A model generated the notes under the pieces. It was not told where the DNA came from, did not search any database, and saw only the letters and a program-made list of their open reading frames with translations. The translations under genes were made by a program, and so were the position numbers. Positions 1 through 64,000 of a stretch of 64,000 bases of DNA are shown one piece after another. Where the stretch lies: NCBI GenBank assembly GCA_000002445.1, contig CP000068.1, positions 736,001 to 800,000 of the forward strand. Reading direction: 5' to 3'. How positions within the stretch are numbered: the stretch's first letter is position 1; the number at the start of each line of letters is the position of its first letter. The DNA is from Trypanosoma brucei. Taxonomy: Eukaryota.

Positions 1-1
1 G

Positions 2-3000
2 GTGTGTGGCCGTTGCAGGTTACCGGCTGTGTCGTATGAGTTAGTTGTCGGCGAATATATCGAAGAGCGCTTTCAACCAAGTGAGCGGATAAAAGAGTTC
101 TTTAGGGCTGTCTCGTCTCCAACTTCCCGTGTTTCTCTTCTTCATGGTAGCCAGCAGAAACCACCTCTAAATTCACCGTTGCGTTCTGACGGTTTCGCGG
201 CAGAGACGGAGTTACGTGGGGAAACGATAGGTATGACACCATCTTGCGAAAAAACGGCGACTCCCACAAAATTTGAGAGAGCATGGAGCAGCATGCATCA
301 GTTGGTAAAACATACATGCTTCGACGGAGACATACCGCGGAAGTCCGCCCCCATTCCAATGGGTTCTACAAACTTTCCATCAAGCATGCGGTCTTCTCTA
401 TTGTCATCGCCGTATCCAACACAAAATGTATCGTCAGTTAGAGATATTTCCGTTTTTGCTGGCAGAGAATCAGGGCCTGGGGTTGGGTGCACCACGCATG
501 TCACGCCTGCAAGCAACATATCCCCTGTGGCATTTGTTTCTGGGGACCGCTTGCTAGCAAGAGTTGCTTCCAGTTTGTCTGAAAATGAAGAGTTGAGGAG
601 CCTTGGAAGAAAACGGTTGTCACAAGTCTGTGAATCACCATTCAGTGTTGGTGGTGGCGTAGTGAACTTAAGCGGGCGGGCTCCATCATCAGAAGTTCAA
701 GCGCTAGCAGATAATGTTTCTCTGGACATTGGGCGGGATTACGATAATGAAAATATGGATGGTGATATAGAGGAGCAGCGCTTTTTCAAATTGCACGAAA
801 ACCTCTCCAACAGTGAGTGGCGACCTTGGTTTGAGCTGTTCTGCGTTATCCTAGTGGAGTGCAGCGACCACGCATGTGTGAGTAGCTGCACTTCTCTGCT
901 GAGACGGCATTTCAGTATATTTTCCTCCGATATTCTTCCAGTTGCCTTCCTTTCCCATCTGGTTGCATGCGATTGCAAAAGAATGGTGCGGTGGCTAGAG
1001 CTGCTCCGTGACTTCGCATATGCACACGATTATATTCCCCATACGATAGCAGGGGCACTGGCCCAGCTTGCATACAACGTGCGGTTGACTCGAGAGGCCT
1101 TACTTCCCCCCTCATTGGCGAAAACTGTCGCCGAAGAATTTGTCACCTTGGATCTTGTCGCCACACTCGCCGAAAAAGCGCTTGACGCCCCTCTCGTGCT
1201 TGTGTGCGCTGAGGAGAAATTATTATCTGAATTTTCCTGGGAGGCCGCAGCAAGGTTGTACAGAGCTCTAGAAGATTTAAACTATCCATTTCGTACTAAT
1301 ATTTTGTGCAACCAACCCGGCTTTCGCAACGCCATCCGTAAGTTGATGAGAAACTGCAACGGAGAAAAACAGGAAGAACACTGCTGGGATACTCCAGTGT
1401 GCGCTGCAGATGGCGTGCCTGGAGAAAGTGATCATAACTCACCTTTTCCGTGGGAGGTGGCCGATGACGCCACAAGCGTTTTTGGGCTCTCTCCAATGCT
1501 ATGTGGTGTTTGTCCAGTTGCAACAGACCCTAGCAGTTGGAGGCGAGAAGAGAACACGAAGGTGAAGAAACGTATGCCTCCACCAGTGGTGTTGGAGTTT
1601 GCGTGGCCAGAGGTAGCGTTGGGTCAGTACCTCCGCTTAATTTGCATTGGACTGGATGACGTTCACTCTGAAGAGGCTGTTGGAGGTCATAGTTGCCCAA
1701 CAAGTTTGGGGAGAGAGTTACCAGTCAAAATTTCTTCAAACGATGTAGTAGGAGCGATGCGCTGCTACATGCGGGTGTATGATTTTGAGAGTATTTTAAA
1801 TCTCTGGAAGGTCGTGAAGGGTATCCGACTTCTACGGCGAGCTGACGAGAGAGCAGTTAACAACCGTTTCCATGAAATAGAGCGGTCTTTGCTTCGCACG
1901 ATGTGGCCCACATCTGAGTGTCCGACAGAGGCTCACATTGCAAATTTTGTGGTGTCAGCGGCTAAATCGCTTTCTCGATGGGATGTTGTGAAGGAACTGA
2001 GCTACAACGACTTTCTCCCAGACGGTGAAGGCAACTCCCAGTTCACACAGCCATATAGAAGCTTCCCTTTTTATAAGCAGATGGAAATATCTCGTGCCGC
2101 CGCGTTGGTTAAATCGAAGTGCTATGGTGAGGCGAAAGGGGTGCTAGCCCCTTTACGTGCCGCTTTAAGGGATTCATACACCGTATTCTACACTGAAAAT
2201 GCGCGACTCAAAATTGAACTGAGTGTTATGTTTCAGGAAATATCGGACCTCGAGGAAGGCATCAACGCCATAGAGCTTAAGAGAACCACAGGAGGTGCTA
2301 GCAGTGATTTTCCAGCCGGCAGTGGACCCCTTCCTGGCATAGGCACTTCCCATTCAGTGGGCAATTCCGTTTGTGCTTCGCCCGAACTGTGTGGAGAGGG
2401 GAGGGCTGACTATTCACCCTCTTACGCTGGAACGCATGCCGGTCACGAGCAACACTACAGCCAGGGGAAAAGATGTATGGCTTATACGGAGGCCACGATG
2501 CGTCGCCTACAGAACATTGCTGGTCGTCTTCTTCCTGAACACAGCACTATTCTTCAGCGGTTTGAGATAATAGCCCTCCGAAGCACCCTCGGTCCTCCGG
2601 AATGGCAACTGCAAAATATTCTGATATTGTGTGAACGCATTGCCGAAGAGGGTAAACCACGACGTGCTGTACAAGCGATTGAACATTTTCTTACCCCTCC
2701 TATCGATGATGCTGATCGGGAAGGATATCGCGAATACAGAAGTAGTTTAATGTTGGAAAAGTACCGTATCGGACTGCAACACCTGTGTGACCCGCAAGAT
2801 CTTGAGAGTTTGTCACATCAAATTGCTTGGGAGATGTCCATTGATATTGATATGTTCACCGGAAGCCAACCCACTCCTGTGCAGTTGGCTGCAGAGGATC
2901 CGAGTTCATGTTTACGCTGTGCATACACAGGTGCCATCGGCCAAGAACGCAGTGAGTCAATGTTGCTTCTCTTGTTGTGTCAGCGCAAGATGGTTCGTGC

Positions 3001-6000
3001 TAAACGGCGACAAAGACACTGTTTTTCTTCCGGTAGCGCAATAGGCGCTTCAAACGGCTTTGCGGCGGAACCCGTAGAAAGTGTAAACGTTATATCTTCA
3101 CAATCTGAAGACAATGGTTCGTCTAAGATCAGGAGCCCATTGTGCAGTAATGGGGCCACTGGACGAGTAGAGTGCACTATCGACTGCCCTAGGAGTGATG
3201 CTGAAATCGTTCGTGAGTACTATCGTATCGAGGAAATTGTTAGCACACATGAAGCAACGGCCTCTGTTTGGCGCGAGTTGGGGTTGCTGCTGTTTGATGT
3301 ATGCATGGCCATATACAAGGAGTGGGTTTGTACGCGCGAGTCCAAGACGCTCAGCAATTTCTGCATACGGTCGAAGGAAGCGATCAGTGCACTGCAGAAG
3401 GCTGTTACGATTTGGAACACTCAAACATTCAGTTCAATCTCCGGAGTTGGTCCATATCAGAGCACTTCTGTGCGTCGCCTGCGTCACTCTCGCACCGCAC
3501 TACCGGTTGTTCACCTCCTTTTGAAGTCGTTACATCTGGCGATGATGTTAAGCGATATTTTGAGCGATGAAGCGCATCTTAAGTGTTTGAATAACGTCGG
3601 AAGCACGTCCCCTACGGCAGCTGAAGCCTCGGAAAAATGCGATGATGATTACATCGGTGGCGACTTTCACCAAGCACCGAGGAGTAGTTGTGCTGATTCA
3701 GTCAATGAGGTGCTGGAGGACAGCAAGCCATGGTCTGAGGGCATGGGTTTCTTGAATTTGGATTTCTCGCCTGGAATGCATCTGCACTGGGGATGTGCAT
3801 TACCGTTCTTGATAAACGCCGCCGCGCGATACGATGAGCTGCGTAGCGTGGTGCGTGATATGTGTTCGCATTCACGGGTTATGCTGTACCAGTGTGTGTA
3901 TCAGTTGGTTTCTCTTGACCACAACTACTCTGATGGGTGCAAAACAGAAAGGGAACTAAGTCACGAGCACAATAACCCTTGTGGTCTGCGGTCCCCTTCC
4001 TGTATTTCAACCGCTGCGCCGTCGGTACCTTGCTCGCAAGTCCCCGTGGAAGAACAGCTTCTGGCGGAGGACACCGTTAAACGGATGGCTACGCAGGAAC
4101 CACAGGAAGAAAGGTCGCAAAGGTTTGGTCAGTTCACTGACATTCTTTCTAATCTGGGGACTGTAAGTGAAGAGCATAGAACGGTTATTGATCAAACATT
4201 GCAGTTCTGCGAATTCGTGATGGGCGACAAAGGGACAACCCTCATTCTTGGCGGTTGCGCCTTGCCTGTACCTCTGTGGAACCTCCAGCGCTACATGGCC
4301 ATGACGTGTTTGACAGGGGAAACGACTGGCAAATTCTGCGAAGCAGTCAAAGCTGGATCGACTGGTGCGGTTAGGGCAGCATTGGTTTCTGGGGTGTGTA
4401 GTACCAGTGTCGAGTTGCAACGTATTCAACAAGTACGCCGTCAAATGTGTTGTCCTTCCGCGGAGGGAACACAAGAAGAAGTATTCGTGCTTCTGCTATC
4501 TGATGGAACAATGCCACGCTTTCACCGATTTATTCCCACGGGAGGTTCTTCTACAGACTGTGGAGGTAAAACCAGTGGGGGAGCAGTACCTATCACACAG
4601 CCGTTCCACGCAAGTCCGTGCGATGTACGTCGAAATACAAAAGGGTTGAACTGTCCCTCAGCTCTTTTCTCCGATGTGAATTCTTTTTTCTCCCAGCCCT
4701 GTGAATCAAGCACCCCTGTACCGGTAGCGAACCATTTTGTCCGTTTTACTGCAGACCAACGTCAGTTTCCCGGTTTCCAGGAACCTTCTAACTATGTGCC
4801 CCCAATTGCGGCGATGGAATGTGTGATCAGCTGTTTACTAGGTCACTTGCCCGTTCGGTATCTCCGCAGGCCTCTGGTGTTGCCACTAGGATTGAAGGAT
4901 TTCATCACCCAATTACCTAACGTTGCCGTCACTTCCTCCAACTGGCAGATGAAGTTGCCGCCGTCGCTGCAGGCTAAGTGTACTGCATTCATGGGACGCC
5001 AACCGTTGTCACTCTTTCATATTCTTAATGAGTACAAGAAACATTTGTTCAGTAATTCGGCCCTCGACGGACGGCGGGATGATCATCACGGGTGTCAGAG
5101 TAGAGTTTTTAGTGGCGGAAGTGACGGCTCACCGAGGTGTAGTCCCGTGGCCAAGGCTGAGATGCGTGCAGCTTCCCCACCACATCATCGGCGGCATCGC
5201 AGCAAGAAAAGAGGGCTTTCAACGCAGTATGAACAACGTTTGGCGCATGCTTTTGACTATGGGAGTATTCAACCACTCTGCTCATTCATTGAAAAGAATC
5301 TGGAAGTCACATCTTCGGCGACTCAACTGCCCAGACCTGCGGCGCAGATGGAGGCTTTGTATAGCGAGTTGGTGAAACTCCTTCCTCGTTGTTCATGTAA
5401 TAGGCGTGGAACGAAGCCTGAGTCAGGACCATCGCCAACAGAAAGTGGTACCCAGGTGAGTAAGGGAAGTGAGGGTGATCCTGTGGCTGCTGGTGAAACC
5501 TTTTCCGTGTCATCAACACAATGCAAATGCCCTAATACAAACTGGACACAGCTAGATGAATCACTACTGACCGAAGTGCGGCTGATAATTTTACGACACG
5601 AGGCACCACTGTATACTGATGCACTTCAGCTTTCACTTTACACGGCATCAACCGATGCAGGTAAATGGTTAAATATCGTTCAAACCTTTACAGGTGAGCT
5701 GGCAGAGTGTAGCATGATCGAGTACTTGTTGGACGTAACAGATCGTGAGTCCACCACGTTTTTTGTGGATACAGCAACAGGACATGTTGCAACGCACTGC
5801 TTGGGTGGTCATGCGTTGCAGAGACGTCGTCAATCAAGACACTCCGTGGCCTTTCAGCACAGCCAATCGCTTAACGGCGGAGAACCGGCAACGACAGAAA
5901 CGGGACCAAAAGCAGATGAAGAAGATGTGGATGTGACACCAGGCAGTTCCCCCTTTCCATGCACGGATCCTACGATCTTCCGCCTGACAGGGTCTCTGCT

Positions 6001-7099
6001 CGCTGTCTTGCCCCTGAAGTGCCCCTTCGGTGTTTTTCTCAGTACCGCGACGCAGTGCCTGTTTTCTATGCTTCGGTATCAGACAGACCTCGTCGGGATC
6101 GTCAAATATGGTCTTGAAGACCTGAGGGGGTTCGCCTGCCGCCACGTTCCCCTCCAACAAGAACAGTTTCCTGAGAGCACACGAGGTTTTAACGCCGAGT
6201 CGGGGAGGCGGCCCACAAGTGAGCACGGAAGGGGGAGCACAGATGTGGATTCTATACCAGGAGGTTTGGGGTTATCTCCATATGCGGGGTTATCACCGAA
6301 GGGATCGAACAACCAAGTACCCACTTGTGTTTCACATCGTCCAGGGGAGGTGCGAGTGAACACATTTTCTATAGCAGATGCCTCGGGGGCGTCACTGCAC
6401 TCGGCGTTTACCGGGGGGACGTTGCGAGACGGTTCCCCACGTAATACGCCAGAGTCCACAAACTCACAACCCCCATTGCATTCAACACAGGATGTCATCA
6501 CTGCGCACGAGAAGACAGTGAGGTGTGAAGTGCAAGAACCATTTCCGCATGCGATGGAGAGTTGGGTGGTGGCGAATAAAGGACAAGGTGCCACCGTCGA
6601 TGGGGCACCGTTGAGGAGAAAATCATCGTCCGCCGCGGTATTGGGACTCATTTCGGGGATTTCAGTGAAGAAAGCCGCACAGCAACGTTCACTTAACTTG
6701 GATTTACCCAAGCTTTTTGATTGCGCTTCTATCTTCGTGAAACTTAGCGATGATTTGTTGCCGATGCGTAGAGAACCAGCTGTCGAGGCTTTTTCTGGAC
6801 TACAGAGTAAAAGTTTCAAAGACTCAGTTGACACCCTCCGCTGTGAGAGGGCTCGTGAAGATTTAAAGGCCACTGGGTCCCTGCAACATGCAACGAGTGA
6901 TACCGAAGTCGAAGAAAAACGTATGCTGCAGCCTGATAAAAGTTGTAACGCTCACCCACATAATGCGAATGTGGCAATCACCGCACGAACTGTTGAGAGC
7001 CGCGTGGTTCAACTGATTAATGCTGCTGTAAATAACAAAAATCTTATAGGAACTACAGATGTTCCACATCGATGGCGTAGTTGGGCACCGCAGTGGTGA
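2..7099 (+). CDS. Very large hypothetical protein. It is 5'-truncated by the window edge, with at least 2365 aa present and no recognisable catalytic motif.
   Basis: A continuous 7.1-kb ORF in frame 2 running into the window start. Codon usage and coding strand match the neighbouring genes. No domain was recognised by eye. Confidence 0.6.
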   Translation: MCGRCRLPAVSYELVVGEYIEERFQPSERIKEFFRAVSSPTSRVSLLHGSQQKPPLNSPLRSDGFAAETELRGETIGMTPSCEKTATPTKFERAWSSMHQLVKHTCFDGDIPRKSAPIPMGSTNFPSSMRSSLLSSPYPTQNVSSVRDISVFAGRESGPGVGCTTHVTPASNISPVAFVSGDRLLARVASSLSENEELRSLGRKRLSQVCESPFSVGGGVVNLSGRAPSSEVQALADNVSLDIGRDYDNENMDGDIEEQRFFKLHENLSNSEWRPWFELFCVILVECSDHACVSSCTSLLRRHFSIFSSDILPVAFLSHLVACDCKRMVRWLELLRDFAYAHDYIPHTIAGALAQLAYNVRLTREALLPPSLAKTVAEEFVTLDLVATLAEKALDAPLVLVCAEEKLLSEFSWEAAARLYRALEDLNYPFRTNILCNQPGFRNAIRKLMRNCNGEKQEEHCWDTPVCAADGVPGESDHNSPFPWEVADDATSVFGLSPMLCGVCPVATDPSSWRREENTKVKKRMPPPVVLEFAWPEVALGQYLRLICIGLDDVHSEEAVGGHSCPTSLGRELPVKISSNDVVGAMRCYMRVYDFESILNLWKVVKGIRLLRRADERAVNNRFHEIERSLLRTMWPTSECPTEAHIANFVVSAAKSLSRWDVVKELSYNDFLPDGEGNSQFTQPYRSFPFYKQMEISRAAALVKSKCYGEAKGVLAPLRAALRDSYTVFYTENARLKIELSVMFQEISDLEEGINAIELKRTTGGASSDFPAGSGPLPGIGTSHSVGNSVCASPELCGEGRADYSPSYAGTHAGHEQHYSQGKRCMAYTEATMRRLQNIAGRLLPEHSTILQRFEIIALRSTLGPPEWQLQNILILCERIAEEGKPRRAVQAIEHFLTPPIDDADREGYREYRSSLMLEKYRIGLQHLCDPQDLESLSHQIAWEMSIDIDMFTGSQPTPVQLAAEDPSSCLRCAYTGAIGQERSESMLLLLLCQRKMVRAKRRQRHCFSSGSAIGASNGFAAEPVESVNVISSQSEDNGSSKIRSPLCSNGATGRVECTIDCPRSDAEIVREYYRIEEIVSTHEATASVWRELGLLLFDVCMAIYKEWVCTRESKTLSNFCIRSKEAISALQKAVTIWNTQTFSSISGVGPYQSTSVRRLRHSRTALPVVHLLLKSLHLAMMLSDILSDEAHLKCLNNVGSTSPTAAEASEKCDDDYIGGDFHQAPRSSCADSVNEVLEDSKPWSEGMGFLNLDFSPGMHLHWGCALPFLINAAARYDELRSVVRDMCSHSRVMLYQCVYQLVSLDHNYSDGCKTERELSHEHNNPCGLRSPSCISTAAPSVPCSQVPVEEQLLAEDTVKRMATQEPQEERSQRFGQFTDILSNLGTVSEEHRTVIDQTLQFCEFVMGDKGTTLILGGCALPVPLWNLQRYMAMTCLTGETTGKFCEAVKAGSTGAVRAALVSGVCSTSVELQRIQQVRRQMCCPSAEGTQEEVFVLLLSDGTMPRFHRFIPTGGSSTDCGGKTSGGAVPITQPFHASPCDVRRNTKGLNCPSALFSDVNSFFSQPCESSTPVPVANHFVRFTADQRQFPGFQEPSNYVPPIAAMECVISCLLGHLPVRYLRRPLVLPLGLKDFITQLPNVAVTSSNWQMKLPPSLQAKCTAFMGRQPLSLFHILNEYKKHLFSNSALDGRRDDHHGCQSRVFSGGSDGSPRCSPVAKAEMRAASPPHHRRHRSKKRGLSTQYEQRLAHAFDYGSIQPLCSFIEKNLEVTSSATQLPRPAAQMEALYSELVKLLPRCSCNRRGTKPESGPSPTESGTQVSKGSEGDPVAAGETFSVSSTQCKCPNTNWTQLDESLLTEVRLIILRHEAPLYTDALQLSLYTASTDAGKWLNIVQTFTGELAECSMIEYLLDVTDRESTTFFVDTATGHVATHCLGGHALQRRRQSRHSVAFQHSQSLNGGEPATTETGPKADEEDVDVTPGSSPFPCTDPTIFRLTGSLLAVLPLKCPFGVFLSTATQCLFSMLRYQTDLVGIVKYGLEDLRGFACRHVPLQQEQFPESTRGFNAESGRRPTSEHGRGSTDVDSIPGGLGLSPYAGLSPKGSNNQVPTCVSHRPGEVRVNTFSIADASGASLHSAFTGGTLRDGSPRNTPESTNSQPPLHSTQDVITAHEKTVRCEVQEPFPHAMESWVVANKGQGATVDGAPLRRKSSSAAVLGLISGISVKKAAQQRSLNLDLPKLFDCASIFVKLSDDLLPMRREPAVEAFSGLQSKSFKDSVDTLRCERAREDLKATGSLQHATSDTEVEEKRMLQPDKSCNAHPHNANVAITARTVESRVVQLINAAVNNKNLIGTTDVPHRWRSWAPQW

Positions 7100-7665
7100 A
7101 GTTGCTGCTGGCTGTCCGTATTTTGATCTCCGCATTGCCACTGTGGGCGGAGTGCGGAGTCGTTGCTCATTCTTTATGTGTCATTCTTTTTTTAGCTGGC
7201 GTGTCCTTTTTTTTATTTTCGAATTTCCCCACCTTTCACCTCTCACTTCCGAATAAAAATTCACGAGGCGATCTCACACCCCTTTTACCGATGTAACACT
7301 TCTCCAGTTGCAGAGAGCACACCAGGAAAAGTTGACACAGTAGAGCGTGCTTTTTTTTTTTTGTACACTTCCTCTCACTGAACTCTTGATACGCTTCGCT
7401 TGTGAGCATAGGTGCTAAGCATGTACTCTTTGTATTTTAGACTTCAAGTTATTTTTAGCGTTTCCTTTTTTCTTCAGGATATTGTTATTCACTTTGAATT
7501 AGTTTAGTATTCAATTGTTGGATGCGTGTGTCCTTGTCTTGTTGAGTGAGATTAGCAAGAAAAAAAAAAGCATCAAAATCGCATTTTGTATTACACCTAC
7601 TCATTTTGCGTAAATATACCAGCAAACAGAGTGAAGGGTAAACTCGAGGGCCACAATACCTTTCG

Positions 7666-9303
7666 ATGTTGGAGGGACTATGCGTGCGCAAGGCTGTGGA
7701 GCGTCTGCGGCATAAGACATCACAACAGCGGCAACTCGTTAATGAGATGCGGGAACGCGCTGATGCCCTTACTGCAAGTGGCCTCGCTGCTGCTCGTGCA
7801 AGGCGGGACCCGGCTGCGCAGAAGCTGCAGCACCAGGAACCTTGCTTTGTGGAGGTAGCAAGCAGCAGCAACCTGCAGCGCGGTTTCTCTCCTGATTGTA
7901 TGCTAAGTGGCGTCGCGATTGGTGTGTCGGATACGCTTGACGTGCGAGAGTTTTGCACGCGGTACGGGACTCAGTCACAGCTACTGCAGCAGATGCCACA
8001 AACAGAATTTCCTTTCGTCTCCTGGCTTCGCCGCCATGGTGCCCAGTTTGTCGGAAAGTTGGCGTGTCGGACACCGCTGACAATCGATGAGGCAAGTCTG
8101 ATTGTTTCTGACAACCCTGCTGCCGTGGCCGTTTCTCGGAATGCGTGTAACTACGCCATCAGTTCCTCGCTTATGGGGCCTGCAGCCCTGACATCCCCCT
8201 TACATCATCCTATTGCTTCATTTAAACCCACAGCGCAGTCGTTTGCGACATTTGCGGAGGGTTATCGACTCTCGGTTCCGTCCATGTCCTTCGGTATAAC
8301 CGCGGGGACTCTCGATGATATATTTTATTTGTGGGAAGTATTTACGTCAGCCATTCAACCAGCCTCATTCTTTGACACTCAGAGCGGTGATACAACCGAT
8401 GGGAATGACGGGAATGCCGTCACCGATAGCAATAAGGCCACCGGATCCACGAAACGGAGGCGCCCGGTGCCCTCCCCTCCAAATGACTCGAGCGCGAACC
8501 GTTATGGATATGCCAGTGTAGGAAGGTTCAAACGTTCGATTAGTGATGGGTATTCAAGTTTACGAGGGAGTCGGCCAACAAGTGGGGAGGAGGAATTGAT
8601 TGGACCACACATTGAACTTTCTGTCGGTTATCCCGCGGATTGGATTGATGCCCTTTGCCATGAGCGACTCTTGTCGGCTGACGAGTTCCGCCGCCGCATT
8701 CTTCGGCTTGTTTCCACACGCAATTCTATGCGAAAGAATGAAGTTTTGGAGGTCATTCCACTCACTATTGACATTGACCTGGAGGAGGTAGTGCAGGCAA
8801 CACAAACAATCGGCCTTTACGAGCTTTCACAAGCCTTCGATCGCCTCTTCTTCTGGAACACTCATTCGGACGGAAGAGATCCGTGCTTATCATCATCATC
8901 ATCCACATCCGGAAAAGCGGGCGTACTGGAGGAACTTCCGGAAGAACTAGTGTCTGCAATTTTTAATGGTAGAGCGCTGACCAGTCTTGACTACCATCGT
9001 GCACTGCGAACGCGTGACAGTGTTGTGAGGGCAACAGAGGAACAGTTTCGTGACGTCGACTTCATATTAACTCCGATGTTGTCAGAACCGTACGTAAACA
9101 GCAGCATGAGAAGCATCGCACTCCTGCTCCCGTTTTCACTCGGTGGGAATCCAATGGTTTCGTTGCAGTTAGAACCGGACTTTCCTGTCGTGCTTATTGG
9201 TGAGTTAGGTCGGGATACGGGATTGTTTGAGGATAGCACTACGTTTCTTCAGTTCGTGCAAGGAACATCACCAGGATGGTGGCGGAGAAAGTTTATGAGG
9301 TGA
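7666..9303 (+). CDS. Hypothetical protein, 545 aa.
   Basis: ATG-initiated 1.6-kb ORF on the PTU coding strand, with a polypyrimidine tract upstream (around 7440-7480). No confident family assignment. Confidence 0.5.
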   Translation: MLEGLCVRKAVERLRHKTSQQRQLVNEMRERADALTASGLAAARARRDPAAQKLQHQEPCFVEVASSSNLQRGFSPDCMLSGVAIGVSDTLDVREFCTRYGTQSQLLQQMPQTEFPFVSWLRRHGAQFVGKLACRTPLTIDEASLIVSDNPAAVAVSRNACNYAISSSLMGPAALTSPLHHPIASFKPTAQSFATFAEGYRLSVPSMSFGITAGTLDDIFYLWEVFTSAIQPASFFDTQSGDTTDGNDGNAVTDSNKATGSTKRRRPVPSPPNDSSANRYGYASVGRFKRSISDGYSSLRGSRPTSGEEELIGPHIELSVGYPADWIDALCHERLLSADEFRRRILRLVSTRNSMRKNEVLEVIPLTIDIDLEEVVQATQTIGLYELSQAFDRLFFWNTHSDGRDPCLSSSSSTSGKAGVLEELPEELVSAIFNGRALTSLDYHRALRTRDSVVRATEEQFRDVDFILTPMLSEPYVNSSMRSIALLLPFSLGGNPMVSLQLEPDFPVVLIGELGRDTGLFEDSTTFLQFVQGTSPGWWRRKFMR

Positions 9304-9619
9304 TTTATTGCGTATGATGTTTGATTTCGTCTGGTTGACGTTGTCGACATGATTAACTGTTTCCCCTCTCGGTTAATGCAACTTCGCGGTTGTCACTATT
9401 TTTAGTGCAACGTGCTCCATTCCCGGTTTTGTAAGCTGGGGCATTAATTGTGTGTTGTTGTTTTCACGGCGTGACACTGAAATTTCCTCATTTGTTCTCT
9501 TTATTGATGTTTAGGCTCCACTTAGCTTCACCGAAATGACCTCCGCTCCTTTTTCCTCCCTTTGAACGGCTGCCTACCTCAGCATATACGATGCTTTTTG
9601 CTGCAGCTAACAGTTTGAT

Positions 9620-9703
9620 GTGATGAATTTTAAGCTTAGGACACCTTTGGACGCAGGGACCCTGCGATTGAAAACAGTGAAACTTGATCGATTCGTACAC
9701 TGA
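9620..9703 (+). ncRNA. Candidate C/D box snoRNA, copy 1 of an exact 84-nt tandem duplicate.
   Basis: The unit starts with GUGAUGA (C box) at 9620-9626 and ends with CUGA (D box) at 9700-9703. It also has an internal CUGCGA and a UUGAUCGA (C'-like). It is 84 nt long and identical to 9813-9896. It lies in an intergenic region, which is where trypanosomatid snoRNA clusters sit. Confidence 0.5.
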
Positions 9704-9812
9704 CTAACCTTTCCTTTCTCTTATTTTTTTTGTCCCTTCTGTACCTGAAGCGTTGCGGTGGCACCGGTTCTTGCCTCAAGTGCCGCGTGGCACAACATGT
9801 TGTCGACACCCC

Positions 9813-9896
9813 GTGATGAATTTTAAGCTTAGGACACCTTTGGACGCAGGGACCCTGCGATTGAAAACAGTGAAACTTGATCGATTCGTACACTGA
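9813..9896 (+). ncRNA. Candidate C/D box snoRNA, copy 2, 100% identical to 9620-9703.
   Basis: Same 84-nt sequence bounded by GUGAUGA (9813-9819) and CUGA (9893-9896). The flanks diverge immediately outside the boxes. The period is 193 bp. Confidence 0.5.
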
Positions 9897-10212
9897 TTTC
9901 CATTTGTATTTTTTCCCATTCTACCCAAGTTCTTTCTCCTCCCACGAAAATGTGTCAAATCACCTACTCCTCCATTTTCCCTGTTTGTGTAGCTCTTTGC
10001 AGGCTGTCTATCGTATTTTCCTATTTGTTTGCATGGGTGCCTGTTTTCTTGAAAATGGCGCTAGACATATTTTTTCCTTCTAACCCTGCGATCACCTCTT
10101 GCGTTCAATATATATATTTTTATATATATCTTGTCTAAATGACATGAAAATAAAACTACTAGGAGGTTACAGTTCACTAGCACAACGCTGTTAAGGACCT
10201 CATTATTCAGGT

Positions 10213-11715
10213 ATGGAAAGAGGGGGAAAAATTGCGGCTATATTTGTCGGTCATTTCGTGTCGCGCCGTCATAAGGTTTTTTTATTTCTATTTTCCCTCT
10301 TATTTTTCTTCACGTCCGTTATGTTGTTGTCCAGTTGCTTCCTTCTTAGCACTCCCAGCTTTTTTTCTACTGGGACTTCGGAGGGAAGTTCCATATCGCG
10401 GGGAATTGTGTCGTTTTCCTCAGGCGAGCTTCCGTCTTCCAATGTTGCAGCGGATACTGCTACCATTTTTGTTTCACTTGCTTCATTTCGTGATAGCGAG
10501 TGCGTGACAACGCTGGACCGTCTTTTCAGTGCGGCAAAAAATCCACACCGCGTGTTTGTTGGTATCAGCGAGGAGCGATTTGGGAGTGAAAGCGGCTGTA
10601 CCAACTCTCCTACACTTTTAGGGTTCGTTGGAAGTCAGCGTGATTTTAATATTCGTTGGCGTGACGTTGTGCCCCGTGCATTTGATGAGGCGACATCAGA
10701 TGAGTTCCGACCACCTCCGACAACTCCGCTACTACACGCAAGACGTGAGAACGACGTTCTCACATGTTTCCTCAAACCCAAAATTTCGCGACCGAGTCCG
10801 TTACCGCAAGGCAAAGAGCTTTTGCGCAACTGTCAGGTCGTCACACGTGTCGGTGATCCGGATGATGCACGGGGCCCCACCTACGCACGGTACATCACTA
10901 GCCTTTTTTACGTAGATCAGGATTATTATATGGTCATTGACAGTCACATCAGAGCGCTTTTGGAGTGGGACGAGAAGATGATTAAACACGCTCGGCTTAT
11001 GCCAACTCGGGGAGTTTTGTCGCATTACCCTAACGGCTACACTCCGCAGAATCCAGACAAGGAAGTTAATTACACTCATGTGATGGCCATGTGCAAGGCT
11101 GTCATTCCTCCCACCAACATCCCAAAGCTTGGGGCTCGATGGATTTTGAAAAGACAGCGTCCACTTCTTCAATCACTTGTGGCCGCAGGCTATATCTTTG
11201 GTGATGCTCAGTTTGTGAAGGATGTACCATTTGACCCCTATCTCCCCTACTTATTTGAGGGGGAGGAAATGCTGTACACTGCACGACTCTGGACAAATGG
11301 GTGGGACAGCTACTGCCCGGGAGATTCATTTGTCTTCCACAACTATGAACGAGCGTCCGCGCCAAGGTTTTGGTCCGCAATATACAAGAGCAACCAGAGC
11401 GAAAGCCGGAAGCGGCAGGAAAAAATTGGGGTTCTTCGCGCACTTTACTTAATGGAAAGGAAGGAGCTGAACACAACAGTACCGCTTGTTTCGCGTGACG
11501 TAGCGCAGATCGTGTGTCCCGCCATCAGTATCGAGGAGGGCCGCTTTGGCATGGGAACCGTAAGGCCACTTGACGCTTTCTGGGAATTCGCTGAGCTTAC
11601 CGATGCGTTCTTGAAGGAGAAGGACGACGAAGGGCGGTGGATGGGTGGTGAGGGGTTGTGTCACCAGTTGGAGGCGCTTAGTGCCTCCATCAAACATATG
11701 GCTTCTGAAGATTAG
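10213..11715 (+). CDS. Type II membrane glycosyltransferase, GT60-like (Pfam 'GlcNAc' PF11397-like).
   Basis: N-terminal signal-anchor (VFLFLFSLLFFFTSVMLLSSCFLL). The start of the catalytic domain, 'IFVSLASFRDSEC...TLDRLF..AKNPHRVFVGISEE', resembles the GT60/GlcNAc-transferase family N-terminus. An acidic motif 'DQDYYMVIDSH' is also present. Family recalled from memory, not searched. Confidence 0.5.
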   Translation: MERGGKIAAIFVGHFVSRRHKVFLFLFSLLFFFTSVMLLSSCFLLSTPSFFSTGTSEGSSISRGIVSFSSGELPSSNVAADTATIFVSLASFRDSECVTTLDRLFSAAKNPHRVFVGISEERFGSESGCTNSPTLLGFVGSQRDFNIRWRDVVPRAFDEATSDEFRPPPTTPLLHARRENDVLTCFLKPKISRPSPLPQGKELLRNCQVVTRVGDPDDARGPTYARYITSLFYVDQDYYMVIDSHIRALLEWDEKMIKHARLMPTRGVLSHYPNGYTPQNPDKEVNYTHVMAMCKAVIPPTNIPKLGARWILKRQRPLLQSLVAAGYIFGDAQFVKDVPFDPYLPYLFEGEEMLYTARLWTNGWDSYCPGDSFVFHNYERASAPRFWSAIYKSNQSESRKRQEKIGVLRALYLMERKELNTTVPLVSRDVAQIVCPAISIEEGRFGMGTVRPLDAFWEFAELTDAFLKEKDDEGRWMGGEGLCHQLEALSASIKHMASED

Positions 11716-13007
11716 GCTCTCCCGCCTCCTCATGTACATGATTGTGGTGAGTTGAGGAGTGAAAATCCAAAATACGAAATTAGTGCAAATTCCATTATAT
11801 TCTGTTTTTTTTTTCTGTTGTTGTTCTTGTGTGTGTGTGTGGAGGCAGCAAAAATAAGGTAGCGAGGTTGAGAAGGCAAATGATGTTACTGACGAAATTC
11901 AATTGGTCGCGTTTATTTGGACTTTGGCAACCTCGACTTTCTCTTCTTATAAGTTTTGTTGGCGTCTACATTTTATTTCTACAGTGCCGGTTGCAGAAAC
12001 TTGCTCATTATTTTCCTTCCATCTTATTTTTCTTTTTCGTGTGTACATATTTTTACAAAACTGTATTCCACGCCGTTTTCGGTGCCATTTATTCTTTCGA
12101 TTCCGTGTACTTCCTCCTAGGTGGCAAAGCATCTTTTTTTTTGTTCGTGTCATTGTTAAAATAATGATAATAGTTATTATTATTATTATATATATTTTTT
12201 GTGTGCGTGTGGACACTAGTGGATGGCTGTAACCCTTCCTTTATGTTTTCTTGAATCCTTTCTTTTTAATTCTCTATTGTTGTTTGTTTCACCGCATGAT
12301 TTTACCTGGTGAGCGCCAGCCATTGGCGGTGGGTTCCTTTTTTTTCTTTGTTGTACTTGAGAAGGTACCTGTTTGGTTATTGCAAAGTCGTTACTGACAT
12401 CGATGGGGGGACCACTGGGAAGCAATGGGATGCGGAAGCAGATGAAGGAGAGTTTCATCTGCACTTTTTCAAGTAGTTATATTGCAGAGTGCCTTTGTTT
12501 ATATTTATTTACCTATTGTTTGTTTGTTTTTGTAGAAACAAAACCTCTTCTTCCTCTCTAGCACACGGTAGTGTTCGCTTTGTCAGTGAATGAGGAAAAT
12601 TCCCCTAGTCATGTGAGTTTATAACAGCGCATATATATTTTTTTCATTATTTTACACAAGTTCATACACAAAAGTATCATCTATCTATATTTGTTTATGT
12701 CCGTTTGTCTACCCATCGCACGAAACAGCTCTGTAAGTTATGCTATAATGTTACGGTGGCCGTAAGCTGTCGGGTTGTCGGACAACTTGAAAAATTCCTT
12801 TTTTTGTTAACCGTATATGCTTTTATCAATCCTTCTATATATGTATTAGATTCTTTACTGTTACTCGTTGGAAGGACTACAATAGGCAAGTGAGCGAAGC
12901 AGAGAGAGAGGGAGAAGGAGGAGGATACTGACTGAAATCACTGAGGAAAGGGGAATTACTTGCGACTGATTAGGTGAAACACCAATAACACCCACCTGCA
13001 ACGAGCA

Positions 13008-15269
13008 ATGGAGAGAAATACTCCTCGTTACCAGCATCCTCCTTACCGAGGGAGGGCTAGTGTACACTACGGGCAAACGCGACCAACACAGCGGGCACCG
13101 CCGCCACCCGCAAGGGGCAATGAACCAACCAACCTGGGAGCTGCGGCGGAGTGTTACGGAGTGATGACGCGATACGGTGCTGTACAACACGGAACCCACG
13201 CCTCAGGCGGCCCATCACAACTCGGACAGCAGCTGCGAAGGGAGGGTAACTCCATGCGCTTTAATGACATCGGTGCGAGATTCACCAGAAGTGGGTCAAA
13301 CGGCGGTTCTTACGGCGGAGGGTCCGGATATGGCTCTTCTGTGTCGCATAATCCCCCAAGTTTACGTAGGCAAAGCAGTGGGCTTCTATCACGCGACAAC
13401 TCACTTTGTGGTCACCTATCCGCTGAAGATGTTGGGTATGGTACTCTTTATCGTCCCAGAAGCTTCTCAAGGGGTTCGCGGTACGGTATGCGCTCATCGT
13501 CCCAACAAGGAAGCCTTCGTTCTCACAGTGGCGCCGGTGGAGGAGGAAGTTTTGTCAAGAGAAGTAGCTTTCGAAGTAGCCCGAGTCGCTACCCTTGTGG
13601 TTCGTTTCACTGGACTCCTGATGGTCCCGCGTCAGCATCGAACAGTGGTGGTAGTTTTTACGGTACGCGTCGCAGGACCTCTGGCGCAGGCGTTTCCAGT
13701 GTCCCTAACCCTGCCCGTTGCGTATACGATATGGGGGGAGCAGTCAGTCGCCGTGGCTCCTTATTGGCCGGTCAGAGTGGCACAACGCCGAGAGAAGGAG
13801 CCTGTTATGGAATCAATCGGAAGAACAGTATGCGGTTATCGCGTACTAATTCTTGTATGAACGGCTTCTACAGTTATGGCGCCAACGCGTTGGCCTCAAG
13901 ACGGGAAATGGGTGGGTATGGCAGCCTTCCTCGGAGCCGCCTGGCGGGGAGGCCTACAGCTCCACCTAATTGGCCAGGTGTCCCAACAAACGTTTCACGC
14001 AACCTGAACCCAATGGGTACAAGACAACCGCAACGTCCGTTAAATGAACCCATCGTACCAGACGATGCTGAAAAGGATGTTCCTGGTCAACTGGTACGGT
14101 GTAACAGTGAAAAGAAAATCGGTATCTATTTCAAGGACGTACAACCGACGGAGGAGGGGGAGTACAAACAAGGCGACGCGGCGAGTGGACGGAAGTCAAA
14201 GGCCTCCATGTCGTCGTCTGCCGTAACGAATATTCGCACCATTGTACTTCTTGAAGGGGAAGCTGAGGATTCAATTCATGTTGATGGGACGACCATGACG
14301 TTACTTAAGCCGAACAGTGATGAACCGGTAAGGTTTGAAACCAAGGAAATTGTTTATTACGACCCAAACGATTCTAACATCTACATGGACTCTACAGAAG
14401 AGCTCTGTGACACATTCCTCTTGGGTTGTAATATCAGCCTCGTGATGGCCGACGCTCAGTGCCCTGCACAGCAACCTACGCAATGGCATTCATGGAATGT
14501 TCTCAGGCGGTTGATGAGAGATGTATTTGCGCGAATGCCCGACCGCGCGGAGTTGAGGTTATCAATTTCATTGATGGACGATGATAAAGTGATGGATTTA
14601 CTAGTGCCCGATCCGCAGTTTGTTAACCTCACCGTCTCCTACTCTCCGTTGTTCGGAAACGTACCCCATGGAATGACATTTGAGGTACTGGACAGTGCGT
14701 CGGAGTTTGGAGGCCTCTTAAAAGTGGCACTCTCAAGGGCTGTTGGTCAAGACAGTGGCGAGTTTGGAATAATTCTTGTGGTGGCAATATTAAAACAAGT
14801 TCGTAAAAACCCCTCAAATCCCAAAGATGAAGAAGATGTTATCCTATCCTCTTTGTTTGCTACGGGGGTGGGTGACGGTGTCGTCCACTACAGTCGTATC
14901 CTTGACAAAAACCCTGCCGAACCACGTGCCATGTTCCAGTTTGCTGTGGGTGGTCCATCCCAAACGGCTGCTGTCGTCTCCATGGCGGACGATCCCAAAA
15001 ACTTAGTGAAAAATCACCAGTTCATGACTACTCTTCAACGACTTGGGAAAATTGAAAATTACACTCTGCGTTTAGGTTCGGTTCGTCGGTTTGTTTCCTA
15101 CACGAAGGAGTCGCTGCCGAAGACGCGGATCCACCTCCAGAACCTGCCGGAAGGACCGGAGAAAGAGGCTCTTAAGCGGTCAGTGACGCGGTACGAGAAG
15201 ATGTTGGCTGACGCTGAGGCCATGCTTGAGTCACCGGACTGCGCAGCTCCGAAGACATATGTGCGTTAA
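13008..15269 (+). CDS. Hypothetical protein with an N-terminal Gly/Ser/Arg-rich low-complexity region (RG/RS/YGG-type) and a C-terminal globular domain.
   Basis: ATG ORF of 753 aa. The N-terminal ~300 aa are rich in GGSYGGGSGYG, RSxS and RGSRYG repeats. Confidence 0.55.
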   Translation: MERNTPRYQHPPYRGRASVHYGQTRPTQRAPPPPARGNEPTNLGAAAECYGVMTRYGAVQHGTHASGGPSQLGQQLRREGNSMRFNDIGARFTRSGSNGGSYGGGSGYGSSVSHNPPSLRRQSSGLLSRDNSLCGHLSAEDVGYGTLYRPRSFSRGSRYGMRSSSQQGSLRSHSGAGGGGSFVKRSSFRSSPSRYPCGSFHWTPDGPASASNSGGSFYGTRRRTSGAGVSSVPNPARCVYDMGGAVSRRGSLLAGQSGTTPREGACYGINRKNSMRLSRTNSCMNGFYSYGANALASRREMGGYGSLPRSRLAGRPTAPPNWPGVPTNVSRNLNPMGTRQPQRPLNEPIVPDDAEKDVPGQLVRCNSEKKIGIYFKDVQPTEEGEYKQGDAASGRKSKASMSSSAVTNIRTIVLLEGEAEDSIHVDGTTMTLLKPNSDEPVRFETKEIVYYDPNDSNIYMDSTEELCDTFLLGCNISLVMADAQCPAQQPTQWHSWNVLRRLMRDVFARMPDRAELRLSISLMDDDKVMDLLVPDPQFVNLTVSYSPLFGNVPHGMTFEVLDSASEFGGLLKVALSRAVGQDSGEFGIILVVAILKQVRKNPSNPKDEEDVILSSLFATGVGDGVVHYSRILDKNPAEPRAMFQFAVGGPSQTAAVVSMADDPKNLVKNHQFMTTLQRLGKIENYTLRLGSVRRFVSYTKESLPKTRIHLQNLPEGPEKEALKRSVTRYEKMLADAEAMLESPDCAAPKTYVR

Positions 15270-16151
15270 GAGGCACAGTTAGTATGTTTGCATCGTCTAA
15301 ACTTATCCTTTCTTTGTTTATGTGTTAAGTTGCACTTTACTCAAACTCTCCAGATATATTTACATACGAGTGTGCGTTTCTCCGGTTGTTTATTGTATCA
15401 GAGGGCCACTTTTTAAAAATTTCTCAGATAGCGGACGCATTTCTATTCAACGGTTAACATCCTTTTGTTTACCCTTTCATTATATATTTATTTGTTTTTA
15501 TTTTCTTTATATGATAAAGTATGTGTTTATATATAATAATGGGAGTGGACCTTAAGAGGCCGTTCCACCTTTCCTGAAGTTAACTTAAGTGCGAGGAGGA
15601 GGAGGAGAAGTCCGATTGGTGCCTTAACTTTTCATTGTTACTTATCTATTAAGTTGTTACACACTTCTTAAAATGAGGATGATGACTATCACCTCATTTT
15701 ATTTGTTTGTAATAACCGGTGATGGGAACACTAAAAGTGCATCAAACAGCAGCAAGAAAGGGCTTTTACCTGTGTGATTGGATGGATGAAAGGAACATCT
15801 TTTTTTTTTTTTTTGGGGGGGGGAGGTGGTGATGGGAAGTAGAAGTGACAGACGCATTTATTTATTTATTTTTTATTTCGTGTGTTTCGGCAACATTTAC
15901 TCGGAAATAGATTGTTTCGAATCACTTTCCGCCTTTGCTCACATCTTGTTTTAAGTAAATGTGACACTAACCCGCGTTGTTTTGTCTATTGGCTCGTATA
16001 TTTGTGTTTGTGATTTTTTCCGGTTTATCCTTATGCTTGTTATCCGTAGTGGGTGCTGCGCCCTAAATTTTTAATTTCCGTTTCACAACCTTGTTACCTT
16101 TTCCCCCAGTTCTAATTTACACTTCCGCCTTTCTCATGAATCCCTGTCGTC

Positions 16152-16177
16152 TATATATATATATATATATATATATA
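16152..16177. repeat. (TA)13 microsatellite.
   Basis: Uninterrupted TA dinucleotide run in the intergenic region. Confidence 0.9.
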
Positions 16178-18906
16178 ACACCGTTTTATTTTGTTCTTAT
16201 TTGCTGGGAATTTCACGTAAATAGCAACACAGTGTGAGCCATATTTGTTTTCCTCTGTATACTTACCTTTTTCTCCCCCTCCCAGATATTTACATCTCTA
16301 CTTATCATCATTTTCTTTGCTGTATTTTGTCATTGCTCAATGCGGGTGTTTTTTTTTTTTGCTTTTAGGGAGTATCTTCCGTCAGATCCTTTATTGTGTT
16401 GTTACCCTTTTCACCCTCTACTCCCTTCACATTATTTTTTTTTTATTATCAAAAATAATAATAATAATAATAATTACCATTATTATTATTATTGTTGTTT
16501 TATTGATTCTTCATTCCCGTTACTAGCGCTTATAATGTTATTGTTGTTTTTGTTTGTTAGTGTCTTTGTGATGATGCACTTACATGTAGGTGAACAAAGC
16601 GTCTGTGTATGGGCGGGAGGGAAATGTTCAATGTATTTTTGAGTATTTTTTTCCTTTTGCCAGTTTCCCACCTGTTAGTTTAGTTCGCTAATTCTGTTTT
16701 TTTTTTTTTGCACCTAATAGTACAGCATAAAGAAAGAACCTCTCAATGTCTGTACGTTTGAGTGTTTGTAAGTGTCCGTTCATCCCTTTATCTCTTCTTC
16801 CTTTTTATGCAATGGGTGTGCGAGTAGGCAGATAAATAAATAAATATATATATATATATTATATGCAGGAAAAAAAAACAATAACAATAATAATAATAAT
16901 AAAGAAGGGAATATATGGGATATGGGATGAAAAGAAAGAAAGAAAGAAAGGGAGAAATAATGAGAAAGAGATAGATGGTAAGAGTGAGAGGGAGTGACAT
17001 TTTATTGTGGCGTCACTTGATATAATAAAGGGAAAAGTACGTAAGAGGTAAAAGGGAGTAATATATTATTGTGCATGAAAGTGAAGGTCAAGAGATAAAA
17101 AAGCAATTTGCAGAATAATTCACGCGCATTAAAAAAAAAAAAACGCAATGAGACGTTGAGTTTCTGTTTCTGTTTTTATGTGCGTTCCAACGGATTCATT
17201 CGTTTCGCCTATTTGGTTCTTTTTTTTTTTATAGATTTAACAACTTCGTGTCCTTTGTGTGCATCTGCTCTTTTTTTTTTAAATGTCTTTTCTATTTTTC
17301 CCCCGTCTTTCCTTTCGCTCTCTTCGCATGTTTCTTCTTATTTCAGCACCCCATTTTCGTTGGTACTCGTGTTTTGACGGTGGGAAAAGTTTTACTTAAT
17401 TTTCCGTACGTGTTTTGTTATTTGCGGGTGTTTTGCAGCTCGTTTCCATATTTCAGAGTACAAATTCGTTCTTATCGTTAATATTAAACAAAAAGAAAAA
17501 TTCCTTTCTCTTTTAGTGGACTGAAGTTGTCGTCATTGTTAAATCTCGTTTTCTTTATTAAAATTGTTACGCGCGGTCCTTCTCTTACCTTTCCCAACTC
17601 CATTTCCTTTTCTCTTATTTTTTTTAAATTGTAATTTCCATTCACTCTATACTTATTATTGAATTGTTGGCGCGCTATGATTTATTATTATTATTATGAT
17701 TTATTATTATTATTATGATTTATTATTATTATTATTATTGCTACTACCTTTTCTCTATAGAAGAGGGACAAATATTTTGTTACTTTATGTTATGTTTGTC
17801 CATTTGTCCGCTTCGCGCGTTTGCATTGTTTGAATGAATGATATAAAAGTTATATATATATATATATATATATATGAAATGGGAGCTAGTGGAATAAAGC
17901 AAAATAAGGAAGATGTTTTTTCCTTGGGGGAGAAAAGACGTTGTAGTCGTGTTTTTGTTCTAATATGTTTATTTCCCCCCCTTTCCACTCCCTTTTTTCT
18001 TCACTGTTTTACCCTTTAATCTATTTCCCCCTTCTTTCTTCGGAATATATATATATTATACCAATTATAAGTGAACGAAACGATTTTCCATCATCATTTC
18101 TTCTCCTCTTGTCATTTTTATGTTATTCCTTATCATTGGCATCGGTTACTTTATTATTTCTTCTTTTTTCCTTGTATGATTTACTTCCACCGTTTCTATT
18201 TACATCATTGATCGATCCATCTTTTTTTTTTTTTTACTTTCCTTCCTAATCCCAAGCATTCTCGATAGATTTTTTTTTTTCGTTAATACGGTATGCAGGT
18301 AAGCAACCGAATACCAGTGTGCATTTTTGGGCATGTCTGAGCAAAGTTTCCTCTCTTTTTTTCTTTTTGTATATGTTTATGGAAATGTATTCGGTGGAAT
18401 GTGAGCCTGCGGTACGATAAGAAAAGGTAAAAAGAAAAAAAGGCAGCAAAGGAACTGAAAGGAGGAAAACAGTATTAAAGTAAAAAAAAAAAGAAGTATC
18501 AAAGAAAACGGTGAGAACCATTTAAGATAAAGAAAAAAAATAGAAATGGATGAATTACGCGAAGGACAGGCGCGAGGTCAGACGAATGATGTGAGCCAAT
18601 GCGTTTATGTGTTACGGCTTTCCCCTAGCCCTTCTCATCTTTTCAAAGCAAAAATCATGAACAACGAAGGAGGAATATGGATGCGTATTGTTCGTACTAT
18701 TATCATGATGATGATGATGATTATTATTATTATTGTTGTTGTGGTTGTGGTTGTTTTCATTATTTGTTTGATTCTCTTTGCATTTCTCCTCTGTTTGTCT
18801 ACGCAAATAACCGAATAAAAAGGTACGGGATCGGTTGTATGGTTAGGACTGGAATAAAAGCAGGAACACAAAGGGGTTTTGAAGAATAGAAAAAGGAAGT
18901 AAAAAG

Positions 18907-20112
18907 ATGTCTCAAGCTGATAATGCTGAGCTAAAAAGCAAAGATGCACGTACATTTGCCGTGAATTTCGCTGAAGTGGGAATATGTCCAAAGAGTGGAG
19001 TACCGATTCGACTCTGTTACCAAACCTTTGGTGAGCCCGCAGCCCCAAACGGCGCTGTTCTTCTTATTATGGGATTAGCATTATCACAACAACTGTGGGA
19101 TGTAAAATTTTGCATGCGTTTAGCTTCATGTGGTTACTACGTTATCCGTTTTGACAATCGAGATATTGGTAAGAGCACAATTTTGGTAGGTAGAAAAGTT
19201 CTCCCTTCCGGAACTACTGAAAGTTCGGATGAGGGTGATATTTGGGAAGATAGCAACTTTTTATCGCACAGCCCTCCAGAAGGAGGTGCTGATGGAAGTA
19301 AAAGCTGTATGTACATTCAGTTGGCACACGCAGGCATTGCAGCTAATGGCCATCGTAAGTTTCAGGAGGTGTATTCCCTTGAGGATATGGCGAAGGATAG
19401 CGTAGGGTTGTTAGATGTATTGAAGATTTCTAGGGCTCACATTGTTGGCATGTGTATGGGTGGGATGATCGCACAAATTATTGCTATTCAATACCCGAAT
19501 CGTGTTGAAAGTCTCTCTCTGATTTCCACACACAGCAGCTCACCTTTATTATCATCTCCATCTCTGCGCGTGATGATCGGAGTCGCTACATTTGCTATCC
19601 GTTGCGTTCGAAAAGGCGTTGCAATCCCATTATCAGATTCTATGGCGGAAAAGCAGGGGCGTAAGCCACTGACATCAAGGGAAAAGGATGACCTCGCACA
19701 GGTTCTTGCACAGTTTGTCACATCCTTTGCTGGCGGCAAAGAATCGGCATTTCCTATCGATCACAAAGCGTTACTGCGGCAGACGCGCCGCATTGTGCAT
19801 TGGAGCGAAGATTTCAGCGGATTCGCCCGTCAGTACGTTGCAATGATTAAGGCCCCATGTCGCGTATCTCAACTGAGAGGTCTTAGCGTTCCTTGTGTTG
19901 TTATTCACGGGACAGATGATTTATTAGTACCTTATCGAAACGGAAAGAAGCTTGCCGATGTCATTCCTGGTTCGAAATTAGTTGGTATTGAAGGACTAGG
20001 ACACATACTGCACCCCCTCTCCCGCGAGCGAATAATCGGTGCCCTGGTGGAAAACATGGGTCAATCAACAAACGCTCTTTCCCGTAGTGGTGCCGTTGCG
20101 GCCAAACTTTGA
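18907..20112 (+). CDS. Alpha/beta-hydrolase fold protein, upstream paralogue. It has G-M-C-M-G in place of the GxSxG nucleophile elbow.
   Basis: 'HIVGMCMGGMIAQ' aligns to 'HVVGSSMGGMIAQ' of the downstream paralogue, and the Cys codon TGT sits at 19453-19455. The acid residue (HGTDDLLVPY) and the His (GLGHILHP) are conserved. There is a ~64-aa insertion relative to the paralogue. Confidence 0.7.
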   Translation: MSQADNAELKSKDARTFAVNFAEVGICPKSGVPIRLCYQTFGEPAAPNGAVLLIMGLALSQQLWDVKFCMRLASCGYYVIRFDNRDIGKSTILVGRKVLPSGTTESSDEGDIWEDSNFLSHSPPEGGADGSKSCMYIQLAHAGIAANGHRKFQEVYSLEDMAKDSVGLLDVLKISRAHIVGMCMGGMIAQIIAIQYPNRVESLSLISTHSSSPLLSSPSLRVMIGVATFAIRCVRKGVAIPLSDSMAEKQGRKPLTSREKDDLAQVLAQFVTSFAGGKESAFPIDHKALLRQTRRIVHWSEDFSGFARQYVAMIKAPCRVSQLRGLSVPCVVIHGTDDLLVPYRNGKKLADVIPGSKLVGIEGLGHILHPLSRERIIGALVENMGQSTNALSRSGAVAAKL

Positions 20113-20712
20113 ACCAACTTAGCGTTACTCATAACTAGCGGTTGTATGCAGTTCACCACTCCTCTTCCCCTTCCGTTTCCTGAAGTTATTAGTGTGGGGA
20201 GGAGGTCCCAAGTTATATGCACGACGGCAGACGGTTGAGCGCATAAATGACATGGTAAGCGTGTGAAATCAACAGAAACGATGAAGTGTGTGTGTGTGGA
20301 GGATACTCGTATGTCAACTCCGTCTAGACTAGGGAGTCTTAGTTATGTCGCATGCTCCCCTGTTTAAACTTCTGTATTTTTTTTGTTTTTTTGGTGCCAA
20401 AGCTATGTGGGGCGTGACCGCGTCGACATTAATGCATTCAGGTACCGCACATTTACTAAATAACTCTGAGTTCTTGACCATAGTTGCCACAGATTCCCTT
20501 ATACTTTAGTTTGTTCACAGAACTCTCTTTTGTTGTTTAATATTGCGTCGGATCTTGTATTATTACCTTCTTCGCTTTCAGCTATTAAATAGTTCATTTC
20601 TGCACACACTAACCAAAAGTTAACGGAATCAAACTTTTGGGTACTGTTTTACGGCCTTGAATTGGTTGATGAATAGTGAAGAATACTGGTACATGAGTTG
20701 CACAAACGAGAG

Positions 20713-21651
20713 ATGTTGACTACGACTGACACTATTGTTAAGGTTGGGAAATGCGCTAGCACTGGGGAGGACATTTCATTATCTTACGATACCTTTGGCA
20801 ATTCAAAAGACCCGTGTTTACTTCTTGTGGTGGGTCTCGCTGGTGTTGGGCGGGTTTGGCGTGATGCTTTCTGTGAGATGATTGCGAAAAAAGGTTTCTA
20901 CGTGGTGCGGTACGACAATCGCGATGTTGGGCTGTCAACTCATTTGGACAATCAACCCACTCCTAACGTCATGCAGTGTTTACTTCCACAGTTTCTCTCA
21001 TTTTTGAGAAAAGTGCCGTATACGCTGGAGGATATGGCAGCTGATGGGATGAATCTTTTGACTGCTCTCGGTATTGAAAGAGCGCATGTGGTGGGTTCCA
21101 GTATGGGTGGCATGATTGCACAAATTATGGCTATCAAGTACCCGAGTCGTGTACGAAGCCTTGGCATCATATACTCTCACACGGGCTCTAGTAAACGAGT
21201 TCCGGAAACATTTTCCACAAAGTTGCTGTTTATGAAAAAACCAAAAAGCTCGGCGCTGGAGGATGTGGTTGATTTCAAGTGTGCACTCGCCCGCCACTTC
21301 CGTGGCCCCGGGTATAACGTAGATGAGGAGGAATTCAGGAAGTTAGCAAAAGAACAGCTTGAACGCGCAAATGATTACCCACAGGGAATGTTGCGACAAT
21401 TGGCTGCTATTTTGTCAGCTAAGAGCCGTGAGGAGTGTTTGAAAACCATCACCATCCCCACATTGATCATTCATGGTATGCTAGACGAAGTTGTGCCGTA
21501 CCAAAATGGACTTCAGATTGCTGAAGCTGTCGGCCCGGCAGCAAAACTTGTGATTTACCCGCGTATGGGACACGAGATACCGGTTGAACTGATGCCTTCA
21601 ATTTCGCAAGAAATTGCCGATAACTGTGGACGGGAACTGACTCTGGCTTAA
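20713..21651 (+). CDS. Alpha/beta-hydrolase fold protein, downstream paralogue with a canonical Ser nucleophile.
   Basis: GxSxG motif 'GSSMGG' (Ser codon AGT at 21100-21102). Asp in 'HGMLDEVVPY' and His in 'MGHEIPVE'. The N-terminal region is similar to 18907-20112 ('YVVRYDNRDVGLST' versus 'YVIRFDNRDIGKST'). The start was moved to the first ATG; the track start at 20698 is TTG. Confidence 0.75.
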   Translation: MLTTTDTIVKVGKCASTGEDISLSYDTFGNSKDPCLLLVVGLAGVGRVWRDAFCEMIAKKGFYVVRYDNRDVGLSTHLDNQPTPNVMQCLLPQFLSFLRKVPYTLEDMAADGMNLLTALGIERAHVVGSSMGGMIAQIMAIKYPSRVRSLGIIYSHTGSSKRVPETFSTKLLFMKKPKSSALEDVVDFKCALARHFRGPGYNVDEEEFRKLAKEQLERANDYPQGMLRQLAAILSAKSREECLKTITIPTLIIHGMLDEVVPYQNGLQIAEAVGPAAKLVIYPRMGHEIPVELMPSISQEIADNCGRELTLA

Positions 21652-22191
21652 CGCACGGAATATGCAACTGGAGAAGTAGCTATTATTGACGGCATTGCAT
21701 TGTTTTCTTTTTGTTTTTATTATTAACTCAATGTCTTTCCAGGTGCTAACTACGGATTTCATTGGGTTCTGCTGTCCGTTTTCCAAAATTAGGGACTGGT
21801 TGTCAAAGCAAAAAAAAAGGAAAAGAGAAGCGATACCAGGAAGAGCAAAACGATTAACAAACAGGTAAACATGAAAGTGCTAACATGGGGATGGGAAATG
21901 AGAGGTAATTCGTCTCTTTTTTTTTCCTGTTTAAAGGCTTTCAATTTGTCTTTTTTTTTGTGTGTGTGTTTTGATTTTTGGTGCTGACTGTGCGAAACTC
22001 GCACCTATCTGCTTCTCTTTTTCTCAAAAGTCTGTAGATAGATAAACTGGTTTTGAAAATAGAAAAAGGAAAAGAAGAAGGGGAAGAGGAAATTGTAAAG
22101 CAAACAAACAAAGAAACAAAGAAAGGAAGTAGGAGGGAGGGAGGGAGAGAAGAAGAAAAAGTGAGTGAGTGTGACGTGTGTTTAATTTGTT

Positions 22192-23220
22192 ATGCGATCA
22201 CCGAACGGATCTGTAGGGGGCCGCCCCTTCGGTTACTCGCATAATGGACCGGAGCGGGGGGAAGAGGGTGAAGAAATGGAAAATGTCAGTGAGAGAATTG
22301 ACGCCGAGTCGGATTATGGAGATAGTCCCAACAACAGGCGGTTTGGTCCACCACCACCTCCACCACCACCTCCACCTCCATTTGAAAGCAGGGAAGGAAG
22401 TCCGGAATCGACCAACTCGAATGGACGTCAACAGTTGCAAGTTGTGTCTGTTGGTGTATTAAATGTGCAACACGACGTGTCGGGTATGCCGCTGGCGGGG
22501 CGTGATGGGACGCCAAGGTCAGTTCCACAAAGTGAATTAACAAAAAGAAAGATGCAAGGGGAAGCGCAACTGCGGTATGAGTACTACAATCGTCCCAGGC
22601 TTACCGTAACTTCACGGCCTCGTATTGTTGCGGCTCCCATGTTAGACCGTTCCGATTGGAATCAACCACTTTTTACACTGTGCTTTTGCTTATATGGTAA
22701 TGAGAGGCCGGAAGCGCCATTGGATGATGAGTTCAATTCACCAGAAAGTTCCGTAACCCCGCGAAGGAAACATTACCCACATTCTCCGTCCAACTCCGGG
22801 AACTCGTCTATTTTGGGGCATTTCTGCTGGCGTATGTTTTGCTTGCGGTGTAGTGTAGCCGACCAGATGCGTCTCCTTGCAATTGAGGAGGACGAACGCG
22901 GTTATGAACCGCTTAACTTTTGCTGTGAAGGGTTTTTTGGAAGCAGAATGTCGCTACCTCGTGCATTCTGGACAATGTGCATATGTGATATCCTCACTGG
23001 AGGTTCGCCTTGTGGTTGCTTTTATCACGGTTTGGGGACCGCACTTTACGGTTGTCGATTACGTTATCTCGTCCGTTGCCGTTACCGTCTTCAGGGAATT
23101 GTTTTGTCTGACTTCATTCATATGTTATGCTGCCCTTTGCTTAGTGTGGATCAGCAGGGGGCGGAAATGTTAGCTAATGGACTTGTAGAGCCCCGTGAAT
23201 TTGGCAAGTTCATGTTATGA
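22192..23220 (+). CDS. Cys-rich protein with a PLAC8/DUF614-like C-terminal domain and a poly-Pro tract.
   Basis: 'NFCCEGFFG...CICD...CGCFYHG...YGCRLR...LCCPLLSVDQQGAEM' matches the spacing of the PLAC8 CC/C-rich motif ending in a Q-E-like tail. An N-terminal PPPPPPPPPPP run is also present. Confidence 0.45.
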   Translation: MRSPNGSVGGRPFGYSHNGPERGEEGEEMENVSERIDAESDYGDSPNNRRFGPPPPPPPPPPPFESREGSPESTNSNGRQQLQVVSVGVLNVQHDVSGMPLAGRDGTPRSVPQSELTKRKMQGEAQLRYEYYNRPRLTVTSRPRIVAAPMLDRSDWNQPLFTLCFCLYGNERPEAPLDDEFNSPESSVTPRRKHYPHSPSNSGNSSILGHFCWRMFCLRCSVADQMRLLAIEEDERGYEPLNFCCEGFFGSRMSLPRAFWTMCICDILTGGSPCGCFYHGLGTALYGCRLRYLVRCRYRLQGIVLSDFIHMLCCPLLSVDQQGAEMLANGLVEPREFGKFML

Positions 23221-25762
23221 TATGTGAGAAGAGGAGAAAATAAATGAAGGGAAGAAGGAAGAAGGAAAAAAAAAAGCAGGAATGACTATCGTGTTGCGTA
23301 TGTGATTTACAATATGATTGGCGTCTGTATAAACATTCCGTTTTGGTTTTTTTGAATTTGCTGTGTGCATATAAATATAAATATATACATAGAAAAAAAT
23401 ATATATATATTATGATCTAATTTGTCGTCTCTTTTTTTTTTTTGGTTACTTTCTCTCCCTTCCCCGCTCTGATTTCGTCTTCCGTTTTTTTTTCTTCTTT
23501 TGATGCCCTCTTCCGCAGCTATGTTTAGTTTCACGAAGAAGGTTTTTCTAATTTTTTTAAAAAAAAAGTCTCCACAATTTCACCTTCCCCTTTCCACCCT
23601 TTTTTTCCTTTATTTACAAAATGAATTACGCTCGTATTTTTAAATAAACAACGACTTATACGTTAGGTTATTGTTTCGCTCAGAGGGAATGTGTAAGAAT
23701 TGAAATAGATGAAACAATACAACAGGAAAAGGTTTTTTTTTAAAAAAAAGGTCGAAGGGAAGCTCATGAGGTGAATAAATTGAGGTGATCTACTTGCTGT
23801 TGTGTTTATCATGTGGAACGGAGGGGAAAAGAAAAAATCATATATGCTCGGAGGAGCCAAATTTACTAAACTTTACTAATTGTTCCCCTTCTCTCTTTTT
23901 TCCCCCTTGTGTGTGTGTGTGTCTCTGTGTGTTTTTTTTTTACACCAAATCCTTTCTGCTCTTCTTTTCTTTTTTCTTTTTTCTTTTTGTTTTGTTTTGA
24001 ATGCGTGTGCGTGTGTCATCTTCGTTTTGGTTTCTATTTTTGTTTCCACGTTTCCTTTTTTTTTTTCTTCCACTTCCCCCTCTCATTTAGTTGTTATACG
24101 GCAGCTGTTTTCAAATGTCAGTAATTGCACTCATTCACGGGGGAAACGTGGTATAAAATATGTAAAGGTGGATGTTCTGCTGTGATAAATTGTTTTTGCA
24201 GTTTGCAGCGCAAACAAGCAAACAAACAAAACACAAACTTCTTTCTTTCTCTTTCTTTTTCTCTTTCTCTTTCTCTTTTTTTTTTTTTCATCCCTCTTGT
24301 TTCCCTTTTAAAATGTTCCAGCCATTTTTTTTTGCTTTCTTTTTTTTTGGGGGGGTTTTGCTGGGGTTGTTGTCACCACGCAGAGAGCGTGCAGGGGAAA
24401 AACCCGTTGTCCTTTTTTTTTTTTCGTTTGCTTATTGTTTTTTTGTTGTTTATATTATTCTATTTGCATATAGAAGTTATTTTTGGGTACGCGCGTGAAA
24501 TACAACATTTGTTATCATCTTTATTACCGCTACAGACGCTAACGTTATATCGTTGGAGTTAGGGAAGGGATTGGTGGTTGCGGATACGGAAGTAGCATCT
24601 GTTTTCTTTTTCTTTTTTTTATTTATAACAATTGTTATGTGTGTGTGTGTTTTTTTTTTTAAAAAAATAATTTCAATACCTCTCAACTCCCTTTTTTTCC
24701 CTACTCCCCGTCACATACATATATACATACATATGCGCGCACAACGAAATGAGTGCAATTATATAAATAAAAATATCCATCTGTAAGTTCTTTGAAATAT
24801 GATTATATATGAATGAATATGTATGTTTCTTTGTTTGTGCACTGTTCATTTTATATTTTATGTTACCATCGCTATTATTATTGCTATCGTTAATATTCTT
24901 TTTATTTCCTTTTCCCGTTTCCTTTTCTTCTTCTCTTTTTCTCAGCACTTTTTTCTTTTTAGTTGTTGTCGTTGTTGTCGTTTTTCTTCTTTTATTTGTC
25001 TTCTTGGACATTATCTTACATTTCTGAAGGAAATTCCCGTTTGTTGTAGTCGGAGGTCAACACGAAGCGGAGGCGAAAAGTTCAACGCCTCCCTCCCGCC
25101 TTTTAAAAGCAGGCGGTGGGGAACGACACGTGGAAAAAGAAAAAAAAAACAAAGTAAAAAAAGTAAAAAAAGTAAAAATAAAAATAAAGTAAAAGTAAGC
25201 TGAGGGAGAAGCGGTTTACCATAGCATTTAACATATAATAGGTGGAGAGGGAGAGTAATAAAGGTCAAAAGTAAAAACAAAAAAAAAAGAAAAAAAATAT
25301 AAAAACAATAAGATACATATATTTAAAGAGGGAACAGAAGTTGGAGTAAAGCCCTAAAAAACAAAAAAAATAGTGTGGGAAGACAAAAGAGAGGGACAGT
25401 CTTCATCGCACAAGCGGGGTATAAAGTTGTTGTTTTGTTTTTTTTTTTTAGAAAAAAAGGAAATACAAATATATAAGTTAACTCAGTGACTTCCGGCATT
25501 AGAGTAACAAAGATAACAACACTAACACATTCGAAGTGAAGGCACGCGAAGTCTCAAAAACTGTTCGTAACATCAACGGAACTAGCTAACACACAAACGC
25601 ACACAAAAGACAAACATTGTCCAAAGAACACGTTTCTTCATAGAGAACTGTATCAGGTCACGAATCTAAAGAAGAAAAAAACAACGCAAAATATAACTGA
25701 GAAGGTGAAGATTTGGGTGCACGAGCACTTGTTTGAAGTGCACCATCCGAATTGCCTTCCAA

Positions 25763-28723
25763 ATGCATCACGGTCGCAAAGTTCTTGAAGCCCAGAAGAA
25801 ACGCGATACCGCACCTCAACAGGAATACTTTCCGCTTTCTAAGGAGAAAGTGAGACATGATCGGGTCCATCGAGCTGAAGAGGGGAAGCGAGATAGAGAA
25901 AATATCGGTGACATGAACCTCGACGATAGAAGGGAAGATAATAGAGGAAATTGTGTTTCTGGAAGAGATGCTTCTCCGGGATCTTCTTCTCGAAGTAAGG
26001 GCGTTTGCAGTGAATATCAATACGGTGAGCACAAACGGCAGCGATTGTCACCGGAAGGTCATGATTTCAAAGTTTCAGCCACACAGAGCTCACACGGTTC
26101 CACGGATGCCTATTTATCATCGGATCGATCCATAGGGAATCTGCGAAATAAGTCAAGAGCCACAGATGCTTCGATGCGCAACATGGTAGTGGGTACTTCA
26201 CCACTATCAACTGGAAAATATAATATCTCCATGAGGAATAGGGCAACGCGTTCTGCCTTGGCTGATCATGATGGGGAGTTTACTCCAAAGGTTAATGCCC
26301 CTCCAGCCATCGGTTCCAGCGGACAACTGCCGTCGCAAGCGACCGACTTCCATTTACCACTTAAACTATACGATACTATGAAGCCGTCTCCACGTGTTGG
26401 GGTGGGGGAGAAATATCCAATAAAGCCATCCTTTCAGGCTTCGCATGGTTCGCGAGATGCGTATTCGCACGGTCCACAGCTGGGGATGTCAGATATGGCA
26501 CCAGCTGCCCTTAAGCGGTCAAGTGCTCCATCATACGGTGAGGTTTTTTCAGGGGCGCATGTGGCGAGTTTAAGCAGGGGTAGAAAAATGGAAGGAAGAA
26601 ATACGCCGAGGTCAGTCCGATTAGGGGAATGGAGGACTTCCCATTCACGCAGTGGAGACGGTGCTGTTTCCGAACACGCGGAGCGGCGTCATCGTCAGGC
26701 AAATCATCCGTTACAAGACCATCTTTTTGCACCCCGACGCCGTGCTTTGGAAATACCGCCATCCGACCCTTTTTCATTCAGGGGAATTAGTTCTACTGAG
26801 AGCGGCTCGCATTCAAGTAGTCGCACTGGCAACTTCACTCAGCACTCTGAGCAACACGACGGCCGGGTATCCAGCAGCTATACGCAGAGCCCAGAAACAG
26901 GTTTTGAGATGTGGCGTGGTGACAAAACGCCTTACAATGCTTCTCAAAGTGGTTCGCCTGGTTGTGATGCTGGATACGCTCCAGGAAGCACCAATGCCAG
27001 TAGCGCGGTTGAGTCGCACCCTTCGTACCTGGGTTCCCTATCATGGGCCGCGCCGCACGTTTACCAACACCAACAGGAGGTGCCCTGCATTCCACGACCC
27101 CACGTCGAGTACAGTGGCTTTATTAACCCCGAAAATGACTGTTATGCGTGCAGCGTACTGACGCTTTTGTTGCGCAGCCCCTTATTTTGTAGAGCGCTGC
27201 TAGCTTCACCCACTGTAGAGTGTGTGAGGCCCGTAAAATCCGTTAACAATACTGCGGCAACCAGTAGCAGCAGTCTCACAACATCTTACGATCCGACACC
27301 TGCAGGCGTTGACCATGATACAGTTCGTGAGGATCCACCTCCTGTAAGTTTGCATCATGTGTTGAAATACTTTGCTGGTTTGCTTCAGTGTCCACAGGAC
27401 ATAGAAGGGGGAATAGACATGAGACCATTGCGACATTTTTTTAGAGGGAACTTCTTTTCTGGACAGCAAGAAGATGCACACGAATTCTTCCTCGCCGTCA
27501 TTGACAAACTAACTGAGGAGTCTAAAATGTTTCTTAAATCCACGGATGCATCAGGGGGATTTGATAACCCTGCAGTGGAAGAAGGCGAAGCTTCAAAAGA
27601 AATAAGTACTGATGGTCAGGGTACCGCAGCTGAAGGGACACCGCGGTCGTCGGGTAACGAATCAATGCCCCTTTGGATAAATACTTTGATTACGGGACAG
27701 CTTCTGAGCATCATTCGCTGTGGAAATGCGGCGTGTGGGCACGAGATAGCGACGGTCGACCCTTTCATTAACCTCTTAGTTAATATACGTAAAGGAGAGG
27801 AGACAAATGAAACACTTCGGCAAAGTAACCCCAACAGTTCACCTTGTCAAGAAAGCGAGCACTGTGCACCCAATTCCGAACCCGTTGGGTCGCATGGCAG
27901 TCTGCTGTACGCAAGCCCCATTTCTCCCAAACCGTATTACGATGTGCTGTCTCTGCTCACGTACAGCTTCCGTTTTTCAGCTCTCGATTCCTATGTTTGT
28001 GACGCATGTGGATCTTCCAATCAGCAGTTGCAGGGTGGCTGTCTACTGGGGGCTCTGCCACCACTTTTAGTCGTACAAATGAAGCGGTTTGCCACAACGT
28101 ACTCTCCAGAACTGGGTGCTTCTGTGACGAAGGATGTGTCCCCCGTCCTTGTTAATCGAAATATTGTGTTGTACTCTTTGGATGAAGAACATTATAATCG
28201 TGAAGAGAAGACATTGAGGTCGAGTGTGTTGCATGCGGAACAAAAGGCTAAACAACACAGTGAAGGGGAAGCTGTTGATGAATCAGCAACCCATGTGAAG
28301 GCCACTCGATGTTCCTACCGGTTGCAAGGTGTGGTGCGTCATTTGGGGAAATCTCTTTATGGTGGCCACTACACAACGGAGTTCGCGCAGGAACGAGTGG
28401 ATAGAAAAGAAGAAGAGGAAGAAGAAGAAGAGGAGGAGGGGGATGGAAGTACGGATGGAACTAAAGATGGCTGTGGGCACCAAGTCGATGGGGAGCGTAC
28501 CGGAGAAGGCAGCGTTGAACGGGAGAAACATATAAGTTCGGATCAATGCGCAAAAAGGTCTTGGTATATGGCGGATGACGAAAGAGTTTCGGCACTTTCT
28601 GAAGAATATTCAATGAAAGAAGCTTCCCGTTCCTGTACATGCTACTTGCTGTTATACGAGAAGGTGGGGGAGGAAGCCGTTTCATCTCATGTATGGGATA
28701 TACTCCCACGGGGAAGCGAGTGA
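25763..28723 (+). CDS. Ubiquitin carboxyl-terminal hydrolase (USP, peptidase family C19).
   Basis: Cys box 'GFINPENDCYACSVLTLL'. His box 'YRLQGVVRHLGKSLYGGHYTTEF'. C-terminal 'CYLLLYEKV'. A poly-Glu insertion (EEEEEEEEEE) follows the His box. The first ATG in the ORF is at 25763. Confidence 0.85.
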   Translation: MHHGRKVLEAQKKRDTAPQQEYFPLSKEKVRHDRVHRAEEGKRDRENIGDMNLDDRREDNRGNCVSGRDASPGSSSRSKGVCSEYQYGEHKRQRLSPEGHDFKVSATQSSHGSTDAYLSSDRSIGNLRNKSRATDASMRNMVVGTSPLSTGKYNISMRNRATRSALADHDGEFTPKVNAPPAIGSSGQLPSQATDFHLPLKLYDTMKPSPRVGVGEKYPIKPSFQASHGSRDAYSHGPQLGMSDMAPAALKRSSAPSYGEVFSGAHVASLSRGRKMEGRNTPRSVRLGEWRTSHSRSGDGAVSEHAERRHRQANHPLQDHLFAPRRRALEIPPSDPFSFRGISSTESGSHSSSRTGNFTQHSEQHDGRVSSSYTQSPETGFEMWRGDKTPYNASQSGSPGCDAGYAPGSTNASSAVESHPSYLGSLSWAAPHVYQHQQEVPCIPRPHVEYSGFINPENDCYACSVLTLLLRSPLFCRALLASPTVECVRPVKSVNNTAATSSSSLTTSYDPTPAGVDHDTVREDPPPVSLHHVLKYFAGLLQCPQDIEGGIDMRPLRHFFRGNFFSGQQEDAHEFFLAVIDKLTEESKMFLKSTDASGGFDNPAVEEGEASKEISTDGQGTAAEGTPRSSGNESMPLWINTLITGQLLSIIRCGNAACGHEIATVDPFINLLVNIRKGEETNETLRQSNPNSSPCQESEHCAPNSEPVGSHGSLLYASPISPKPYYDVLSLLTYSFRFSALDSYVCDACGSSNQQLQGGCLLGALPPLLVVQMKRFATTYSPELGASVTKDVSPVLVNRNIVLYSLDEEHYNREEKTLRSSVLHAEQKAKQHSEGEAVDESATHVKATRCSYRLQGVVRHLGKSLYGGHYTTEFAQERVDRKEEEEEEEEEEGDGSTDGTKDGCGHQVDGERTGEGSVEREKHISSDQCAKRSWYMADDERVSALSEEYSMKEASRSCTCYLLLYEKVGEEAVSSHVWDILPRGSE

Positions 28724-31485
28724 AGGCTTTCCTCTTCTTTCCCTTTACTCCACTGGTGCATGTATTAATCAAACGTTTAGTAGTGCAATTATGTATGCGT
28801 TTCATATATATATATATATATATATGTACGCATATGCATTTCGCCAAATTTTCACACGCAAATGCATATCTGTTTCACTGCTATGCACAGACGTACATAC
28901 GCACATGCATGCGTATACCACTTTTCGATTACCCTTCCCAACCAACAAGATGTTTGTGAACAAATAAAGTGTGAAGTACATGTAAGTGTATTTCCCTCCT
29001 TTTCAAATTGTGCCACGATATGATGTTGTGTTATAACAAGTGGACGGAAGCTGTTGCGAAGTAAAAAAGGAAAATAAAAACGCATAGAGAAACGGGCGGA
29101 TATGTCCATATTACTGTTTTGGTTTCTTGTTTCTATTTTTCAGTTTCCTCGCGTTGCCTGTTTGTCACTTATTGATGCGGATTACACACACGTGCGTGAG
29201 TTTTGTAACGGACGAAAGGAGCATCAAAGTCGTCACGTGCCTATTCTTTTTTTTGTTTTTTTGTTTTTTTGTTTTGTCTTGTTTCTTTTCCTCTTTTGTT
29301 TTTTCTTTCGTCCTCGTCACCCAATGCATTCAGTTCAAAAACAAAAACAATATGTCATAGAAGGGATGCTAGAAACCTTTGCTGAACCATATTTGTTGAG
29401 ATGTCTGCAGTTTTTATTCCCCCACTGGATGGAAGTGATTGAAAGGGGGGAGCGAAAAAAAAAAATAATATATATATATATATATCACCTTCACCTTCCC
29501 GCACGATGTTGCTGATTTACAGTATGCATACAATCACTCGTATATATGTTTGAATAAATATATGTCTCGGTACGTATTCATTTGTGTGTGTGTGTGTGTT
29601 TTTTTTTTTTTTAAATTAAAAATTTGCTTACCCCCGTAGTGGTGTACTTTTTGTTGTTGTCGTTCTCCCTTTTTTTCTTTTTTTTATTTTTACTTTTTTC
29701 TCTTGCTTCTCGAATGCTCATTTTCTTTTCCTTTGTGCACGTGAGTTTTAACGAAGAAGGAATTGTACGGCACTTTACAATTACGAAAAAAAAAGAAGGT
29801 GTACGAAAGATGAGGGAAAGAAAACACACATACACACACAGACAAAATATTCTTTGTTTTTTTTTTAAAAAAAAGAACGGAAACTTAAAGGATGGGGTAT
29901 TGTGTTGTGTTGTGTTGGGTCGGGTCGGGGAGGTATAGGATAAAAACAACAATAACACAAATAGCGACAGTCGGTGCTTATATTAATGATGACATTAGTA
30001 ACAATTGTGGTAATAAAGGTAACAGCACCATGGTAATAAGAATAAATTTAAAAAAAATTGTATTGATTTCGAAAAGCAATGTTGTGAATCTGAGGGAAGT
30101 AAAGAAATAAACAGAAGGGATAAATGTGCTGCGTTAAAAAATTTTTCGTTTGTACATATTCAACACAACATTAGCGAGTATCGCAGCTGTTTTTCTTTCT
30201 TTTTTTCCCCCTCTTCCGTTTTTGTTATTTTCCATGATTTTATTGCTTTCCTCGCGACTCAATAACAATTTAGTCTTTGTGTTTGCGAAAGAGAAAGATG
30301 TGTAATGATACTTTTTTTTTTTTTTGGTTCTTTCTTAAAAGTAAATGGGTGAAGGTTTAGCGTGGTTGTGGAAGTGAGGCGAAGGAAAAAGGAATCCTCG
30401 CGGTACAGGTTATTATTGTTACTCTCTTTTACTTATTATGCTTATATATATATTCGGTTTTGTGAATGTGTGTATACGTTGGTCATGTTATTGTTATTAT
30501 TGTGATGGTGTGATGAAAAGAATTTATGAAGAAATGAAGGAAAATTTCTCAAAGTAATAGTAACAGAAATATAACAGCAAAAACAAAAAAAAACAACAAC
30601 AACAGTAACAATAGCTCCAAGAGAAAGGAGACAGATGAAAGGACGTTTCTGACATTTTTTACTGAGGTGATTATTACGTGGCGAACGAAAATACCGTTTG
30701 GGTTCTTTTCTTTTTTCATTTTTTTTATTTTACACTTTTTGTGTGATTTGTTCAATCATGGACGGTGCGCGTAAAGGGGTGAGGAACAAAAACCAAAAAA
30801 AAAAAGAAAAGAAATAAGAAACTTCGTAAAGTATATTATTTGTATTTATAACTTTCTTTTTTTTCTCTTCTTACAAAGCTCCCTTTTTTGAGAGATAAGC
30901 ATAGATGCTTAAACAAGTGCACACAAGTAATATCTTTCCCGTTTGCTAATGGGCATGCCAATATTTTATAATTTTTCAGCTTTCTGTATTACATTTTGTT
31001 CTGCCGTCGTTATCTTTTTAAAAATTTTTTTTGCTTTACATAATCTTTTTTTTTTTAAGTGTTATACATTTGCTTCTCCCCTTTCTCTTATTCTTCTTCC
31101 TCTACTTTTTCCTTACATTTATTATTTAAATTTATTTCACTCTCTCTGTGAACATATATATATATATATATATATAATTAACAAAAGGAAGGGGCATAAA
31201 GTTCTTAGGAATCCGCCGTCTGCTCTCGTGTTTGAGCGGCGTGCAGGGGGGAAATAGTTACGATTGCTTCAAAGGAGGAGGGCAGGTGGAAAAAATAGGT
31301 GTGTGACAATTGGTGGCGCTGGAAGAGAGGAAACACCTCATTTCCGATACATATACAAATATATATATATATATATTTGTATAAGTAAGCGGCCATCCGA
31401 GTCACCAAGTTATTCAACAAGGAAATAAAAGTAAAGGAAAATCGCCAAAAGAAAAGAAGGAAAGAGGTAATACGACACAAAAGCA

Positions 31486-31486
<1 letters not shown>

Positions 31487-31523
<37 letters not shown>

Positions 31524-31544
31524 ACACACACACACACACACACA
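31487..31544. repeat. (CA)n microsatellite of ~29 units with one GA interruption.
   Basis: CACACA... run; on the other strand it reads (TG)n. Confidence 0.9.
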
Positions 31545-31703
31545 AAGGAAACAAGTTAAAGGAAGAGTGAGTAAACACGTGGGTAGAGGGAACGTGAAAG
31601 GAAGTGAAAGAGGCGCTAACTGTATCACAGGAAAGGGAACAAAAAGAAGAAAAAGAAAAGAGAAAGAAGGAAAAGGTAGATAGTTGGAGCGAACGGAAGT
31701 ACA

Positions 31704-31751
31704 TTTTTTTGTTTTTCTTCACTTTCTCTCAGTCTTTGTTTTTTTTTCTAG
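31704..31751 (+). promoter_or_regulatory. Polypyrimidine tract followed by AG. This is a candidate trans-splice acceptor region for the kinesin gene.
   Basis: A ~45-nt T/C-rich run ending in ...tttctAG, about 180 nt upstream of the ATG at 31934. Confidence 0.3.
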
Positions 31752-31933
31752 AGACCCTGCTTAGTTGTTTGTTAGTGCGTGCAGTTGTGTGATTTGAGGA
31801 AGAATAGTATATATTACTGTGCGGAAGGCAACTGTTTCAAGGCAGTTGCGACCGCACTGTTAAAGTCAACAAAAGGAATTTGTGACGAATTTAAACAGAG
31901 GTGAAGGATAGAAACAAAAGAAAAACAATTGCA

Positions 31934-34900
31934 ATGAGCAAAGCTGCGGTTTCACGTCCACGCGTGTATGTTCGGATTCGGCCCCTAAATGAACGGGAAA
32001 AACGGGAAGGGAATGGCGAACTTATTTGTCACGGTGACCAGCGTATGCGTGACACACTTTTTGTTAGAAAAGACGAAAGTGGTGCTGAGTTGCAAACGCG
32101 TTTCGATTGTGTGTTCGACCGCGACGCAACGCAGGCAAATATATTTGATACAATTGGGCCAGAAGTGCTCAACACACTCTTCAGTGGTTATAATGCCTCA
32201 ATATTTGCATACGGCCAAACGGGAAGTGGGAAAACATATACCATGGAGGGGGATCACAGTAAACCGGAGCGCCTTGGAGTCACCCCACGGCTGGTACGCG
32301 CTATATTTGAGCGGTTCAAGGGAAACCCAGATATTAGTCGGCCCGTATGTGAGGTGAGTTTGGTTCAAATATACCAGGAGAAAATACAGGATCTGCTAGC
32401 AGGGCAGAAGCAGCTGGAAATACACATGGATCGTACAGGGCAGTATATAGCACGTGACGCTACGTGGACACGTGTCCGTAGTTTAGAAGAGAGCATGAAA
32501 CTGTACAAAAAGGCTTCGGAGATGAGGACGACATCATCAACAGATATGAATCTTGTCTCATCCAGAAGTCACATGATCATGATGATGAAGCTCCAGTGGG
32601 ATGAGCCGTCACTGCCGGGTTCCCACGCACAGCTGAACCTTGTTGATCTTGCGGGGTCAGAGCGTATAGCACTTTCCGGTGCCACTGGGGATCTCATGAA
32701 GGAGGCTATACATATTAATAAATCTCTCAGTGCACTTGGGAATGTTGTGTCTAAACTGGTAGAGCAAGCCAAGCATAAGGGTCGTCGTGTCCATATTCCA
32801 TATAAGGACAGTAAACTTACATACTTGTTGCAGTCCAGTATAGGTGGATCAAACCTCATTCATTTCATACTGGCGGTTTCATGCAGTGCGCTCTGGCGTT
32901 CAGAAACCAACTCAACGATTGAATTTGGCAAGAGAGCGCTGCAACTAGTGTTGCGGCCGGTACGAAATGCTATTGATTACACGCGCTTGGCCGAGATGGA
33001 GGAAATGATTGAGCGTATGCGGTCTCACATTGCCAGTTTGGAGGAAGCCCTGCGTGACAAGAGTAGTGAGGCCGCGGAGTTCCTTAAATTAAAACAAATT
33101 CCTCAAGATGGCGATGAAGGGCCCGGGAAGTTCAGTGACAGTAGAGGTCGGAGACAACGAAAGAAGCTCAAGATGCAGACGGAACTGGCACGTATTATGG
33201 CGAATTTGCCCGAGACGTTTGATGACCTCACTTCTCACTGCGTTTTATTCCCTGAGTCGAAGGGAAGTTTTCGTGAGTTGGGGGGTTTGCAGCACCTCGT
33301 TCATTTCGTTGATCGCTCCGCCTCGACGTTTTACCGCTCCAACGCCGCGCAGACGATCGCAAGTGTCTTAGATGACAAGGGACGTGACATGTTTGTAGAA
33401 ATTGATGGTGTTGAGGCATTAACACGGCTCTTGCATATAAAGGAGGAGCGCTGTAAAGAGGCTGCTTGCGTAGCACTGGAGGCGGTATGCCGTGGTTCGT
33501 TGAAGAATAAACAAAGCCTCTCCCCAGCTGTTTACACAGAACTGGTCGACTTAATATACAGTTACCCGAATCAGCAGGTTCAAGAGGCAGCCTGTACCGC
33601 TGTCGCTACCATTGTCGACCTGTACCCGGAGGCACGCCGCACATTTGAGCGACTTGATATCGTTCCGAAACTACTTGAAACAATTCGGAACACGCCGGAG
33701 GAGGTGGTAAATCTTATAAAGTCTGCAACTAACTGTATTGGTCGCCTGTCCCATGGAGACCCCGAAATGCAGGATGTGATAGCGTCTTTCGGAGGTATTG
33801 ACCTACTTATTGATGTCTTATTCAGTAACGCAGGGACGCGCGATCATCAGGTACCCATACTCGCCTCTTACGCACTCGTGAATCTGTGCTGCAGCAATGA
33901 GCAAAATCTCGATATCGCACAGGACCATCCACGTTACGGTGAGGTTAAATTCCGTCTTCTGGAGGGTCTCGCAAGAGCATTTGGTGTTAACACGGCACGT
34001 GAAGGATTTGGTCGAGCGACAGCGCATGAAACGGGTTCACCGTTCCCGTACTATGGTGTGACAATTGTGGACAAATGGTCATTCACTTCATCTGGTGGCC
34101 GGCCGATCTTTTCTACCTTCATGGATAACCCACAGTTTTATCTCTATGTGAGCAGACCCACTGACGTCGCGTTTATGATTCAGGACGTTTTGTATGAAAC
34201 TCGTATGCTCAAAAAGAAGAAGAATAATACGGTTTATATGGGGCTTGCCCTCTTTGAAGGAGATCCCGAACTCGCCAAAGCGGGACTGAAGCAGGTAGAT
34301 TTCCACGGCCGCATGGTTGAAATTGGAAAATACACATCAAATTGTGAAAACGTCCTCCACTGCACCTTGCAGCCAAGTGAAGTACCGTACGTTGTCGTTC
34401 CCTTCACAAGCCAGCGAGGACGCCAAACAGAATTCGCACTATCCGCATTTGCAGATAGTTCCATTGAATTAACTGCAGTTCCTGAGCAGGTAGGCTGGGT
34501 CCGCACGGTGTTAGATGGTTGTTGGACAGAATTCACTGGCCGCGGTGGTGATGGATTCGATTGGCGATGCAACCCGCAAATTTCTATTCAACCGAAAGAA
34601 AACTGCCGCTGCGTGTTTGTGCTTTCGTACCTCTCACTTGATCAGCAGCGGGCCTATTCACGTGACGAGGAGGCGGAGGAGCAAAATACACGCCCCAGAT
34701 TGTACGGCCGGCTTTTCACTAACAGTAACGGTGAGAAACGGTACCTAAAGGCACTTGTTCCTCTCCCGCAGAAGTCCACATTTGTTGCTAGCAACAGTTT
34801 TGCAAGCAACAGCTATATCACAACTTCGGCTAACCTCACAGCCGGTGAATCATACACTTACATACCCTTCACAGAAACGCCTTACGAGGACACGTGGCGC

Positions 34901-35953
34901 CTCTCTGTTTATTGCGATACGGACGATGTCGCTATCGCCCCCATTAATGGAAGCAAGTCCGAATGGTATTGCACAACTTCTTCGGGCGAATGGGCGGGTA
35001 AACCCCTTTCTATTCAGTTAGACACAAAGGGAAGGATGGTTGCGGTTGCCAGCAGCCCAGGTTCGTTTCTCCGCGTGCGGCTTTTCAATGCCAAGGGAAA
35101 GAAGCTAGAGGGTATTGATGCGTACTGGAATGCGGAGGCGTCTGTGGAATACAAAAGTCAGGGAGCCGTTACCGTGCAAGTAGAGGGAATGGTACGTACG
35201 GAAAATGGCCAGGAACCGGCACGTGGCCTGAAAGTAGATGTGTTCATTTTTACGGAAAACAAGTGTACAGTCCAACATGTGGACTTTCCCGCTTCGCCAA
35301 GCAGTTTATTACATCCGACAAAAACAACACCTATAGAGCTTCTGCGCTACCCGGTTGAGGTGGTCGAAAACGACGCCCCCTTCGCCACTTTGGATCAGAC
35401 GGATGACGATGAGGAAGACGCAACCTGCGATGAAGATGATAGTTATGAAAGCAAGGAATTGGAGTTGAAAGAAACCCTTGAGAGGCGCAATACCGAGAAT
35501 GCCAAACTGTTGGACCGTATTGCCGAGCAACAGCGTGAACTGCAGGAACTGCGAATGCTTCAGAATATGCTACCCTCTAGTGCAACACATAATGAGAGTC
35601 CTGGTAGCGGTAGTCCTAACGACACGAGGATAAACAGTGGAATGAATCAAGTGAATTCAAAGAAGGATAACATATCGAGGAAAGGTGATAGGAATGGTGC
35701 CGCTGCCTCTTCAAATGGTTCTCCCGTGAGTTCGAAAGCCATATCCCCGTCTCATTTCCCACAAAGTGGTGGTGGAGGCGTTTCGCGGTCCATGAGGGAG
35801 GCAATTGAGCGATCACTAGTGACACTCAACCGCCTTGAGTGTCACACCGAACCTCCAAAAGCTGGGGAATGGGGTGCTATACGCAACGAGGTGAAGGAGC
35901 TCCGTAAGCTACTCGGCCTTGCCCTTAGCCAGGAAAGTCTTGTTAGAACTTAA
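31934..35953 (+). CDS. KIN-E: Kinesin-like protein with KIN-E-like architecture: N-terminal motor, ARM-like repeats, two calpain domain-III-like modules and a C-terminal coiled coil.
   Basis: Motor motifs 'RVYVRIRP', P-loop 'AYGQTGSGKTYTM', switch I 'SSRSHMIMMM' and switch II 'LNLVDLAGSER'. Later 'STFMDNPQFYLYV' and 'WRCNPQISIQPKENCRCVFVLSYL' resemble calpain domain III 'NPQF...C.FVLALMQ'. The C-terminal 'LERRNTENAKLLDRIAEQQRELQELRMLQ' is a coiled coil. Confidence 0.8.
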   Translation: MSKAAVSRPRVYVRIRPLNEREKREGNGELICHGDQRMRDTLFVRKDESGAELQTRFDCVFDRDATQANIFDTIGPEVLNTLFSGYNASIFAYGQTGSGKTYTMEGDHSKPERLGVTPRLVRAIFERFKGNPDISRPVCEVSLVQIYQEKIQDLLAGQKQLEIHMDRTGQYIARDATWTRVRSLEESMKLYKKASEMRTTSSTDMNLVSSRSHMIMMMKLQWDEPSLPGSHAQLNLVDLAGSERIALSGATGDLMKEAIHINKSLSALGNVVSKLVEQAKHKGRRVHIPYKDSKLTYLLQSSIGGSNLIHFILAVSCSALWRSETNSTIEFGKRALQLVLRPVRNAIDYTRLAEMEEMIERMRSHIASLEEALRDKSSEAAEFLKLKQIPQDGDEGPGKFSDSRGRRQRKKLKMQTELARIMANLPETFDDLTSHCVLFPESKGSFRELGGLQHLVHFVDRSASTFYRSNAAQTIASVLDDKGRDMFVEIDGVEALTRLLHIKEERCKEAACVALEAVCRGSLKNKQSLSPAVYTELVDLIYSYPNQQVQEAACTAVATIVDLYPEARRTFERLDIVPKLLETIRNTPEEVVNLIKSATNCIGRLSHGDPEMQDVIASFGGIDLLIDVLFSNAGTRDHQVPILASYALVNLCCSNEQNLDIAQDHPRYGEVKFRLLEGLARAFGVNTAREGFGRATAHETGSPFPYYGVTIVDKWSFTSSGGRPIFSTFMDNPQFYLYVSRPTDVAFMIQDVLYETRMLKKKKNNTVYMGLALFEGDPELAKAGLKQVDFHGRMVEIGKYTSNCENVLHCTLQPSEVPYVVVPFTSQRGRQTEFALSAFADSSIELTAVPEQVGWVRTVLDGCWTEFTGRGGDGFDWRCNPQISIQPKENCRCVFVLSYLSLDQQRAYSRDEEAEEQNTRPRLYGRLFTNSNGEKRYLKALVPLPQKSTFVASNSFASNSYITTSANLTAGESYTYIPFTETPYEDTWRLSVYCDTDDVAIAPINGSKSEWYCTTSSGEWAGKPLSIQLDTKGRMVAVASSPGSFLRVRLFNAKGKKLEGIDAYWNAEASVEYKSQGAVTVQVEGMVRTENGQEPARGLKVDVFIFTENKCTVQHVDFPASPSSLLHPTKTTPIELLRYPVEVVENDAPFATLDQTDDDEEDATCDEDDSYESKELELKETLERRNTENAKLLDRIAEQQRELQELRMLQNMLPSSATHNESPGSGSPNDTRINSGMNQVNSKKDNISRKGDRNGAAASSNGSPVSSKAISPSHFPQSGGGGVSRSMREAIERSLVTLNRLECHTEPPKAGEWGAIRNEVKELRKLLGLALSQESLVRT

Positions 35954-37398
35954 GGTTGGTAGAGGGATGAAGTAAACTGCGTCTCGTATATTTATTTTTT
36001 TCTGTTTTTGTTCGCGTATATAGACACAGTGGTTCACACACACACACTGACTCCGAATAAACATGCGCATCATATATATGTTTATATACGCTATGGGAAG
36101 ATGGGAAGGGTATCCGTTTGACTTAGGGTGTTTTATCTTTCGTTTTTTATATTATTTTTTTAAAAAATAGTATGTGCCAAGTGCAGGACGTTATTTCGGG
36201 GGTAATGAACGTTCTTGCGCGAAAAAAAAGTTGGGAAGGAGTAAACATTTTACATGTCACACCTCCGTCTCCGATTGTACGGCGGGGAGTGTTGTCGCCC
36301 GCATTCATTTTTCCACAGTTTTTTTTCTCTCCCGATAGAGCACAGATATACATATGTACATATATATATATATATATATATATCAAAGACATATGTGTAC
36401 TGCAGCTCGCGTCGATTTGTGTACCCCACTGAAGGGAGTGTAGATAAGGTGAGTTCTTGCGTGTTTTCTTGCTGATTTATTTTAATTTGTGTGCGAGAGG
36501 ATTTACGGTAATTTTTTCGACCGCTGAAGTGGTCGTTATTCCCCTTTCTTCGTTCTTTAACCGTTCCCTCCTTTTTTTTTGCCTAACTTTCCCTTCTTCA
36601 CGAATTTCTTAAGGGGTTTCCTCATACATGCTCGCTTTTGCTGTTTTCGTATTTACATGTACGTGTATGCACATGACGCTTTCCCCTTTTTCCTCCTTTA
36701 AACCTGAAAGAGTCCGTAGGAAGAGATGAAAGAGAGTAAGGAATAATAATTGCAACAATACAGTGAAGGAAAAGGGTAGGACGGAAGGAAAAGAGAGGGG
36801 GGGGGGTGCCTAAAAAGCGAGCAAAGAGGTAGCAACTTCTTCAAGCACTTGACATGTTAACAATACTGAGGGGAGAGGAGTACATGAGGAAAGCGGAGGG
36901 GAAGAGTGTGAACGCGTATATATATATATATATATATATTGCTAATAATGTGTTGTGGAATGTACTGGTGCATACAGTTCACTTACAACTCTCCCGTTTG
37001 CTTTTGACTTTCAACCGTTAGTTATTACCCTCGCCCAAGATGGGAAAAGTATACGTACTGGCGTGATTTTTTTGGGAGTTACAGAAAGAAACCGCGTGTA
37101 CAACCGCCGATATATTACGCTCTCTCTCTCTTTGTGTGTGTGTGTGTGTTTGTGATAAGCTTGTGCGTTCGTTTCTTTTCTTTTTGTTGTTGCAAAGGTC
37201 GTTAAGTTGCTGCGCTTTGTACTACCGCCACAGTGGCGTACGGGCTTGGGGGGAGCTACGCAACCAAAGACCCTCCGTTTTCACATTATTCACAACACTA
37301 TATTGCGGCGAAGAAATAGATAAGCGGCTGCGCACATATAGGAATATAGATATACTTAGATATATACGTTCCGTAGTCGTGTGAAATTCAAGGCGAGA

Positions 37399-40206
37399 AT
37401 GAGACACTGCCATATTATTCGGTATGATTCATTTCGGTCTGTCCGTAACGACATCGGCCATCTCTTTTCACCCTTCAAGGACGCTAAATCTCTTCAGGAA
37501 GCAATGCGTCGCCACATAATAAAGGTTCCATCGCGTTATGCAGATACACCGCGTCAGCGCATGAGTTGGTTCCGTGGTAGCATTAGTCTCATTCTCAGCG
37601 AGGCCGCCCGGCGGGGCAGTCATGCCGTGTCTCGAGCAACAATGGAATTGCTGGTGGAACAGTCAGAACAGCTACAACTGAGGGTTGTGGATCCGATGTG
37701 GGTGAAAAACGCATTCGCGACGTGCACGAATGCTGATGAAATGCGTGTGATCGAGCAAATAATTCAAAAATTCCATGATAAGCAGTGCACTGATGGTGAA
37801 ACAAAACGAGGTTTATCGCAACAACACCAGAAGGATGGTGCTCCACTACCACCAGCATTATCAAATAGTACCGGTGGCTTTGATAGTGCGGAAGGCAGTG
37901 TTTCTTTACTTGGCGACTATTCGGGGTTTGCCCTGGAGTCTCTTAGTAGGCAACGTGTGAGCAGTGTGACTGCGCCAAATACTTCGTTCTCTCGTTACTT
38001 CATTCGCCAAGGCCTCGTTGCGGATGAAGCGGAACTAATGGAACTATTTAGGGCTATGATTGGGCGTAGACCCGCAGCTTTTCGGGTACACACCTCCCAG
38101 ATGTACGGAGCCGCCACGGCGGAAATCATAAGTGGACGCCCTGGAATTGAACCACTACACTGGCTTCCAAAGGAGTGCGCTGCCTTTGTTATGCACGACT
38201 CCCCGAACGTACCGCATTCTGTGCTTCTTGCTAACCGTCAGTTGCTACATACCCTCGCCAGTGAACACCTCATTTCATTTCAGTCAACTTCAAGTATGTT
38301 GCCTGTGCTTCTTCTTGATCCCCGACCTGGAGACGCAGTTTTAGATCTCTGTGCGTCACCAGGGAACAAAACATCCCTGGTGCTTGACTACGTATCTTCA
38401 CTCAGATCCACTTCGTTACCTTCATCGAACCCACACTTTCATCACGGGTGCATTGTCGCGAACGACGTCTCACCCCCTCGGAGCCGTCAGCTGGCGCAGA
38501 GGTTACGTAATAGCAGCCCCACCGTTGCCGTCACTCAGTTTCATGGCCAGTCTTTGCCACTTGAAACTGGAGCTTCTGGAGGCAATAAATACAACAAGAT
38601 TCTCGTAGACGCACCGTGCAGTGGTGAGGGTCGCATGCAACGTGACGCCATGTCGTGGCGCATGTGGCATCCACTACGAGGATTGCAATTTATGCAAACG
38701 CAACTACGGTTGCTCCGTCGTGCGGTGAATTTGTGTTCGGTTGGGGGACACATTGTGTACTCAACGTGCACACTTAACCCTCTTGAGGATGAAGCAGTAA
38801 TCGCGGCAGTTTTACGTGATGGTGCAGTGGAGTTGGTGGAGCCTCCACGGGAATTACGGGAGAAGAGCGGTTGGCGGTTCAGCCGTGGGTTACGGCGCTG
38901 GGTTGTACCTTCTCGCGCCGGGGGGTTTCTGAATACGTTAGCTGAAGCGGAGGCAAAGGGGGAAGGCAACCCGACTACTTTGACAGATCTCTTCCCTTAC
39001 GAAGGGAACGAGAAAATTCAGTCGGCACTTGAGTCTTGCTGCTTGAGGGTGATGCCGCATTGTAATGGAGGGGCCGAAGGCTTTTTCGTTGCATTGCTGA
39101 GGAAATTACCTGTCAACCTGAATCAACTTTCGCCCACCAACCACGCCAGCAGATACGGGACCGTCAAAGTGGAAGGTACCGAGGATCCCGTGAGGGGAAA
39201 TTCATCCACAGGCGCACTTACATGTGGATCTGTATTACACACCTACGGTGTGGCCAAGCTGGCGGCGGGAAACATGTTGTTGCAAAGGCTCCTTGGCGGT
39301 TTTTTTAGCAACAATACTTGTCAGCTGGAGTTCTTTTTCTCCAAATGCAATCTTTGTGCTGCTTGGAAGGAGGGTCATGGACTCATCATCTTATCTAACG
39401 CTACGTGGTCCCATCTCGATGCAACTCCTTCTTCATTTTGCTCCAAGTCAGAGTTGTTGGAACTTGGAACAACCGTTATCGAGGCAGAAACCGGAAATTT
39501 AACTGCAGTGGGCGCATATCTTTTGCGTCCTTACGCAACATCACGTGTGCTGAAGCTCCCACTACTGCAGTTGCAATGGCTTTTGTCTAATCAGGTGTTG
39601 AAGATAAACGAGCATCAGATGGATCCAACTGTTTTGGCGCGGCGACTGGTTGCGGGTGTGGGCGGCACATCAAGTGACATTAACATGCAACAACATCAAT
39701 TAACGGTGCCTTGGGTAAGAGATATAATGAATGTTGTTGGGAAACAAGAGGGAAATTTCATCGTCTGCTACTCCCCGTCGTCGGGAGACGTTTGTGACAG
39801 CGGAAGTTTTCACAAGAGTAATGATGCCTGCGGGCTACTTTCTATCAGCATTCCCGTCATTGTGCGAAGGACACCTTCAGTAGAACTGCATTTGTCATTA
39901 TTTCATGATGCACGGCAACTCTGTAGGGCTGTGATTGGTCGTGTCCTTTCCCACAGGAAAAGAGCTGATTCACCGGATGGGGAGAAGAGCGCTCTACAAC
40001 TTGGTTCTCGTTTTAACGTGAGCGCAACTCTTGGTATTACGGACCTTGAGGGACGGCGGCTAACACCGCAAGGGCAGAAACGCAAGCTTTACAGCCCAAA
40101 CCTTTCAATATACCCCGTCACAGGGAGCGGCATGGTCGCCAGTACAGCTATCGAAGGAAATAGTGAGGGTGATCGCACAAAGGAAAAGGATTACTTCATC
40201 CTGTAG
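37399..40206 (+). CDS. NOL1/NOP2/Sun-family RNA (cytosine-C5)-methyltransferase with long N- and C-terminal extensions.
   Basis: SAM-binding 'VLDLCASPGNKTS', 'ANDVSPPRSRQLAQRL', motif IV 'ILVDAPCSGEGRM' and motif VI 'GGHIVYSTCTLNPLEDEAV'. The first ATG is at 37399. Confidence 0.85.
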   Translation: MRHCHIIRYDSFRSVRNDIGHLFSPFKDAKSLQEAMRRHIIKVPSRYADTPRQRMSWFRGSISLILSEAARRGSHAVSRATMELLVEQSEQLQLRVVDPMWVKNAFATCTNADEMRVIEQIIQKFHDKQCTDGETKRGLSQQHQKDGAPLPPALSNSTGGFDSAEGSVSLLGDYSGFALESLSRQRVSSVTAPNTSFSRYFIRQGLVADEAELMELFRAMIGRRPAAFRVHTSQMYGAATAEIISGRPGIEPLHWLPKECAAFVMHDSPNVPHSVLLANRQLLHTLASEHLISFQSTSSMLPVLLLDPRPGDAVLDLCASPGNKTSLVLDYVSSLRSTSLPSSNPHFHHGCIVANDVSPPRSRQLAQRLRNSSPTVAVTQFHGQSLPLETGASGGNKYNKILVDAPCSGEGRMQRDAMSWRMWHPLRGLQFMQTQLRLLRRAVNLCSVGGHIVYSTCTLNPLEDEAVIAAVLRDGAVELVEPPRELREKSGWRFSRGLRRWVVPSRAGGFLNTLAEAEAKGEGNPTTLTDLFPYEGNEKIQSALESCCLRVMPHCNGGAEGFFVALLRKLPVNLNQLSPTNHASRYGTVKVEGTEDPVRGNSSTGALTCGSVLHTYGVAKLAAGNMLLQRLLGGFFSNNTCQLEFFFSKCNLCAAWKEGHGLIILSNATWSHLDATPSSFCSKSELLELGTTVIEAETGNLTAVGAYLLRPYATSRVLKLPLLQLQWLLSNQVLKINEHQMDPTVLARRLVAGVGGTSSDINMQQHQLTVPWVRDIMNVVGKQEGNFIVCYSPSSGDVCDSGSFHKSNDACGLLSISIPVIVRRTPSVELHLSLFHDARQLCRAVIGRVLSHRKRADSPDGEKSALQLGSRFNVSATLGITDLEGRRLTPQGQKRKLYSPNLSIYPVTGSGMVASTAIEGNSEGDRTKEKDYFIL

Positions 40207-40680
40207 AGTCACGTAAAGTGCCATTTTTCTCTACACGCTTGTGATTTTTCGAAAACCTAAATAAACAATAACTTATTGGTGGATTCCAAGACTTCTTCAA
40301 CTATTTGACTGACCCATCTGTTTCCCACTTTATTGATATATATATATATATATATTTATTTATATTTATTTATCTGCTTCTATGTCTCGCACTCCAAATA
40401 AAATTCTGTACAGTACACAAGGGAATCTTATGGAACTAGCAAACCCCGATCCATGTTTTATTCACATGCACTGTAGACACTAGTTTCACAAAGAGACGCA
40501 CAATACCTGCAACAATGTGTAGGGATCAAACGACAAAGCAGTCTGTCATTCCCACTCACAAAGGATAAGTGGAAAAGAGAGAATGAACAAAAAAAAAATA
40601 GTGTGCAGAGGTTAAACAGCAATTATTAAAAATACGAATCTCGTTAGGAATCACCCTTATTATATGAACGTAAATATATA

Positions 40681-40792
40681 AGTCATTCCTGTGGAAAGTA
40701 CTTCTTACTGAGAATCCGAAAAGGCCATTGAGGGGAAGTGCCCTGTGGAGACACTATTGCCATGTACCGAAATCGGTTACAGTGTCATGGTG
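40681..40792. repeat. 112-bp direct repeat, copy A, ~350 bp upstream of the MATE gene.
   Basis: 'agtcattcctgtggaaagtacttcttactgagaatccgaaaaggccattgaggggaagtgccctgtggagacactattgccatgtaccgaaatcggttacagtgtcatggtg' recurs at 43738-43849 with 4 mismatches. Confidence 0.85.
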
Positions 40793-41027
40793 TTGGGTGG
40801 TGCCAAGTCGTTAAAAGTTTCATGCACTTGTGCTTTTGCCCTTTACTTTTCCATGTATGCTGTAGTATCATAGGCTGAAGGCGCTAGTTAGTGCAAAGGT
40901 GAAGGGAGGCGGTTGGTGTTGTTGCGGCACCGACATATCTCATAAGGAGGTGTGTGTCGCCTCTTAGATTGGGGCGGTGAGGTAAGAAAACTGAGGGCCA
41001 CGGAAAGAGACAGGAATACAAGGACGA

Positions 41028-42599
41028 ATGCAGACACTTTCAGCCTCTTTTGCGGCTGCTGCTGGCGTGTCGCATGAAAGTCTTCCTAGGCACGTTCCCA
41101 CCCTCACGTTGCTGAAGCGCATACTTGTCTTGACTGTGAAGTTAAGCATTGCTCAGGTTGCTCAATTTTCGCTTGGAATAACTTTGCTTGCTGTTGTTGG
41201 GAAAATTGGTGTGAGGGAGTTGGGTGGCGCTTCGCTTGCGAACGGGCTAGTGAACGCCACAGTGTTTGCATTTGGTGCCGGTTTCTCTGGAGCCCTTGAA
41301 ACTAAGCTTTCCCATACATTTAGCCGTAATCCAAAGGATAAGATGTACGGTGTCTACACTCTGCGGATGCTCATAATGCTCCTCATCACATTCGTACTAC
41401 TTTCTCCGGCTATCCTTTTCTTGGACAGAGTGCTGGTGGCCATGGGACAAGATCCAGCTGTGATTGACTTCACGGGTGAGTTCTGTCGCTTGTCGATTTG
41501 GGGTAGTTTCTTCGCCATGTTGCTAGAGCTACTGCGTCGCTACTTCGCGTGCCAGCACCTTTCCACTTCCTTCTCTGTGAGTCTTGTTATTGGCGCCGTT
41601 GTGTACCCCTTTCTCCTTATTGGACTGGTTAAAGTGATGGGATTCTCTGGTGTTGCTGTTGGGTGGTCTCTTCTCATGATATGCACTACCACTGGGTTGG
41701 TGCTTTATGTTGTTGTGACTAAAAAGTATCTCGCTACCTGGGGCGGTATTGAGGATGCAATCTACCGTAATTGGGGACCCTTACTTAAGCTTGGTCTTTC
41801 ATCAATGGCTATGATGCTCAGTGAGTGGGTCGCACTGGAGATAAACAGCATCTGCGCTGGCTTTGGCACGAAAGAGGAATTAGCTGCTTTTGGCATTACT
41901 TATCAAATGTCTGGTATTTGTTGGGCCATCACCTCTGGAACATTTATTGCTGCTTCTGTGTTAGTTGGTGGAGCAATTGGTGAGGAGAGACCGATGTTTG
42001 CTCGCCGTCTCGCCATTTTGTGTTTGGGGACTTCCGTCGCTATTTCGTTATGCAATGTTGCCATTCTTCTGGCCACTCGGAACCTATACCCGCGTATTTT
42101 TACCGACGACGAGAAGGTGGTGGAGATTGTTGGTTCCTTAATGAACTATGTGTTTGTTTATCATATTTTCGATGCGTTTCAGAGCTGCATGATGGGCGTG
42201 CTGCGTGGGTGTGGAATGCAGAAGCAAGGCGCCATTGTTATCTGTCTTGTCTACTCCGTCGTTGGTGTGCCACTGGGTCTTCTACTTTTCTTTTTCACTG
42301 GTTTTGGTATACAGGCGTTGTGGCTCGGTCCCCTTGTTGGTGCCGCTGTAGTTGGCTTTCCAACGTATCTGTACATGATGATGCGTTACATTAAGTGGGA
42401 TACGCTGAAACCATCCGTGGAAGTATATGATGGTGAGTGGGAGGAGAGTGAGGAGAGCGGTGTTTTGGAGGATGTGGCAAAGGTGAATGAACCCATTGGC
42501 GCCGAAGGTGATGTAATAACTACTTTGTCCAGTAATGCCCCTACACGTGTTACGACCAACTCTACCGAGCAGGAAGATGTGAGTCGGCGACACCAGTAA
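41028..42599 (+). CDS. MATE-family (multidrug and toxic compound extrusion) membrane transporter.
   Basis: 523 aa with ~12 predicted hydrophobic helices in a two-half (6+6) arrangement. Gly/Ala-rich helices typical of MATE ('GGASLANGLVNATVFAFGAGFSGALET') and a hydrophilic acidic C-terminal tail. Confidence 0.65.
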   Translation: MQTLSASFAAAAGVSHESLPRHVPTLTLLKRILVLTVKLSIAQVAQFSLGITLLAVVGKIGVRELGGASLANGLVNATVFAFGAGFSGALETKLSHTFSRNPKDKMYGVYTLRMLIMLLITFVLLSPAILFLDRVLVAMGQDPAVIDFTGEFCRLSIWGSFFAMLLELLRRYFACQHLSTSFSVSLVIGAVVYPFLLIGLVKVMGFSGVAVGWSLLMICTTTGLVLYVVVTKKYLATWGGIEDAIYRNWGPLLKLGLSSMAMMLSEWVALEINSICAGFGTKEELAAFGITYQMSGICWAITSGTFIAASVLVGGAIGEERPMFARRLAILCLGTSVAISLCNVAILLATRNLYPRIFTDDEKVVEIVGSLMNYVFVYHIFDAFQSCMMGVLRGCGMQKQGAIVICLVYSVVGVPLGLLLFFFTGFGIQALWLGPLVGAAVVGFPTYLYMMMRYIKWDTLKPSVEVYDGEWEESEESGVLEDVAKVNEPIGAEGDVITTLSSNAPTRVTTNSTEQEDVSRRHQ

Positions 42600-43737
42600 G
42601 GAGCGTATGTGCAGAACCTTCACATTATTTAGTCTAAAGCAGCCTCATGTCGGCGTACTGTTGCTACCGTTGGTGTTAACTGTACAGATCCGGACGACGA
42701 TGGAGTAGTGGTTTAGGAAGTTTTGGTCGTAATGTGAAAGGATTCGAGAAGGTAATCTGAGTAAATAGTGGATTGAGTCTGAAATGTGGCAGCTACTGGG
42801 GTTGTTAACGGAAGTACGTAATATTCTCCGACTCATGGAGCCATATTCAATGGTGAGTTATTATTAATTATTTTTTAGTAGTAGTTGTTATGTTGTGGGC
42901 AAGGAATTTATCGTTATCGCACATCATATATTTTTTACTATTTTTTAAAAATTTCTTTTCTTAGTATGTGGCAGGCAGCCCTTGTTAATTAAGGTGCCTG
43001 TTGCTGCATTGGTGTCTTCCTTTCTTACAGTCACTTACTCTTTGCAGTCTCCGTAGACGTTTTGTGAGATTTTTTGATTGCTGTGGTAATTGTAGCCGAC
43101 ACAATTCTTACGTTACCACATACATTTACACTACCAGGGTCATTACTTTATTTTCTCCCCCAATTTGCCACTGCTGTATTCATTTTTTTTTCTTCTAACT
43201 CTGATCTGATAGTGATAGACATAAGCCACCAGGAGTTGATATTTTCCTCTATGACCCCACCCATTTCGGCATACAAAGTGTATGTGGTTGAATGGGATGT
43301 GTGATGCGATGTGTCAGTCACGATTGTAGTGCTCGACGTTAAGAGCGCATCAGGTGAATCCGGAAGTGATGATGCTACCCCGTATATTCCAATAATATAA
43401 TTTGTTATTCTTTTTAGTTATGAGATAGTTTTTCTAACATTAGATGGTGCCTGCAGCGTGACGCGGCAACTGCTGTACTGTTTTTGTATGTTGGCAAGGT
43501 TGTTATAAAGGGTATGTCCCAGGGTGGGGGTATGCTTGTATTGGTGTAAATGACTCTCAATAACTGAGACGCAAAAGTGGAATGTAATTCACGACCCATC
43601 GCAGTTCCATATTGAATTTGTTGCTTTTACTACTGTCGTACCGACGCAGTGTTGTTGTCGTAGTGAGTCATTGTTGCATGTGGTTGAATACTTTCATATA
43701 ATAACCACTGTGATGATGTGGTGCCCCTAAGGTTAAG

Positions 43738-43849
43738 AGTCATTGCTGTGGAAAGTACTTCTTACTGAGAATCCGAAAAGGCCATTGAGGGGAATTGCCC
43801 TGTGGAGACACTATTGCCATGTACTGAAATCGGTTACAGTGTCATGGTA
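43738..43849. repeat. 112-bp direct repeat, copy B, ~1.1 kb downstream of the MATE gene.
   Basis: ~96% identical to 40681-40792. Confidence 0.85.
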
Positions 43850-43967
43850 CTGTATGAATCTCTTTACGTTGTTATTTCGAGTTTGTTGGAAACAATGAAG
43901 ACTTTTTTTTGTTGTGGTTGGTTTTTTAACGGAAGGTGTCGAGCGTTTAGGTTGATAGAAGGGCCAC

Positions 43968-46900
43968 ATGGCTGTCATCCCTAAGGTGGGTGAGGTGTTC
44001 CGCGGTGAGGACGGAGTTATTTCTGTGGTACTTCCCGATACTTGTGATCCGGATCATGAACCCACAGAGGAGGAACTGCATGAATATGCGGAGTTTATTG
44101 GAATAGATGTTAAAGAAGAGAAACATCTTTTGTGGATTGCACGCGAGGGGCTGCAGACCCCGCTTCCTGAGGAGTGGAAGGCGTGTCGTACTGGTGACGA
44201 AGAACCGTATTATTTTAACTTTCGCACTGGTGAAAGTAGCTGGGACCATCCTCTCGACGATATGTTCAGGCAGAAGGTCGATTTAGAGAGGACGAAAGCC
44301 AATGCTTCTGCATTAATTAGTGGCAGTAAGCATGGTAGTACAAATATGAAGATACGCTCCGCGTCGTTATCGTATTCCTCAGCGTCGTCATCCGCTTCTT
44401 CCGACGATGCAGACTCTAGTGCAGAAACCGCTGCTAACCTTCGTCGACAAGGGCATGTGTCCCGACTCGAAAAGGGATCTGGTGGTAATGCCCATTCCAT
44501 TAATCATGTCAGTGCTATGACGGCAAGACCGGTCCCTCTAACCTCTACTGTTGACGCATCGAGTCACTCCTTTAGCACTCAGGGGTCAAGGGATGGCGCA
44601 CTGGTGGGTGAAGCTGCCGGAAAATTAGGTGCCTTGCGGACTCCTGCTCCTGTTCAGCGTGCAAAACTGGATATGTCTAGTTTGTTAGAACCTGGAAAGG
44701 GCGGTCTTCCGTCCACAGCCATTGGTGGTGGAAGTGGTAGAGGCAACAGCGGGAAAGGTAACTTTGCAATAGGATCAAAGGGAAAGTGTCCTGAAGGTGT
44801 TCGAGACATGGAAGCGTCAATCCGGCAACGTGTAGATGAAGAAAACGACGCACGGCGTCGTACAATGAGAATACAGCAGGAGCGGCAACTTGCCGAAGAA
44901 AGACTTAGGTTGGAAGCCGAAATTCGGATGGTTAGTGCCGAATGTGAGAAGGAATTAAACGCGGAACTACAGCAAGCCAACGAATCTGAGGAGCAATTGC
45001 AACTTGAGAAAAGTAAAATGGATGCAGTCTTGTCGGCAAAACAGCGCGAGTATGATGAGGCACGCAAGCAGGTAACGGCACTGGGTTTACTACTACAGCG
45101 GGAAGAGGCAAAGCTGGAGGGTGAAATGCAGAGACGCATAGCGGAGGCGAAGGAGAGAATAAGTGGCAGCGGTGACGATAAGTGTAAGAAAGCGAAGGAG
45201 GCCGCTGCTGCCAAACTTGAAAAAGAGAAAGAAGAACGGAGGAAAGCGCATACCAAACGGTTAGAGGAAGAGAGCAAACAGCTGGCAGCTAACACTCAGT
45301 CAACCGTGGGATCTCTGAAAAAGGCCCTTGAGGAGAAACGTTTGTCAGCTGAAAAACAACTTAAGGCTAAGCTCTCAGAGTTTTCTCCAGCACCCCCCGT
45401 TAGCACTGCAGGCGAAAGTCATCCTGATATTAAGGAGGCCCAGTCTTCGTTAGAACTTGCGGTGAAGCGAGCAACTGCTGAAGCTGCGGCAACTACGTCA
45501 GCTTTACGTCACCGATATGAAAACGAATTGGAGGAGCTTAAATCAGAAAAGAAACGAGCTCTAAGCACTGTGAAAGGTAAGGTGACATCCAAAAATGAAC
45601 CTGTCGAAGACACAATGCAGAACTCTACGCCTCACCCTTCCTTGGAAGAGGAGGAGAAAAGGTTGAAGGAGGCACTAGAAGAAAAGGCTGCACGTTATGT
45701 TGATGAAACACAGCGGCTTTTATCATTTATGCGGAGCGAGTTGAATGGGACGAATTCAACGTCGTTAAATACAACCGAGGGGGACAATATAACTCTTTCG
45801 TCAGGTGCTGAGCTCGCAGAAGAGCAACCAAACTACGATCGCACATGGAAGCAGCTAGACGAGCAGCATGCGAGAACGATGGATCGCATTCGTAGCGCTC
45901 ATGAGCAGACCTTGAGAGAAAAGCATCTATTCGATCCCAGAAAGTCATTGGATTTCGCTGAAAAATTGAAGGTACTGCAGAGGAAGTGGTTGGCAGCCCA
46001 CCCAAAACCAAAATTTTCCGTAGGGGACTCTTGGTCTGCGCGTGAAGGGACCGATACATATGAGTCAAATAGTCCTCAGGTGGATACAAAGTTACTGCAG
46101 GAAAGAGTTGATGCTGCTGTTAAAGCTGCGACGGAAGAGGCCCGGTGTAAACACGGAAATCAACTACAGGCAGTTCAAGAGCTACTGGAAAAAGAAAATC
46201 GCAAGGTTAGTGAAGCGCACCGCGCTGAGAAGATTAAAGAAATGAAGGCTCTGGTTAATCAATACCTCGAGGTATGTTTGGCCGAGCGTTCGAAAGAGAT
46301 AGATTTTTCGACAGCTTCGGTTGGTGACCCCTACAAGAGTAATACGACGAGGACGGGTAATGAATGTCACCTGCAAACGTCACCACAGTTACCTGAAGGC
46401 ATGGTGTCATTAGAGGAAGCCCAAAGACGTGAGGAAGAGGTGCATCGTCAGCTTCAAGACCGTGTAAAAGCGTTGCAAGATGCCACGAAGCTTTCTCAGA
46501 CGGAGCTTCGCCGGCAGCAGGGACTGTTGCACACGAAATCCCTGTACAGTTGCCAGCGTCCACCAATCGTACCGATGCCAGCATCTCCATCCGTCGCGAA
46601 CGACGCTTTTCACACACCCCGGTTTCCTCTTAATCAGAAGCAACCCCAGTCAGCCTTCACAACCCCGATGCTAAACAACACATTGTCCACCATACCTTCA
46701 ATGTATACGACAAACGGTAGCGAGAAGCCGAATGCAACACCGTACTCGTTCTTGCTTGATATTTGTGGTGGACGGCAGCAGAAACCAGTATTGAAGAGCC
46801 AGGGTGGCAATTTAGATGGCGAACATATTTTGCGTAATACTGTGGAGTTCGCTTGTTCATCTGAGCAGACAGGTCACGATTTGGAACAGCGCTTTCAGCA

Positions 46901-47501
46901 CGCCAGATTGCTGCTACTAAAGAAAAAGGATGAACTGTTGGCAAGGCGAGCTTGCATGGAACGTTCCCGTACGTTGTGGTTGCGTGACATGGAAAAATGC
47001 ACTACAACGGGGGAGAGGAGTCATGCGCGTTTGCTCCGTCAAATAAAGGTTTCACTGGAGGAGCAAGCTCGGAAATTAAACCAAGAAGTTTTGGAGGTCC
47101 GTCTGGCGTTCGCCTCGCTTCGCGATTCTGAGCGAAAGTTTCGCAGTGCTGCCGGTCGCGAGGAGGCAACAAATGGAAGGGAAACCGCTATTATGCCCAA
47201 TTCATTAGGTGGTAACAACATGTCTGTTAATTCTACCACAGCTCCACTGTCAAAGAGCTCACAGCATATGATTGAGTTATTAGACGGTATTTTAACTAAA
47301 GCGGCTAAGTTGGAAAGTCATGTGTCCCCATTGCCCGACAAGTACAAATTGATGGGTAGCAAAAGTGTTGAGGGGAAACAACATCACTCACATGCGAGAC
47401 GCTCCCACTCAACGACTCGTCACGTGAGCCGAGCGGCTTCTGCCGAGGGAAAATCTGGTGGTGTTGCACGGTGGCTTGATGAACAGCAACTTGCCTCATG
47501 A
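43968..47501 (+). CDS. WW-domain protein with a ~900-aa coiled-coil region; CEP164-like architecture.
   Basis: N-terminal WW domain 'LPEEWKACRTGDEEPYYFNFRTGESSWDHPLD'. It is followed by long E/K/R/A/Q-rich heptad-like sequence, for example 'RRTMRIQQERQLAEERLRLEAEIRMVSAECEKELNAELQQA'. Confidence 0.55.
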   Translation: MAVIPKVGEVFRGEDGVISVVLPDTCDPDHEPTEEELHEYAEFIGIDVKEEKHLLWIAREGLQTPLPEEWKACRTGDEEPYYFNFRTGESSWDHPLDDMFRQKVDLERTKANASALISGSKHGSTNMKIRSASLSYSSASSSASSDDADSSAETAANLRRQGHVSRLEKGSGGNAHSINHVSAMTARPVPLTSTVDASSHSFSTQGSRDGALVGEAAGKLGALRTPAPVQRAKLDMSSLLEPGKGGLPSTAIGGGSGRGNSGKGNFAIGSKGKCPEGVRDMEASIRQRVDEENDARRRTMRIQQERQLAEERLRLEAEIRMVSAECEKELNAELQQANESEEQLQLEKSKMDAVLSAKQREYDEARKQVTALGLLLQREEAKLEGEMQRRIAEAKERISGSGDDKCKKAKEAAAAKLEKEKEERRKAHTKRLEEESKQLAANTQSTVGSLKKALEEKRLSAEKQLKAKLSEFSPAPPVSTAGESHPDIKEAQSSLELAVKRATAEAAATTSALRHRYENELEELKSEKKRALSTVKGKVTSKNEPVEDTMQNSTPHPSLEEEEKRLKEALEEKAARYVDETQRLLSFMRSELNGTNSTSLNTTEGDNITLSSGAELAEEQPNYDRTWKQLDEQHARTMDRIRSAHEQTLREKHLFDPRKSLDFAEKLKVLQRKWLAAHPKPKFSVGDSWSAREGTDTYESNSPQVDTKLLQERVDAAVKAATEEARCKHGNQLQAVQELLEKENRKVSEAHRAEKIKEMKALVNQYLEVCLAERSKEIDFSTASVGDPYKSNTTRTGNECHLQTSPQLPEGMVSLEEAQRREEEVHRQLQDRVKALQDATKLSQTELRRQQGLLHTKSLYSCQRPPIVPMPASPSVANDAFHTPRFPLNQKQPQSAFTTPMLNNTLSTIPSMYTTNGSEKPNATPYSFLLDICGGRQQKPVLKSQGGNLDGEHILRNTVEFACSSEQTGHDLEQRFQHARLLLLKKKDELLARRACMERSRTLWLRDMEKCTTTGERSHARLLRQIKVSLEEQARKLNQEVLEVRLAFASLRDSERKFRSAAGREEATNGRETAIMPNSLGGNNMSVNSTTAPLSKSSQHMIELLDGILTKAAKLESHVSPLPDKYKLMGSKSVEGKQHHSHARRSHSTTRHVSRAASAEGKSGGVARWLDEQQLAS

Positions 47502-49901
47502 TATTTTACAACGTGGGTAGAATTTCATTATAGGCGTTTGCAAGCATGCGGAAAACAATGAATAGATATGCGGTGAACTTATGTGCGTGAGTTTCGTAAC
47601 GTGTTTCCTTGCAATTGAGTGTTTTTTTTTGTTGCTTCCTTTGTTTACTGGCTTACAGGACTACTAATGTGCGGAAAATTGTCCATTCTGTGAAGAACTT
47701 CACCGCGTGCACGATAGTCACTCCATTTATATAACTTTAGTTCTTTGAGTTTTGCCGGCACCTCCATGTTTTCCCTGACCTGACCTGATCTGATCTGATT
47801 TGTTTGTTTGACCTTCTTATTGATTCTTTTCGTGTGATTTGCACTTCATCACAACTGAGGAGCAGGTGACATTGATAACTTTGTTGGAGTTATGACGATG
47901 TTCTAATAACCTCTACTTTGAAATATGTCCTTGTTCCTTCTTTCTCCAAACACTCACGCAAACACAAACGATTCGAGTTTACGTCGTTTGCTGTTTCTGT
48001 TTCTGCTTTTGTTTTGCTTTTTTTTTTTTCAAACATCGTAACGTCATGAATGCCGAGGAAACCTTGTGTGGGATGTGTGAGAAATATTTGTATGGAAAAC
48101 GCTTCCGCTCACTTGGGATGGAGCAGCGGGTCAAATGCGCAAAAGCTCCCGGGAGGAACTGGTGAGTGCTAAATTGTTTTCTTTCTCTCTTTCTCTCTCA
48201 CTCTATATATATATATATGTGTGTGTGTGTGTTCGTTTATATTTATGCTTGTATGCTTAGTTATATTTGCGTGTACGCCTATTTGGGTGTGCTTTTGAGT
48301 CGTGGTTTCTCAAGTTAGAGAGAGGATGTTGCTGTTTCGTATTTGTTTGTTTGATGGCTTTGAGTTTTTTTTTAAAAAATAAAAAAAGAGGGGGAGGAAG
48401 CCATGGGAATTGCACCTTAAAAGTAGGTACAGCTTCACTTCGCTGTTAACATCTATTGATTCGGTTGTTTTATTTTTGTAGGAGCCTTGTTAGTCATTTC
48501 TCGCACTATTATTATTGTTATCACTCTTATTATTATTATTCACCTTTTCCCTTCCCTCACGGTTTAGTGACGACATGTTTCTAATTCCCTGTGGGTAGGA
48601 TGCTGTAGGAAATACACTTCACCCAAATCAAGACAGAAAGGGAAGTATAGACTGCTGTAAATTTGTGTTACTATATGGTTAAACATAAATAATTTCAAGA
48701 TAAAACACGAAATGTTGCCTTTTCATGGTTTTATTTTAAGAAAGAACTTGTTTTTTTTCCTTTCTTTCATTTCACTTTTCTGTCGGAAGAGGCAATTAGC
48801 TAGGTAGGTTCATATGTCACCTTTTCGTTTGTATTAACATCAAAAATGCAAGCACCCTTTCACATTGACGTTCACACTCCATCATCATTTAAAAGGGGAA
48901 AAAAAGAATTTAGAGGTAGCGGAGCGCTATGGGTCACTTTTCAGTGCTGGAATGGAGGTTTGTAGACGTGATCACACGAAGATCCCACAATTTGAAATAT
49001 TTGGTGCGGTAGATGGGAAGTAATAAAGGCTCTGATAAGTTATTGTTGAACCAAACGCTAACGGAACGTTTTAGAAGTTTATAATCACAATGATTGTGGC
49101 GGTAGGACGAAGGAAAAAAATTTAAAAAAATAAATAAAGAGTCTCAATGCCAGATGACTGTGACAAGCACATGAATTAGTTAAATATTGTAGTTTTCACA
49201 TTAAGGTTCTTTCAGTTGGTACTACGCACGCAAACTCTTGGCAGAGTTGGTAGAGACGTACTTGTTCTTTTCTTCTTTTCTGTATATTCGTTAATTACAC
49301 CTCTTTCTTGTGCCTCATTAGCTGTCACGTTCCCTTCATTTTTGTTTTTATGTGATTTCGGTTTATTAGGTGGAATCTTAACCTAGCTGTGGGGATGGGA
49401 ATAGTTCTTGAAGTCAATTATTATTTAAAGGCTTTCAAAGGGTTATAGAGGTGAGTTTTTTTTTTCCCCGGCTGTCTGCAATACCTTCGGTAAAGCACAA
49501 CCGTCTTCATGGTATTTTTATTGTGACTATCGGAGACACGCTGTATCTGATGTTTGTTTGTTACTGGTATCGCTCATATATCATTGAAATGATCCGAGCA
49601 CGACCGATGATTCTCGCATAATGGTTTAGCTATTATTCTTTGTTGAAGTTACCTGCATCTTTCGTCACTGTCAATTTTTTTCTTTGTTTTGTTTTGAAAA
49701 CAAACATTTAGAAGGGAAGTGATTTACTGCTGGAATCCCTTCGTGGTGTTGAAGAAACTAGTGGGGAAGTAAGTCTGTGCGGCGGCGTTAAGTGGTTTAC
49801 CAATTAAGAGAAAGGGAAAGGAAAGGGATAAGAGGGAAAGTGTGTGGTGAAGAGTAAGGAGGAACAGTTACCACCGCAAAGGCGACTTAACCCGATATTG
49901 A

Positions 49902-52900
49902 ATGGGCGTGCCAAAGTTCGCCTCTTGGTTGCGTAATAAATATCCTGCAATTGTAACTAAGAACTGCCCCTCGTCTGTCCACGGACTGTACATTGACCTT
50001 AACGGCATTATTCATCCATGCTGCCATAATGATTCGGACACCGCAATTGCACTCCTTCCGGAAGAGGAAAAACTGGAATGTATTTGCAGTGAGTTGGAGC
50101 TGCTTGTACAAACTGTGCAGCCGAAGGAGGTAATGTACATCGCCATCGATGGTGTTGCGCCACGGGCGAAGATGAACCAGCAACGTGCCCGCCGTTATAT
50201 GGGCCGCGCAGCACCCGCTCAAACTGGGGAAGTTGCCTCCACTCACATGCCAAATAAAAGTGGGATGGCCATTGTAGAGGAGGTGGTGCGTGAGTTTACG
50301 TCAACAGAGATGGCGCAAGCCAATGATGACCTCGATGAAGTACGGCAAACGCTATTAGAGGATCCACTCTATAGTGGTGCGTTGCATAATGAAGGGGAAG
50401 AAAGAGGCTGGGGATGCCTTGAACGACGGGGACGGGGTTAATTCTTTCTGTGTAAGGAGCACAGATGATGATTATGAGAGTACGCACGAAAATCGTTACG
50501 TGGAATCAAACCAGGTGGCTGACGATGTGTTCGGTCACCGTGGCGAAGTTATTGTCGATGACCCTACCGCTTTCGAATTTGATAGCAACTGCATCAGCCC
50601 AGGTACCGACTTCATGGCAAAAGTGTCTGACGCTGTGCTTAACATGCTGAATGAGAAAATGTCTGGGAATGACCCCACCTGGACACGGTTGTGCGTGATA
50701 TTTTCTGGGTCAAATACACCAGGGGAGGGGGAACATAAAATCATCGATTTTTTGCGCACGCAGTCTTCACTGGCACAGTTTGGCGGCAAGGCCAATCACG
50801 TAATTGTTGGATTAGATGCGGATTTGATTTTCTTGGCGCTATCTTTGCACATCACGCAGGTGTTTATTCTACGTGATACGACAAGAAATCCCTATAAGAG
50901 GCGAGCTGTTGCTCGACAGCAGCAGCGGGAGAGGCGGTCACGTAGGAAACGTAACTTTATCGACGACACATGCATCATTTCGTTGAATCCCAGTTATATT
51001 GATGAGGAGGAGAGCGACGGCGTAATTGGAGTACCCGTGTGTGAAAGCAGCGAAAACTCAAGTAGCGACACCGATAATGAATCCCCCATTGAGAGCAGAG
51101 AAGCCCACGTCGCAACAGTACCTAACACTGGATTCGAGTATTTTGATATCAGCGTGGTGGGTGGGTCCCTCATCTCAGAGGTGAGTGCTTTGTGTGATAT
51201 TAAGAAGTTTACTCCCGCGACGGAGTCGGCATTCGACAAGAAAACGCTCGTTTCCTCGGCAGGTTATTATTTCTTTGGTCAACCGAACCATATCGAGGGT
51301 GGCACCTTGCCGTCTTCTACAGAATGTGGATCACCGAAAGGACGACGTTCTAAAAGGGTTTCAAAGAAAACTGAGGCAGAAAGAAGTTGGAAGAATTTTA
51401 GGCCGTGCTCGTCGCCGGCGAACAGCAAAATTATTGACGATATCATTGTACTTTCGATATTGCTTGGTAACGACTTCCTTCCGCACGCGCCAAGCGCGTT
51501 TTCAGGAGAAAGTGCCCTCGACAACTTACTGGAGTTATACGTTTCTGAAGTGCTACCATACGGTTTCTTAACGAAAGGGCCTCATGAAATCAACCTACCA
51601 CAACTTCAACGTCTGTTTGAAGCATATGCAAAGATTGAGGCAGTTAAGTTCCGGCGGTTTCTCTTATTCAAAAGCACAAATGAAGAAAACAACAACAGCG
51701 GCGCCGAATTTAGAAAAGGAAGCAACAATGACAACGTAACCGTTGCTGATGTAGCAGTTGCTCTTCACTCAACCATAGATGATAGGTGGCGCGACACGTA
51801 CTTGAAGTCAACAGGCCTCTCTAACAGCGTGCAAGAGGCGTGCGAAAAGTATGTTGAAGGAGTTTGTTTTGTGTGGCGTTACTACACAACAACCACTACC
51901 GACTCCGATTGGTCGTGGTATTATCCTTTTTACCATGCTCCACCAGTAATAGACCTTGCAATGTACTTAAAGGAAGCCAACATCAAAAGGATGCCGCTTC
52001 CTGTGGTGAAGCCCACACCACCGGACACATTAGTGCAATTGCTTTCTATTTTACCGCCTACAAGTCATGCGCTTTTACCCATGGTGCTGGGGGAGGTGAT
52101 GGTTCGCTCACCGCAACAGGCGGAGCTCGAGAGTACATTTCCCTTGCAGTGGCATGTGGATTACCACGATAGCAACGTAGTACATCTTGCCACCGTAATG
52201 CTGCCGTTCGCTGATATGGATGTGCTTCAGCAAGTCGTTGACGCTGCTTGGCCACAACTCACGGAGGAGGAAAGATGGCGAACGCAAAAGTTGGACTTCC
52301 ACCTTGTAATTACCTCAAACAAGACATCTTTCGTGCCGAAGGGAGATTTGAGGAAGTTGTCCGACGCACTCGATACCATATTGAGACGAGTTCCTTCCCG
52401 CGAAGGGGTGGAGATACGACAGCTCTATGATGTTCCTTTGGAGCGATATCGGCCGCGAACGTATTCGTGTACGGTGGAAGTCCCAAGGCTTTCATATGGT
52501 GCGGATGGTCAAGTGATCAAGCGGCAACGTCGCCATCGCCACTCAGGCCAACTAAAAGGGAATGGAGAAGGTGTGATTGAAGGGAAGAAGTCAAATTCTC
52601 GCGTTACTGTTGTGAACAAAGGTCCATGTTTTGCCACGTTTTTGCTGTTCCTTGCATGTGCCTCTGTTTTCACTGCCGTTGTATTGTTGCCATGCTCTTT
52701 AGCGTCCTTTATGCAAGTATTGTCGATAAATATTTGTGCTATATTGATTAGCTTTGTGCTTGGCATCTCCGTCCATGACCCCTCCAGTGGCTGTGGCATG
52801 AGCCGCAATAACATTCGGCAAACATTCGTTGATTGGCTATGCACGGAGTGCCTGAGCCTTAACTTTTCATCGAGAACAAGGTGTTTCGTTTGTCGCGCGC

Positions 52901-53013
52901 CATTTGATAACCGACGCTGCCTCGCTGTATTTAGTTGTACGCAATCCGCCGATCAGTCATTGTACGATCCCGACCACTCGCCGCACATCGAGGCGGTGAA
53001 GTTACAAATTTGA
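49902..53013 (+). CDS. XRN-family 5'-3' exoribonuclease. The reading frame is interrupted by an apparent single-base frameshift between 50359 and 50441. The C-terminus carries a RanBP2-type zinc finger.
   Basis: Frame A (49902-50441) has 'MGVPKFASWLRNKYP', 'LYIDLNGIIHPCCH' and 'MYIAIDGVAPRAKMNQQRARRY'. Frame B (open from 50359 to 53013) has 'FDSNCISPGTDFM', 'CVIFSGSNTPGEGEHKIIDFLR' and 'VIVGLDADLIFLALSLH'. The C-terminal 'WLCTECLSLNFSSRTRCFVCRAP' fits W-x-C-x2-C-x3-N-x6-C-x2-C. Confidence 0.8.
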
Positions 53014-53732
53014 ACACGTTGGTAGTCTCGAAACGTGGTCACAGCCACTGTGTGTGTGTGTGTGTGTGTCGCAACTGTTACTCTTTTCCTTTTTGCGTGT
53101 ATTTGTGTCTGCGAAACGTGCGATTCCGTCCCTTTTTCTTTTTTTCTTTTTACTGGTTCCTCATTACGTTATTTTAATTGCGCCGTTTCAACCCCTTATC
53201 GTTTCTTTCTGTGATCGTATACAGCAACAATGTGTAAAACAGGATTTTACCCGTAATCTACTGGGGAGAGAAAACGAAATAAATAAATCAAGGAGTATGA
53301 AGGCGGACTTAGGGTTCTAGTCACAGTGCACGGTAGGTTCGCCTCATTTTTTTTAAAGGTTATTTTAATACTGACACTTTTTCTCTTTGTAAAGCACGAA
53401 TGTAAATCGAGTATATAATTATTGTTGTTATTCCGCTGCGCGTCGGTGTTTGTGGTATCTGAGCGGAATGCTGTATGAATACCTCTTACTTACTTGTTGT
53501 TATCTCTTTTTTCTTTCTCCCTACTGAAACTCGCAGTGGCCACGACCCTCCGTTGCACGTGCACTGTTGAGTTTTTAACCACTGACTTTCCTATGAAGCT
53601 TCATACCTACTTTCCCCGTCTGATCAATGCATTTTGTTTCTTTCCCTTCCTCTTAATTTTTTCGTCTCCACATGATTTAGCTGTCCGATCTTTTTTTTTT
53701 TTCCACCGCTTGTCTTTTTTCCCAGCGGTTCG

Positions 53733-55211
53733 ATGCCACTCCTTCTCCGTTTGTGTCTACGTATCGTAGATCCGGATGGTGCAGAAATGATGATGTGGTT
53801 GTCTTACTCCGTGATTAGCACTACAACTGCAAGTGATGTGATTCGTTTTGCTCAGCGAACTGTTTGTGAGCGGCTCGGTGCGAGTCTTGCTGCACCTGTA
53901 GGGGAATTAACGTTGTGTATACGTGATATCTTTATGAGGTTTGTGGCCGTCGGCACCTTAGCTTCCTCCAAGAATGAGGTTCCGATAACAACTATGCGTT
54001 TCTTCGAGGAGTTGCTTCGCGCAAACCGAGAGAACCGAAGTAGTTCTTCCATGTGTATGGGAGGTGATGGAGCATGGCAGAAATTTATAGTAATCCAAGG
54101 CGCCCTTGCACCTACAAAAGTGCTGCGACACCTCGATGTTCCTAAAAGTGCCGGAACGACGCATCCATCGTGCAGGTGCCAAATAGTTGAGGTTCCCTCG
54201 GAATTGGGTAGAGAACCGCTTTCAGTGGATGATCCCTTAGGTACGTCTCGAAACAGTTTGGTAAGTTACACAAATGAGACAGCGTTTGCCTCTCCCAAAC
54301 TAGAGGTTAATGATAACGATGATAGCGTGGTTATCAACAGTAGCGCGAGTGAAATGAGGGACTCGATGTCTGTTGACGTGCGCCATGTTAGTGTGGAAGG
54401 TGAGCAGCATACGATTACACTTCGTGCCGCTGACCTCCAATCGTTGGAAACCGCCTTGTTGAAATGCTGTGAGGATTTGGGTCCGAAAGCGGGGTATGAG
54501 TTAGAACCATCGAGGATGCGTTTGATGTACAGCACAGAGGAGAACACCCAAAGTTTCCCGGTTGAAACTGATATGGTGCTGAAACAAACACTAGAGAACC
54601 CAAATGTTACGTGTCTTTCCCTCGTGGAAAGGTCGCAAGTATCTAACTCAGCCTCTGACACCGCTACTTTAAGTGAGAGAACAGGTTTGGCACGTACAAG
54701 AAGGGAACCGATCGATGACAGCAGTCATGAACCATTTGCAGATGTGACACCAATGGAGTTAAGAAGAAATGCGTGCGTAATACCGGGTGCAACACCCAAG
54801 AAACCTCTAATTCTGAAGCATGTGGACACCGTTCCACCACTGCCGGCATTTTCGTCCCTCAATGACTTGTCTCCGGTTGAAAATTCATTCAGACCAATGA
54901 AAGCAAATGGGAAAAGACGAACGAGCGATTTGGTGAAAGGAGATATAACGGGTTCTAACTCGGAACTGGCATCTTTTCACCGAGACATGGATGAAGCGCT
55001 TGGATACTACTATAGGATTGTGGAAGAAAATAACAGGTCTATCGGCATGCTGCAGCATCAAGTATCTTCGCTCACAAACGAACTGAAGGGATACAACAAT
55101 GCAGAGCAGGACTGCAAGAGTCTCGAGAAAATTTTAGAGAGACTCAGAATGAATGTGGGCAGGGGAGAAAGTCGGCAAAAGGGCCTTTTACAGGAACTTG
55201 ACGAATTGTGA
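53733..55211 (+). CDS. Hypothetical protein, 492 aa, with a C-terminal coiled coil.
   Basis: ATG ORF on the coding strand. The C-terminal 'LTNELKGYNNAEQDCKSLEKILERLRMNV' is heptad-like. Confidence 0.5.
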   Translation: MPLLLRLCLRIVDPDGAEMMMWLSYSVISTTTASDVIRFAQRTVCERLGASLAAPVGELTLCIRDIFMRFVAVGTLASSKNEVPITTMRFFEELLRANRENRSSSSMCMGGDGAWQKFIVIQGALAPTKVLRHLDVPKSAGTTHPSCRCQIVEVPSELGREPLSVDDPLGTSRNSLVSYTNETAFASPKLEVNDNDDSVVINSSASEMRDSMSVDVRHVSVEGEQHTITLRAADLQSLETALLKCCEDLGPKAGYELEPSRMRLMYSTEENTQSFPVETDMVLKQTLENPNVTCLSLVERSQVSNSASDTATLSERTGLARTRREPIDDSSHEPFADVTPMELRRNACVIPGATPKKPLILKHVDTVPPLPAFSSLNDLSPVENSFRPMKANGKRRTSDLVKGDITGSNSELASFHRDMDEALGYYYRIVEENNRSIGMLQHQVSSLTNELKGYNNAEQDCKSLEKILERLRMNVGRGESRQKGLLQELDEL

Positions 55212-55671
55212 TCCCCCTGCTGAGTTTTTTTTCTTTCGGTGAGCACACCGCGGTTGCCTCCGGCGTTCTGACGATTTTTGAGCTAGATATTTATTCACAG
55301 GCGGGAATGGCATATGCTCCTGCGTTCCCTTCAATCTCTGTTTTGGTTCCGCACATGCATATAATAATTTTAAAAAGTTGTGAAGATGGAATATCGCACA
55401 AATGCAACGCCGTTCAATCATTTAGTATGCTACGTTCGTTGTTTATGTCTTTCCGCTGTGCCCCAAAGTTTTTACTGTAGTTGGCGAACCCTTACCCCAG
55501 CAAACGTTAAGTGTATCAACGTTGCCAAATTTCTTTTTCTGCTACGGAAACGTTGGTTTCTAAATTCATTCGGCTTTGCGCGAGTTTGCATTATTTTCAT
55601 TTCTTCACTGCAGCACCATATTGTGAGAGTACTCTTTTTTTCCTATTCTCGTACAGCGGGTTCTTTAGTCG

Positions 55672-57072
55672 ATGGTAAACAATGAAGGGTATTCGCATCG
55701 GGATGTGATGACTGCTAGACTTCTTGTCGAGGCAGTTGATAGCAGCAATCATATGGAAGAATATAGCGTACAATTTATTTTCTTCAGAGACACAACTGTT
55801 GGGGACGTGCTGCAAGATGTAGAAGAGAAACTTAACGCAGTGGGGCTACGGCTTTCTGTGCCGCCATCTCAATGTGGTCTCACATTTAAATGCAATGATA
55901 TTGAGGTAGCGAAGGGCAGCGTCGGAGGGGCGGCTTACAACAGAGCATGTAAGGGTGATGAGAAGGGCGTTACGATGCTTCGTGGCACCGACCGCATATT
56001 CGGCTCACCAGCTGTGGAACATTTTTATTGCAACAGGAAACGCTTGGGTTGTGAACGAGTTGCACAATTTATGGTCGTTCAGAGAAGATGTGCAACCCTT
56101 CCAGCAGGAACGACCGCCTCGCATTCGCAGGAGCGGAAGGAATTCACTCAACAAACCCCTACATGTGATTTTGGAGGTTCTGGTGGGTTTTCGCGATACC
56201 TTCTTCCAAGGCAACCGCTAGTTGACCTTTCACGCGTAGGAACGGGCCGGTGTGTTGGTGCCACTGTAACTGATGACCATAACGCCAGCACCTCTACTGG
56301 TTATGGGAATTTAGATACGCTTTCCAAAGTACGACGCATGGTAGAAGAGGAACGACAACTTGTCTTTTGCTTCGGCCAAGATCAACGGAGCGTAAATTTG
56401 CAAATGAAACCGGTGAGACATTGGTCATCACTGTTGAAGGAGCCACCTTCCAGATGTGTGTTGACAAAGGCGGTGGAGGATGAAAAGGCGGCGTATGAAC
56501 GTCTTACTAAACTCATTAGGGGCTTAACTATCAGTGAGGCTGCCAAAAAAGCAGCAGAACGCGATATGCTGGAAAAAGAAAGTAAGCAACTGAGAGAAAA
56601 GATTTCCAGAGCAAAGGGATATATTGAGAGACGCAAAGTCATGCAAGAGGAGGTCGAGCGCCTCAGAAAGGTGCTTGAAACCCGTAAAGAAGAAGAAGAA
56701 AGACACCTTCAGAGTGAGGTAGAGAAAAATGAGAGGGAAATACAACCCCAACAGGGTATGAATACAAAACAATGTTCCCCACCAGTTGCATCTCCGGCAT
56801 CCACAAACGTGGTGATACCGCAGTCCGTCTCACTGACTGAAAAGCAAACATTGCTTCAAGTTGTAACACCAGCATCCGATTGTGTAATGAGAGGTTTAAA
56901 TGCTGATCCAACTGCCTTTTCGCTGTCGACTACTCCAACTTGCTTTTTTCTTTCGTGTCAGTCTGCACCCGATTGCATCAGTAACAGAGGAAGCAGAGGC
57001 CATGCCATATCGCCATCAATATCTGTTGGTGAATACAAAATTACCACACCTGCAGATATCACTCCCTCATAA
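55672..57072 (+). CDS. Hypothetical protein, 466 aa, with a central coiled coil.
   Basis: ATG ORF; 'KESKQLREKISRAKGYIERRKVMQEEVERLRKVLETRKEEEERHLQSEVEKNERE'. Confidence 0.5.
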   Translation: MVNNEGYSHRDVMTARLLVEAVDSSNHMEEYSVQFIFFRDTTVGDVLQDVEEKLNAVGLRLSVPPSQCGLTFKCNDIEVAKGSVGGAAYNRACKGDEKGVTMLRGTDRIFGSPAVEHFYCNRKRLGCERVAQFMVVQRRCATLPAGTTASHSQERKEFTQQTPTCDFGGSGGFSRYLLPRQPLVDLSRVGTGRCVGATVTDDHNASTSTGYGNLDTLSKVRRMVEEERQLVFCFGQDQRSVNLQMKPVRHWSSLLKEPPSRCVLTKAVEDEKAAYERLTKLIRGLTISEAAKKAAERDMLEKESKQLREKISRAKGYIERRKVMQEEVERLRKVLETRKEEEERHLQSEVEKNEREIQPQQGMNTKQCSPPVASPASTNVVIPQSVSLTEKQTLLQVVTPASDCVMRGLNADPTAFSLSTTPTCFFLSCQSAPDCISNRGSRGHAISPSISVGEYKITTPADITPS

Positions 57073-58644
57073 TATTAACGGTCTGTCGGGCCGAGGGAGT
57101 TCAATTAAAATCACGGGCGTTCCGGAACAAACCGATATGAAACAAAAGTGTGTGCTGAGTGCTTGTGAAGTGTCAGCTTCGTGGAGACTCAACACAACCC
57201 GGTTTTCCACACCACAAAAAAGAAAAAGAAAGACAAGAGGAAAAAAAAAACAGACAAAGAAAAAGATATACAAACGGAGAAAGAGAAAAAAAAAATAGAA
57301 ACGACAAAAGGGAGATTTGTGCTATGTGCTATGTGCTAATACAAAAAATAATAACAGCAGCAACAGCAGCACCAAAAAGAAGGAGTGGCGTTGTACCACT
57401 CAATCACTTTCAAGGGATCCCTTTACTGCCCAATTTATTTTATTATTTTTTCATTTTCATTCTTTTGCTTTGATGCTGCGACGGGGAGATTATCACAATG
57501 GCACAACCGATAATTAATGATAGCCGTTTGGTACCGTTTGCAACGGTTGTGTTTGAAAACATGTGGGGTTCATTCGGTAGAAACTTCCGCGGAAAATGTG
57601 GGAAGTGTGCGAGATTTGGTGGTTTTGGTTTCATCATACGCACCTTTGGCCACATATTTCCGAAAGCGATTTTTACCTCTCTCCCTCCCTCTCTCTCTTT
57701 TTTGTTTTATACTTTTGTATGTGTGTAACGTCCTCGCGGTGTTGGTTTTGTTACGACGTTTTCACTGCTGCAACTTTTATATATTTATATTTCTATTCTT
57801 CATGAGGTGATATTTCCATATATTTATAATGAAGGAAGCGGTCTTTTTGGGCTGGTGTTTTGTACTGTTATCGTCCAAGGAAACGTTATTGTGCTGAATT
57901 CTGATAAATTGTACGCGTACATATAAATATTTGTACATTTATGTTTGTGTTTTGCGTTTGGCTGATGTTTACAATGGTATAAGTGATGTCGTGCAAGTTG
58001 ATGGCAAAGCCATTACCGCTTCCATTTCTTTTGTTTGTTTGTTTGTTTCAATTTTATGTGCTGTGCGAACACCCAATACGGAATAGTAGACATTACTTTT
58101 TGTTTTTTGTTTTTGTTTTCTTTGTTACTTCTCACCTACACTCTTAAAGATGAATCGGCGGTTGAACTGCGATTGCTACAGTTTTGCGAAAAGTTGTTTA
58201 GCTGAAAAGGGATGTTACTTTAGAAGCGCATGTGAAATTAGTGGCGGTTTTTTTTTTTTAGAAGTTGTGTTAACCACCGTAAGAGGACGAGTAAGTCTTT
58301 CAAAAAATAAAAAAAAATAAAATGAGAAAAAAAAAAGCAGCTTATGAGTGGTGTATGCATCTTCCAGGCCTGAATCCTCTACTGTTGCTTTTCGCTTTCT
58401 TCCTGTAGTGTCCGGTTAGCTTTTTTTTCTTGCTTTTGTTTTTGGTTTACATAAATAATAGTCATATATGAATATATATAAATATATATATGTGTGTGTG
58501 TGTGTGCGGGGGGGAGGAGAGGCGGCCCGCAAATATTAACGTTACCCCCCCCCCCCCCGCTGACCGGGTGCTTGAAAAAAAAAAAAGAAAAAAAAAGACA
58601 GGGCAGTGTGGGTGTGGAGTGGGATGAAATGGTTGCGTCTGTTG

Positions 58645-58646
<2 letters not shown>

Positions 58647-58676
<30 letters not shown>
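58647..58676. repeat. (TA)15 microsatellite.
   Basis: Uninterrupted TA run. Confidence 0.9.
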
Positions 58677-58677
<1 letters not shown>

Positions 58678-58830
58678 GCTTTTTCTTTGAGTGATAAATT
58701 GTGTAATTCATAATTGATTATTTGCTTTGTGTATCTTCTCTAATTTTTCTACTCAATCCTTTTTTTTTTTTTGTAGGCCTCCCCTTGTGCATTTAGTTTT
58801 ATTAAATTGTACAACCCGTTTTTGTGAGGG

Positions 58831-59865
58831 ATGGCACAAACCTCTTTCACACCCTTGTCCTTCTCGACTACGAGCAGCTGGGTAACATTAGATCCCAACG
58901 GGGTGTACATCAGTGGTGGAAGTTATAATAATTCATCGCCGGTACATACGGAGCGACGGCAGTTGTTACAACCTTTAAATGATGGTCCTTTTGCTTCATG
59001 GCATCAACATCCTCCATCATCTCCCGGATCAACTTATGCTTCTGATGATTGTTATAACTTAAATACCGTGTGTTCGGAGTGGTCTGTATTGTGTGTTGAG
59101 CATTCCCCCACGTTGTCACAAGGAGGTAGCCGTTATGAAACACCACGAGAAGGTACAAACCAAGTTCGCACATTTCCAACAAGTTTAAGTAGCGAAACTC
59201 AACAAGATATTCTTTTTACCTCTACAGCAGGTTTATGTGGCGACATCACCGGCACCTCACGTGTGCCTTTGCGTAGCGGCGTATTGCGAAGTACTGCACA
59301 TCCCTCATTGAGACCCCAACTTTTTCCTTTTAGTTCAACAAACAATTTTTCTCCGCTTTCTCAAATTGTTGTTACATCTGTTTTTGGTCGTTACTTATCT
59401 CAACAATTATCAACGCTGCATGTAAGGGAATGCATTGGTTCAGAAAGTGATGTGGACACATCCATTCCCTCACGAGGTTCTTCACCTTTTGTCGCATCAC
59501 GTGGAAGCTGGGATGAAGTGGATTATAATAGTTGCTGTGATGAATATTCTTATGAAAGAGTGAGTGAAGGCACATGTCAATGCAGCAGTTCTACCGCCAG
59601 TCAATCTTGCAGTGAAAAGGGGACTTTACCGGGTTCCGTTCTTACTGAATTGTTTCTTTCTTTTGTTTTAAAAAATGTTCTCTCAGGTACTAATGGCCGC
59701 GACACGTACCGCCATTCCTCGAAAAAAACAACTGGATCCTCCCGCAATGATGCCACGGAATCTAATGAACATCGGGGCTGGTCAATGGTTAGCCGCTGGT
59801 TTGTAACAAATGTGGAACCGCTGGTGGTTTGTACCGTTTACGGTATTATGGTATTTGTGCTTTGA
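58831..59865 (+). CDS. Hypothetical Ser/Thr-rich protein, 344 aa, with a C-terminal hydrophobic segment.
   Basis: ATG ORF; the C-terminal 'PLVVCTVYGIMVFVL' suggests a possible tail anchor. Confidence 0.4.
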   Translation: MAQTSFTPLSFSTTSSWVTLDPNGVYISGGSYNNSSPVHTERRQLLQPLNDGPFASWHQHPPSSPGSTYASDDCYNLNTVCSEWSVLCVEHSPTLSQGGSRYETPREGTNQVRTFPTSLSSETQQDILFTSTAGLCGDITGTSRVPLRSGVLRSTAHPSLRPQLFPFSSTNNFSPLSQIVVTSVFGRYLSQQLSTLHVRECIGSESDVDTSIPSRGSSPFVASRGSWDEVDYNSCCDEYSYERVSEGTCQCSSSTASQSCSEKGTLPGSVLTELFLSFVLKNVLSGTNGRDTYRHSSKKTTGSSRNDATESNEHRGWSMVSRWFVTNVEPLVVCTVYGIMVFVL

Positions 59866-60009
59866 GGTGAAGAAACAAAAGGGGGGGGGAACAAAAAATA
59901 AGAAAAGAATAAAAGAAACTGTGGGGGGAGGGGATTACTGTGAAGTTTAATAGAGATGGATAGTGACGGTACAAGTGGCGTCAAAAGGAAAAGAAAAGGG
60001 GGAAAAAGG

Positions 60010-60040
<31 letters not shown>

Positions 60041-63000
60041 AAAGAACTACAAAAGAAAAGGGAGGGAAATGATTTTTTGAAGGAGCGACACATCACATAT
60101 TTGTACGCAAACTGTTATTTTCAAAGGAACAACAACAACAAAAAACATTCGTTGAGAGAATGGGAACAAGTGATTGAACTTTATTCTCCTCTTTGTTATT
60201 TCTAGTGCAGTGTTCTGTGCAAGTTCCGTGCAAGTTCCCATCATTAGTTACTTATTTATTAGAGAGAGAAGAGAGAGAAGAGAGAGAGAGAAAAAAAAAA
60301 AGAAAGAAAAAAATGGTGTGGGATTAAATGTTGAGATGTTTTTTAAAAAAAAAAACAAAAAAACAAAAACAAAAAAGGAAACAAAGAAAGAAGAGGAAGA
60401 CACTCAAAGCAACATCCTTTCGATGACTACTTGTCCAATTTCAACAACGTCACCACTTCCCTATTTTTTTTTTTTGGTTTTCTTTTCTTTTTTTTTTCTT
60501 TTTTTCTTTAAAAAAAAACTTTTCCTACTTTTTTATTTTTCCGTTCCACTACTTGTGCTGAATCGTGACAGTTTCCCACGAGTTCATGCCGTCTACTTCT
60601 TTCTCTTCTTTTTTTTTTTCCTTCTTTGCGGTTCCCCTTTTTTTCTTTTTTTTTTGCTCCTTTTTCGCGTTTTCTCTTCAAATGAATTACGCTCGAAAGG
60701 GAAAGTTACAATTATATAAATACTTGCAAAAATGACCTCAGGGAGGCGAGAGCAAAGTGAAGCAAAAAAAAAAAAGAAGAAAACCACAGCAACCAGTGGT
60801 TTGTTTTATTTTAAATAAATAAATAAATAAAAAATATATAAATATACGTGTTTGGTTGTTTTTGTTTTCTTTCTTTCTTTTTTTTTTCTGCTGCCCCCTC
60901 CACCTTCCATCTTCACCTTTTTTTTCCTTTCTTTCTTTCTCCCTCTCTTTCTATGTTTTTGTTTATATTTGCTTGGAAGTTCACTTCACACGTGGATGAG
61001 GGAGATGCACACAAATGCGGGGGTGGGGAAGAAAAAAAAAAGAAACGTGGAAACAAAAATAGAAATGTGATATCTGAAATTAATCAGAGTGATACAAATG
61101 AAAAGAGGAGAACCGAAGGAAAATAAAGAAGAAAAAAAGAAAAAAAAAAGAATCAGAGTGTTAGCAGTGACTGCCCTTTTCGTACCATCTCTATTTTGTT
61201 TTTTTTGTTTGTTTGTTTGTTTTTGAAAAATTACTTTTCAATTACTCACTCTCGTTTTTCTCCTTTTCTCCTTTTCTATATATATATATATAAATATTAT
61301 CTAGGATATTTAGTATATTTCTTTATATATTTATTTGTTTTATATTAACATTGATATACATGTTTGTATCTATAAAACGTGCATAAAGCCGTGTATATGT
61401 TTACAACAACTGACATGTTTTTGTCTCTTTTCTTGACAGCGGCATGGAGGGGGGGGGAGGGGAGGAGGAAGGGAAGAAAATTATAAAACAATTATGAATA
61501 ACAACAACACTCGTCAGAAAAAAAAAAAAGGAAACAAAAACAAAAAATGGAGGAAAAAAAAATGAAATAAAACTGTGGGTTTTGAAGTGTTCGCTTTGAT
61601 GATTGCCCCGTGAACCGAAGTAAACAACACGAGAAGGAAACTGGGAGGAGTACAAACATACGAAAACTTCCACGCGTACATTTCTTTTTTTTTTTATTTT
61701 ATCATGCAGAAAAAAAATCTATTGTTTTGATATTATTATTATTATTATTATTTTTGTTGTTGTTGCTGTTGTTGTTTTTAATTGTATTTCTTACCCTTTT
61801 TGTTTCGTTTTGACTGTTTTTCTTTTTTTTTTTTAATGATCCCTTTTTCTTTTTTTTTATTATTTCCTTCTCATTTTTTACTTTGGCCATCATTTCCACC
61901 TGGCAGTTGCCGTTGTTGTATAACATATTTTTGAGTCATGTACAGAAAGCAAAAAAAAAAAAGAAAACAAGAAATAAATAAATTTTTTTAAAAAAAAAGT
62001 TAAAAAAAAGAGATATGACAAAATATTGAGTGGAATTCGCAGTGCCTTAGTGTTTCCTTGTGTGTGTTTGTTTGTGTGTGTGTGTTTTTTTTTTTTCCAG
62101 ATGATGGTGATGATAATGTTGTTATTGTTGTTGTTATTTCTGTTCCTAAACAATATATTAAAAAATATATATATATATATATATCAATATGTGTTAGGTG
62201 ATGCATTTTGGATTATGTGGCAGCGGCATATTCATTTTGTTGTGATTCTTCGTTGTTTTTCTTTTCTTTTTCTTTTTAAATTATTTAAGTGGGGTTTCGT
62301 TCTCACGTCCCTTTTTCATATTATTAGAAGTAACGGCAGTATCACACGACAATACATGACAAATTAATTAATCAATTAATTAATTACTCATACATGCCCG
62401 TAGGCGTAATTTCCTAAAAGATTTTGGGTGGAGTGCAAATTTAGTGGTATGTTTAGTTTTATGAGTGATTCCGTTCTTTCGCAATTTCATATTTCCCTAA
62501 CCCATCTTTTTTTTTATTGACTTTTTTCTTTTTCCTTTTTTTAAAATTTAAAATTTCGTTTTTGCTCCTGTGTGTGTGTGTGTCTTTTTTTTTTTTATTT
62601 TGCTTTTTAGTGGAAACACTTTCTTCAATTAAAGAAAAAAAAATACGAGGAAAGGAAAACAAATAATGCCTGCAGGGAGAGATGGGCAGCAAAAGCGGAG
62701 GAGGGATGATTTTTTTTTTTAAAAATAAAAAAACAGAGGAGCAAAGGACAGTGAGTGAATGGATAAATGAATAAGGGTGATCCTTAAAAAAATTAAAAAA
62801 AAATATATATATATATGTATAAAGGACTAGTAGTAGAAAGAAGGAAATAGAAAGCGGTAGTATTATCAGCAGTTTATTATATATTTAAAAAAAATATTGA
62901 GTGAATAATAGTGCGATGTGTATGCAACTTCACTTATTGTATATATTTACATAAGAGGACACATTTATTTGTGGTATTATTATTATTGTTATTGCTACAC

Positions 63001-64000
63001 ATATGTGTATCACTATTCATTTATATATGCATATGTTTATTAGTAATAGTGTTAGTATTAGTTATGATATTAGTAGTATTGCTGGTAGTAAAAATTAGTA
63101 TGGAAGGAACAAATGTTTCTCCATTTTTTTATATTTTTTTAAAAAAAAACTCGTTTCAAATTGCCGTTTTTTAACTAATTTTTTCTTCTTTGTCAAAATA
63201 ATGTTTATGAATAGTTGTGTAGGATTGAAGGGGTGGGGAAATGGGGATGCTTTAATATATATATATATATATATATATTGTTATTGCTATACAATTATGT
63301 TATTATAAATGTTCCTTTTTACAATTTTGATGTATTTTCCTCTCTTCTTCTTTTACTCATGTAGCTTTTTTTTTTCATTCTCATTTTCCAACTTCTTCTT
63401 TCGTTTATTATTGTTGTTGTTTTTTTCTGTTTTTTTTTTGCATGAAACGTTTTCATGTAAATGTTTTACATTTGTCTTCGTCTCTCTTTTTTTTTTTTAT
63501 ATACTGACTCAATATGGTTCGTCGGACCTCTTTTTTATTTTAAAAAAAAAATAAGGAAAAGGTGGAGAAAAGAAATAGAAATTATTATCTCACCCGAAAC
63601 GCTGCAATAACCCCTGGGTTTGTGTAAGTCGTTTGCCAATACGTTATTGTTGTTGTTTTTGTTCTTTTTTTCCATTGCGGTAAATATTTGTCTCTTATTT
63701 CCTTTTCCTTTTCCTTCCGTGCTTTGATGAATTATCTGACTGATTTTTTATTCTAAAAAATTTTGTTCCTTCTTTATTTATTTATTTATTTTTCCCCCTT
63801 CCCATTTTCTTTGCATAATTAACTTTTGTGCATTTCATTATGTAAAGGCTCAAGTATAGTCTACACAAAAGGTAACGCCATAGTGCTGGGGGAAAAGGTT
63901 TATTTTTTTTAATTTTATTTTTCATCTTCTTGAAGAAACTTCAAAGAAAAGAAGTTTAAACCAAAGAAAAAAAATCAGTGAAGAAGGTTAAACAGAAAAG

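Follow-up and report, generated by a model that had tools for sequence, protein, structure and literature searches.

A tandem pair of identical double-guide box C/D snoRNA genes in Trypanosoma brucei, probably TB5Cs1C1

INTRODUCTION

The vertebrate box C/D snoRNA SNORD58 (U58) is intronic, and human SNORD58A directs the methylation 28S G4198m. This position is given in the old numbering; we take it to be Gm4228 in the newer one. The human doublet Um4227/Gm4228 is the equivalent of Um2651/Gm2652 in Arabidopsis, and a yeast counterpart is not listed. In Arabidopsis, AtsnoR10 (At1gCDbox5.1 / At5gCDbox5.2) guides 25S Um2651, the U of the same doublet, and a snoRNA for its neighbour Gm2652 was not found; in T. 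brucei, by contrast, a single snoRNA is credited with both sites. Table 2 of a T. brucei RiboMeth-seq study lists LSUb_1093 (U) and LSUb_1094 (G), together with LSUb_1175 (C), under TB5Cs1C1; several other snoRNAs in the same table are likewise assigned adjacent sites (PMC9283944). The name TB5Cs1C1, from the catalogue of the Michaeli laboratory, denotes a C/D RNA of cluster 1 on chromosome 5.

Here we analyze a 64-kb stretch of T. brucei DNA (the window), for which a preliminary description had proposed a tandem pair of C/D snoRNA genes lying, as is usual in trypanosomatids, in a polycistronic unit. Rfam, synteny, the boxes and guides, and rRNA complementarity agree with that proposal. We put the probability at roughly 0.93 that the 84-nt unit is a double-guide box C/D snoRNA, TB5Cs1C1, which would methylate LSU-beta Um1093/Gm1094 and Cm1175. 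The feature is real and already known, a catalogued gene with an ordinary function.

RESULTS

Two identical copies in one intergenic region

The unit occupies 9620-9703 and again 9813-9896 on the + strand, with 193 nt between the starts of the copies. Direct reading of the sequence, a repeat finder and a pattern search agree on 84 identical positions out of 84, as the preliminary description had claimed. Wide dispersal of the unit would have marked it as a generic repeat; the pattern search, with 3 mismatches allowed, finds only these 2 copies in the 64-kb window. No match appears in any of 100 shuffled versions of the window, and a repeat scan of the whole window returns only low-complexity tracts besides the 84-mer.

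The identity begins with the G of GUGAUGA and ends with the A of CUGA. When the two upstream flanks are aligned locally with each other, and likewise the two downstream flanks, the scores are no higher than those of shuffled sequences (fraction of shuffles at or above the real score, 0.20-0.75). Thus, the flanks of the two copies are truly unrelated, homology between them was rejected, and the limits that had been drawn at the two boxes hold. In an independent Trypanozoon assembly (L128, GCA_001457755.2), from a very close relative, the layout is again one of two copies, with 0 mismatches across the 909-nt intergenic region, and this rules out an assembly artefact.

The pair is located in a 909-nt intergenic gap, bordered on one side by an amidase-like gene (stop at 9303) and on the other by a GlcNAc-transferase gene (start at 10213). 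The downstream ORF (10213-11715) contains a GlcNAc-transferase domain and is 100% identical to a protein of T. brucei brucei TREU927. The upstream 545-aa ORF (7666-9303) matches Amidase below threshold only (24.1 bits; cutoff, 27). The first 25 kb of the window contain 11 ORFs of at least 150 aa; eight of these, including every ORF of more than 300 aa, are on the + strand, and the other three, on the minus strand, are all nested in + strand ORFs. Because the large neighbouring ORFs all lie on the + strand, the snoRNA pair is sense to the polycistronic unit. The contig that bears it is, we assume, T. brucei chromosome 5.

Two minor observations concern the layout. The pair sits exactly in the center of the intergenic region, where 316 nt separate the upstream stop from copy 1 (9304-9619) and another 316 nt separate copy 2 from the downstream ATG (9897-10212); this is probably a coincidence. 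Downstream of each copy comes a pyrimidine-rich tract that ends in AG (9704-9750 and 9897-9950) and resembles trans-splicing acceptor signals; the two tracts cannot be aligned with each other.

Anatomy of the 84-nt unit

The features of the locus are as follows, with coordinates in the window and those of copy 2 in brackets.

9620..9703, + strand: snoRNA gene copy 1, probable TB5Cs1C1 (model R1, 104.4 bits; SNORD58, 28.3 bits)
9813..9896, + strand: snoRNA gene copy 2, identical to copy 1 (model R1; SNORD58, 23.4 bits)
9620..9626 (9813-9819), + strand: C box GUGAUGA; UGAUGA is invariant in all orthologues
9635..9646 (9828-9839), + strand: D' antisense element CUUAGGACACCU; invariant in the orthologues and equal to the SNORD58 consensus
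9647..9651 (9840-9844), + strand: D' box region UUGGA; invariant in the orthologues and present in the SNORD58 consensus
9653..9665 (9846-9858), + strand: internal D'-C' hairpin GCAGG-GAC-CCUGC; shows covariation
9668..9674 (9861-9867), + strand: C' box UUGAAAA; UGAAAA is invariant and aligns to UGAAAA of the SNORD58 consensus
9688..9698 (9881-9891), + strand: D antisense element UCGAUUCGUAC; conserved, 11-nt rRNA complement
9700..9703 (9893-9896), + strand: D box CUGA; invariant across four species
9704..9812, + strand: 109-nt spacer, a pyrimidine tract and then a GC-rich inverted repeat; not conserved

Each copy thus has the RUGAUGA motif near its 5' end and the CUGA motif near its 3' end that are expected of a box C/D snoRNA. 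It also has an internal C'/D' pair, in which UUGGA and UGAAAA are invariant, though degenerate, and are joined by a covarying 5-bp hairpin. The D' box, UUGG or UGGA, directly follows the first guide; it is degenerate and its register is ambiguous, since UUGGA accommodates two overlapping readings, between which the 5th-nucleotide rule would assign the register. The C' box is (A/U)UGAAAA, which reads UUGAAAA in T. brucei and AUGAAAA in T. vivax, T. rangeli and T. grayi.

The preliminary description had located three shorter motifs correctly (CUGCGA, UUGAUCGA and, in the spacer, GTGCC...GGCAC); it misread the first two, and its reading of the third is unsupported. CUGCGA, taken there for a D'-like box, is the 3' arm of the internal hairpin and is replaced in other species by CUGCA or CCGCA, together with a compensatory change of the 5' arm. 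Similarly, UUGAUCGA, taken for a C'-like box, is the 5' part of the conserved D guide AUCGAUUCGUAC.

A terminal 5'/3' stem is absent from both copies: the flanks have no conserved complementarity, and they differ between the copies. Such a stem is often absent from box C/D snoRNAs and is not obligatory.

Conservation across Trypanosoma

For comparison, we use the DNA around the orthologous GlcNAc-transferase genes of other trypanosomatids. The synteny of the amidase-like and GlcNAc-transferase genes is kept in T. vivax, T. rangeli, T. theileri and T. grayi; in all four, the 545-aa amidase-like ORF keeps its position and has the same faint Amidase match. The syntenic intergenic region contains a snoRNA orthologue in T. 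vivax (1 copy) and in T. grayi (1 copy), and in T. rangeli there are two clean copies at the syntenic site plus a noisy middle copy beside a run of N. The T. rangeli repeat (L004 3380-3705) amounts to about three 122-nt units with identical flanks, leaving a spacer of about 40 nt. The copy number is uncertain in that assembly, where the N run breaks the middle copy. When the 909-nt T. brucei intergenic region is compared by BLAST with the intergenic regions of the other species, the snoRNA alone aligns.

In an alignment of the four species (orthologue lengths 84, 84, 82 and 81 nt), 56 of the 84 columns do not vary, namely those of the boxes and of both guides. The blocks free of variation are UGAUGA, AAGCUUAGGACACCUUUGGACGC, UGAAAA, AU(C/U)GAUUCGUAC and CUGA; the single C/U difference in the D antisense element is found in T. 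rangeli only. The 28 variable columns are spread over two linkers, one following the C box and one following UGAAAA, the hairpin and the single nucleotide that precedes CUGA. This last nucleotide (9699), directly 5' of the D box, is A, A, U and C among the four species, the variability expected of an unpaired nucleotide. In the hairpin, 95% of the cells are paired, versus 25-67% when the 3' partner is slid, and two pairs are altered on both sides (A-U to G-C; C-G, G-C and U-G), a covariation that with n = 4 sequences is suggestive and not statistically strong.

A covariance model (R1) built from the sequences of the four species scores all copies at 96-106 bits and finds no further match in the window, nor any in the loci of T. 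cruzi and L. major. The GlcNAc-transferase loci of T. cruzi, T. theileri and L. major are without a copy, so that the gene has been moved or lost from this site. In T. cruzi, the orthologous GlcNAc-transferase gene has no snoRNA copy within 4 kb, and upstream of it the place of the amidase-like neighbour is taken by a gene of the trans-sialidase family with BNR_3/TS_C domains (L003 694-2913). The syntenic intergenic region of T. theileri contains no snoRNA; a segment of it (L005 3672-3710) includes GAAGCTTTATCGATTTGTATACT, a sequence similar to the gene's 3' third (weak partial match to model R1, 10.5 bits, E = 2.2) that may be a decayed remnant or a chance match.

Relationship to SNORD58

At its gathering thresholds, Rfam returns no match anywhere in the window. 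In a permissive scan, SNORD58 (RF00151) is the sole snoRNA match on both copies (28.3 bits for copy 1, 23.4 bits for copy 2); neither score reaches the SNORD58 gathering threshold of 42 bits. Every orthologue also matches SNORD58, at 24.7-27.4 bits, again always below the threshold. The C box, the 17-nt CUUAGGACACCUUUGGA covering the guide and the D' region (17/17), and the downstream C'-like UGAAAA are identical to the SNORD58 consensus. The two RNAs share the antisense element and also the rRNA nucleotide that it targets, the target G in AGGUGUCC corresponding to LSUb_1094; the site predicted for guide 1 is the equivalent of human 28S Um4227/Gm4228, the SNORD58 site. With an identical 5' module (C box, guide, D' region and C' box) in the trypanosomes and in the vertebrate-derived SNORD58 consensus, the guide for the Um/Gm doublet must be very old.

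The rest of the molecule differs. The trypanosome RNA is 84 nt long, against 65 positions in the SNORD58 model; a covarying hairpin is inserted between D' and C', and a second guide, for Cm1175, precedes box D where the SNORD58 consensus reads uaAAuauaUU. Unlike SNORD58, it is without a terminal stem, and its gene is tandem and intergenic, within a polycistron, rather than intronic. For specialists, the interest lies in this ancient guide for a Um/Gm doublet next to the P loop, to which the trypanosome RNA adds a hairpin and a second guide.

Predicted targets in LSU rRNA

The T. brucei rRNA genes lie outside the window; as a stand-in for T. brucei rRNA, metagenome contigs were scanned with a pattern consisting of the guide-1 complement, a gap of 60-80 nt and the guide-2 core complement. 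The predicted D target in T. brucei LSU-beta is GUACGAAUCG. The strict pattern, with the full predicted D target GTACGAATCGAT (ending in CGAT), had 0 matches in the metagenomes; kinetoplastid-like rRNAs read CGAG there, and thus the D duplex may be only 11 bp. The relaxed pattern, AGGTGTCCTAAG-N(60-80)-GTACGAAT, matched at least 120 metagenome contigs, and among the matches listed the gap is 69 nt in 108 and 70 nt in 11. All six contigs that were checked have the match inside Rfam LSU_rRNA_eukarya.

Three of the contigs (L072, L075 and L115) are near-complete rDNA units from environmental metagenomes, with an SSU of about 2.18 kb and a 5.8S of about 169 nt. They look like kinetoplastid rDNA and carry what we take to be kinetoplastid SSU primer sequences. 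All three have the 70-nt gap, read GTACGAATCGA and contain perfect complements of 12 nt to guide 1 and 11 nt to guide 2. In these kinetoplastid-like rDNAs, guide 1 pairs with LSU rRNA AGGUGUCCUAAG, selecting an adjacent U and G, and guide 2 pairs with GUACGAAUCGA, selecting a C that comes 81 nt after the G. The selection follows from the boxes: position 76 of the snoRNA is the 5th nucleotide upstream of box D, position 24 the 5th upstream of UGGA and position 23 the 5th upstream of UUGG, and opposite positions 24, 23 and 76 the three rDNAs carry U, G and C, the U 1 nt from the G and the G 81 nt from the C. Judged on these kinetoplastid-like metagenome rDNAs, which stand in for T. brucei rRNA, the snoRNA has antisense elements of at least 10 nt that end next to D or D' and put the target opposite the 5th position, and the check for rRNA complementarity next to D and D' that had been suggested gives 12-nt and 11-nt perfect complements in LSU rRNA.

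The predicted sites correspond to the published ones, in which TB5Cs1C1 guides Nm at LSU-beta U1093, G1094 and C1175 (PMC9283944). In procyclic cells, methylation falls from 0.74 in the control to 0.30 with NOP1 silenced at LSUb_1093 (U; p 0.0000 as printed) and from 0.61 to 0.38 at LSUb_1094 (G; p 0.0028), and is 0.42 and 0.31 at LSUb_1175 (C), where there is no significant drop (p = 0.30) (PMC9283944).

A 10-nt identity in the same sense, AGTGAAACTT, between the snoRNA and kinetoplastid-like SSU rRNA was judged to be chance, and a literature search with the guide and target oligonucleotides returned unrelated primer matches only.

DISCUSSION

Identity and proposed mechanism

The nucleotide identities U, G and C, the spacings of 1 and 81 nt and a name that points to chromosome 5 lead us to identify the locus with TB5Cs1C1. 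On this three-site fingerprint and the chromosome-5 name, the locus is very probably the published gene, with which it agrees in species, presumed chromosome, RNA class and target set. The snoRNA repertoire and the rRNA methylation map of T. brucei have been published, and the locus corresponds to a single catalogued entry; as a discovery it is of little importance. It is usable as a positive control, a C/D snoRNA pair that was recognized correctly from sequence alone.

The pair would be transcribed in the + strand polycistronic unit and then cut from the precursor, and the RNA would assemble with SNU13, NOP56, NOP58 and NOP1. The 5-bp hairpin would place D' beside the degenerate C' box. Guide 1 would then pair with AGGUGUCCUAAG, in domain V just 3' of the P loop, and set the methyltransferase on Um1093/Gm1094, and guide 2 would pair with GUACGAAUCGA, 81 nt downstream, and direct Cm1175 with one unpaired nucleotide left before the D box. 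For each box, the nucleotide opposite the 5th upstream position would be the one methylated; a single guide may reach both adjacent nucleotides, Um1093 and Gm1094, through the two D' registers in UUGGA.

Alternative explanations

Two identical copies lie near each other and none of the sequences reaches the Rfam gathering score, as might be expected of a plain genomic duplication or a dispersed repeat with no RNA product. That reading is effectively refuted: there are 2 copies only in 64 kb, and their unrelated flanks are not what a segmental duplication of DNA gives. Moreover, the unit is present at the syntenic site in three other species, where boxes and guides are invariant and linkers vary, and its rRNA complementarity falls at published methylated positions. 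There is next to no chance that a short protein accounts for the conservation. A 27-aa + strand ORF (9620-9703) and minus-strand ORFs beginning MYESIKFHC... do exist, but the 1-2-nt indels among orthologues of 84, 84, 82 and 81 nt would break any reading frame, and the conserved blocks match RNA boxes and antisense elements rather than codon periodicity. The minus-strand ORFs run on into the unrelated flanks and so differ between the copies; they are by-products of the repeat, and on this point, as in its view that no ORF explains the conservation, the preliminary description was right. It is also very improbable that the RNA is a C/D snoRNA working mainly in another role, such as pre-rRNA processing, chaperoning or guiding the modification of snRNAs or mRNAs. 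Several abundant T. brucei C/D snoRNAs work in rRNA processing, according to one study (PMC6411936), and Cm1175 combines a low level (0.42) with a NOP1 dependence that is not significant (PMC9283944). Both guides, however, lie at the canonical distance from D' and D, the three mapped Nm sites of TB5Cs1C1 are matched (PMC9283944), and the sequence, compared here with rRNA, gave no pointer to another target.

A further suggestion, flagged as speculative when it was made, was that the 109-nt spacer encodes a second small RNA of H/ACA-like type, making the locus a mixed C/D and H/ACA cluster. T. brucei clusters do combine C/D and H/ACA-like genes (PMC3273796), and the spacer has a GC-rich inverted repeat as well as an ACA at 9806-9808, 4 nt before copy 2. 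We nevertheless regard a spacer RNA as highly unlikely. The combination that marks H/ACA-like RNAs (a single conserved hairpin with a pseudouridylation pocket, and an AGA/ACA box placed 3 nt before the 3' end) was not found in the spacer, which is without an AGA box; its fold energy lies within the distribution of shuffles (z -1.12 and -0.54), it has no Rfam match even at E <= 10, and nothing similar occurs in the regions flanking the orthologues. In T. rangeli the C/D gene repeats with a spacer of just about 40 nt. A name TB5Cs1H was not found in the literature searched, where TB5Cs1 occurs in one paper only and its three mentions are all of TB5Cs1C1 (PMC9283944).

Origin of the second copy

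In its tandem reiteration within a polycistronic unit, the double-guide C/D snoRNA pair resembles typical trypanosomatid snoRNA clusters. Those clusters repeat the whole unit, as in the 122-nt repeat of T. rangeli with its flanks, whereas in T. brucei the shared sequence runs exactly from C box to D box and no further. At every one of the 28 positions that differ among species the two T. brucei copies agree, yet their flanks are unrelated. This is odd, since a simple tandem duplication of DNA, as in T. rangeli, would have copied the flanks, and after an old duplication the free positions should have drifted apart. Most probably, the duplication is old and short-tract gene conversion, acting in the sole homologous segment, has kept the coding segment uniform.

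Alternatively, the second copy could have arisen by RNA-templated duplication, whether retroposition-like or through RNA-templated repair, rather than by an ordinary tandem duplication of DNA. We consider this unlikely, and we know of no description of such an event for trypanosome snoRNA genes. No poly(A) tract follows copy 1 or copy 2. A 5-nt direct repeat, CTAAC, is found 8 nt upstream of copy 1 and again immediately downstream of it (9606-9619 and 9704-9708); as the sole candidate for a target-site duplication, enclosing copy 1 plus 8 upstream nucleotides, it was rejected as too short. Of modest interest to specialists, the restriction of the identity to the stretch from box to box hints at homogenization confined to the coding segment.

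Follow-up and report, generated by a model that had tools for sequence, protein, structure and literature searches.

We observe that the upstream member of a pair of neighboring alpha/beta-hydrolase genes on Trypanosoma brucei chromosome 5 carries Cys where its paralogue carries the nucleophilic Ser. Judged from its sequence, the protein probably functions as a thiol enzyme; the Cys is not an error, and the copy is probably not a dead one. The explanation that we favor, with rather more confidence than doubt, is that this protein, Tb927.5.2370, is a glycosome-matrix RdmC/EstT-like alpha/beta hydrolase that relies on Cys183-His366-Asp338 catalysis and whose nucleophile has toggled between Ser and Cys; of the readings considered, an active esterase or thioesterase of the Cys-His-Asp type fits the upstream protein best. 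All coordinates below are positions in the window, the whole 64,000-nucleotide stretch of chromosome 5 that was analyzed, and refer to its + strand. The two genes are as follows.

18907..20112, + strand: Tb927.5.2370 (upstream gene), ORF of 401 aa (AAZ11352.1/XP_844911.1); alpha/beta hydrolase with Cys at the nucleophile position and a PTS1
20713..21651, + strand: Tb927.5.2380 (downstream gene), 312 aa (AAZ11353.1/XP_844912.1; Q582C7); Ser-Asp-His alpha/beta hydrolase without PTS1

Both copies are members of the alpha/beta-hydrolase superfamily, with matches to Pfam Abhydrolase_1 (PF00561) of 72.9 bits for the upstream and 80.1 bits for the downstream copy (cut-off, 25.8), and the two proteins share 32% identity (E = 2e-45). 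ORFs, Pfam matches, and identity agree with the first-pass annotation of this DNA, which had described two neighboring paralogues. The downstream ORF spans 20698/20713-21651, with the ATG at 20713 being the annotated start, and its product has a computed mass of 34.433 kDa, the very value given for Tb927.5.2380. The identifier Tb927.5.2370 was assigned to the upstream ORF from its position adjoining Tb927.5.2380 and from how the genes are ordered as far as the NSUN2-like Tb927.5.2420.

The catalytic positions of the two copies are the following.

19447..19464, + strand: nucleophile elbow G181-M-C183-M-G-G186 of the upstream protein (GGC ATG TGT ATG GGT GGG)
19453..19455, + strand: Cys183, nucleophile position (TGT codon)
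19918..19920, + strand: Asp338, triad acid (GAT codon; aligns with EstT D235)
20002..20004, + strand: His366, triad base (CAC codon; aligns with EstT H263)
19075..19077, + strand: Leu57, predicted oxyanion-hole residue through its backbone NH (aligns with EstT A32)
19456-19458, + strand: Met184, predicted oxyanion-hole partner of Leu57 (aligns with EstT L103)
21100..21102, + strand: Ser130, nucleophile of the downstream copy (AGT), in G-S-S-M-G-G (GGT TCC AGT ATG GGT GGC)

In alignment, the Ser-Asp-His triad of the crystallized EstT/EstX esterases is matched by Cys183, Asp338, and His366, and the upstream G-M-C-M-G-G aligns with the G-M-A(S102A)-L-G-G of crystallized EstT, with Cys183 at the position of the catalytic Ser102 (residue roles in EstT, including the triad and the oxyanion residues A32 and L103, are from PMC13389593). 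The AF2 model of the upstream protein (pLDDT 87.3, pTM 0.88; 97-98 in the triad regions) has C183 between strand 177-182 and helix 184-195 (pLDDT 98), D338 after strand 330-335, and H366 after strand 357-361. As modeled, the protein has the canonical fold: a strand-turn-helix elbow (small-x-Nu-x-small-small) behind beta5 holds the nucleophile, and the acid and the His come after beta7 and beta8, respectively. Alignment to EstT and the modeled strand-turn-helix both put Cys183 in the nucleophile elbow. Both codons that it had reported, TGT in the upstream G-M-C-M-G and AGT in the downstream G-S-S-M-G, are confirmed, and the upstream copy does keep the triad Asp and His, at positions that are invariant in an alignment of 94 homologues.

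Comparison of kinetoplastid orthologues, which had been proposed as a check on the Cys, shows that it is conserved in 9 other Trypanosoma sequences; these include T. b. gambiense, T. conorhini, T. grayi, T. rangeli, T. cruzi, T. c. marinkellei, T. theileri, and T. melophagium, and T. brucei and T. cruzi both encode it as TGT. T. vivax has Ser (TCT), with an elbow reading G-M-S-M-G-G against the G-M-C-M-G-G of other trypanosomes, and so does the Leishmania group, where L. donovani uses TCG. TGT is one base away from Ser codons, and this, together with the Ser of the T. vivax and Leishmania orthologues, could speak for a sequencing error, a strain polymorphism, or a recent SNP at codon 183. The orthologue comparison rules this explanation out, and we give it practically no weight: the upstream protein is the same in independent records of T. 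brucei TREU927 and T. equiperdum, and Cys also occurs in T. b. gambiense and in eight further Trypanosoma sequences from independent assemblies. The A→T change at the first codon position noted in the first-pass annotation holds as a difference from the AGT of the paralogue but not as a path; because the Ser orthologues carry TCT (T. vivax) and TCG (L. donovani), the mutational path was likely TCT<->TGT, a second-position C<->G change. For T. congolense, our searches recovered an orthologue of the downstream copy (P0130) and none of the upstream copy. An Angomonas sequence (P0259) was considered as an upstream-copy orthologue and rejected, as it groups with the downstream clade and is without PTS1.

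The upstream copy belongs to a clade with C-terminal PTS1 signals (27 members, 97% bootstrap, the additional members being mostly drawn from SRA assemblies), in which the nucleophile position holds Cys in 13 members, Ser in 13, and Thr in 1. Outside this PTS1 clade, Cys occupies the position in 2 of ~480 homologues. On each of 200 bootstrap trees, the clade needs at least 6 state changes (6-8), and parsimony is tied between Cys and Ser for the clade ancestor (hand count, NJ tree). Across the sequences compared, Cys is fixed in most Trypanosoma species, at a position that has switched between Ser and Cys several times. A search around the elbow for residues co-varying with the nucleophile gave no consistent pattern or compensatory residue.

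These patterns bear on whether the upstream copy could be a pseudo-enzyme that lost hydrolysis with the Ser-to-Cys exchange and survives as a glycosomal binding or scaffold protein, with its insertions serving as new interaction surfaces, a reading that we consider unlikely. It draws on the report that Ser-to-Cys exchange usually cripples serine hydrolases (PMC6642262), on the long stem branch of the clade, and on large, partly disordered insertions. Decay does occur in the PTS1 clade, as sequence P0368 appears to illustrate: it is the sole member with neither Ser nor Cys, and its triad is degenerate, with Thr at the nucleophile and His replaced by Met. A second member, P0258, also looks degenerate, with an altered oxyanion loop in which Q-T replaces M-G. 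All 13 Cys-bearing members read C-D-H, and among them the G-x-Nu-x-G-G elbow and the residues of the oxyanion loop, like Asp338 and His366, are invariant or nearly so. Barring the one degenerate sequence, the position holds solely the nucleophiles Ser and Cys, exchanged at least six times. Dead alpha/beta hydrolases of the Ndr and neuroligin types typically have Gly, Ala, or Asp at the nucleophile and have lost other triad members, and the position here is unlike theirs. The within-genus rate is, moreover, similar to that of the Ser paralogue: between T. brucei and T. cruzi, the upstream proteins lie 0.68 apart and the downstream ones 0.59, so that the two copies are under comparable constraint. 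Between the thiol hydrolase and the pseudo-enzyme, both of which had been put forward earlier, the location at EstT Ser102, the Asp and His retained in 13/13, and the repeated exchange favor the thiol hydrolase, with the pseudo-enzyme being the weaker of the two.

With respect to known enzymes, the upstream protein finds its best sequence and structure matches among esterases (E from 1.7e-38 to 2e-27 by phmmer against the PDB and from 1e-25 to 1e-22 by Foldseek), with the top Foldseek matches being the esterases ORF17, EstX, EstT, and RdmC (target-normalized TM 0.74-0.88). EstT and EstX are alpha/beta-fold macrolide esterases, and their structural neighbors include the aclacinomycin methylesterase RdmC (1Q0R), the metagenomic lipase ORF17 (8PZG), and the esterase Est1/Ade1. 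This group and the upstream protein have in common the core fold, an L-L-I-M-G oxyanion loop, a G-M-x-[LM]-G-G-M-I-A-Q elbow, and the positions of Asp and His. They differ in that the trypanosome protein is eukaryotic, is glycosomal (PTS1), is longer by 38 aa in the stretch from beta4 to helix B and by 27 aa in the cap, and has Cys at the position aligned with the Ser nucleophile of the group, whose triad is Ser-His-Asp and in which the cap domain sets specificity (PMC13389593). Membership as a macrolide esterase equivalog was rejected, as the scores of the upstream protein for NCBIfam NF052610, NF041759, and NF033124 (184.2, 152.1, and 127 bits) are far under the curated cut-offs (420, 450, and 600, respectively).

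The favored reading, a glycosomal hydrolase, further depends on where the protein resides, for which its C terminus is informative.

20101..20109, + strand: C-terminal tripeptide A-K-L, PTS1-like glycosome-import signal, part of a clade-wide C-terminal pattern

We took as PTS1 a C-terminal [SAC][KRH][LM]-type tripeptide that is conserved among orthologues, as is found in the upstream protein. Every member of the upstream clade ends in [SA][KRQHSA][LIM] and none (0) of the downstream-copy orthologues does; the tripeptides of the 27 clade members are AKL, SKL, SRL, AKI, SKM, SQL, SSL, SHL, SAL, and AAL. Supplementary Data 11a of PMC5436138 has Tb927.5.2370 in its glycosomal reference set, whose source is the Guther et al. 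2014 high-confidence set. By this literature listing, and with the gene identifier assigned by adjacency, the upstream protein is made and is glycosomal. Tb927.5.2380 is placed in a non-glycosomal (mitochondrial reference) set, and its abundance is not ATOM40-dependent (ratios of 0.94 and 0.82). Tb927.5.2370 has no main-text mention and does not appear in the glycosome reviews and papers checked, nor is the upstream orthologue mentioned in a Leishmania serine-hydrolase ABPP paper.

Apart from the elbow and the C terminus, the upstream protein is distinguished by expanded segments.

19180..19371, + strand: expanded beta4-alphaB segment, residues 92-155 (net gain of ~38 aa over the paralogue)
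19228..19278, + strand: acidic, Ser/Pro-rich predicted-disordered part, residues 108-124 (pLDDT < 50)
19297..19359, + strand: conserved helical part, residues 131-151 (L-A-[YH]-A motif, clade-wide)
19549..19692, + strand: enlarged cap (lid) region (~+27 aa versus the paralogue and bacteria)

The 64-aa insertion of the first-pass annotation corresponds to residues 92-155 as a string, but the net gain is only ~38 aa, as the beta4-alphaB segment is 65 aa long in the upstream copy, 27 aa in the downstream copy, and 25 aa (median) in bacterial homologues. Its length reaches 113 aa in other Trypanosoma orthologues and is 37-59 aa in the Leishmania group. Within it, the stretch 108-124 is of low complexity and variable in length among orthologues, and the AF2 helices 131-144 and 148-151 (pLDDT ~77-85) cover a part that is conserved across the PTS1 clade, without exception at A140 and nearly so at Y141, A142, and G147. 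The cap, measured from S202 to R308, is 105 aa long versus 78 aa, and AF2 gives it a helix at 220-238, a disordered stretch at 240-246, and a helix at 244-250. The C-terminal extension is ~10 aa longer than that of the paralogue; this and the cap gain had both been missed earlier. The proposal of neo-functionalization is only partly apt: what has clearly changed since duplication is the compartment (PTS1, glycosome proteome), along with two structural elaborations.

The duplication itself appears to be ancient, preceding the Trypanosoma/Leishmania split, and not a recent local event. The tandem order is kept in T. vivax, T. cruzi, and L. donovani, with a third tandem copy in T. cruzi and Leishmania. 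The downstream copy and its trypanosomatid orthologues share with the upstream copy an N-terminal V-G-x-C-x-S-T-G and the core motifs but, unlike it, have Ser throughout and are without PTS1 and without the insertions. Identity to bacterial homologues is 35-38% for the upstream and 41-47% for the downstream copy, versus 32% to each other. In the NJ tree, the clades of the two copies are adjacent, the stem of the upstream (PTS1) clade is long, and the grouping of the two apart from bacteria has only 30% bootstrap. The sequences do not demonstrate the clear local duplication that had been described, since each copy is as close to bacterial homologues as it is to the other, or closer.

Dienelactone hydrolase has a Cys nucleophile and operates through a thioester acyl-enzyme, and the parallel with it drawn in the first-pass annotation holds for the mechanism (the use of Cys) but not for family membership, which we reject, as a Pfam scan of the upstream protein gave no DLH match at E <= 0.01. 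Nor did the scan give a Thioesterase family at that threshold. Dienelactone hydrolase, P91-type enzymes, and the SulM/ObiF NRPS thioesterase domains combine a Cys elbow with a His/Asp relay, as does the upstream protein, and Cys-His-Asp hydrolases and NRPS TE domains work via a thioester acyl-enzyme. Unlike in the DLH, P91, and SulM types, the Cys of the upstream protein appears to have arisen in a Ser-esterase family and alternates with Ser among orthologues. The engineered lipase CALB S105C is active, with compensating mutations, via a Cys-/His+ ion pair, and the authors of that work ask whether natural cysteine lipases exist (PMC6642262). The CALB cysteine-lipase is, however, laboratory-evolved with extra mutations, whereas the trypanosome Cys form is natural, with no compensating change identified.

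Taken with these precedents, we infer catalytic competence of the Cys, an acyl-thioester mechanism, and a role of the insertions in the upstream protein as follows. The C-terminal -AKL would send Tb927.5.2370 into the glycosome, where a Cys183-His366-Asp338 center, with an oxyanion hole formed by the backbone NH of Leu57 and Met184, would attack an ester or thioester carbonyl through a thiolate/imidazolium pair. A thioester acyl-enzyme would then form on Cys183 and be resolved by water or possibly by another acceptor. Single-base changes have moved the nucleophile of this clade back and forth between Ser and Cys without altering the other catalytic parts, and therefore the enzyme appears to work with either residue. 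The beta4-helix B element (part disordered, part helical), the larger cap, and the C-terminal helix with its PTS1 would be gains of the clade that reshape the substrate pocket, and Tb927.5.2380 would be the conservative, non-glycosomal Ser paralogue.

A more specialized function, which we hold to be quite unlikely, is that the glycosomal clade acts on thioesters (acyl-CoA, thiol conjugates), with both Ser and Cys competent and Cys favoring acyl transfer over hydrolysis; this would amount to true neo-functionalization tied to the lipid metabolism of the glycosome. The concentration of toggling within this clade (13 C and 13 S, versus 2 Cys in ~480 elsewhere) is consistent with such a transferase or thioesterase, as is SulM TE Cys2818, a natural Cys nucleophile working on thioester substrates in an alpha/beta-fold thioesterase domain (PMC11298585), and the glycosome proteome list has acyl-CoA and lipid enzymes, namely a DHAP acyltransferase, an acyl-CoA binding protein, an enoyl-CoA hydratase, and a monoglyceride lipase. 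The argument is inferential throughout, however; the closest characterized relatives hydrolyze oxygen esters and lactones, and the specificity-setting cap is not comparable with that of any characterized enzyme. With similarly slim odds, the glycosomal clade might be a natural cysteine-esterase lineage in which Ser and Cys are interchangeable as the substrate is an activated thioester, and the Cys forms might serve as thioesterases or acyltransferases in glycosomal lipid metabolism. If true, this would mean a new glycosomal activity, a thiol-targetable parasite enzyme, and natural Cys-His-Asp lipases or esterases within Ser-esterase families.

The scope of our reading of Tb927.5.2370 as a Cys-His-Asp hydrolase is modest in that this chemistry is already known. 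Most of what is known of natural Cys nucleophiles comes from a handful of separate families; here the swap lies inside an ordinary Ser-esterase family. The orthologues would offer a natural series on Ser/Cys interchangeability, with T. brucei having Cys, T. vivax differing from it within the elbow (G-M-x-M-G-G) by its Ser alone, and Leishmania likewise having Ser. Annotation as a "serine hydrolase" is unsuitable for Tb927.5.2370, and FP-type profiling, which is not designed for Cys, may overlook it. For the biology of the parasite, Tb927.5.2370 is an uncharacterized glycosomal protein, confirmed as such by proteomics, and its putative active-site thiol would allow selective covalent probes.

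The first-pass annotation described two tandem alpha/beta-hydrolase genes, and re-reading the codons in both ORFs bears out its coordinates and motifs:

18907-20112, plus strand: upstream ORF, 401 aa (ORF call)
19453-19455, plus strand: TGT (Cys) in the upstream nucleophile elbow, GGC ATG TGT ATG GGT GGG (G-M-C-M-G-G)
20698-21651, plus strand: downstream ORF, 312 aa from the annotated ATG at 20713 (ORF call)
21100-21102, plus strand: AGT (Ser) in the downstream nucleophile elbow, GGT TCC AGT ATG GGT GGC (G-S-S-M-G-G)

The mechanical downstream call opens at an in-frame TTG (window 20698-20712, five codons 5' of ATG 20713), and the 312-aa ATG form is that of the database proteins and of the published mass. 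Both proteins match Pfam Abhydrolase_1 (upstream 72.9 bits, downstream 80.1 bits, cut-off 25.8) and share 32% identity (E 2e-45). Identical proteins are on record for T. brucei brucei TREU927 and for T. equiperdum: AAZ11352.1/XP_844911.1 (upstream) and AAZ11353.1/XP_844912.1 (downstream). The computed mass of the downstream protein, 34.433 kDa, coincides exactly with that of Tb927.5.2380 (Q582C7) in the PMC5436138 supplementary tables, which list Tb927.5.2370 next to it under an identical description. Since the window gene order (hydrolase, hydrolase, 342-aa ORF, UCH, kinesin, RsmB/NSUN-type methyltransferase) fits this adjacency and a numbering that starts at 2370 and reaches Tb927.5.2420 (NSUN2-like in PMC5436138), we infer that the upstream gene is Tb927.5.2370. 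We found no discussion of this gene in the literature searched.

Neighboring genes are given below; the five marked as such lie on the plus strand, in keeping with a single polycistronic unit:

7666-9303, plus strand: weak Amidase-like ORF
10213-11715, plus strand: GlcNAc-transferase family protein (E 2e-138)
25733-28723, plus strand: UCH ubiquitin hydrolase
31901-35953: 1350-aa ORF with an N-terminal kinesin motor, Armadillo repeats and a calpain domain-III-like region
37381-40206, plus strand: RsmB/NSUN-type methyltransferase (Tb927.5.2420)
41028-42599, plus strand: MatE transporter

The domain combination of the 1350-aa ORF is unusual; its place in the gene order makes Tb927.5.2410 the probable identity. 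The intergenic stretches at 16001-18900, 24001-26000, 30001-32000 and 60001-64000 have 28-36% GC, a strong T-over-A skew, and homopolymer and low-complexity runs, a composition typical of trypanosome inter-CDS regions with their splice and polyadenylation tracts. ORFs called in these stretches (e.g., 18546-18818 and 18635-19048) were rejected as spurious low-complexity artifacts.

The nearest solved structures, the alignment to them and structure prediction concur in placing Cys183 at the predicted nucleophile position of the upstream protein, inside the elbow. By sequence, the macrolide esterases EstT and EstX (E 1.7e-38 to 2.6e-33), together with the lipase ORF17 and RdmC, are the nearest solved structures and also the nearest characterized branch. 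The upstream 'ivgmCmggmiaqi' lies opposite EstT 'lfgmAlggmiaqi', in which the Ala is the engineered S102A, and D338 and H366 align with EstT residues 235 and 263. EstT has the triad S102-H263-D235 and an oxyanion hole of A32 and L103 (PMC13389593), the latter two corresponding to Leu57 and Met184. The AlphaFold2 model, built from a 94-sequence alignment, is confident (pLDDT 87.3, pTM 0.88; locally 97-98 at the three triad sites) and has C183 in the turn that links strand 177-182 to helix 184-195, while D338 and H366 follow strands 330-335 and 357-361, respectively. Foldseek against the PDB returned the same esterases on top (E 1e-25 to 1e-22, target-normalized TM 0.74-0.88). Macrolide esterase identity was ruled out, with scores under the curated equivalog thresholds (184 bits versus 420, others similar). 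As for the analogy drawn earlier with dienelactone hydrolases, the use of Cys is the only point in common.

The 64-aa string reported as an insertion spans residues 92-155, the full segment between strand beta4 and helix B. This segment is indeed longer than in the paralogue (65 versus 27 aa; bacterial median 25 aa), but the net gain is only about 38 aa, and it is a clade-wide feature: the Leishmania group has 37-59 aa there, and the other Trypanosoma orthologues have as many as 113 aa. The stretch 108-124 is acidic, rich in Ser and Pro, variable and predicted to be disordered (pLDDT <50); residues 131-151 are helical and conserved, with A140 invariant and Y141, A142 and G147 nearly so in the clade. 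The cap is likewise about 27 aa longer in the upstream copy (105 versus 78 aa). In the alpha/beta-hydrolase topology, the active-site face is built from loops at the C-terminal strand ends, and specificity in the EstT group is set by the cap (PMC13389593), so the added elements probably reshape the substrate pocket.

The order of upstream and downstream copies is kept in T. vivax, T. cruzi and L. donovani, indicating that the array predates the split between Trypanosoma and Leishmania. A third paralogue lies further downstream in T. cruzi (L004:10364-11653) and L. donovani (L003:13155-13296 onward). The T. cruzi copy (429 aa, Ser nucleophile in G-I-S-M-G-G) shares 39% identity with the T. brucei downstream copy and 33% with the upstream copy; next to it, on the 3' side, comes the counterpart (orthologue) of the 342-aa gene in T. 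brucei. This third copy is absent in T. brucei and T. vivax, where the next gene comes directly (compare window 21652-22191), so that salivarian trypanosomes have probably gone from a three-gene to a two-gene array. The description of a clear local duplication goes beyond what sequence alone demonstrates, namely that the two copies are paralogues in tandem but not that they are nearest relatives: in the neighbor-joining (NJ) tree, the split that sets both kinetoplastid clades apart from bacteria has a bootstrap of only 30%. Identity to bacterial proteins is 41-47% for the downstream and 35-38% for the upstream copy. Two long homologues, P0011 (661 aa, JGI) and P0362 (1920 aa, EukProt), have two hydrolase-like regions or several family-matched stretches and could represent fused genes, or gene models that merge the members of a tandem array.

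The upstream Cys is a real, conserved feature. It is present in most Trypanosoma examined (T. b. gambiense, T. conorhini, T. grayi, T. rangeli, T. cruzi, T. c. marinkellei, T. theileri, T. melophagium and one further relative), which rules out a sequencing error, while Ser is found in T. vivax (G-M-S-M-G-G) and the Leishmania/Porcisia/Novymonas/Lotmaria group. The codon is TGT in T. brucei and T. cruzi, TGC in P0258 (a GC-rich trypanosomatid homologue), TCT in T. vivax and TCG in L. donovani. The natural route is thus a second-position C-G exchange (TCT to TGT or the reverse), and the AGT-to-TGT change first proposed from the paralogue codon is less likely. As T. brucei and T. vivax group together in the NJ tree (92% bootstrap), with the other Trypanosoma species in a clade of their own (99%), either T. 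vivax would have reverted to Ser or Cys would have arisen twice. Protein distances between T. brucei and T. cruzi (0.68 upstream, 0.59 downstream) argue that the Cys copy is not decaying.

Every upstream-gene orthologue ends in a PTS1-like tripeptide (AKL, SKL, SRL, AKI, SKM, SQL, SSL or SHL), borne on a C-terminal helix in the upstream protein; none of the downstream-gene orthologues examined has one. PMC5436138 (Supplementary Data 11a) lists Tb927.5.2370 in its glycosomal reference set, which by definition holds the proteins that Guther et al. 2014 classed as high-confidence in their glycosome proteome. By this listing and the inferred gene identity, the upstream protein is expressed and glycosomal. 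The non-glycosomal set contains Tb927.5.2380, and the abundance of this protein was independent of ATOM40 (ratios 0.94 and 0.82; PMC5436138). A profile search over 1.84 billion representative proteins added six PTS1-bearing clade members:

P0363: elbow G-M-C-M-G-G
P0364: elbow G-M-S-L-G-G
P0365: elbow G-Y-C-L-G-G
P0371: elbow G-F-S-L-G-G
P0402: elbow G-H-C-F-G-G
P0368: elbow G-V-T-M-G-A, His replaced by Met (G-H motif reads G-M), ending -SHL

P0368 comes from a Logan assembly with a contig of up to 90 kb. The Cys-bearing P0258 (-SKL; gene 608-2050 on L005, a 3764-bp SRR22803263 contig; GC3 87%) has the oxyanion loop L-L-Q-T-V versus L-I-M-G-L, and synteny differs there, its downstream neighbor being a Gpr1/Fun34/YaaH-family gene rather than the paralogue.

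Across the PTS1 clade (97% bootstrap), the nucleophile position holds 13 Cys, 13 Ser and 1 Thr, and Fitch parsimony requires 6-8 changes on each of 200 bootstrap NJ trees. Only 2 of about 480 other homologues inspected have Cys, namely P0388 (ENA metagenome; G-R-C-F-G-G) and the P0482 cluster (G-A-C-L-G-G), both keeping Asp and His; the latter includes Euglena mutabilis transcripts, so the swap is found in a euglenid too. P0482 has a kinetoplastid-like N-terminus (V-K-V-G-K-C-E-S-T) and ends in -SAM. Ser-to-Cys swaps generally cripple serine hydrolases (PMC6642262), and P0368 looks from its sequence like a degenerate relative, in contrast to the Cys forms; the upstream copy might, alternatively, be a catalytically dead pseudo-enzyme. 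This would leave unexplained why the alternation is confined to nucleophilic residues, with Asp, His and the elbow staying fixed: all Cys-bearing clade members keep Asp and His, and the lone Thr member is without His. The best-supported prediction is that the upstream protein works in the glycosome as a Cys-His-Asp esterase or thioesterase, of a kind that would tolerate Ser or Cys as nucleophile. More adventurously, the substrate could be a thioester, on which both residues would be competent; thioesterase domains with a natural Cys (PMC11298585) would fit such a reading, as would the lipid and acyl-CoA enzymes listed for the glycosome proteome (PMC5436138).

Within an otherwise Ser-dependent esterase family, the upstream protein pairs a Cys nucleophile with a PTS1 and with probable elaborations of the substrate pocket, and its interest lies mainly in the recurrent natural exchange between Ser and Cys and in the glycosomal location.

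Follow-up and report, generated by a model that had tools for sequence, protein, structure and literature searches.

The gene for the 5′-3′ exoribonuclease XRNB (Tb927.5.2450) is split between two reading frames in the reference genome of T. brucei brucei TREU927. In its minimal description, the lesion consists of one extra A within the AAA at 50401-50403 and a G>A substitution at 50399, as aligned with the allele of T. equiperdum OVI. Positions are those of the window, the 64,000-nucleotide stretch of chromosome 5 analyzed here, which has a GC content of 43.8% and carries all its large ORFs on the plus strand. We give slightly better than even chances to a genuine, very recent null mutation, strain- or allele-specific, in a dispensable paralogue. 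The split gene comprises the following features.

49902-50441, plus strand: XRNB N-terminal ORF in frame 0, 179 aa from its ATG (ORF list, XRN_N match and residue conservation).
50359-53013, plus strand: remainder of XRNB as an open stretch in frame +1, with the second half of XRN_N, the XRN_M helical domain and the C-terminal region.
50399-50403, plus strand: lesion, GAA GAA AGA G in the window and GAG GAA GAG in all intact alleles (DNA alignment).
50439-50441, plus strand: premature TAA stop in frame 0 after the frameshift (ORF reading).

The earlier note had read this locus as an XRN gene divided between frame 0, ending at 50441, and frame +1, starting at 50359, and both the ORFs and the Pfam matches agree with it. 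A TAG at 50356-50358 closes frame +1, which then runs open from 50359 to the stop at 53013 without any further stop or frameshift, giving 879 aa from a GTG at 50374; it also contains an ATG at 50389. The first piece matches XRN_N profile positions 1-147 (E 3e-35), and the second matches positions 136-240 (E 5.8e-35) and, further on, XRN_M and a RanBP-type zinc ribbon. Because the two pieces match complementary halves of the XRN_N profile, they represent a single XRN catalytic domain split over two frames and not a chance pattern. In the repaired protein, XRN_N (PF03159) is continuous over positions 1-240 (E 4e-71); XRN_M (PF17846) is matched with E about 5e-33. Along with these two domains, the protein has the acidic metal-binding residues and the basic 5′-phosphate pocket of the XRN family.

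Six XRN paralogues, XRNA to XRNF, are now recognized in T. brucei (PMC10351884), and the expectation that the split gene is one of them can be narrowed to XRNB. The best homologues of the joined protein bear the names XRNB or exoribonuclease B; they come from T. cruzi, T. grayi, T. rangeli and Leishmania. The published RNAi primers for Tb927.5.2450 (PMC10351884) match the window exactly at 52278-52297 and 52827-52846. The flanking genes, which encode a WW-domain protein and a 492-aa protein, are common to DAL972, OVI and IVM-t1. The gene thus belongs to the kinetoplastid XRNB orthogroup by best reciprocal similarity to annotated XRNB, by shared neighbors and by its match to published reagents. 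XRNB has been reported as cytosolic and non-essential, and the absence of a phenotype on RNAi has been published. Elsewhere in the window, the 753-aa ATG ORF at 13008-15269 is the only one of 10 neighboring ORFs without an exact translation in the protein collection, whereas the other nine match TREU927 proteins exactly; its annotated start probably differs from the first ATG.

Comparison with intact alleles locates the lesion to a few bases. Intact alleles read CAT AAT GAA GGG GAG GAA GAG GCT, and the window reads CAT AAT GAA GGG GAA GAA AGA GGC. Across 50390-50410, the sequence would read GAGGAAGAG or GAAGAAGAG without the extra A, compared with GAAGAAAGAGG with it. The extra base introduces a +1 frameshift at codon 167, and a stop follows 13 codons on. 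Codons 1-166 of the 179-aa ORF are thus authentic XRNB, while its last 13 (RGWGCLERRGRG followed by the stop) form an out-of-frame tail. Deletion of any one A of 50401-50403 yields a 1036-aa protein that is 100% identical to OVI XRNB, whereas deletion of a base elsewhere in the overlap leaves 1-14 mismatches. After repair, the G>A at 50399 is a synonymous GAG>GAA change, and the protein reads EGEEEAGDAL across the lesion site, where the junction is spanned by EGEEEAGDALNDGDGVNSFCVR. A single base is therefore sufficient to restore the ORF, as had been predicted, although the restored protein has 1036 aa instead of about 1055 aa.

The earlier note had suspected an indel in one of three GGGG runs. 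The overlap contains four such runs (50394, 50410, 50428 and 50434), all of which are the same as in the intact alleles, so a G-run indel is ruled out; the extra base is an A in a run of three. A plain AA>AAA insertion is likewise ruled out by the pairwise alignment with OVI, which shows the accompanying G>A at 50399.

The lesion site at codon 167 falls in a lineage-specific, hypervariable and indel-rich loop of ~120 residues between the conserved XRN_N halves, as placed by comparison with the solved Xrn1 and Rat1 structures and nine other kinetoplastid XRNBs. The break had been assigned to the conserved N-terminal region; it does lie within XRN_N, but in this loop, and no conserved motif is hit. 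Ten kinetoplastid XRNBs share without exception the residues D32, D83, E275, E277, D305, D307, K90, Q94, R97 and R98, which line up with the Xrn1 motifs. The frame 0 piece holds D32 and D83 together with the 5′-phosphate pocket (K90, Q94, R97 and R98), and the frame +1 piece holds E275, E277, D305 and D307. Each frame thus holds only part of the catalytic residues, and both products would be incapable of nuclease activity. If the lesion is real, the extra A, next to a synonymous G>A, would cause a +1 shift at codon 167, with translation ending 13 codons after it. The resulting 179-aa product would keep half of the metal-binding acidic residues (D32 and D83), with E275, E277, D305 and D307 lying downstream in the other frame. 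As judged from its sequence, the allele as written could not make an active nuclease.

We considered whether the split might be functional, through programmed recoding (+1 ribosomal frameshifting, transcript slippage or editing) or as two cooperating polypeptides, and find this highly improbable. Its sole support is that both pieces are otherwise undamaged and that frame +1 contains the ATG at 50389. The extra base occurs in no orthologue or sister strain, where the ORF is uninterrupted throughout, and a conserved recoding site is therefore lacking; GAA GAA AGA is not a known +1 shift motif. Programmed +1 frameshifting is ruled out on these grounds, and a run of three As is too short for transcription to slip efficiently. 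To our knowledge, U-insertion/deletion editing in trypanosomes is confined to mitochondria, which rules out RNA editing of this type. A two-polypeptide enzyme is ruled out because its active site would be divided between the polypeptides. Cis-splicing, already regarded as very unlikely in the earlier note, is not needed, since a one-base deletion restores identity to the orthologues.

The earlier note had also proposed a comparison with related strains, and every other Trypanozoon assembly within reach has a continuous ORF. An intact XRNB ORF of 1036 codons is present in at least eight of them: DAL972, OVI, IVM-t1 and five Logan read-set assemblies. The joined protein matches three 1036-aa proteins at about 100% identity, namely SCU70328.1 (OVI), RHW72543.1 (T. 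b. equiperdum IVM-t1) and CBH11210.1 (DAL972), and RHW72543.1 is also the protein found in the five Logan assemblies. In the DNA alignment with the OVI allele, all 27 SNP states are common to both and the lesion is the sole difference, as all other 3110 positions of the window gene are identical. Between the two Trypanozoon haplotype groups, XRNB shows 11 nonsynonymous changes over 2405 sites and 13 synonymous changes over 703 sites (dN/dS about 0.25), which indicates purifying selection, and orthologues reach out to Bodo saltans. The gene thus has the disrupted frame of a decaying pseudogene but neither added lesions nor relaxed constraint, with no further lesion relative to OVI over 3.1 kb. 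Because the rest of the gene is undamaged and under purifying selection, the lesion is either extremely recent or not real.

Several observations concern the surroundings and the collections searched. TREU927 and OVI differ by about 0.07% over 14.8 kb. Over this distance, the XRNB insertion is the only coding indel and the only one outside a long repeat; the other length differences fall in intergenic poly-A, poly-T or poly-G runs or GT/AT microsatellites (57240, 58326, 58420, 58507 and 48219-48374). The upstream WW-domain gene of 1177 aa is one ORF in TREU927, DAL972 and OVI. In the region of IVM-t1 (CM010676.1) syntenic to 43968-47501, it is annotated as three fragments of 135, 181 and 329 aa, probably owing to an assembly indel error; this case shows that such apparent frameshifts are common in this group. 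The top XRNB matches include orthologues from T. vivax, T. grayi, T. cruzi, T. rangeli and T. conorhini (47-50% identity) but none from T. congolense, in whose assembly XRNB may have been lost, broken into fragments or left unannotated. The collections apparently lack TREU927-derived assemblies, as no TREU927-exact protein has a Logan source. The exact 179-aa product has no record elsewhere in the protein collection, and a protein search with this product found no T. brucei fragments; in a collection of this makeup, both results say nothing on TREU927 itself.

In the reference annotation, the upstream WW-domain gene is AAZ11359 / XP_844918 / Q582C1 and the downstream 492-aa gene is AAZ11360 / XP_844919 / Q582C0. 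The GenBank and UniProt accessions of these two genes are consecutive; therefore, the reference contains no XRNB protein. The BAC-level accessions AAX80448 to AAX80451 likewise leave no slot for XRNB, and the XRNB protein cluster has no TREU927 member. We infer that the public record never carried an XRNB translation, i.e., that the gene was treated as a pseudogene. The lesion is evidently already reflected in the reference annotation and is not a new find. The searchable literature that names Tb927.5.2450 makes no mention of the frameshift, and neither XRNB nor Tb927.5.2450 is mentioned in two TriTryp pseudogene surveys in the parts of their text and supplements that are accessible.

The two options offered in the earlier note, a sequence error or a genuine inactivating lesion, are the two that remain. 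The extra A and the neighboring G>A might represent a base-calling, finishing or BAC-clone error, in which case the parasite has an intact XRNB gene of 1036 codons encoding the OVI-identical protein. This explanation is a strong contender, to which we assign somewhat less than an even chance. It would account for the recovery of a protein 100% identical to OVI XRNB on removal of one A, for the lack of any further difference from the OVI allele in 3.1 kb, for catalytic residues that are all intact in a gene under purifying selection, and for the intact gene in all other assemblies. There is also a precedent in the TREU927 assembly: Cosentino et al., 2021 (PMC8445201), who describe long-read assemblies of Lister 427, mention one TREU927 gene that was split in error, Tb927.2.5860/5870. 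The nature of the lesion itself can be read in both directions. The insertion and the substitution are clustered within 3 nt in a purine-rich context, GGGGAGGAAGAGG, a pattern that fits faulty base calling better than a pair of mutations arising independently. However, the reference is finished Sanger BAC sequence, and a run of only three As is not an error-prone homopolymer. Moreover, no XRNB protein has been present since the first, BAC-level submission (AAX80448-AAX80451), suggesting that the annotators accepted the frameshift.

On balance, we infer that the lesion is present in the parasite and not merely in the reference sequence. XRNB is dispensable in culture, and in T. brucei Lister 427, premature stops confined to one allele are known to persist and do not trigger nonsense-mediated decay (PMC8445201). 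By a rough estimate, at a TREU927-OVI divergence of about 0.07%, a real non-repeat indel in 3.1 kb is at least as likely as a finishing error. Against a genuine lesion, the window gene is otherwise identical to the intact OVI allele, just as a reference error would look, and XRNB is under purifying selection within Trypanozoon (dN/dS about 0.25) and conserved as far as Bodo saltans.

A genuine lesion would not by itself make the strain XRNB-deficient. Since T. brucei is diploid and each BAC clone derives from a single haplotype, the sequenced haplotype may be null while the other chromosome 5 homologue is intact. Lister 427 provides documented examples of frameshifts and premature stops in one allele only (PMC8445201), and purifying selection on XRNB favors a sheltered recessive null over a fixed one. 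The window carries no information on the second allele, and we regard heterozygosity of this kind as rather unlikely when taken as a claim of its own, but as a substantial part of the case for a genuine lesion. It is unlikely that TREU927, a fly-transmissible reference strain, is a natural homozygous XRNB null. If it were, this kinetoplastid-wide and apparently membrane-anchored XRN would be dispensable through the whole life cycle, and a ready-made knockout background would be available for the study of XRNB.

In practice, TREU927-based protein databases lack XRNB, whereas every sister genome has it intact. With a genuine lesion, an XRNB null allele is present in the T. brucei reference strain that is used most widely, in agreement with the published lack of an RNAi phenotype; XRNB will then never turn up in work on TREU927-derived lines, such as genome-wide tagging or proteomics with searches of the TREU927 proteome. 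With a sequence error, a real and conserved exoribonuclease is missing from the reference proteome, and deletion of one A at 50401-50403 would correct the entry. Either way, the split XRNB is a known gene and no new kind of feature; it is ordinary whether as a knockout or as a reference error and matters little beyond housekeeping.

The frame +1 piece also encodes two features near the C-terminus.

52621-52782, plus strand: hydrophobic stretch, residues 907-960 of the repaired protein (mean hydropathy on the Kyte-Doolittle scale up to 2.5 for 19 residues; alignment).
52831-52902, plus strand: RanBP2-type zinc ribbon with W978, C980, C983 ... C994, C997 (PF00641, 24.5 bits, just below the 27-bit cut-off).

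The hydrophobic stretch of ~54 residues comprises two transmembrane-like segments whose position is conserved across kinetoplastid XRNB from Bodo saltans to Leishmania. The cysteines of the zinc ribbon are invariant over the same range in the alignment. The region 52621-52902 (residues 907-1000 of repaired XRNB), in which a hydrophobic stretch precedes a zinc ribbon, is unexpected in an exoribonuclease that has been described as cytosolic; on sequence grounds, this arrangement suggests that XRNB may be a membrane-anchored XRN.

XRNB shares XRN_N and XRN_M, the acidic active-site residues and the 5′-phosphate pocket (KMNQQRARR) with Xrn1 and Xrn2/Rat1 (e.g. PDB 3pie, 2y35 and 3fqd). In contrast to Xrn1 and Rat1, XRNB has the ~120-residue loop between the XRN_N halves, where the lesion lies, and a kinetoplastid-specific C-terminus with the two hydrophobic segments and the RanBP2-type zinc ribbon, while the C-terminal domains of Xrn1 are missing from it. 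The Trypanozoon orthologues CBH11210.1, SCU70328.1 and RHW72543.1 occupy the same locus with the same neighbors and are 99-100% identical to the window XRNB in sequence; compared with these proteins of 1036 aa each, the window copy is cut to 179 aa by the extra A with the G>A at 50399. The cases in PMC8445201 resemble XRNB in that a conserved core gene is broken by a small indel while sister assemblies are intact, and both artefactual and genuine allele-specific examples are documented there. That study differs in its focus on Lister 427, and XRNB is not discussed in it.
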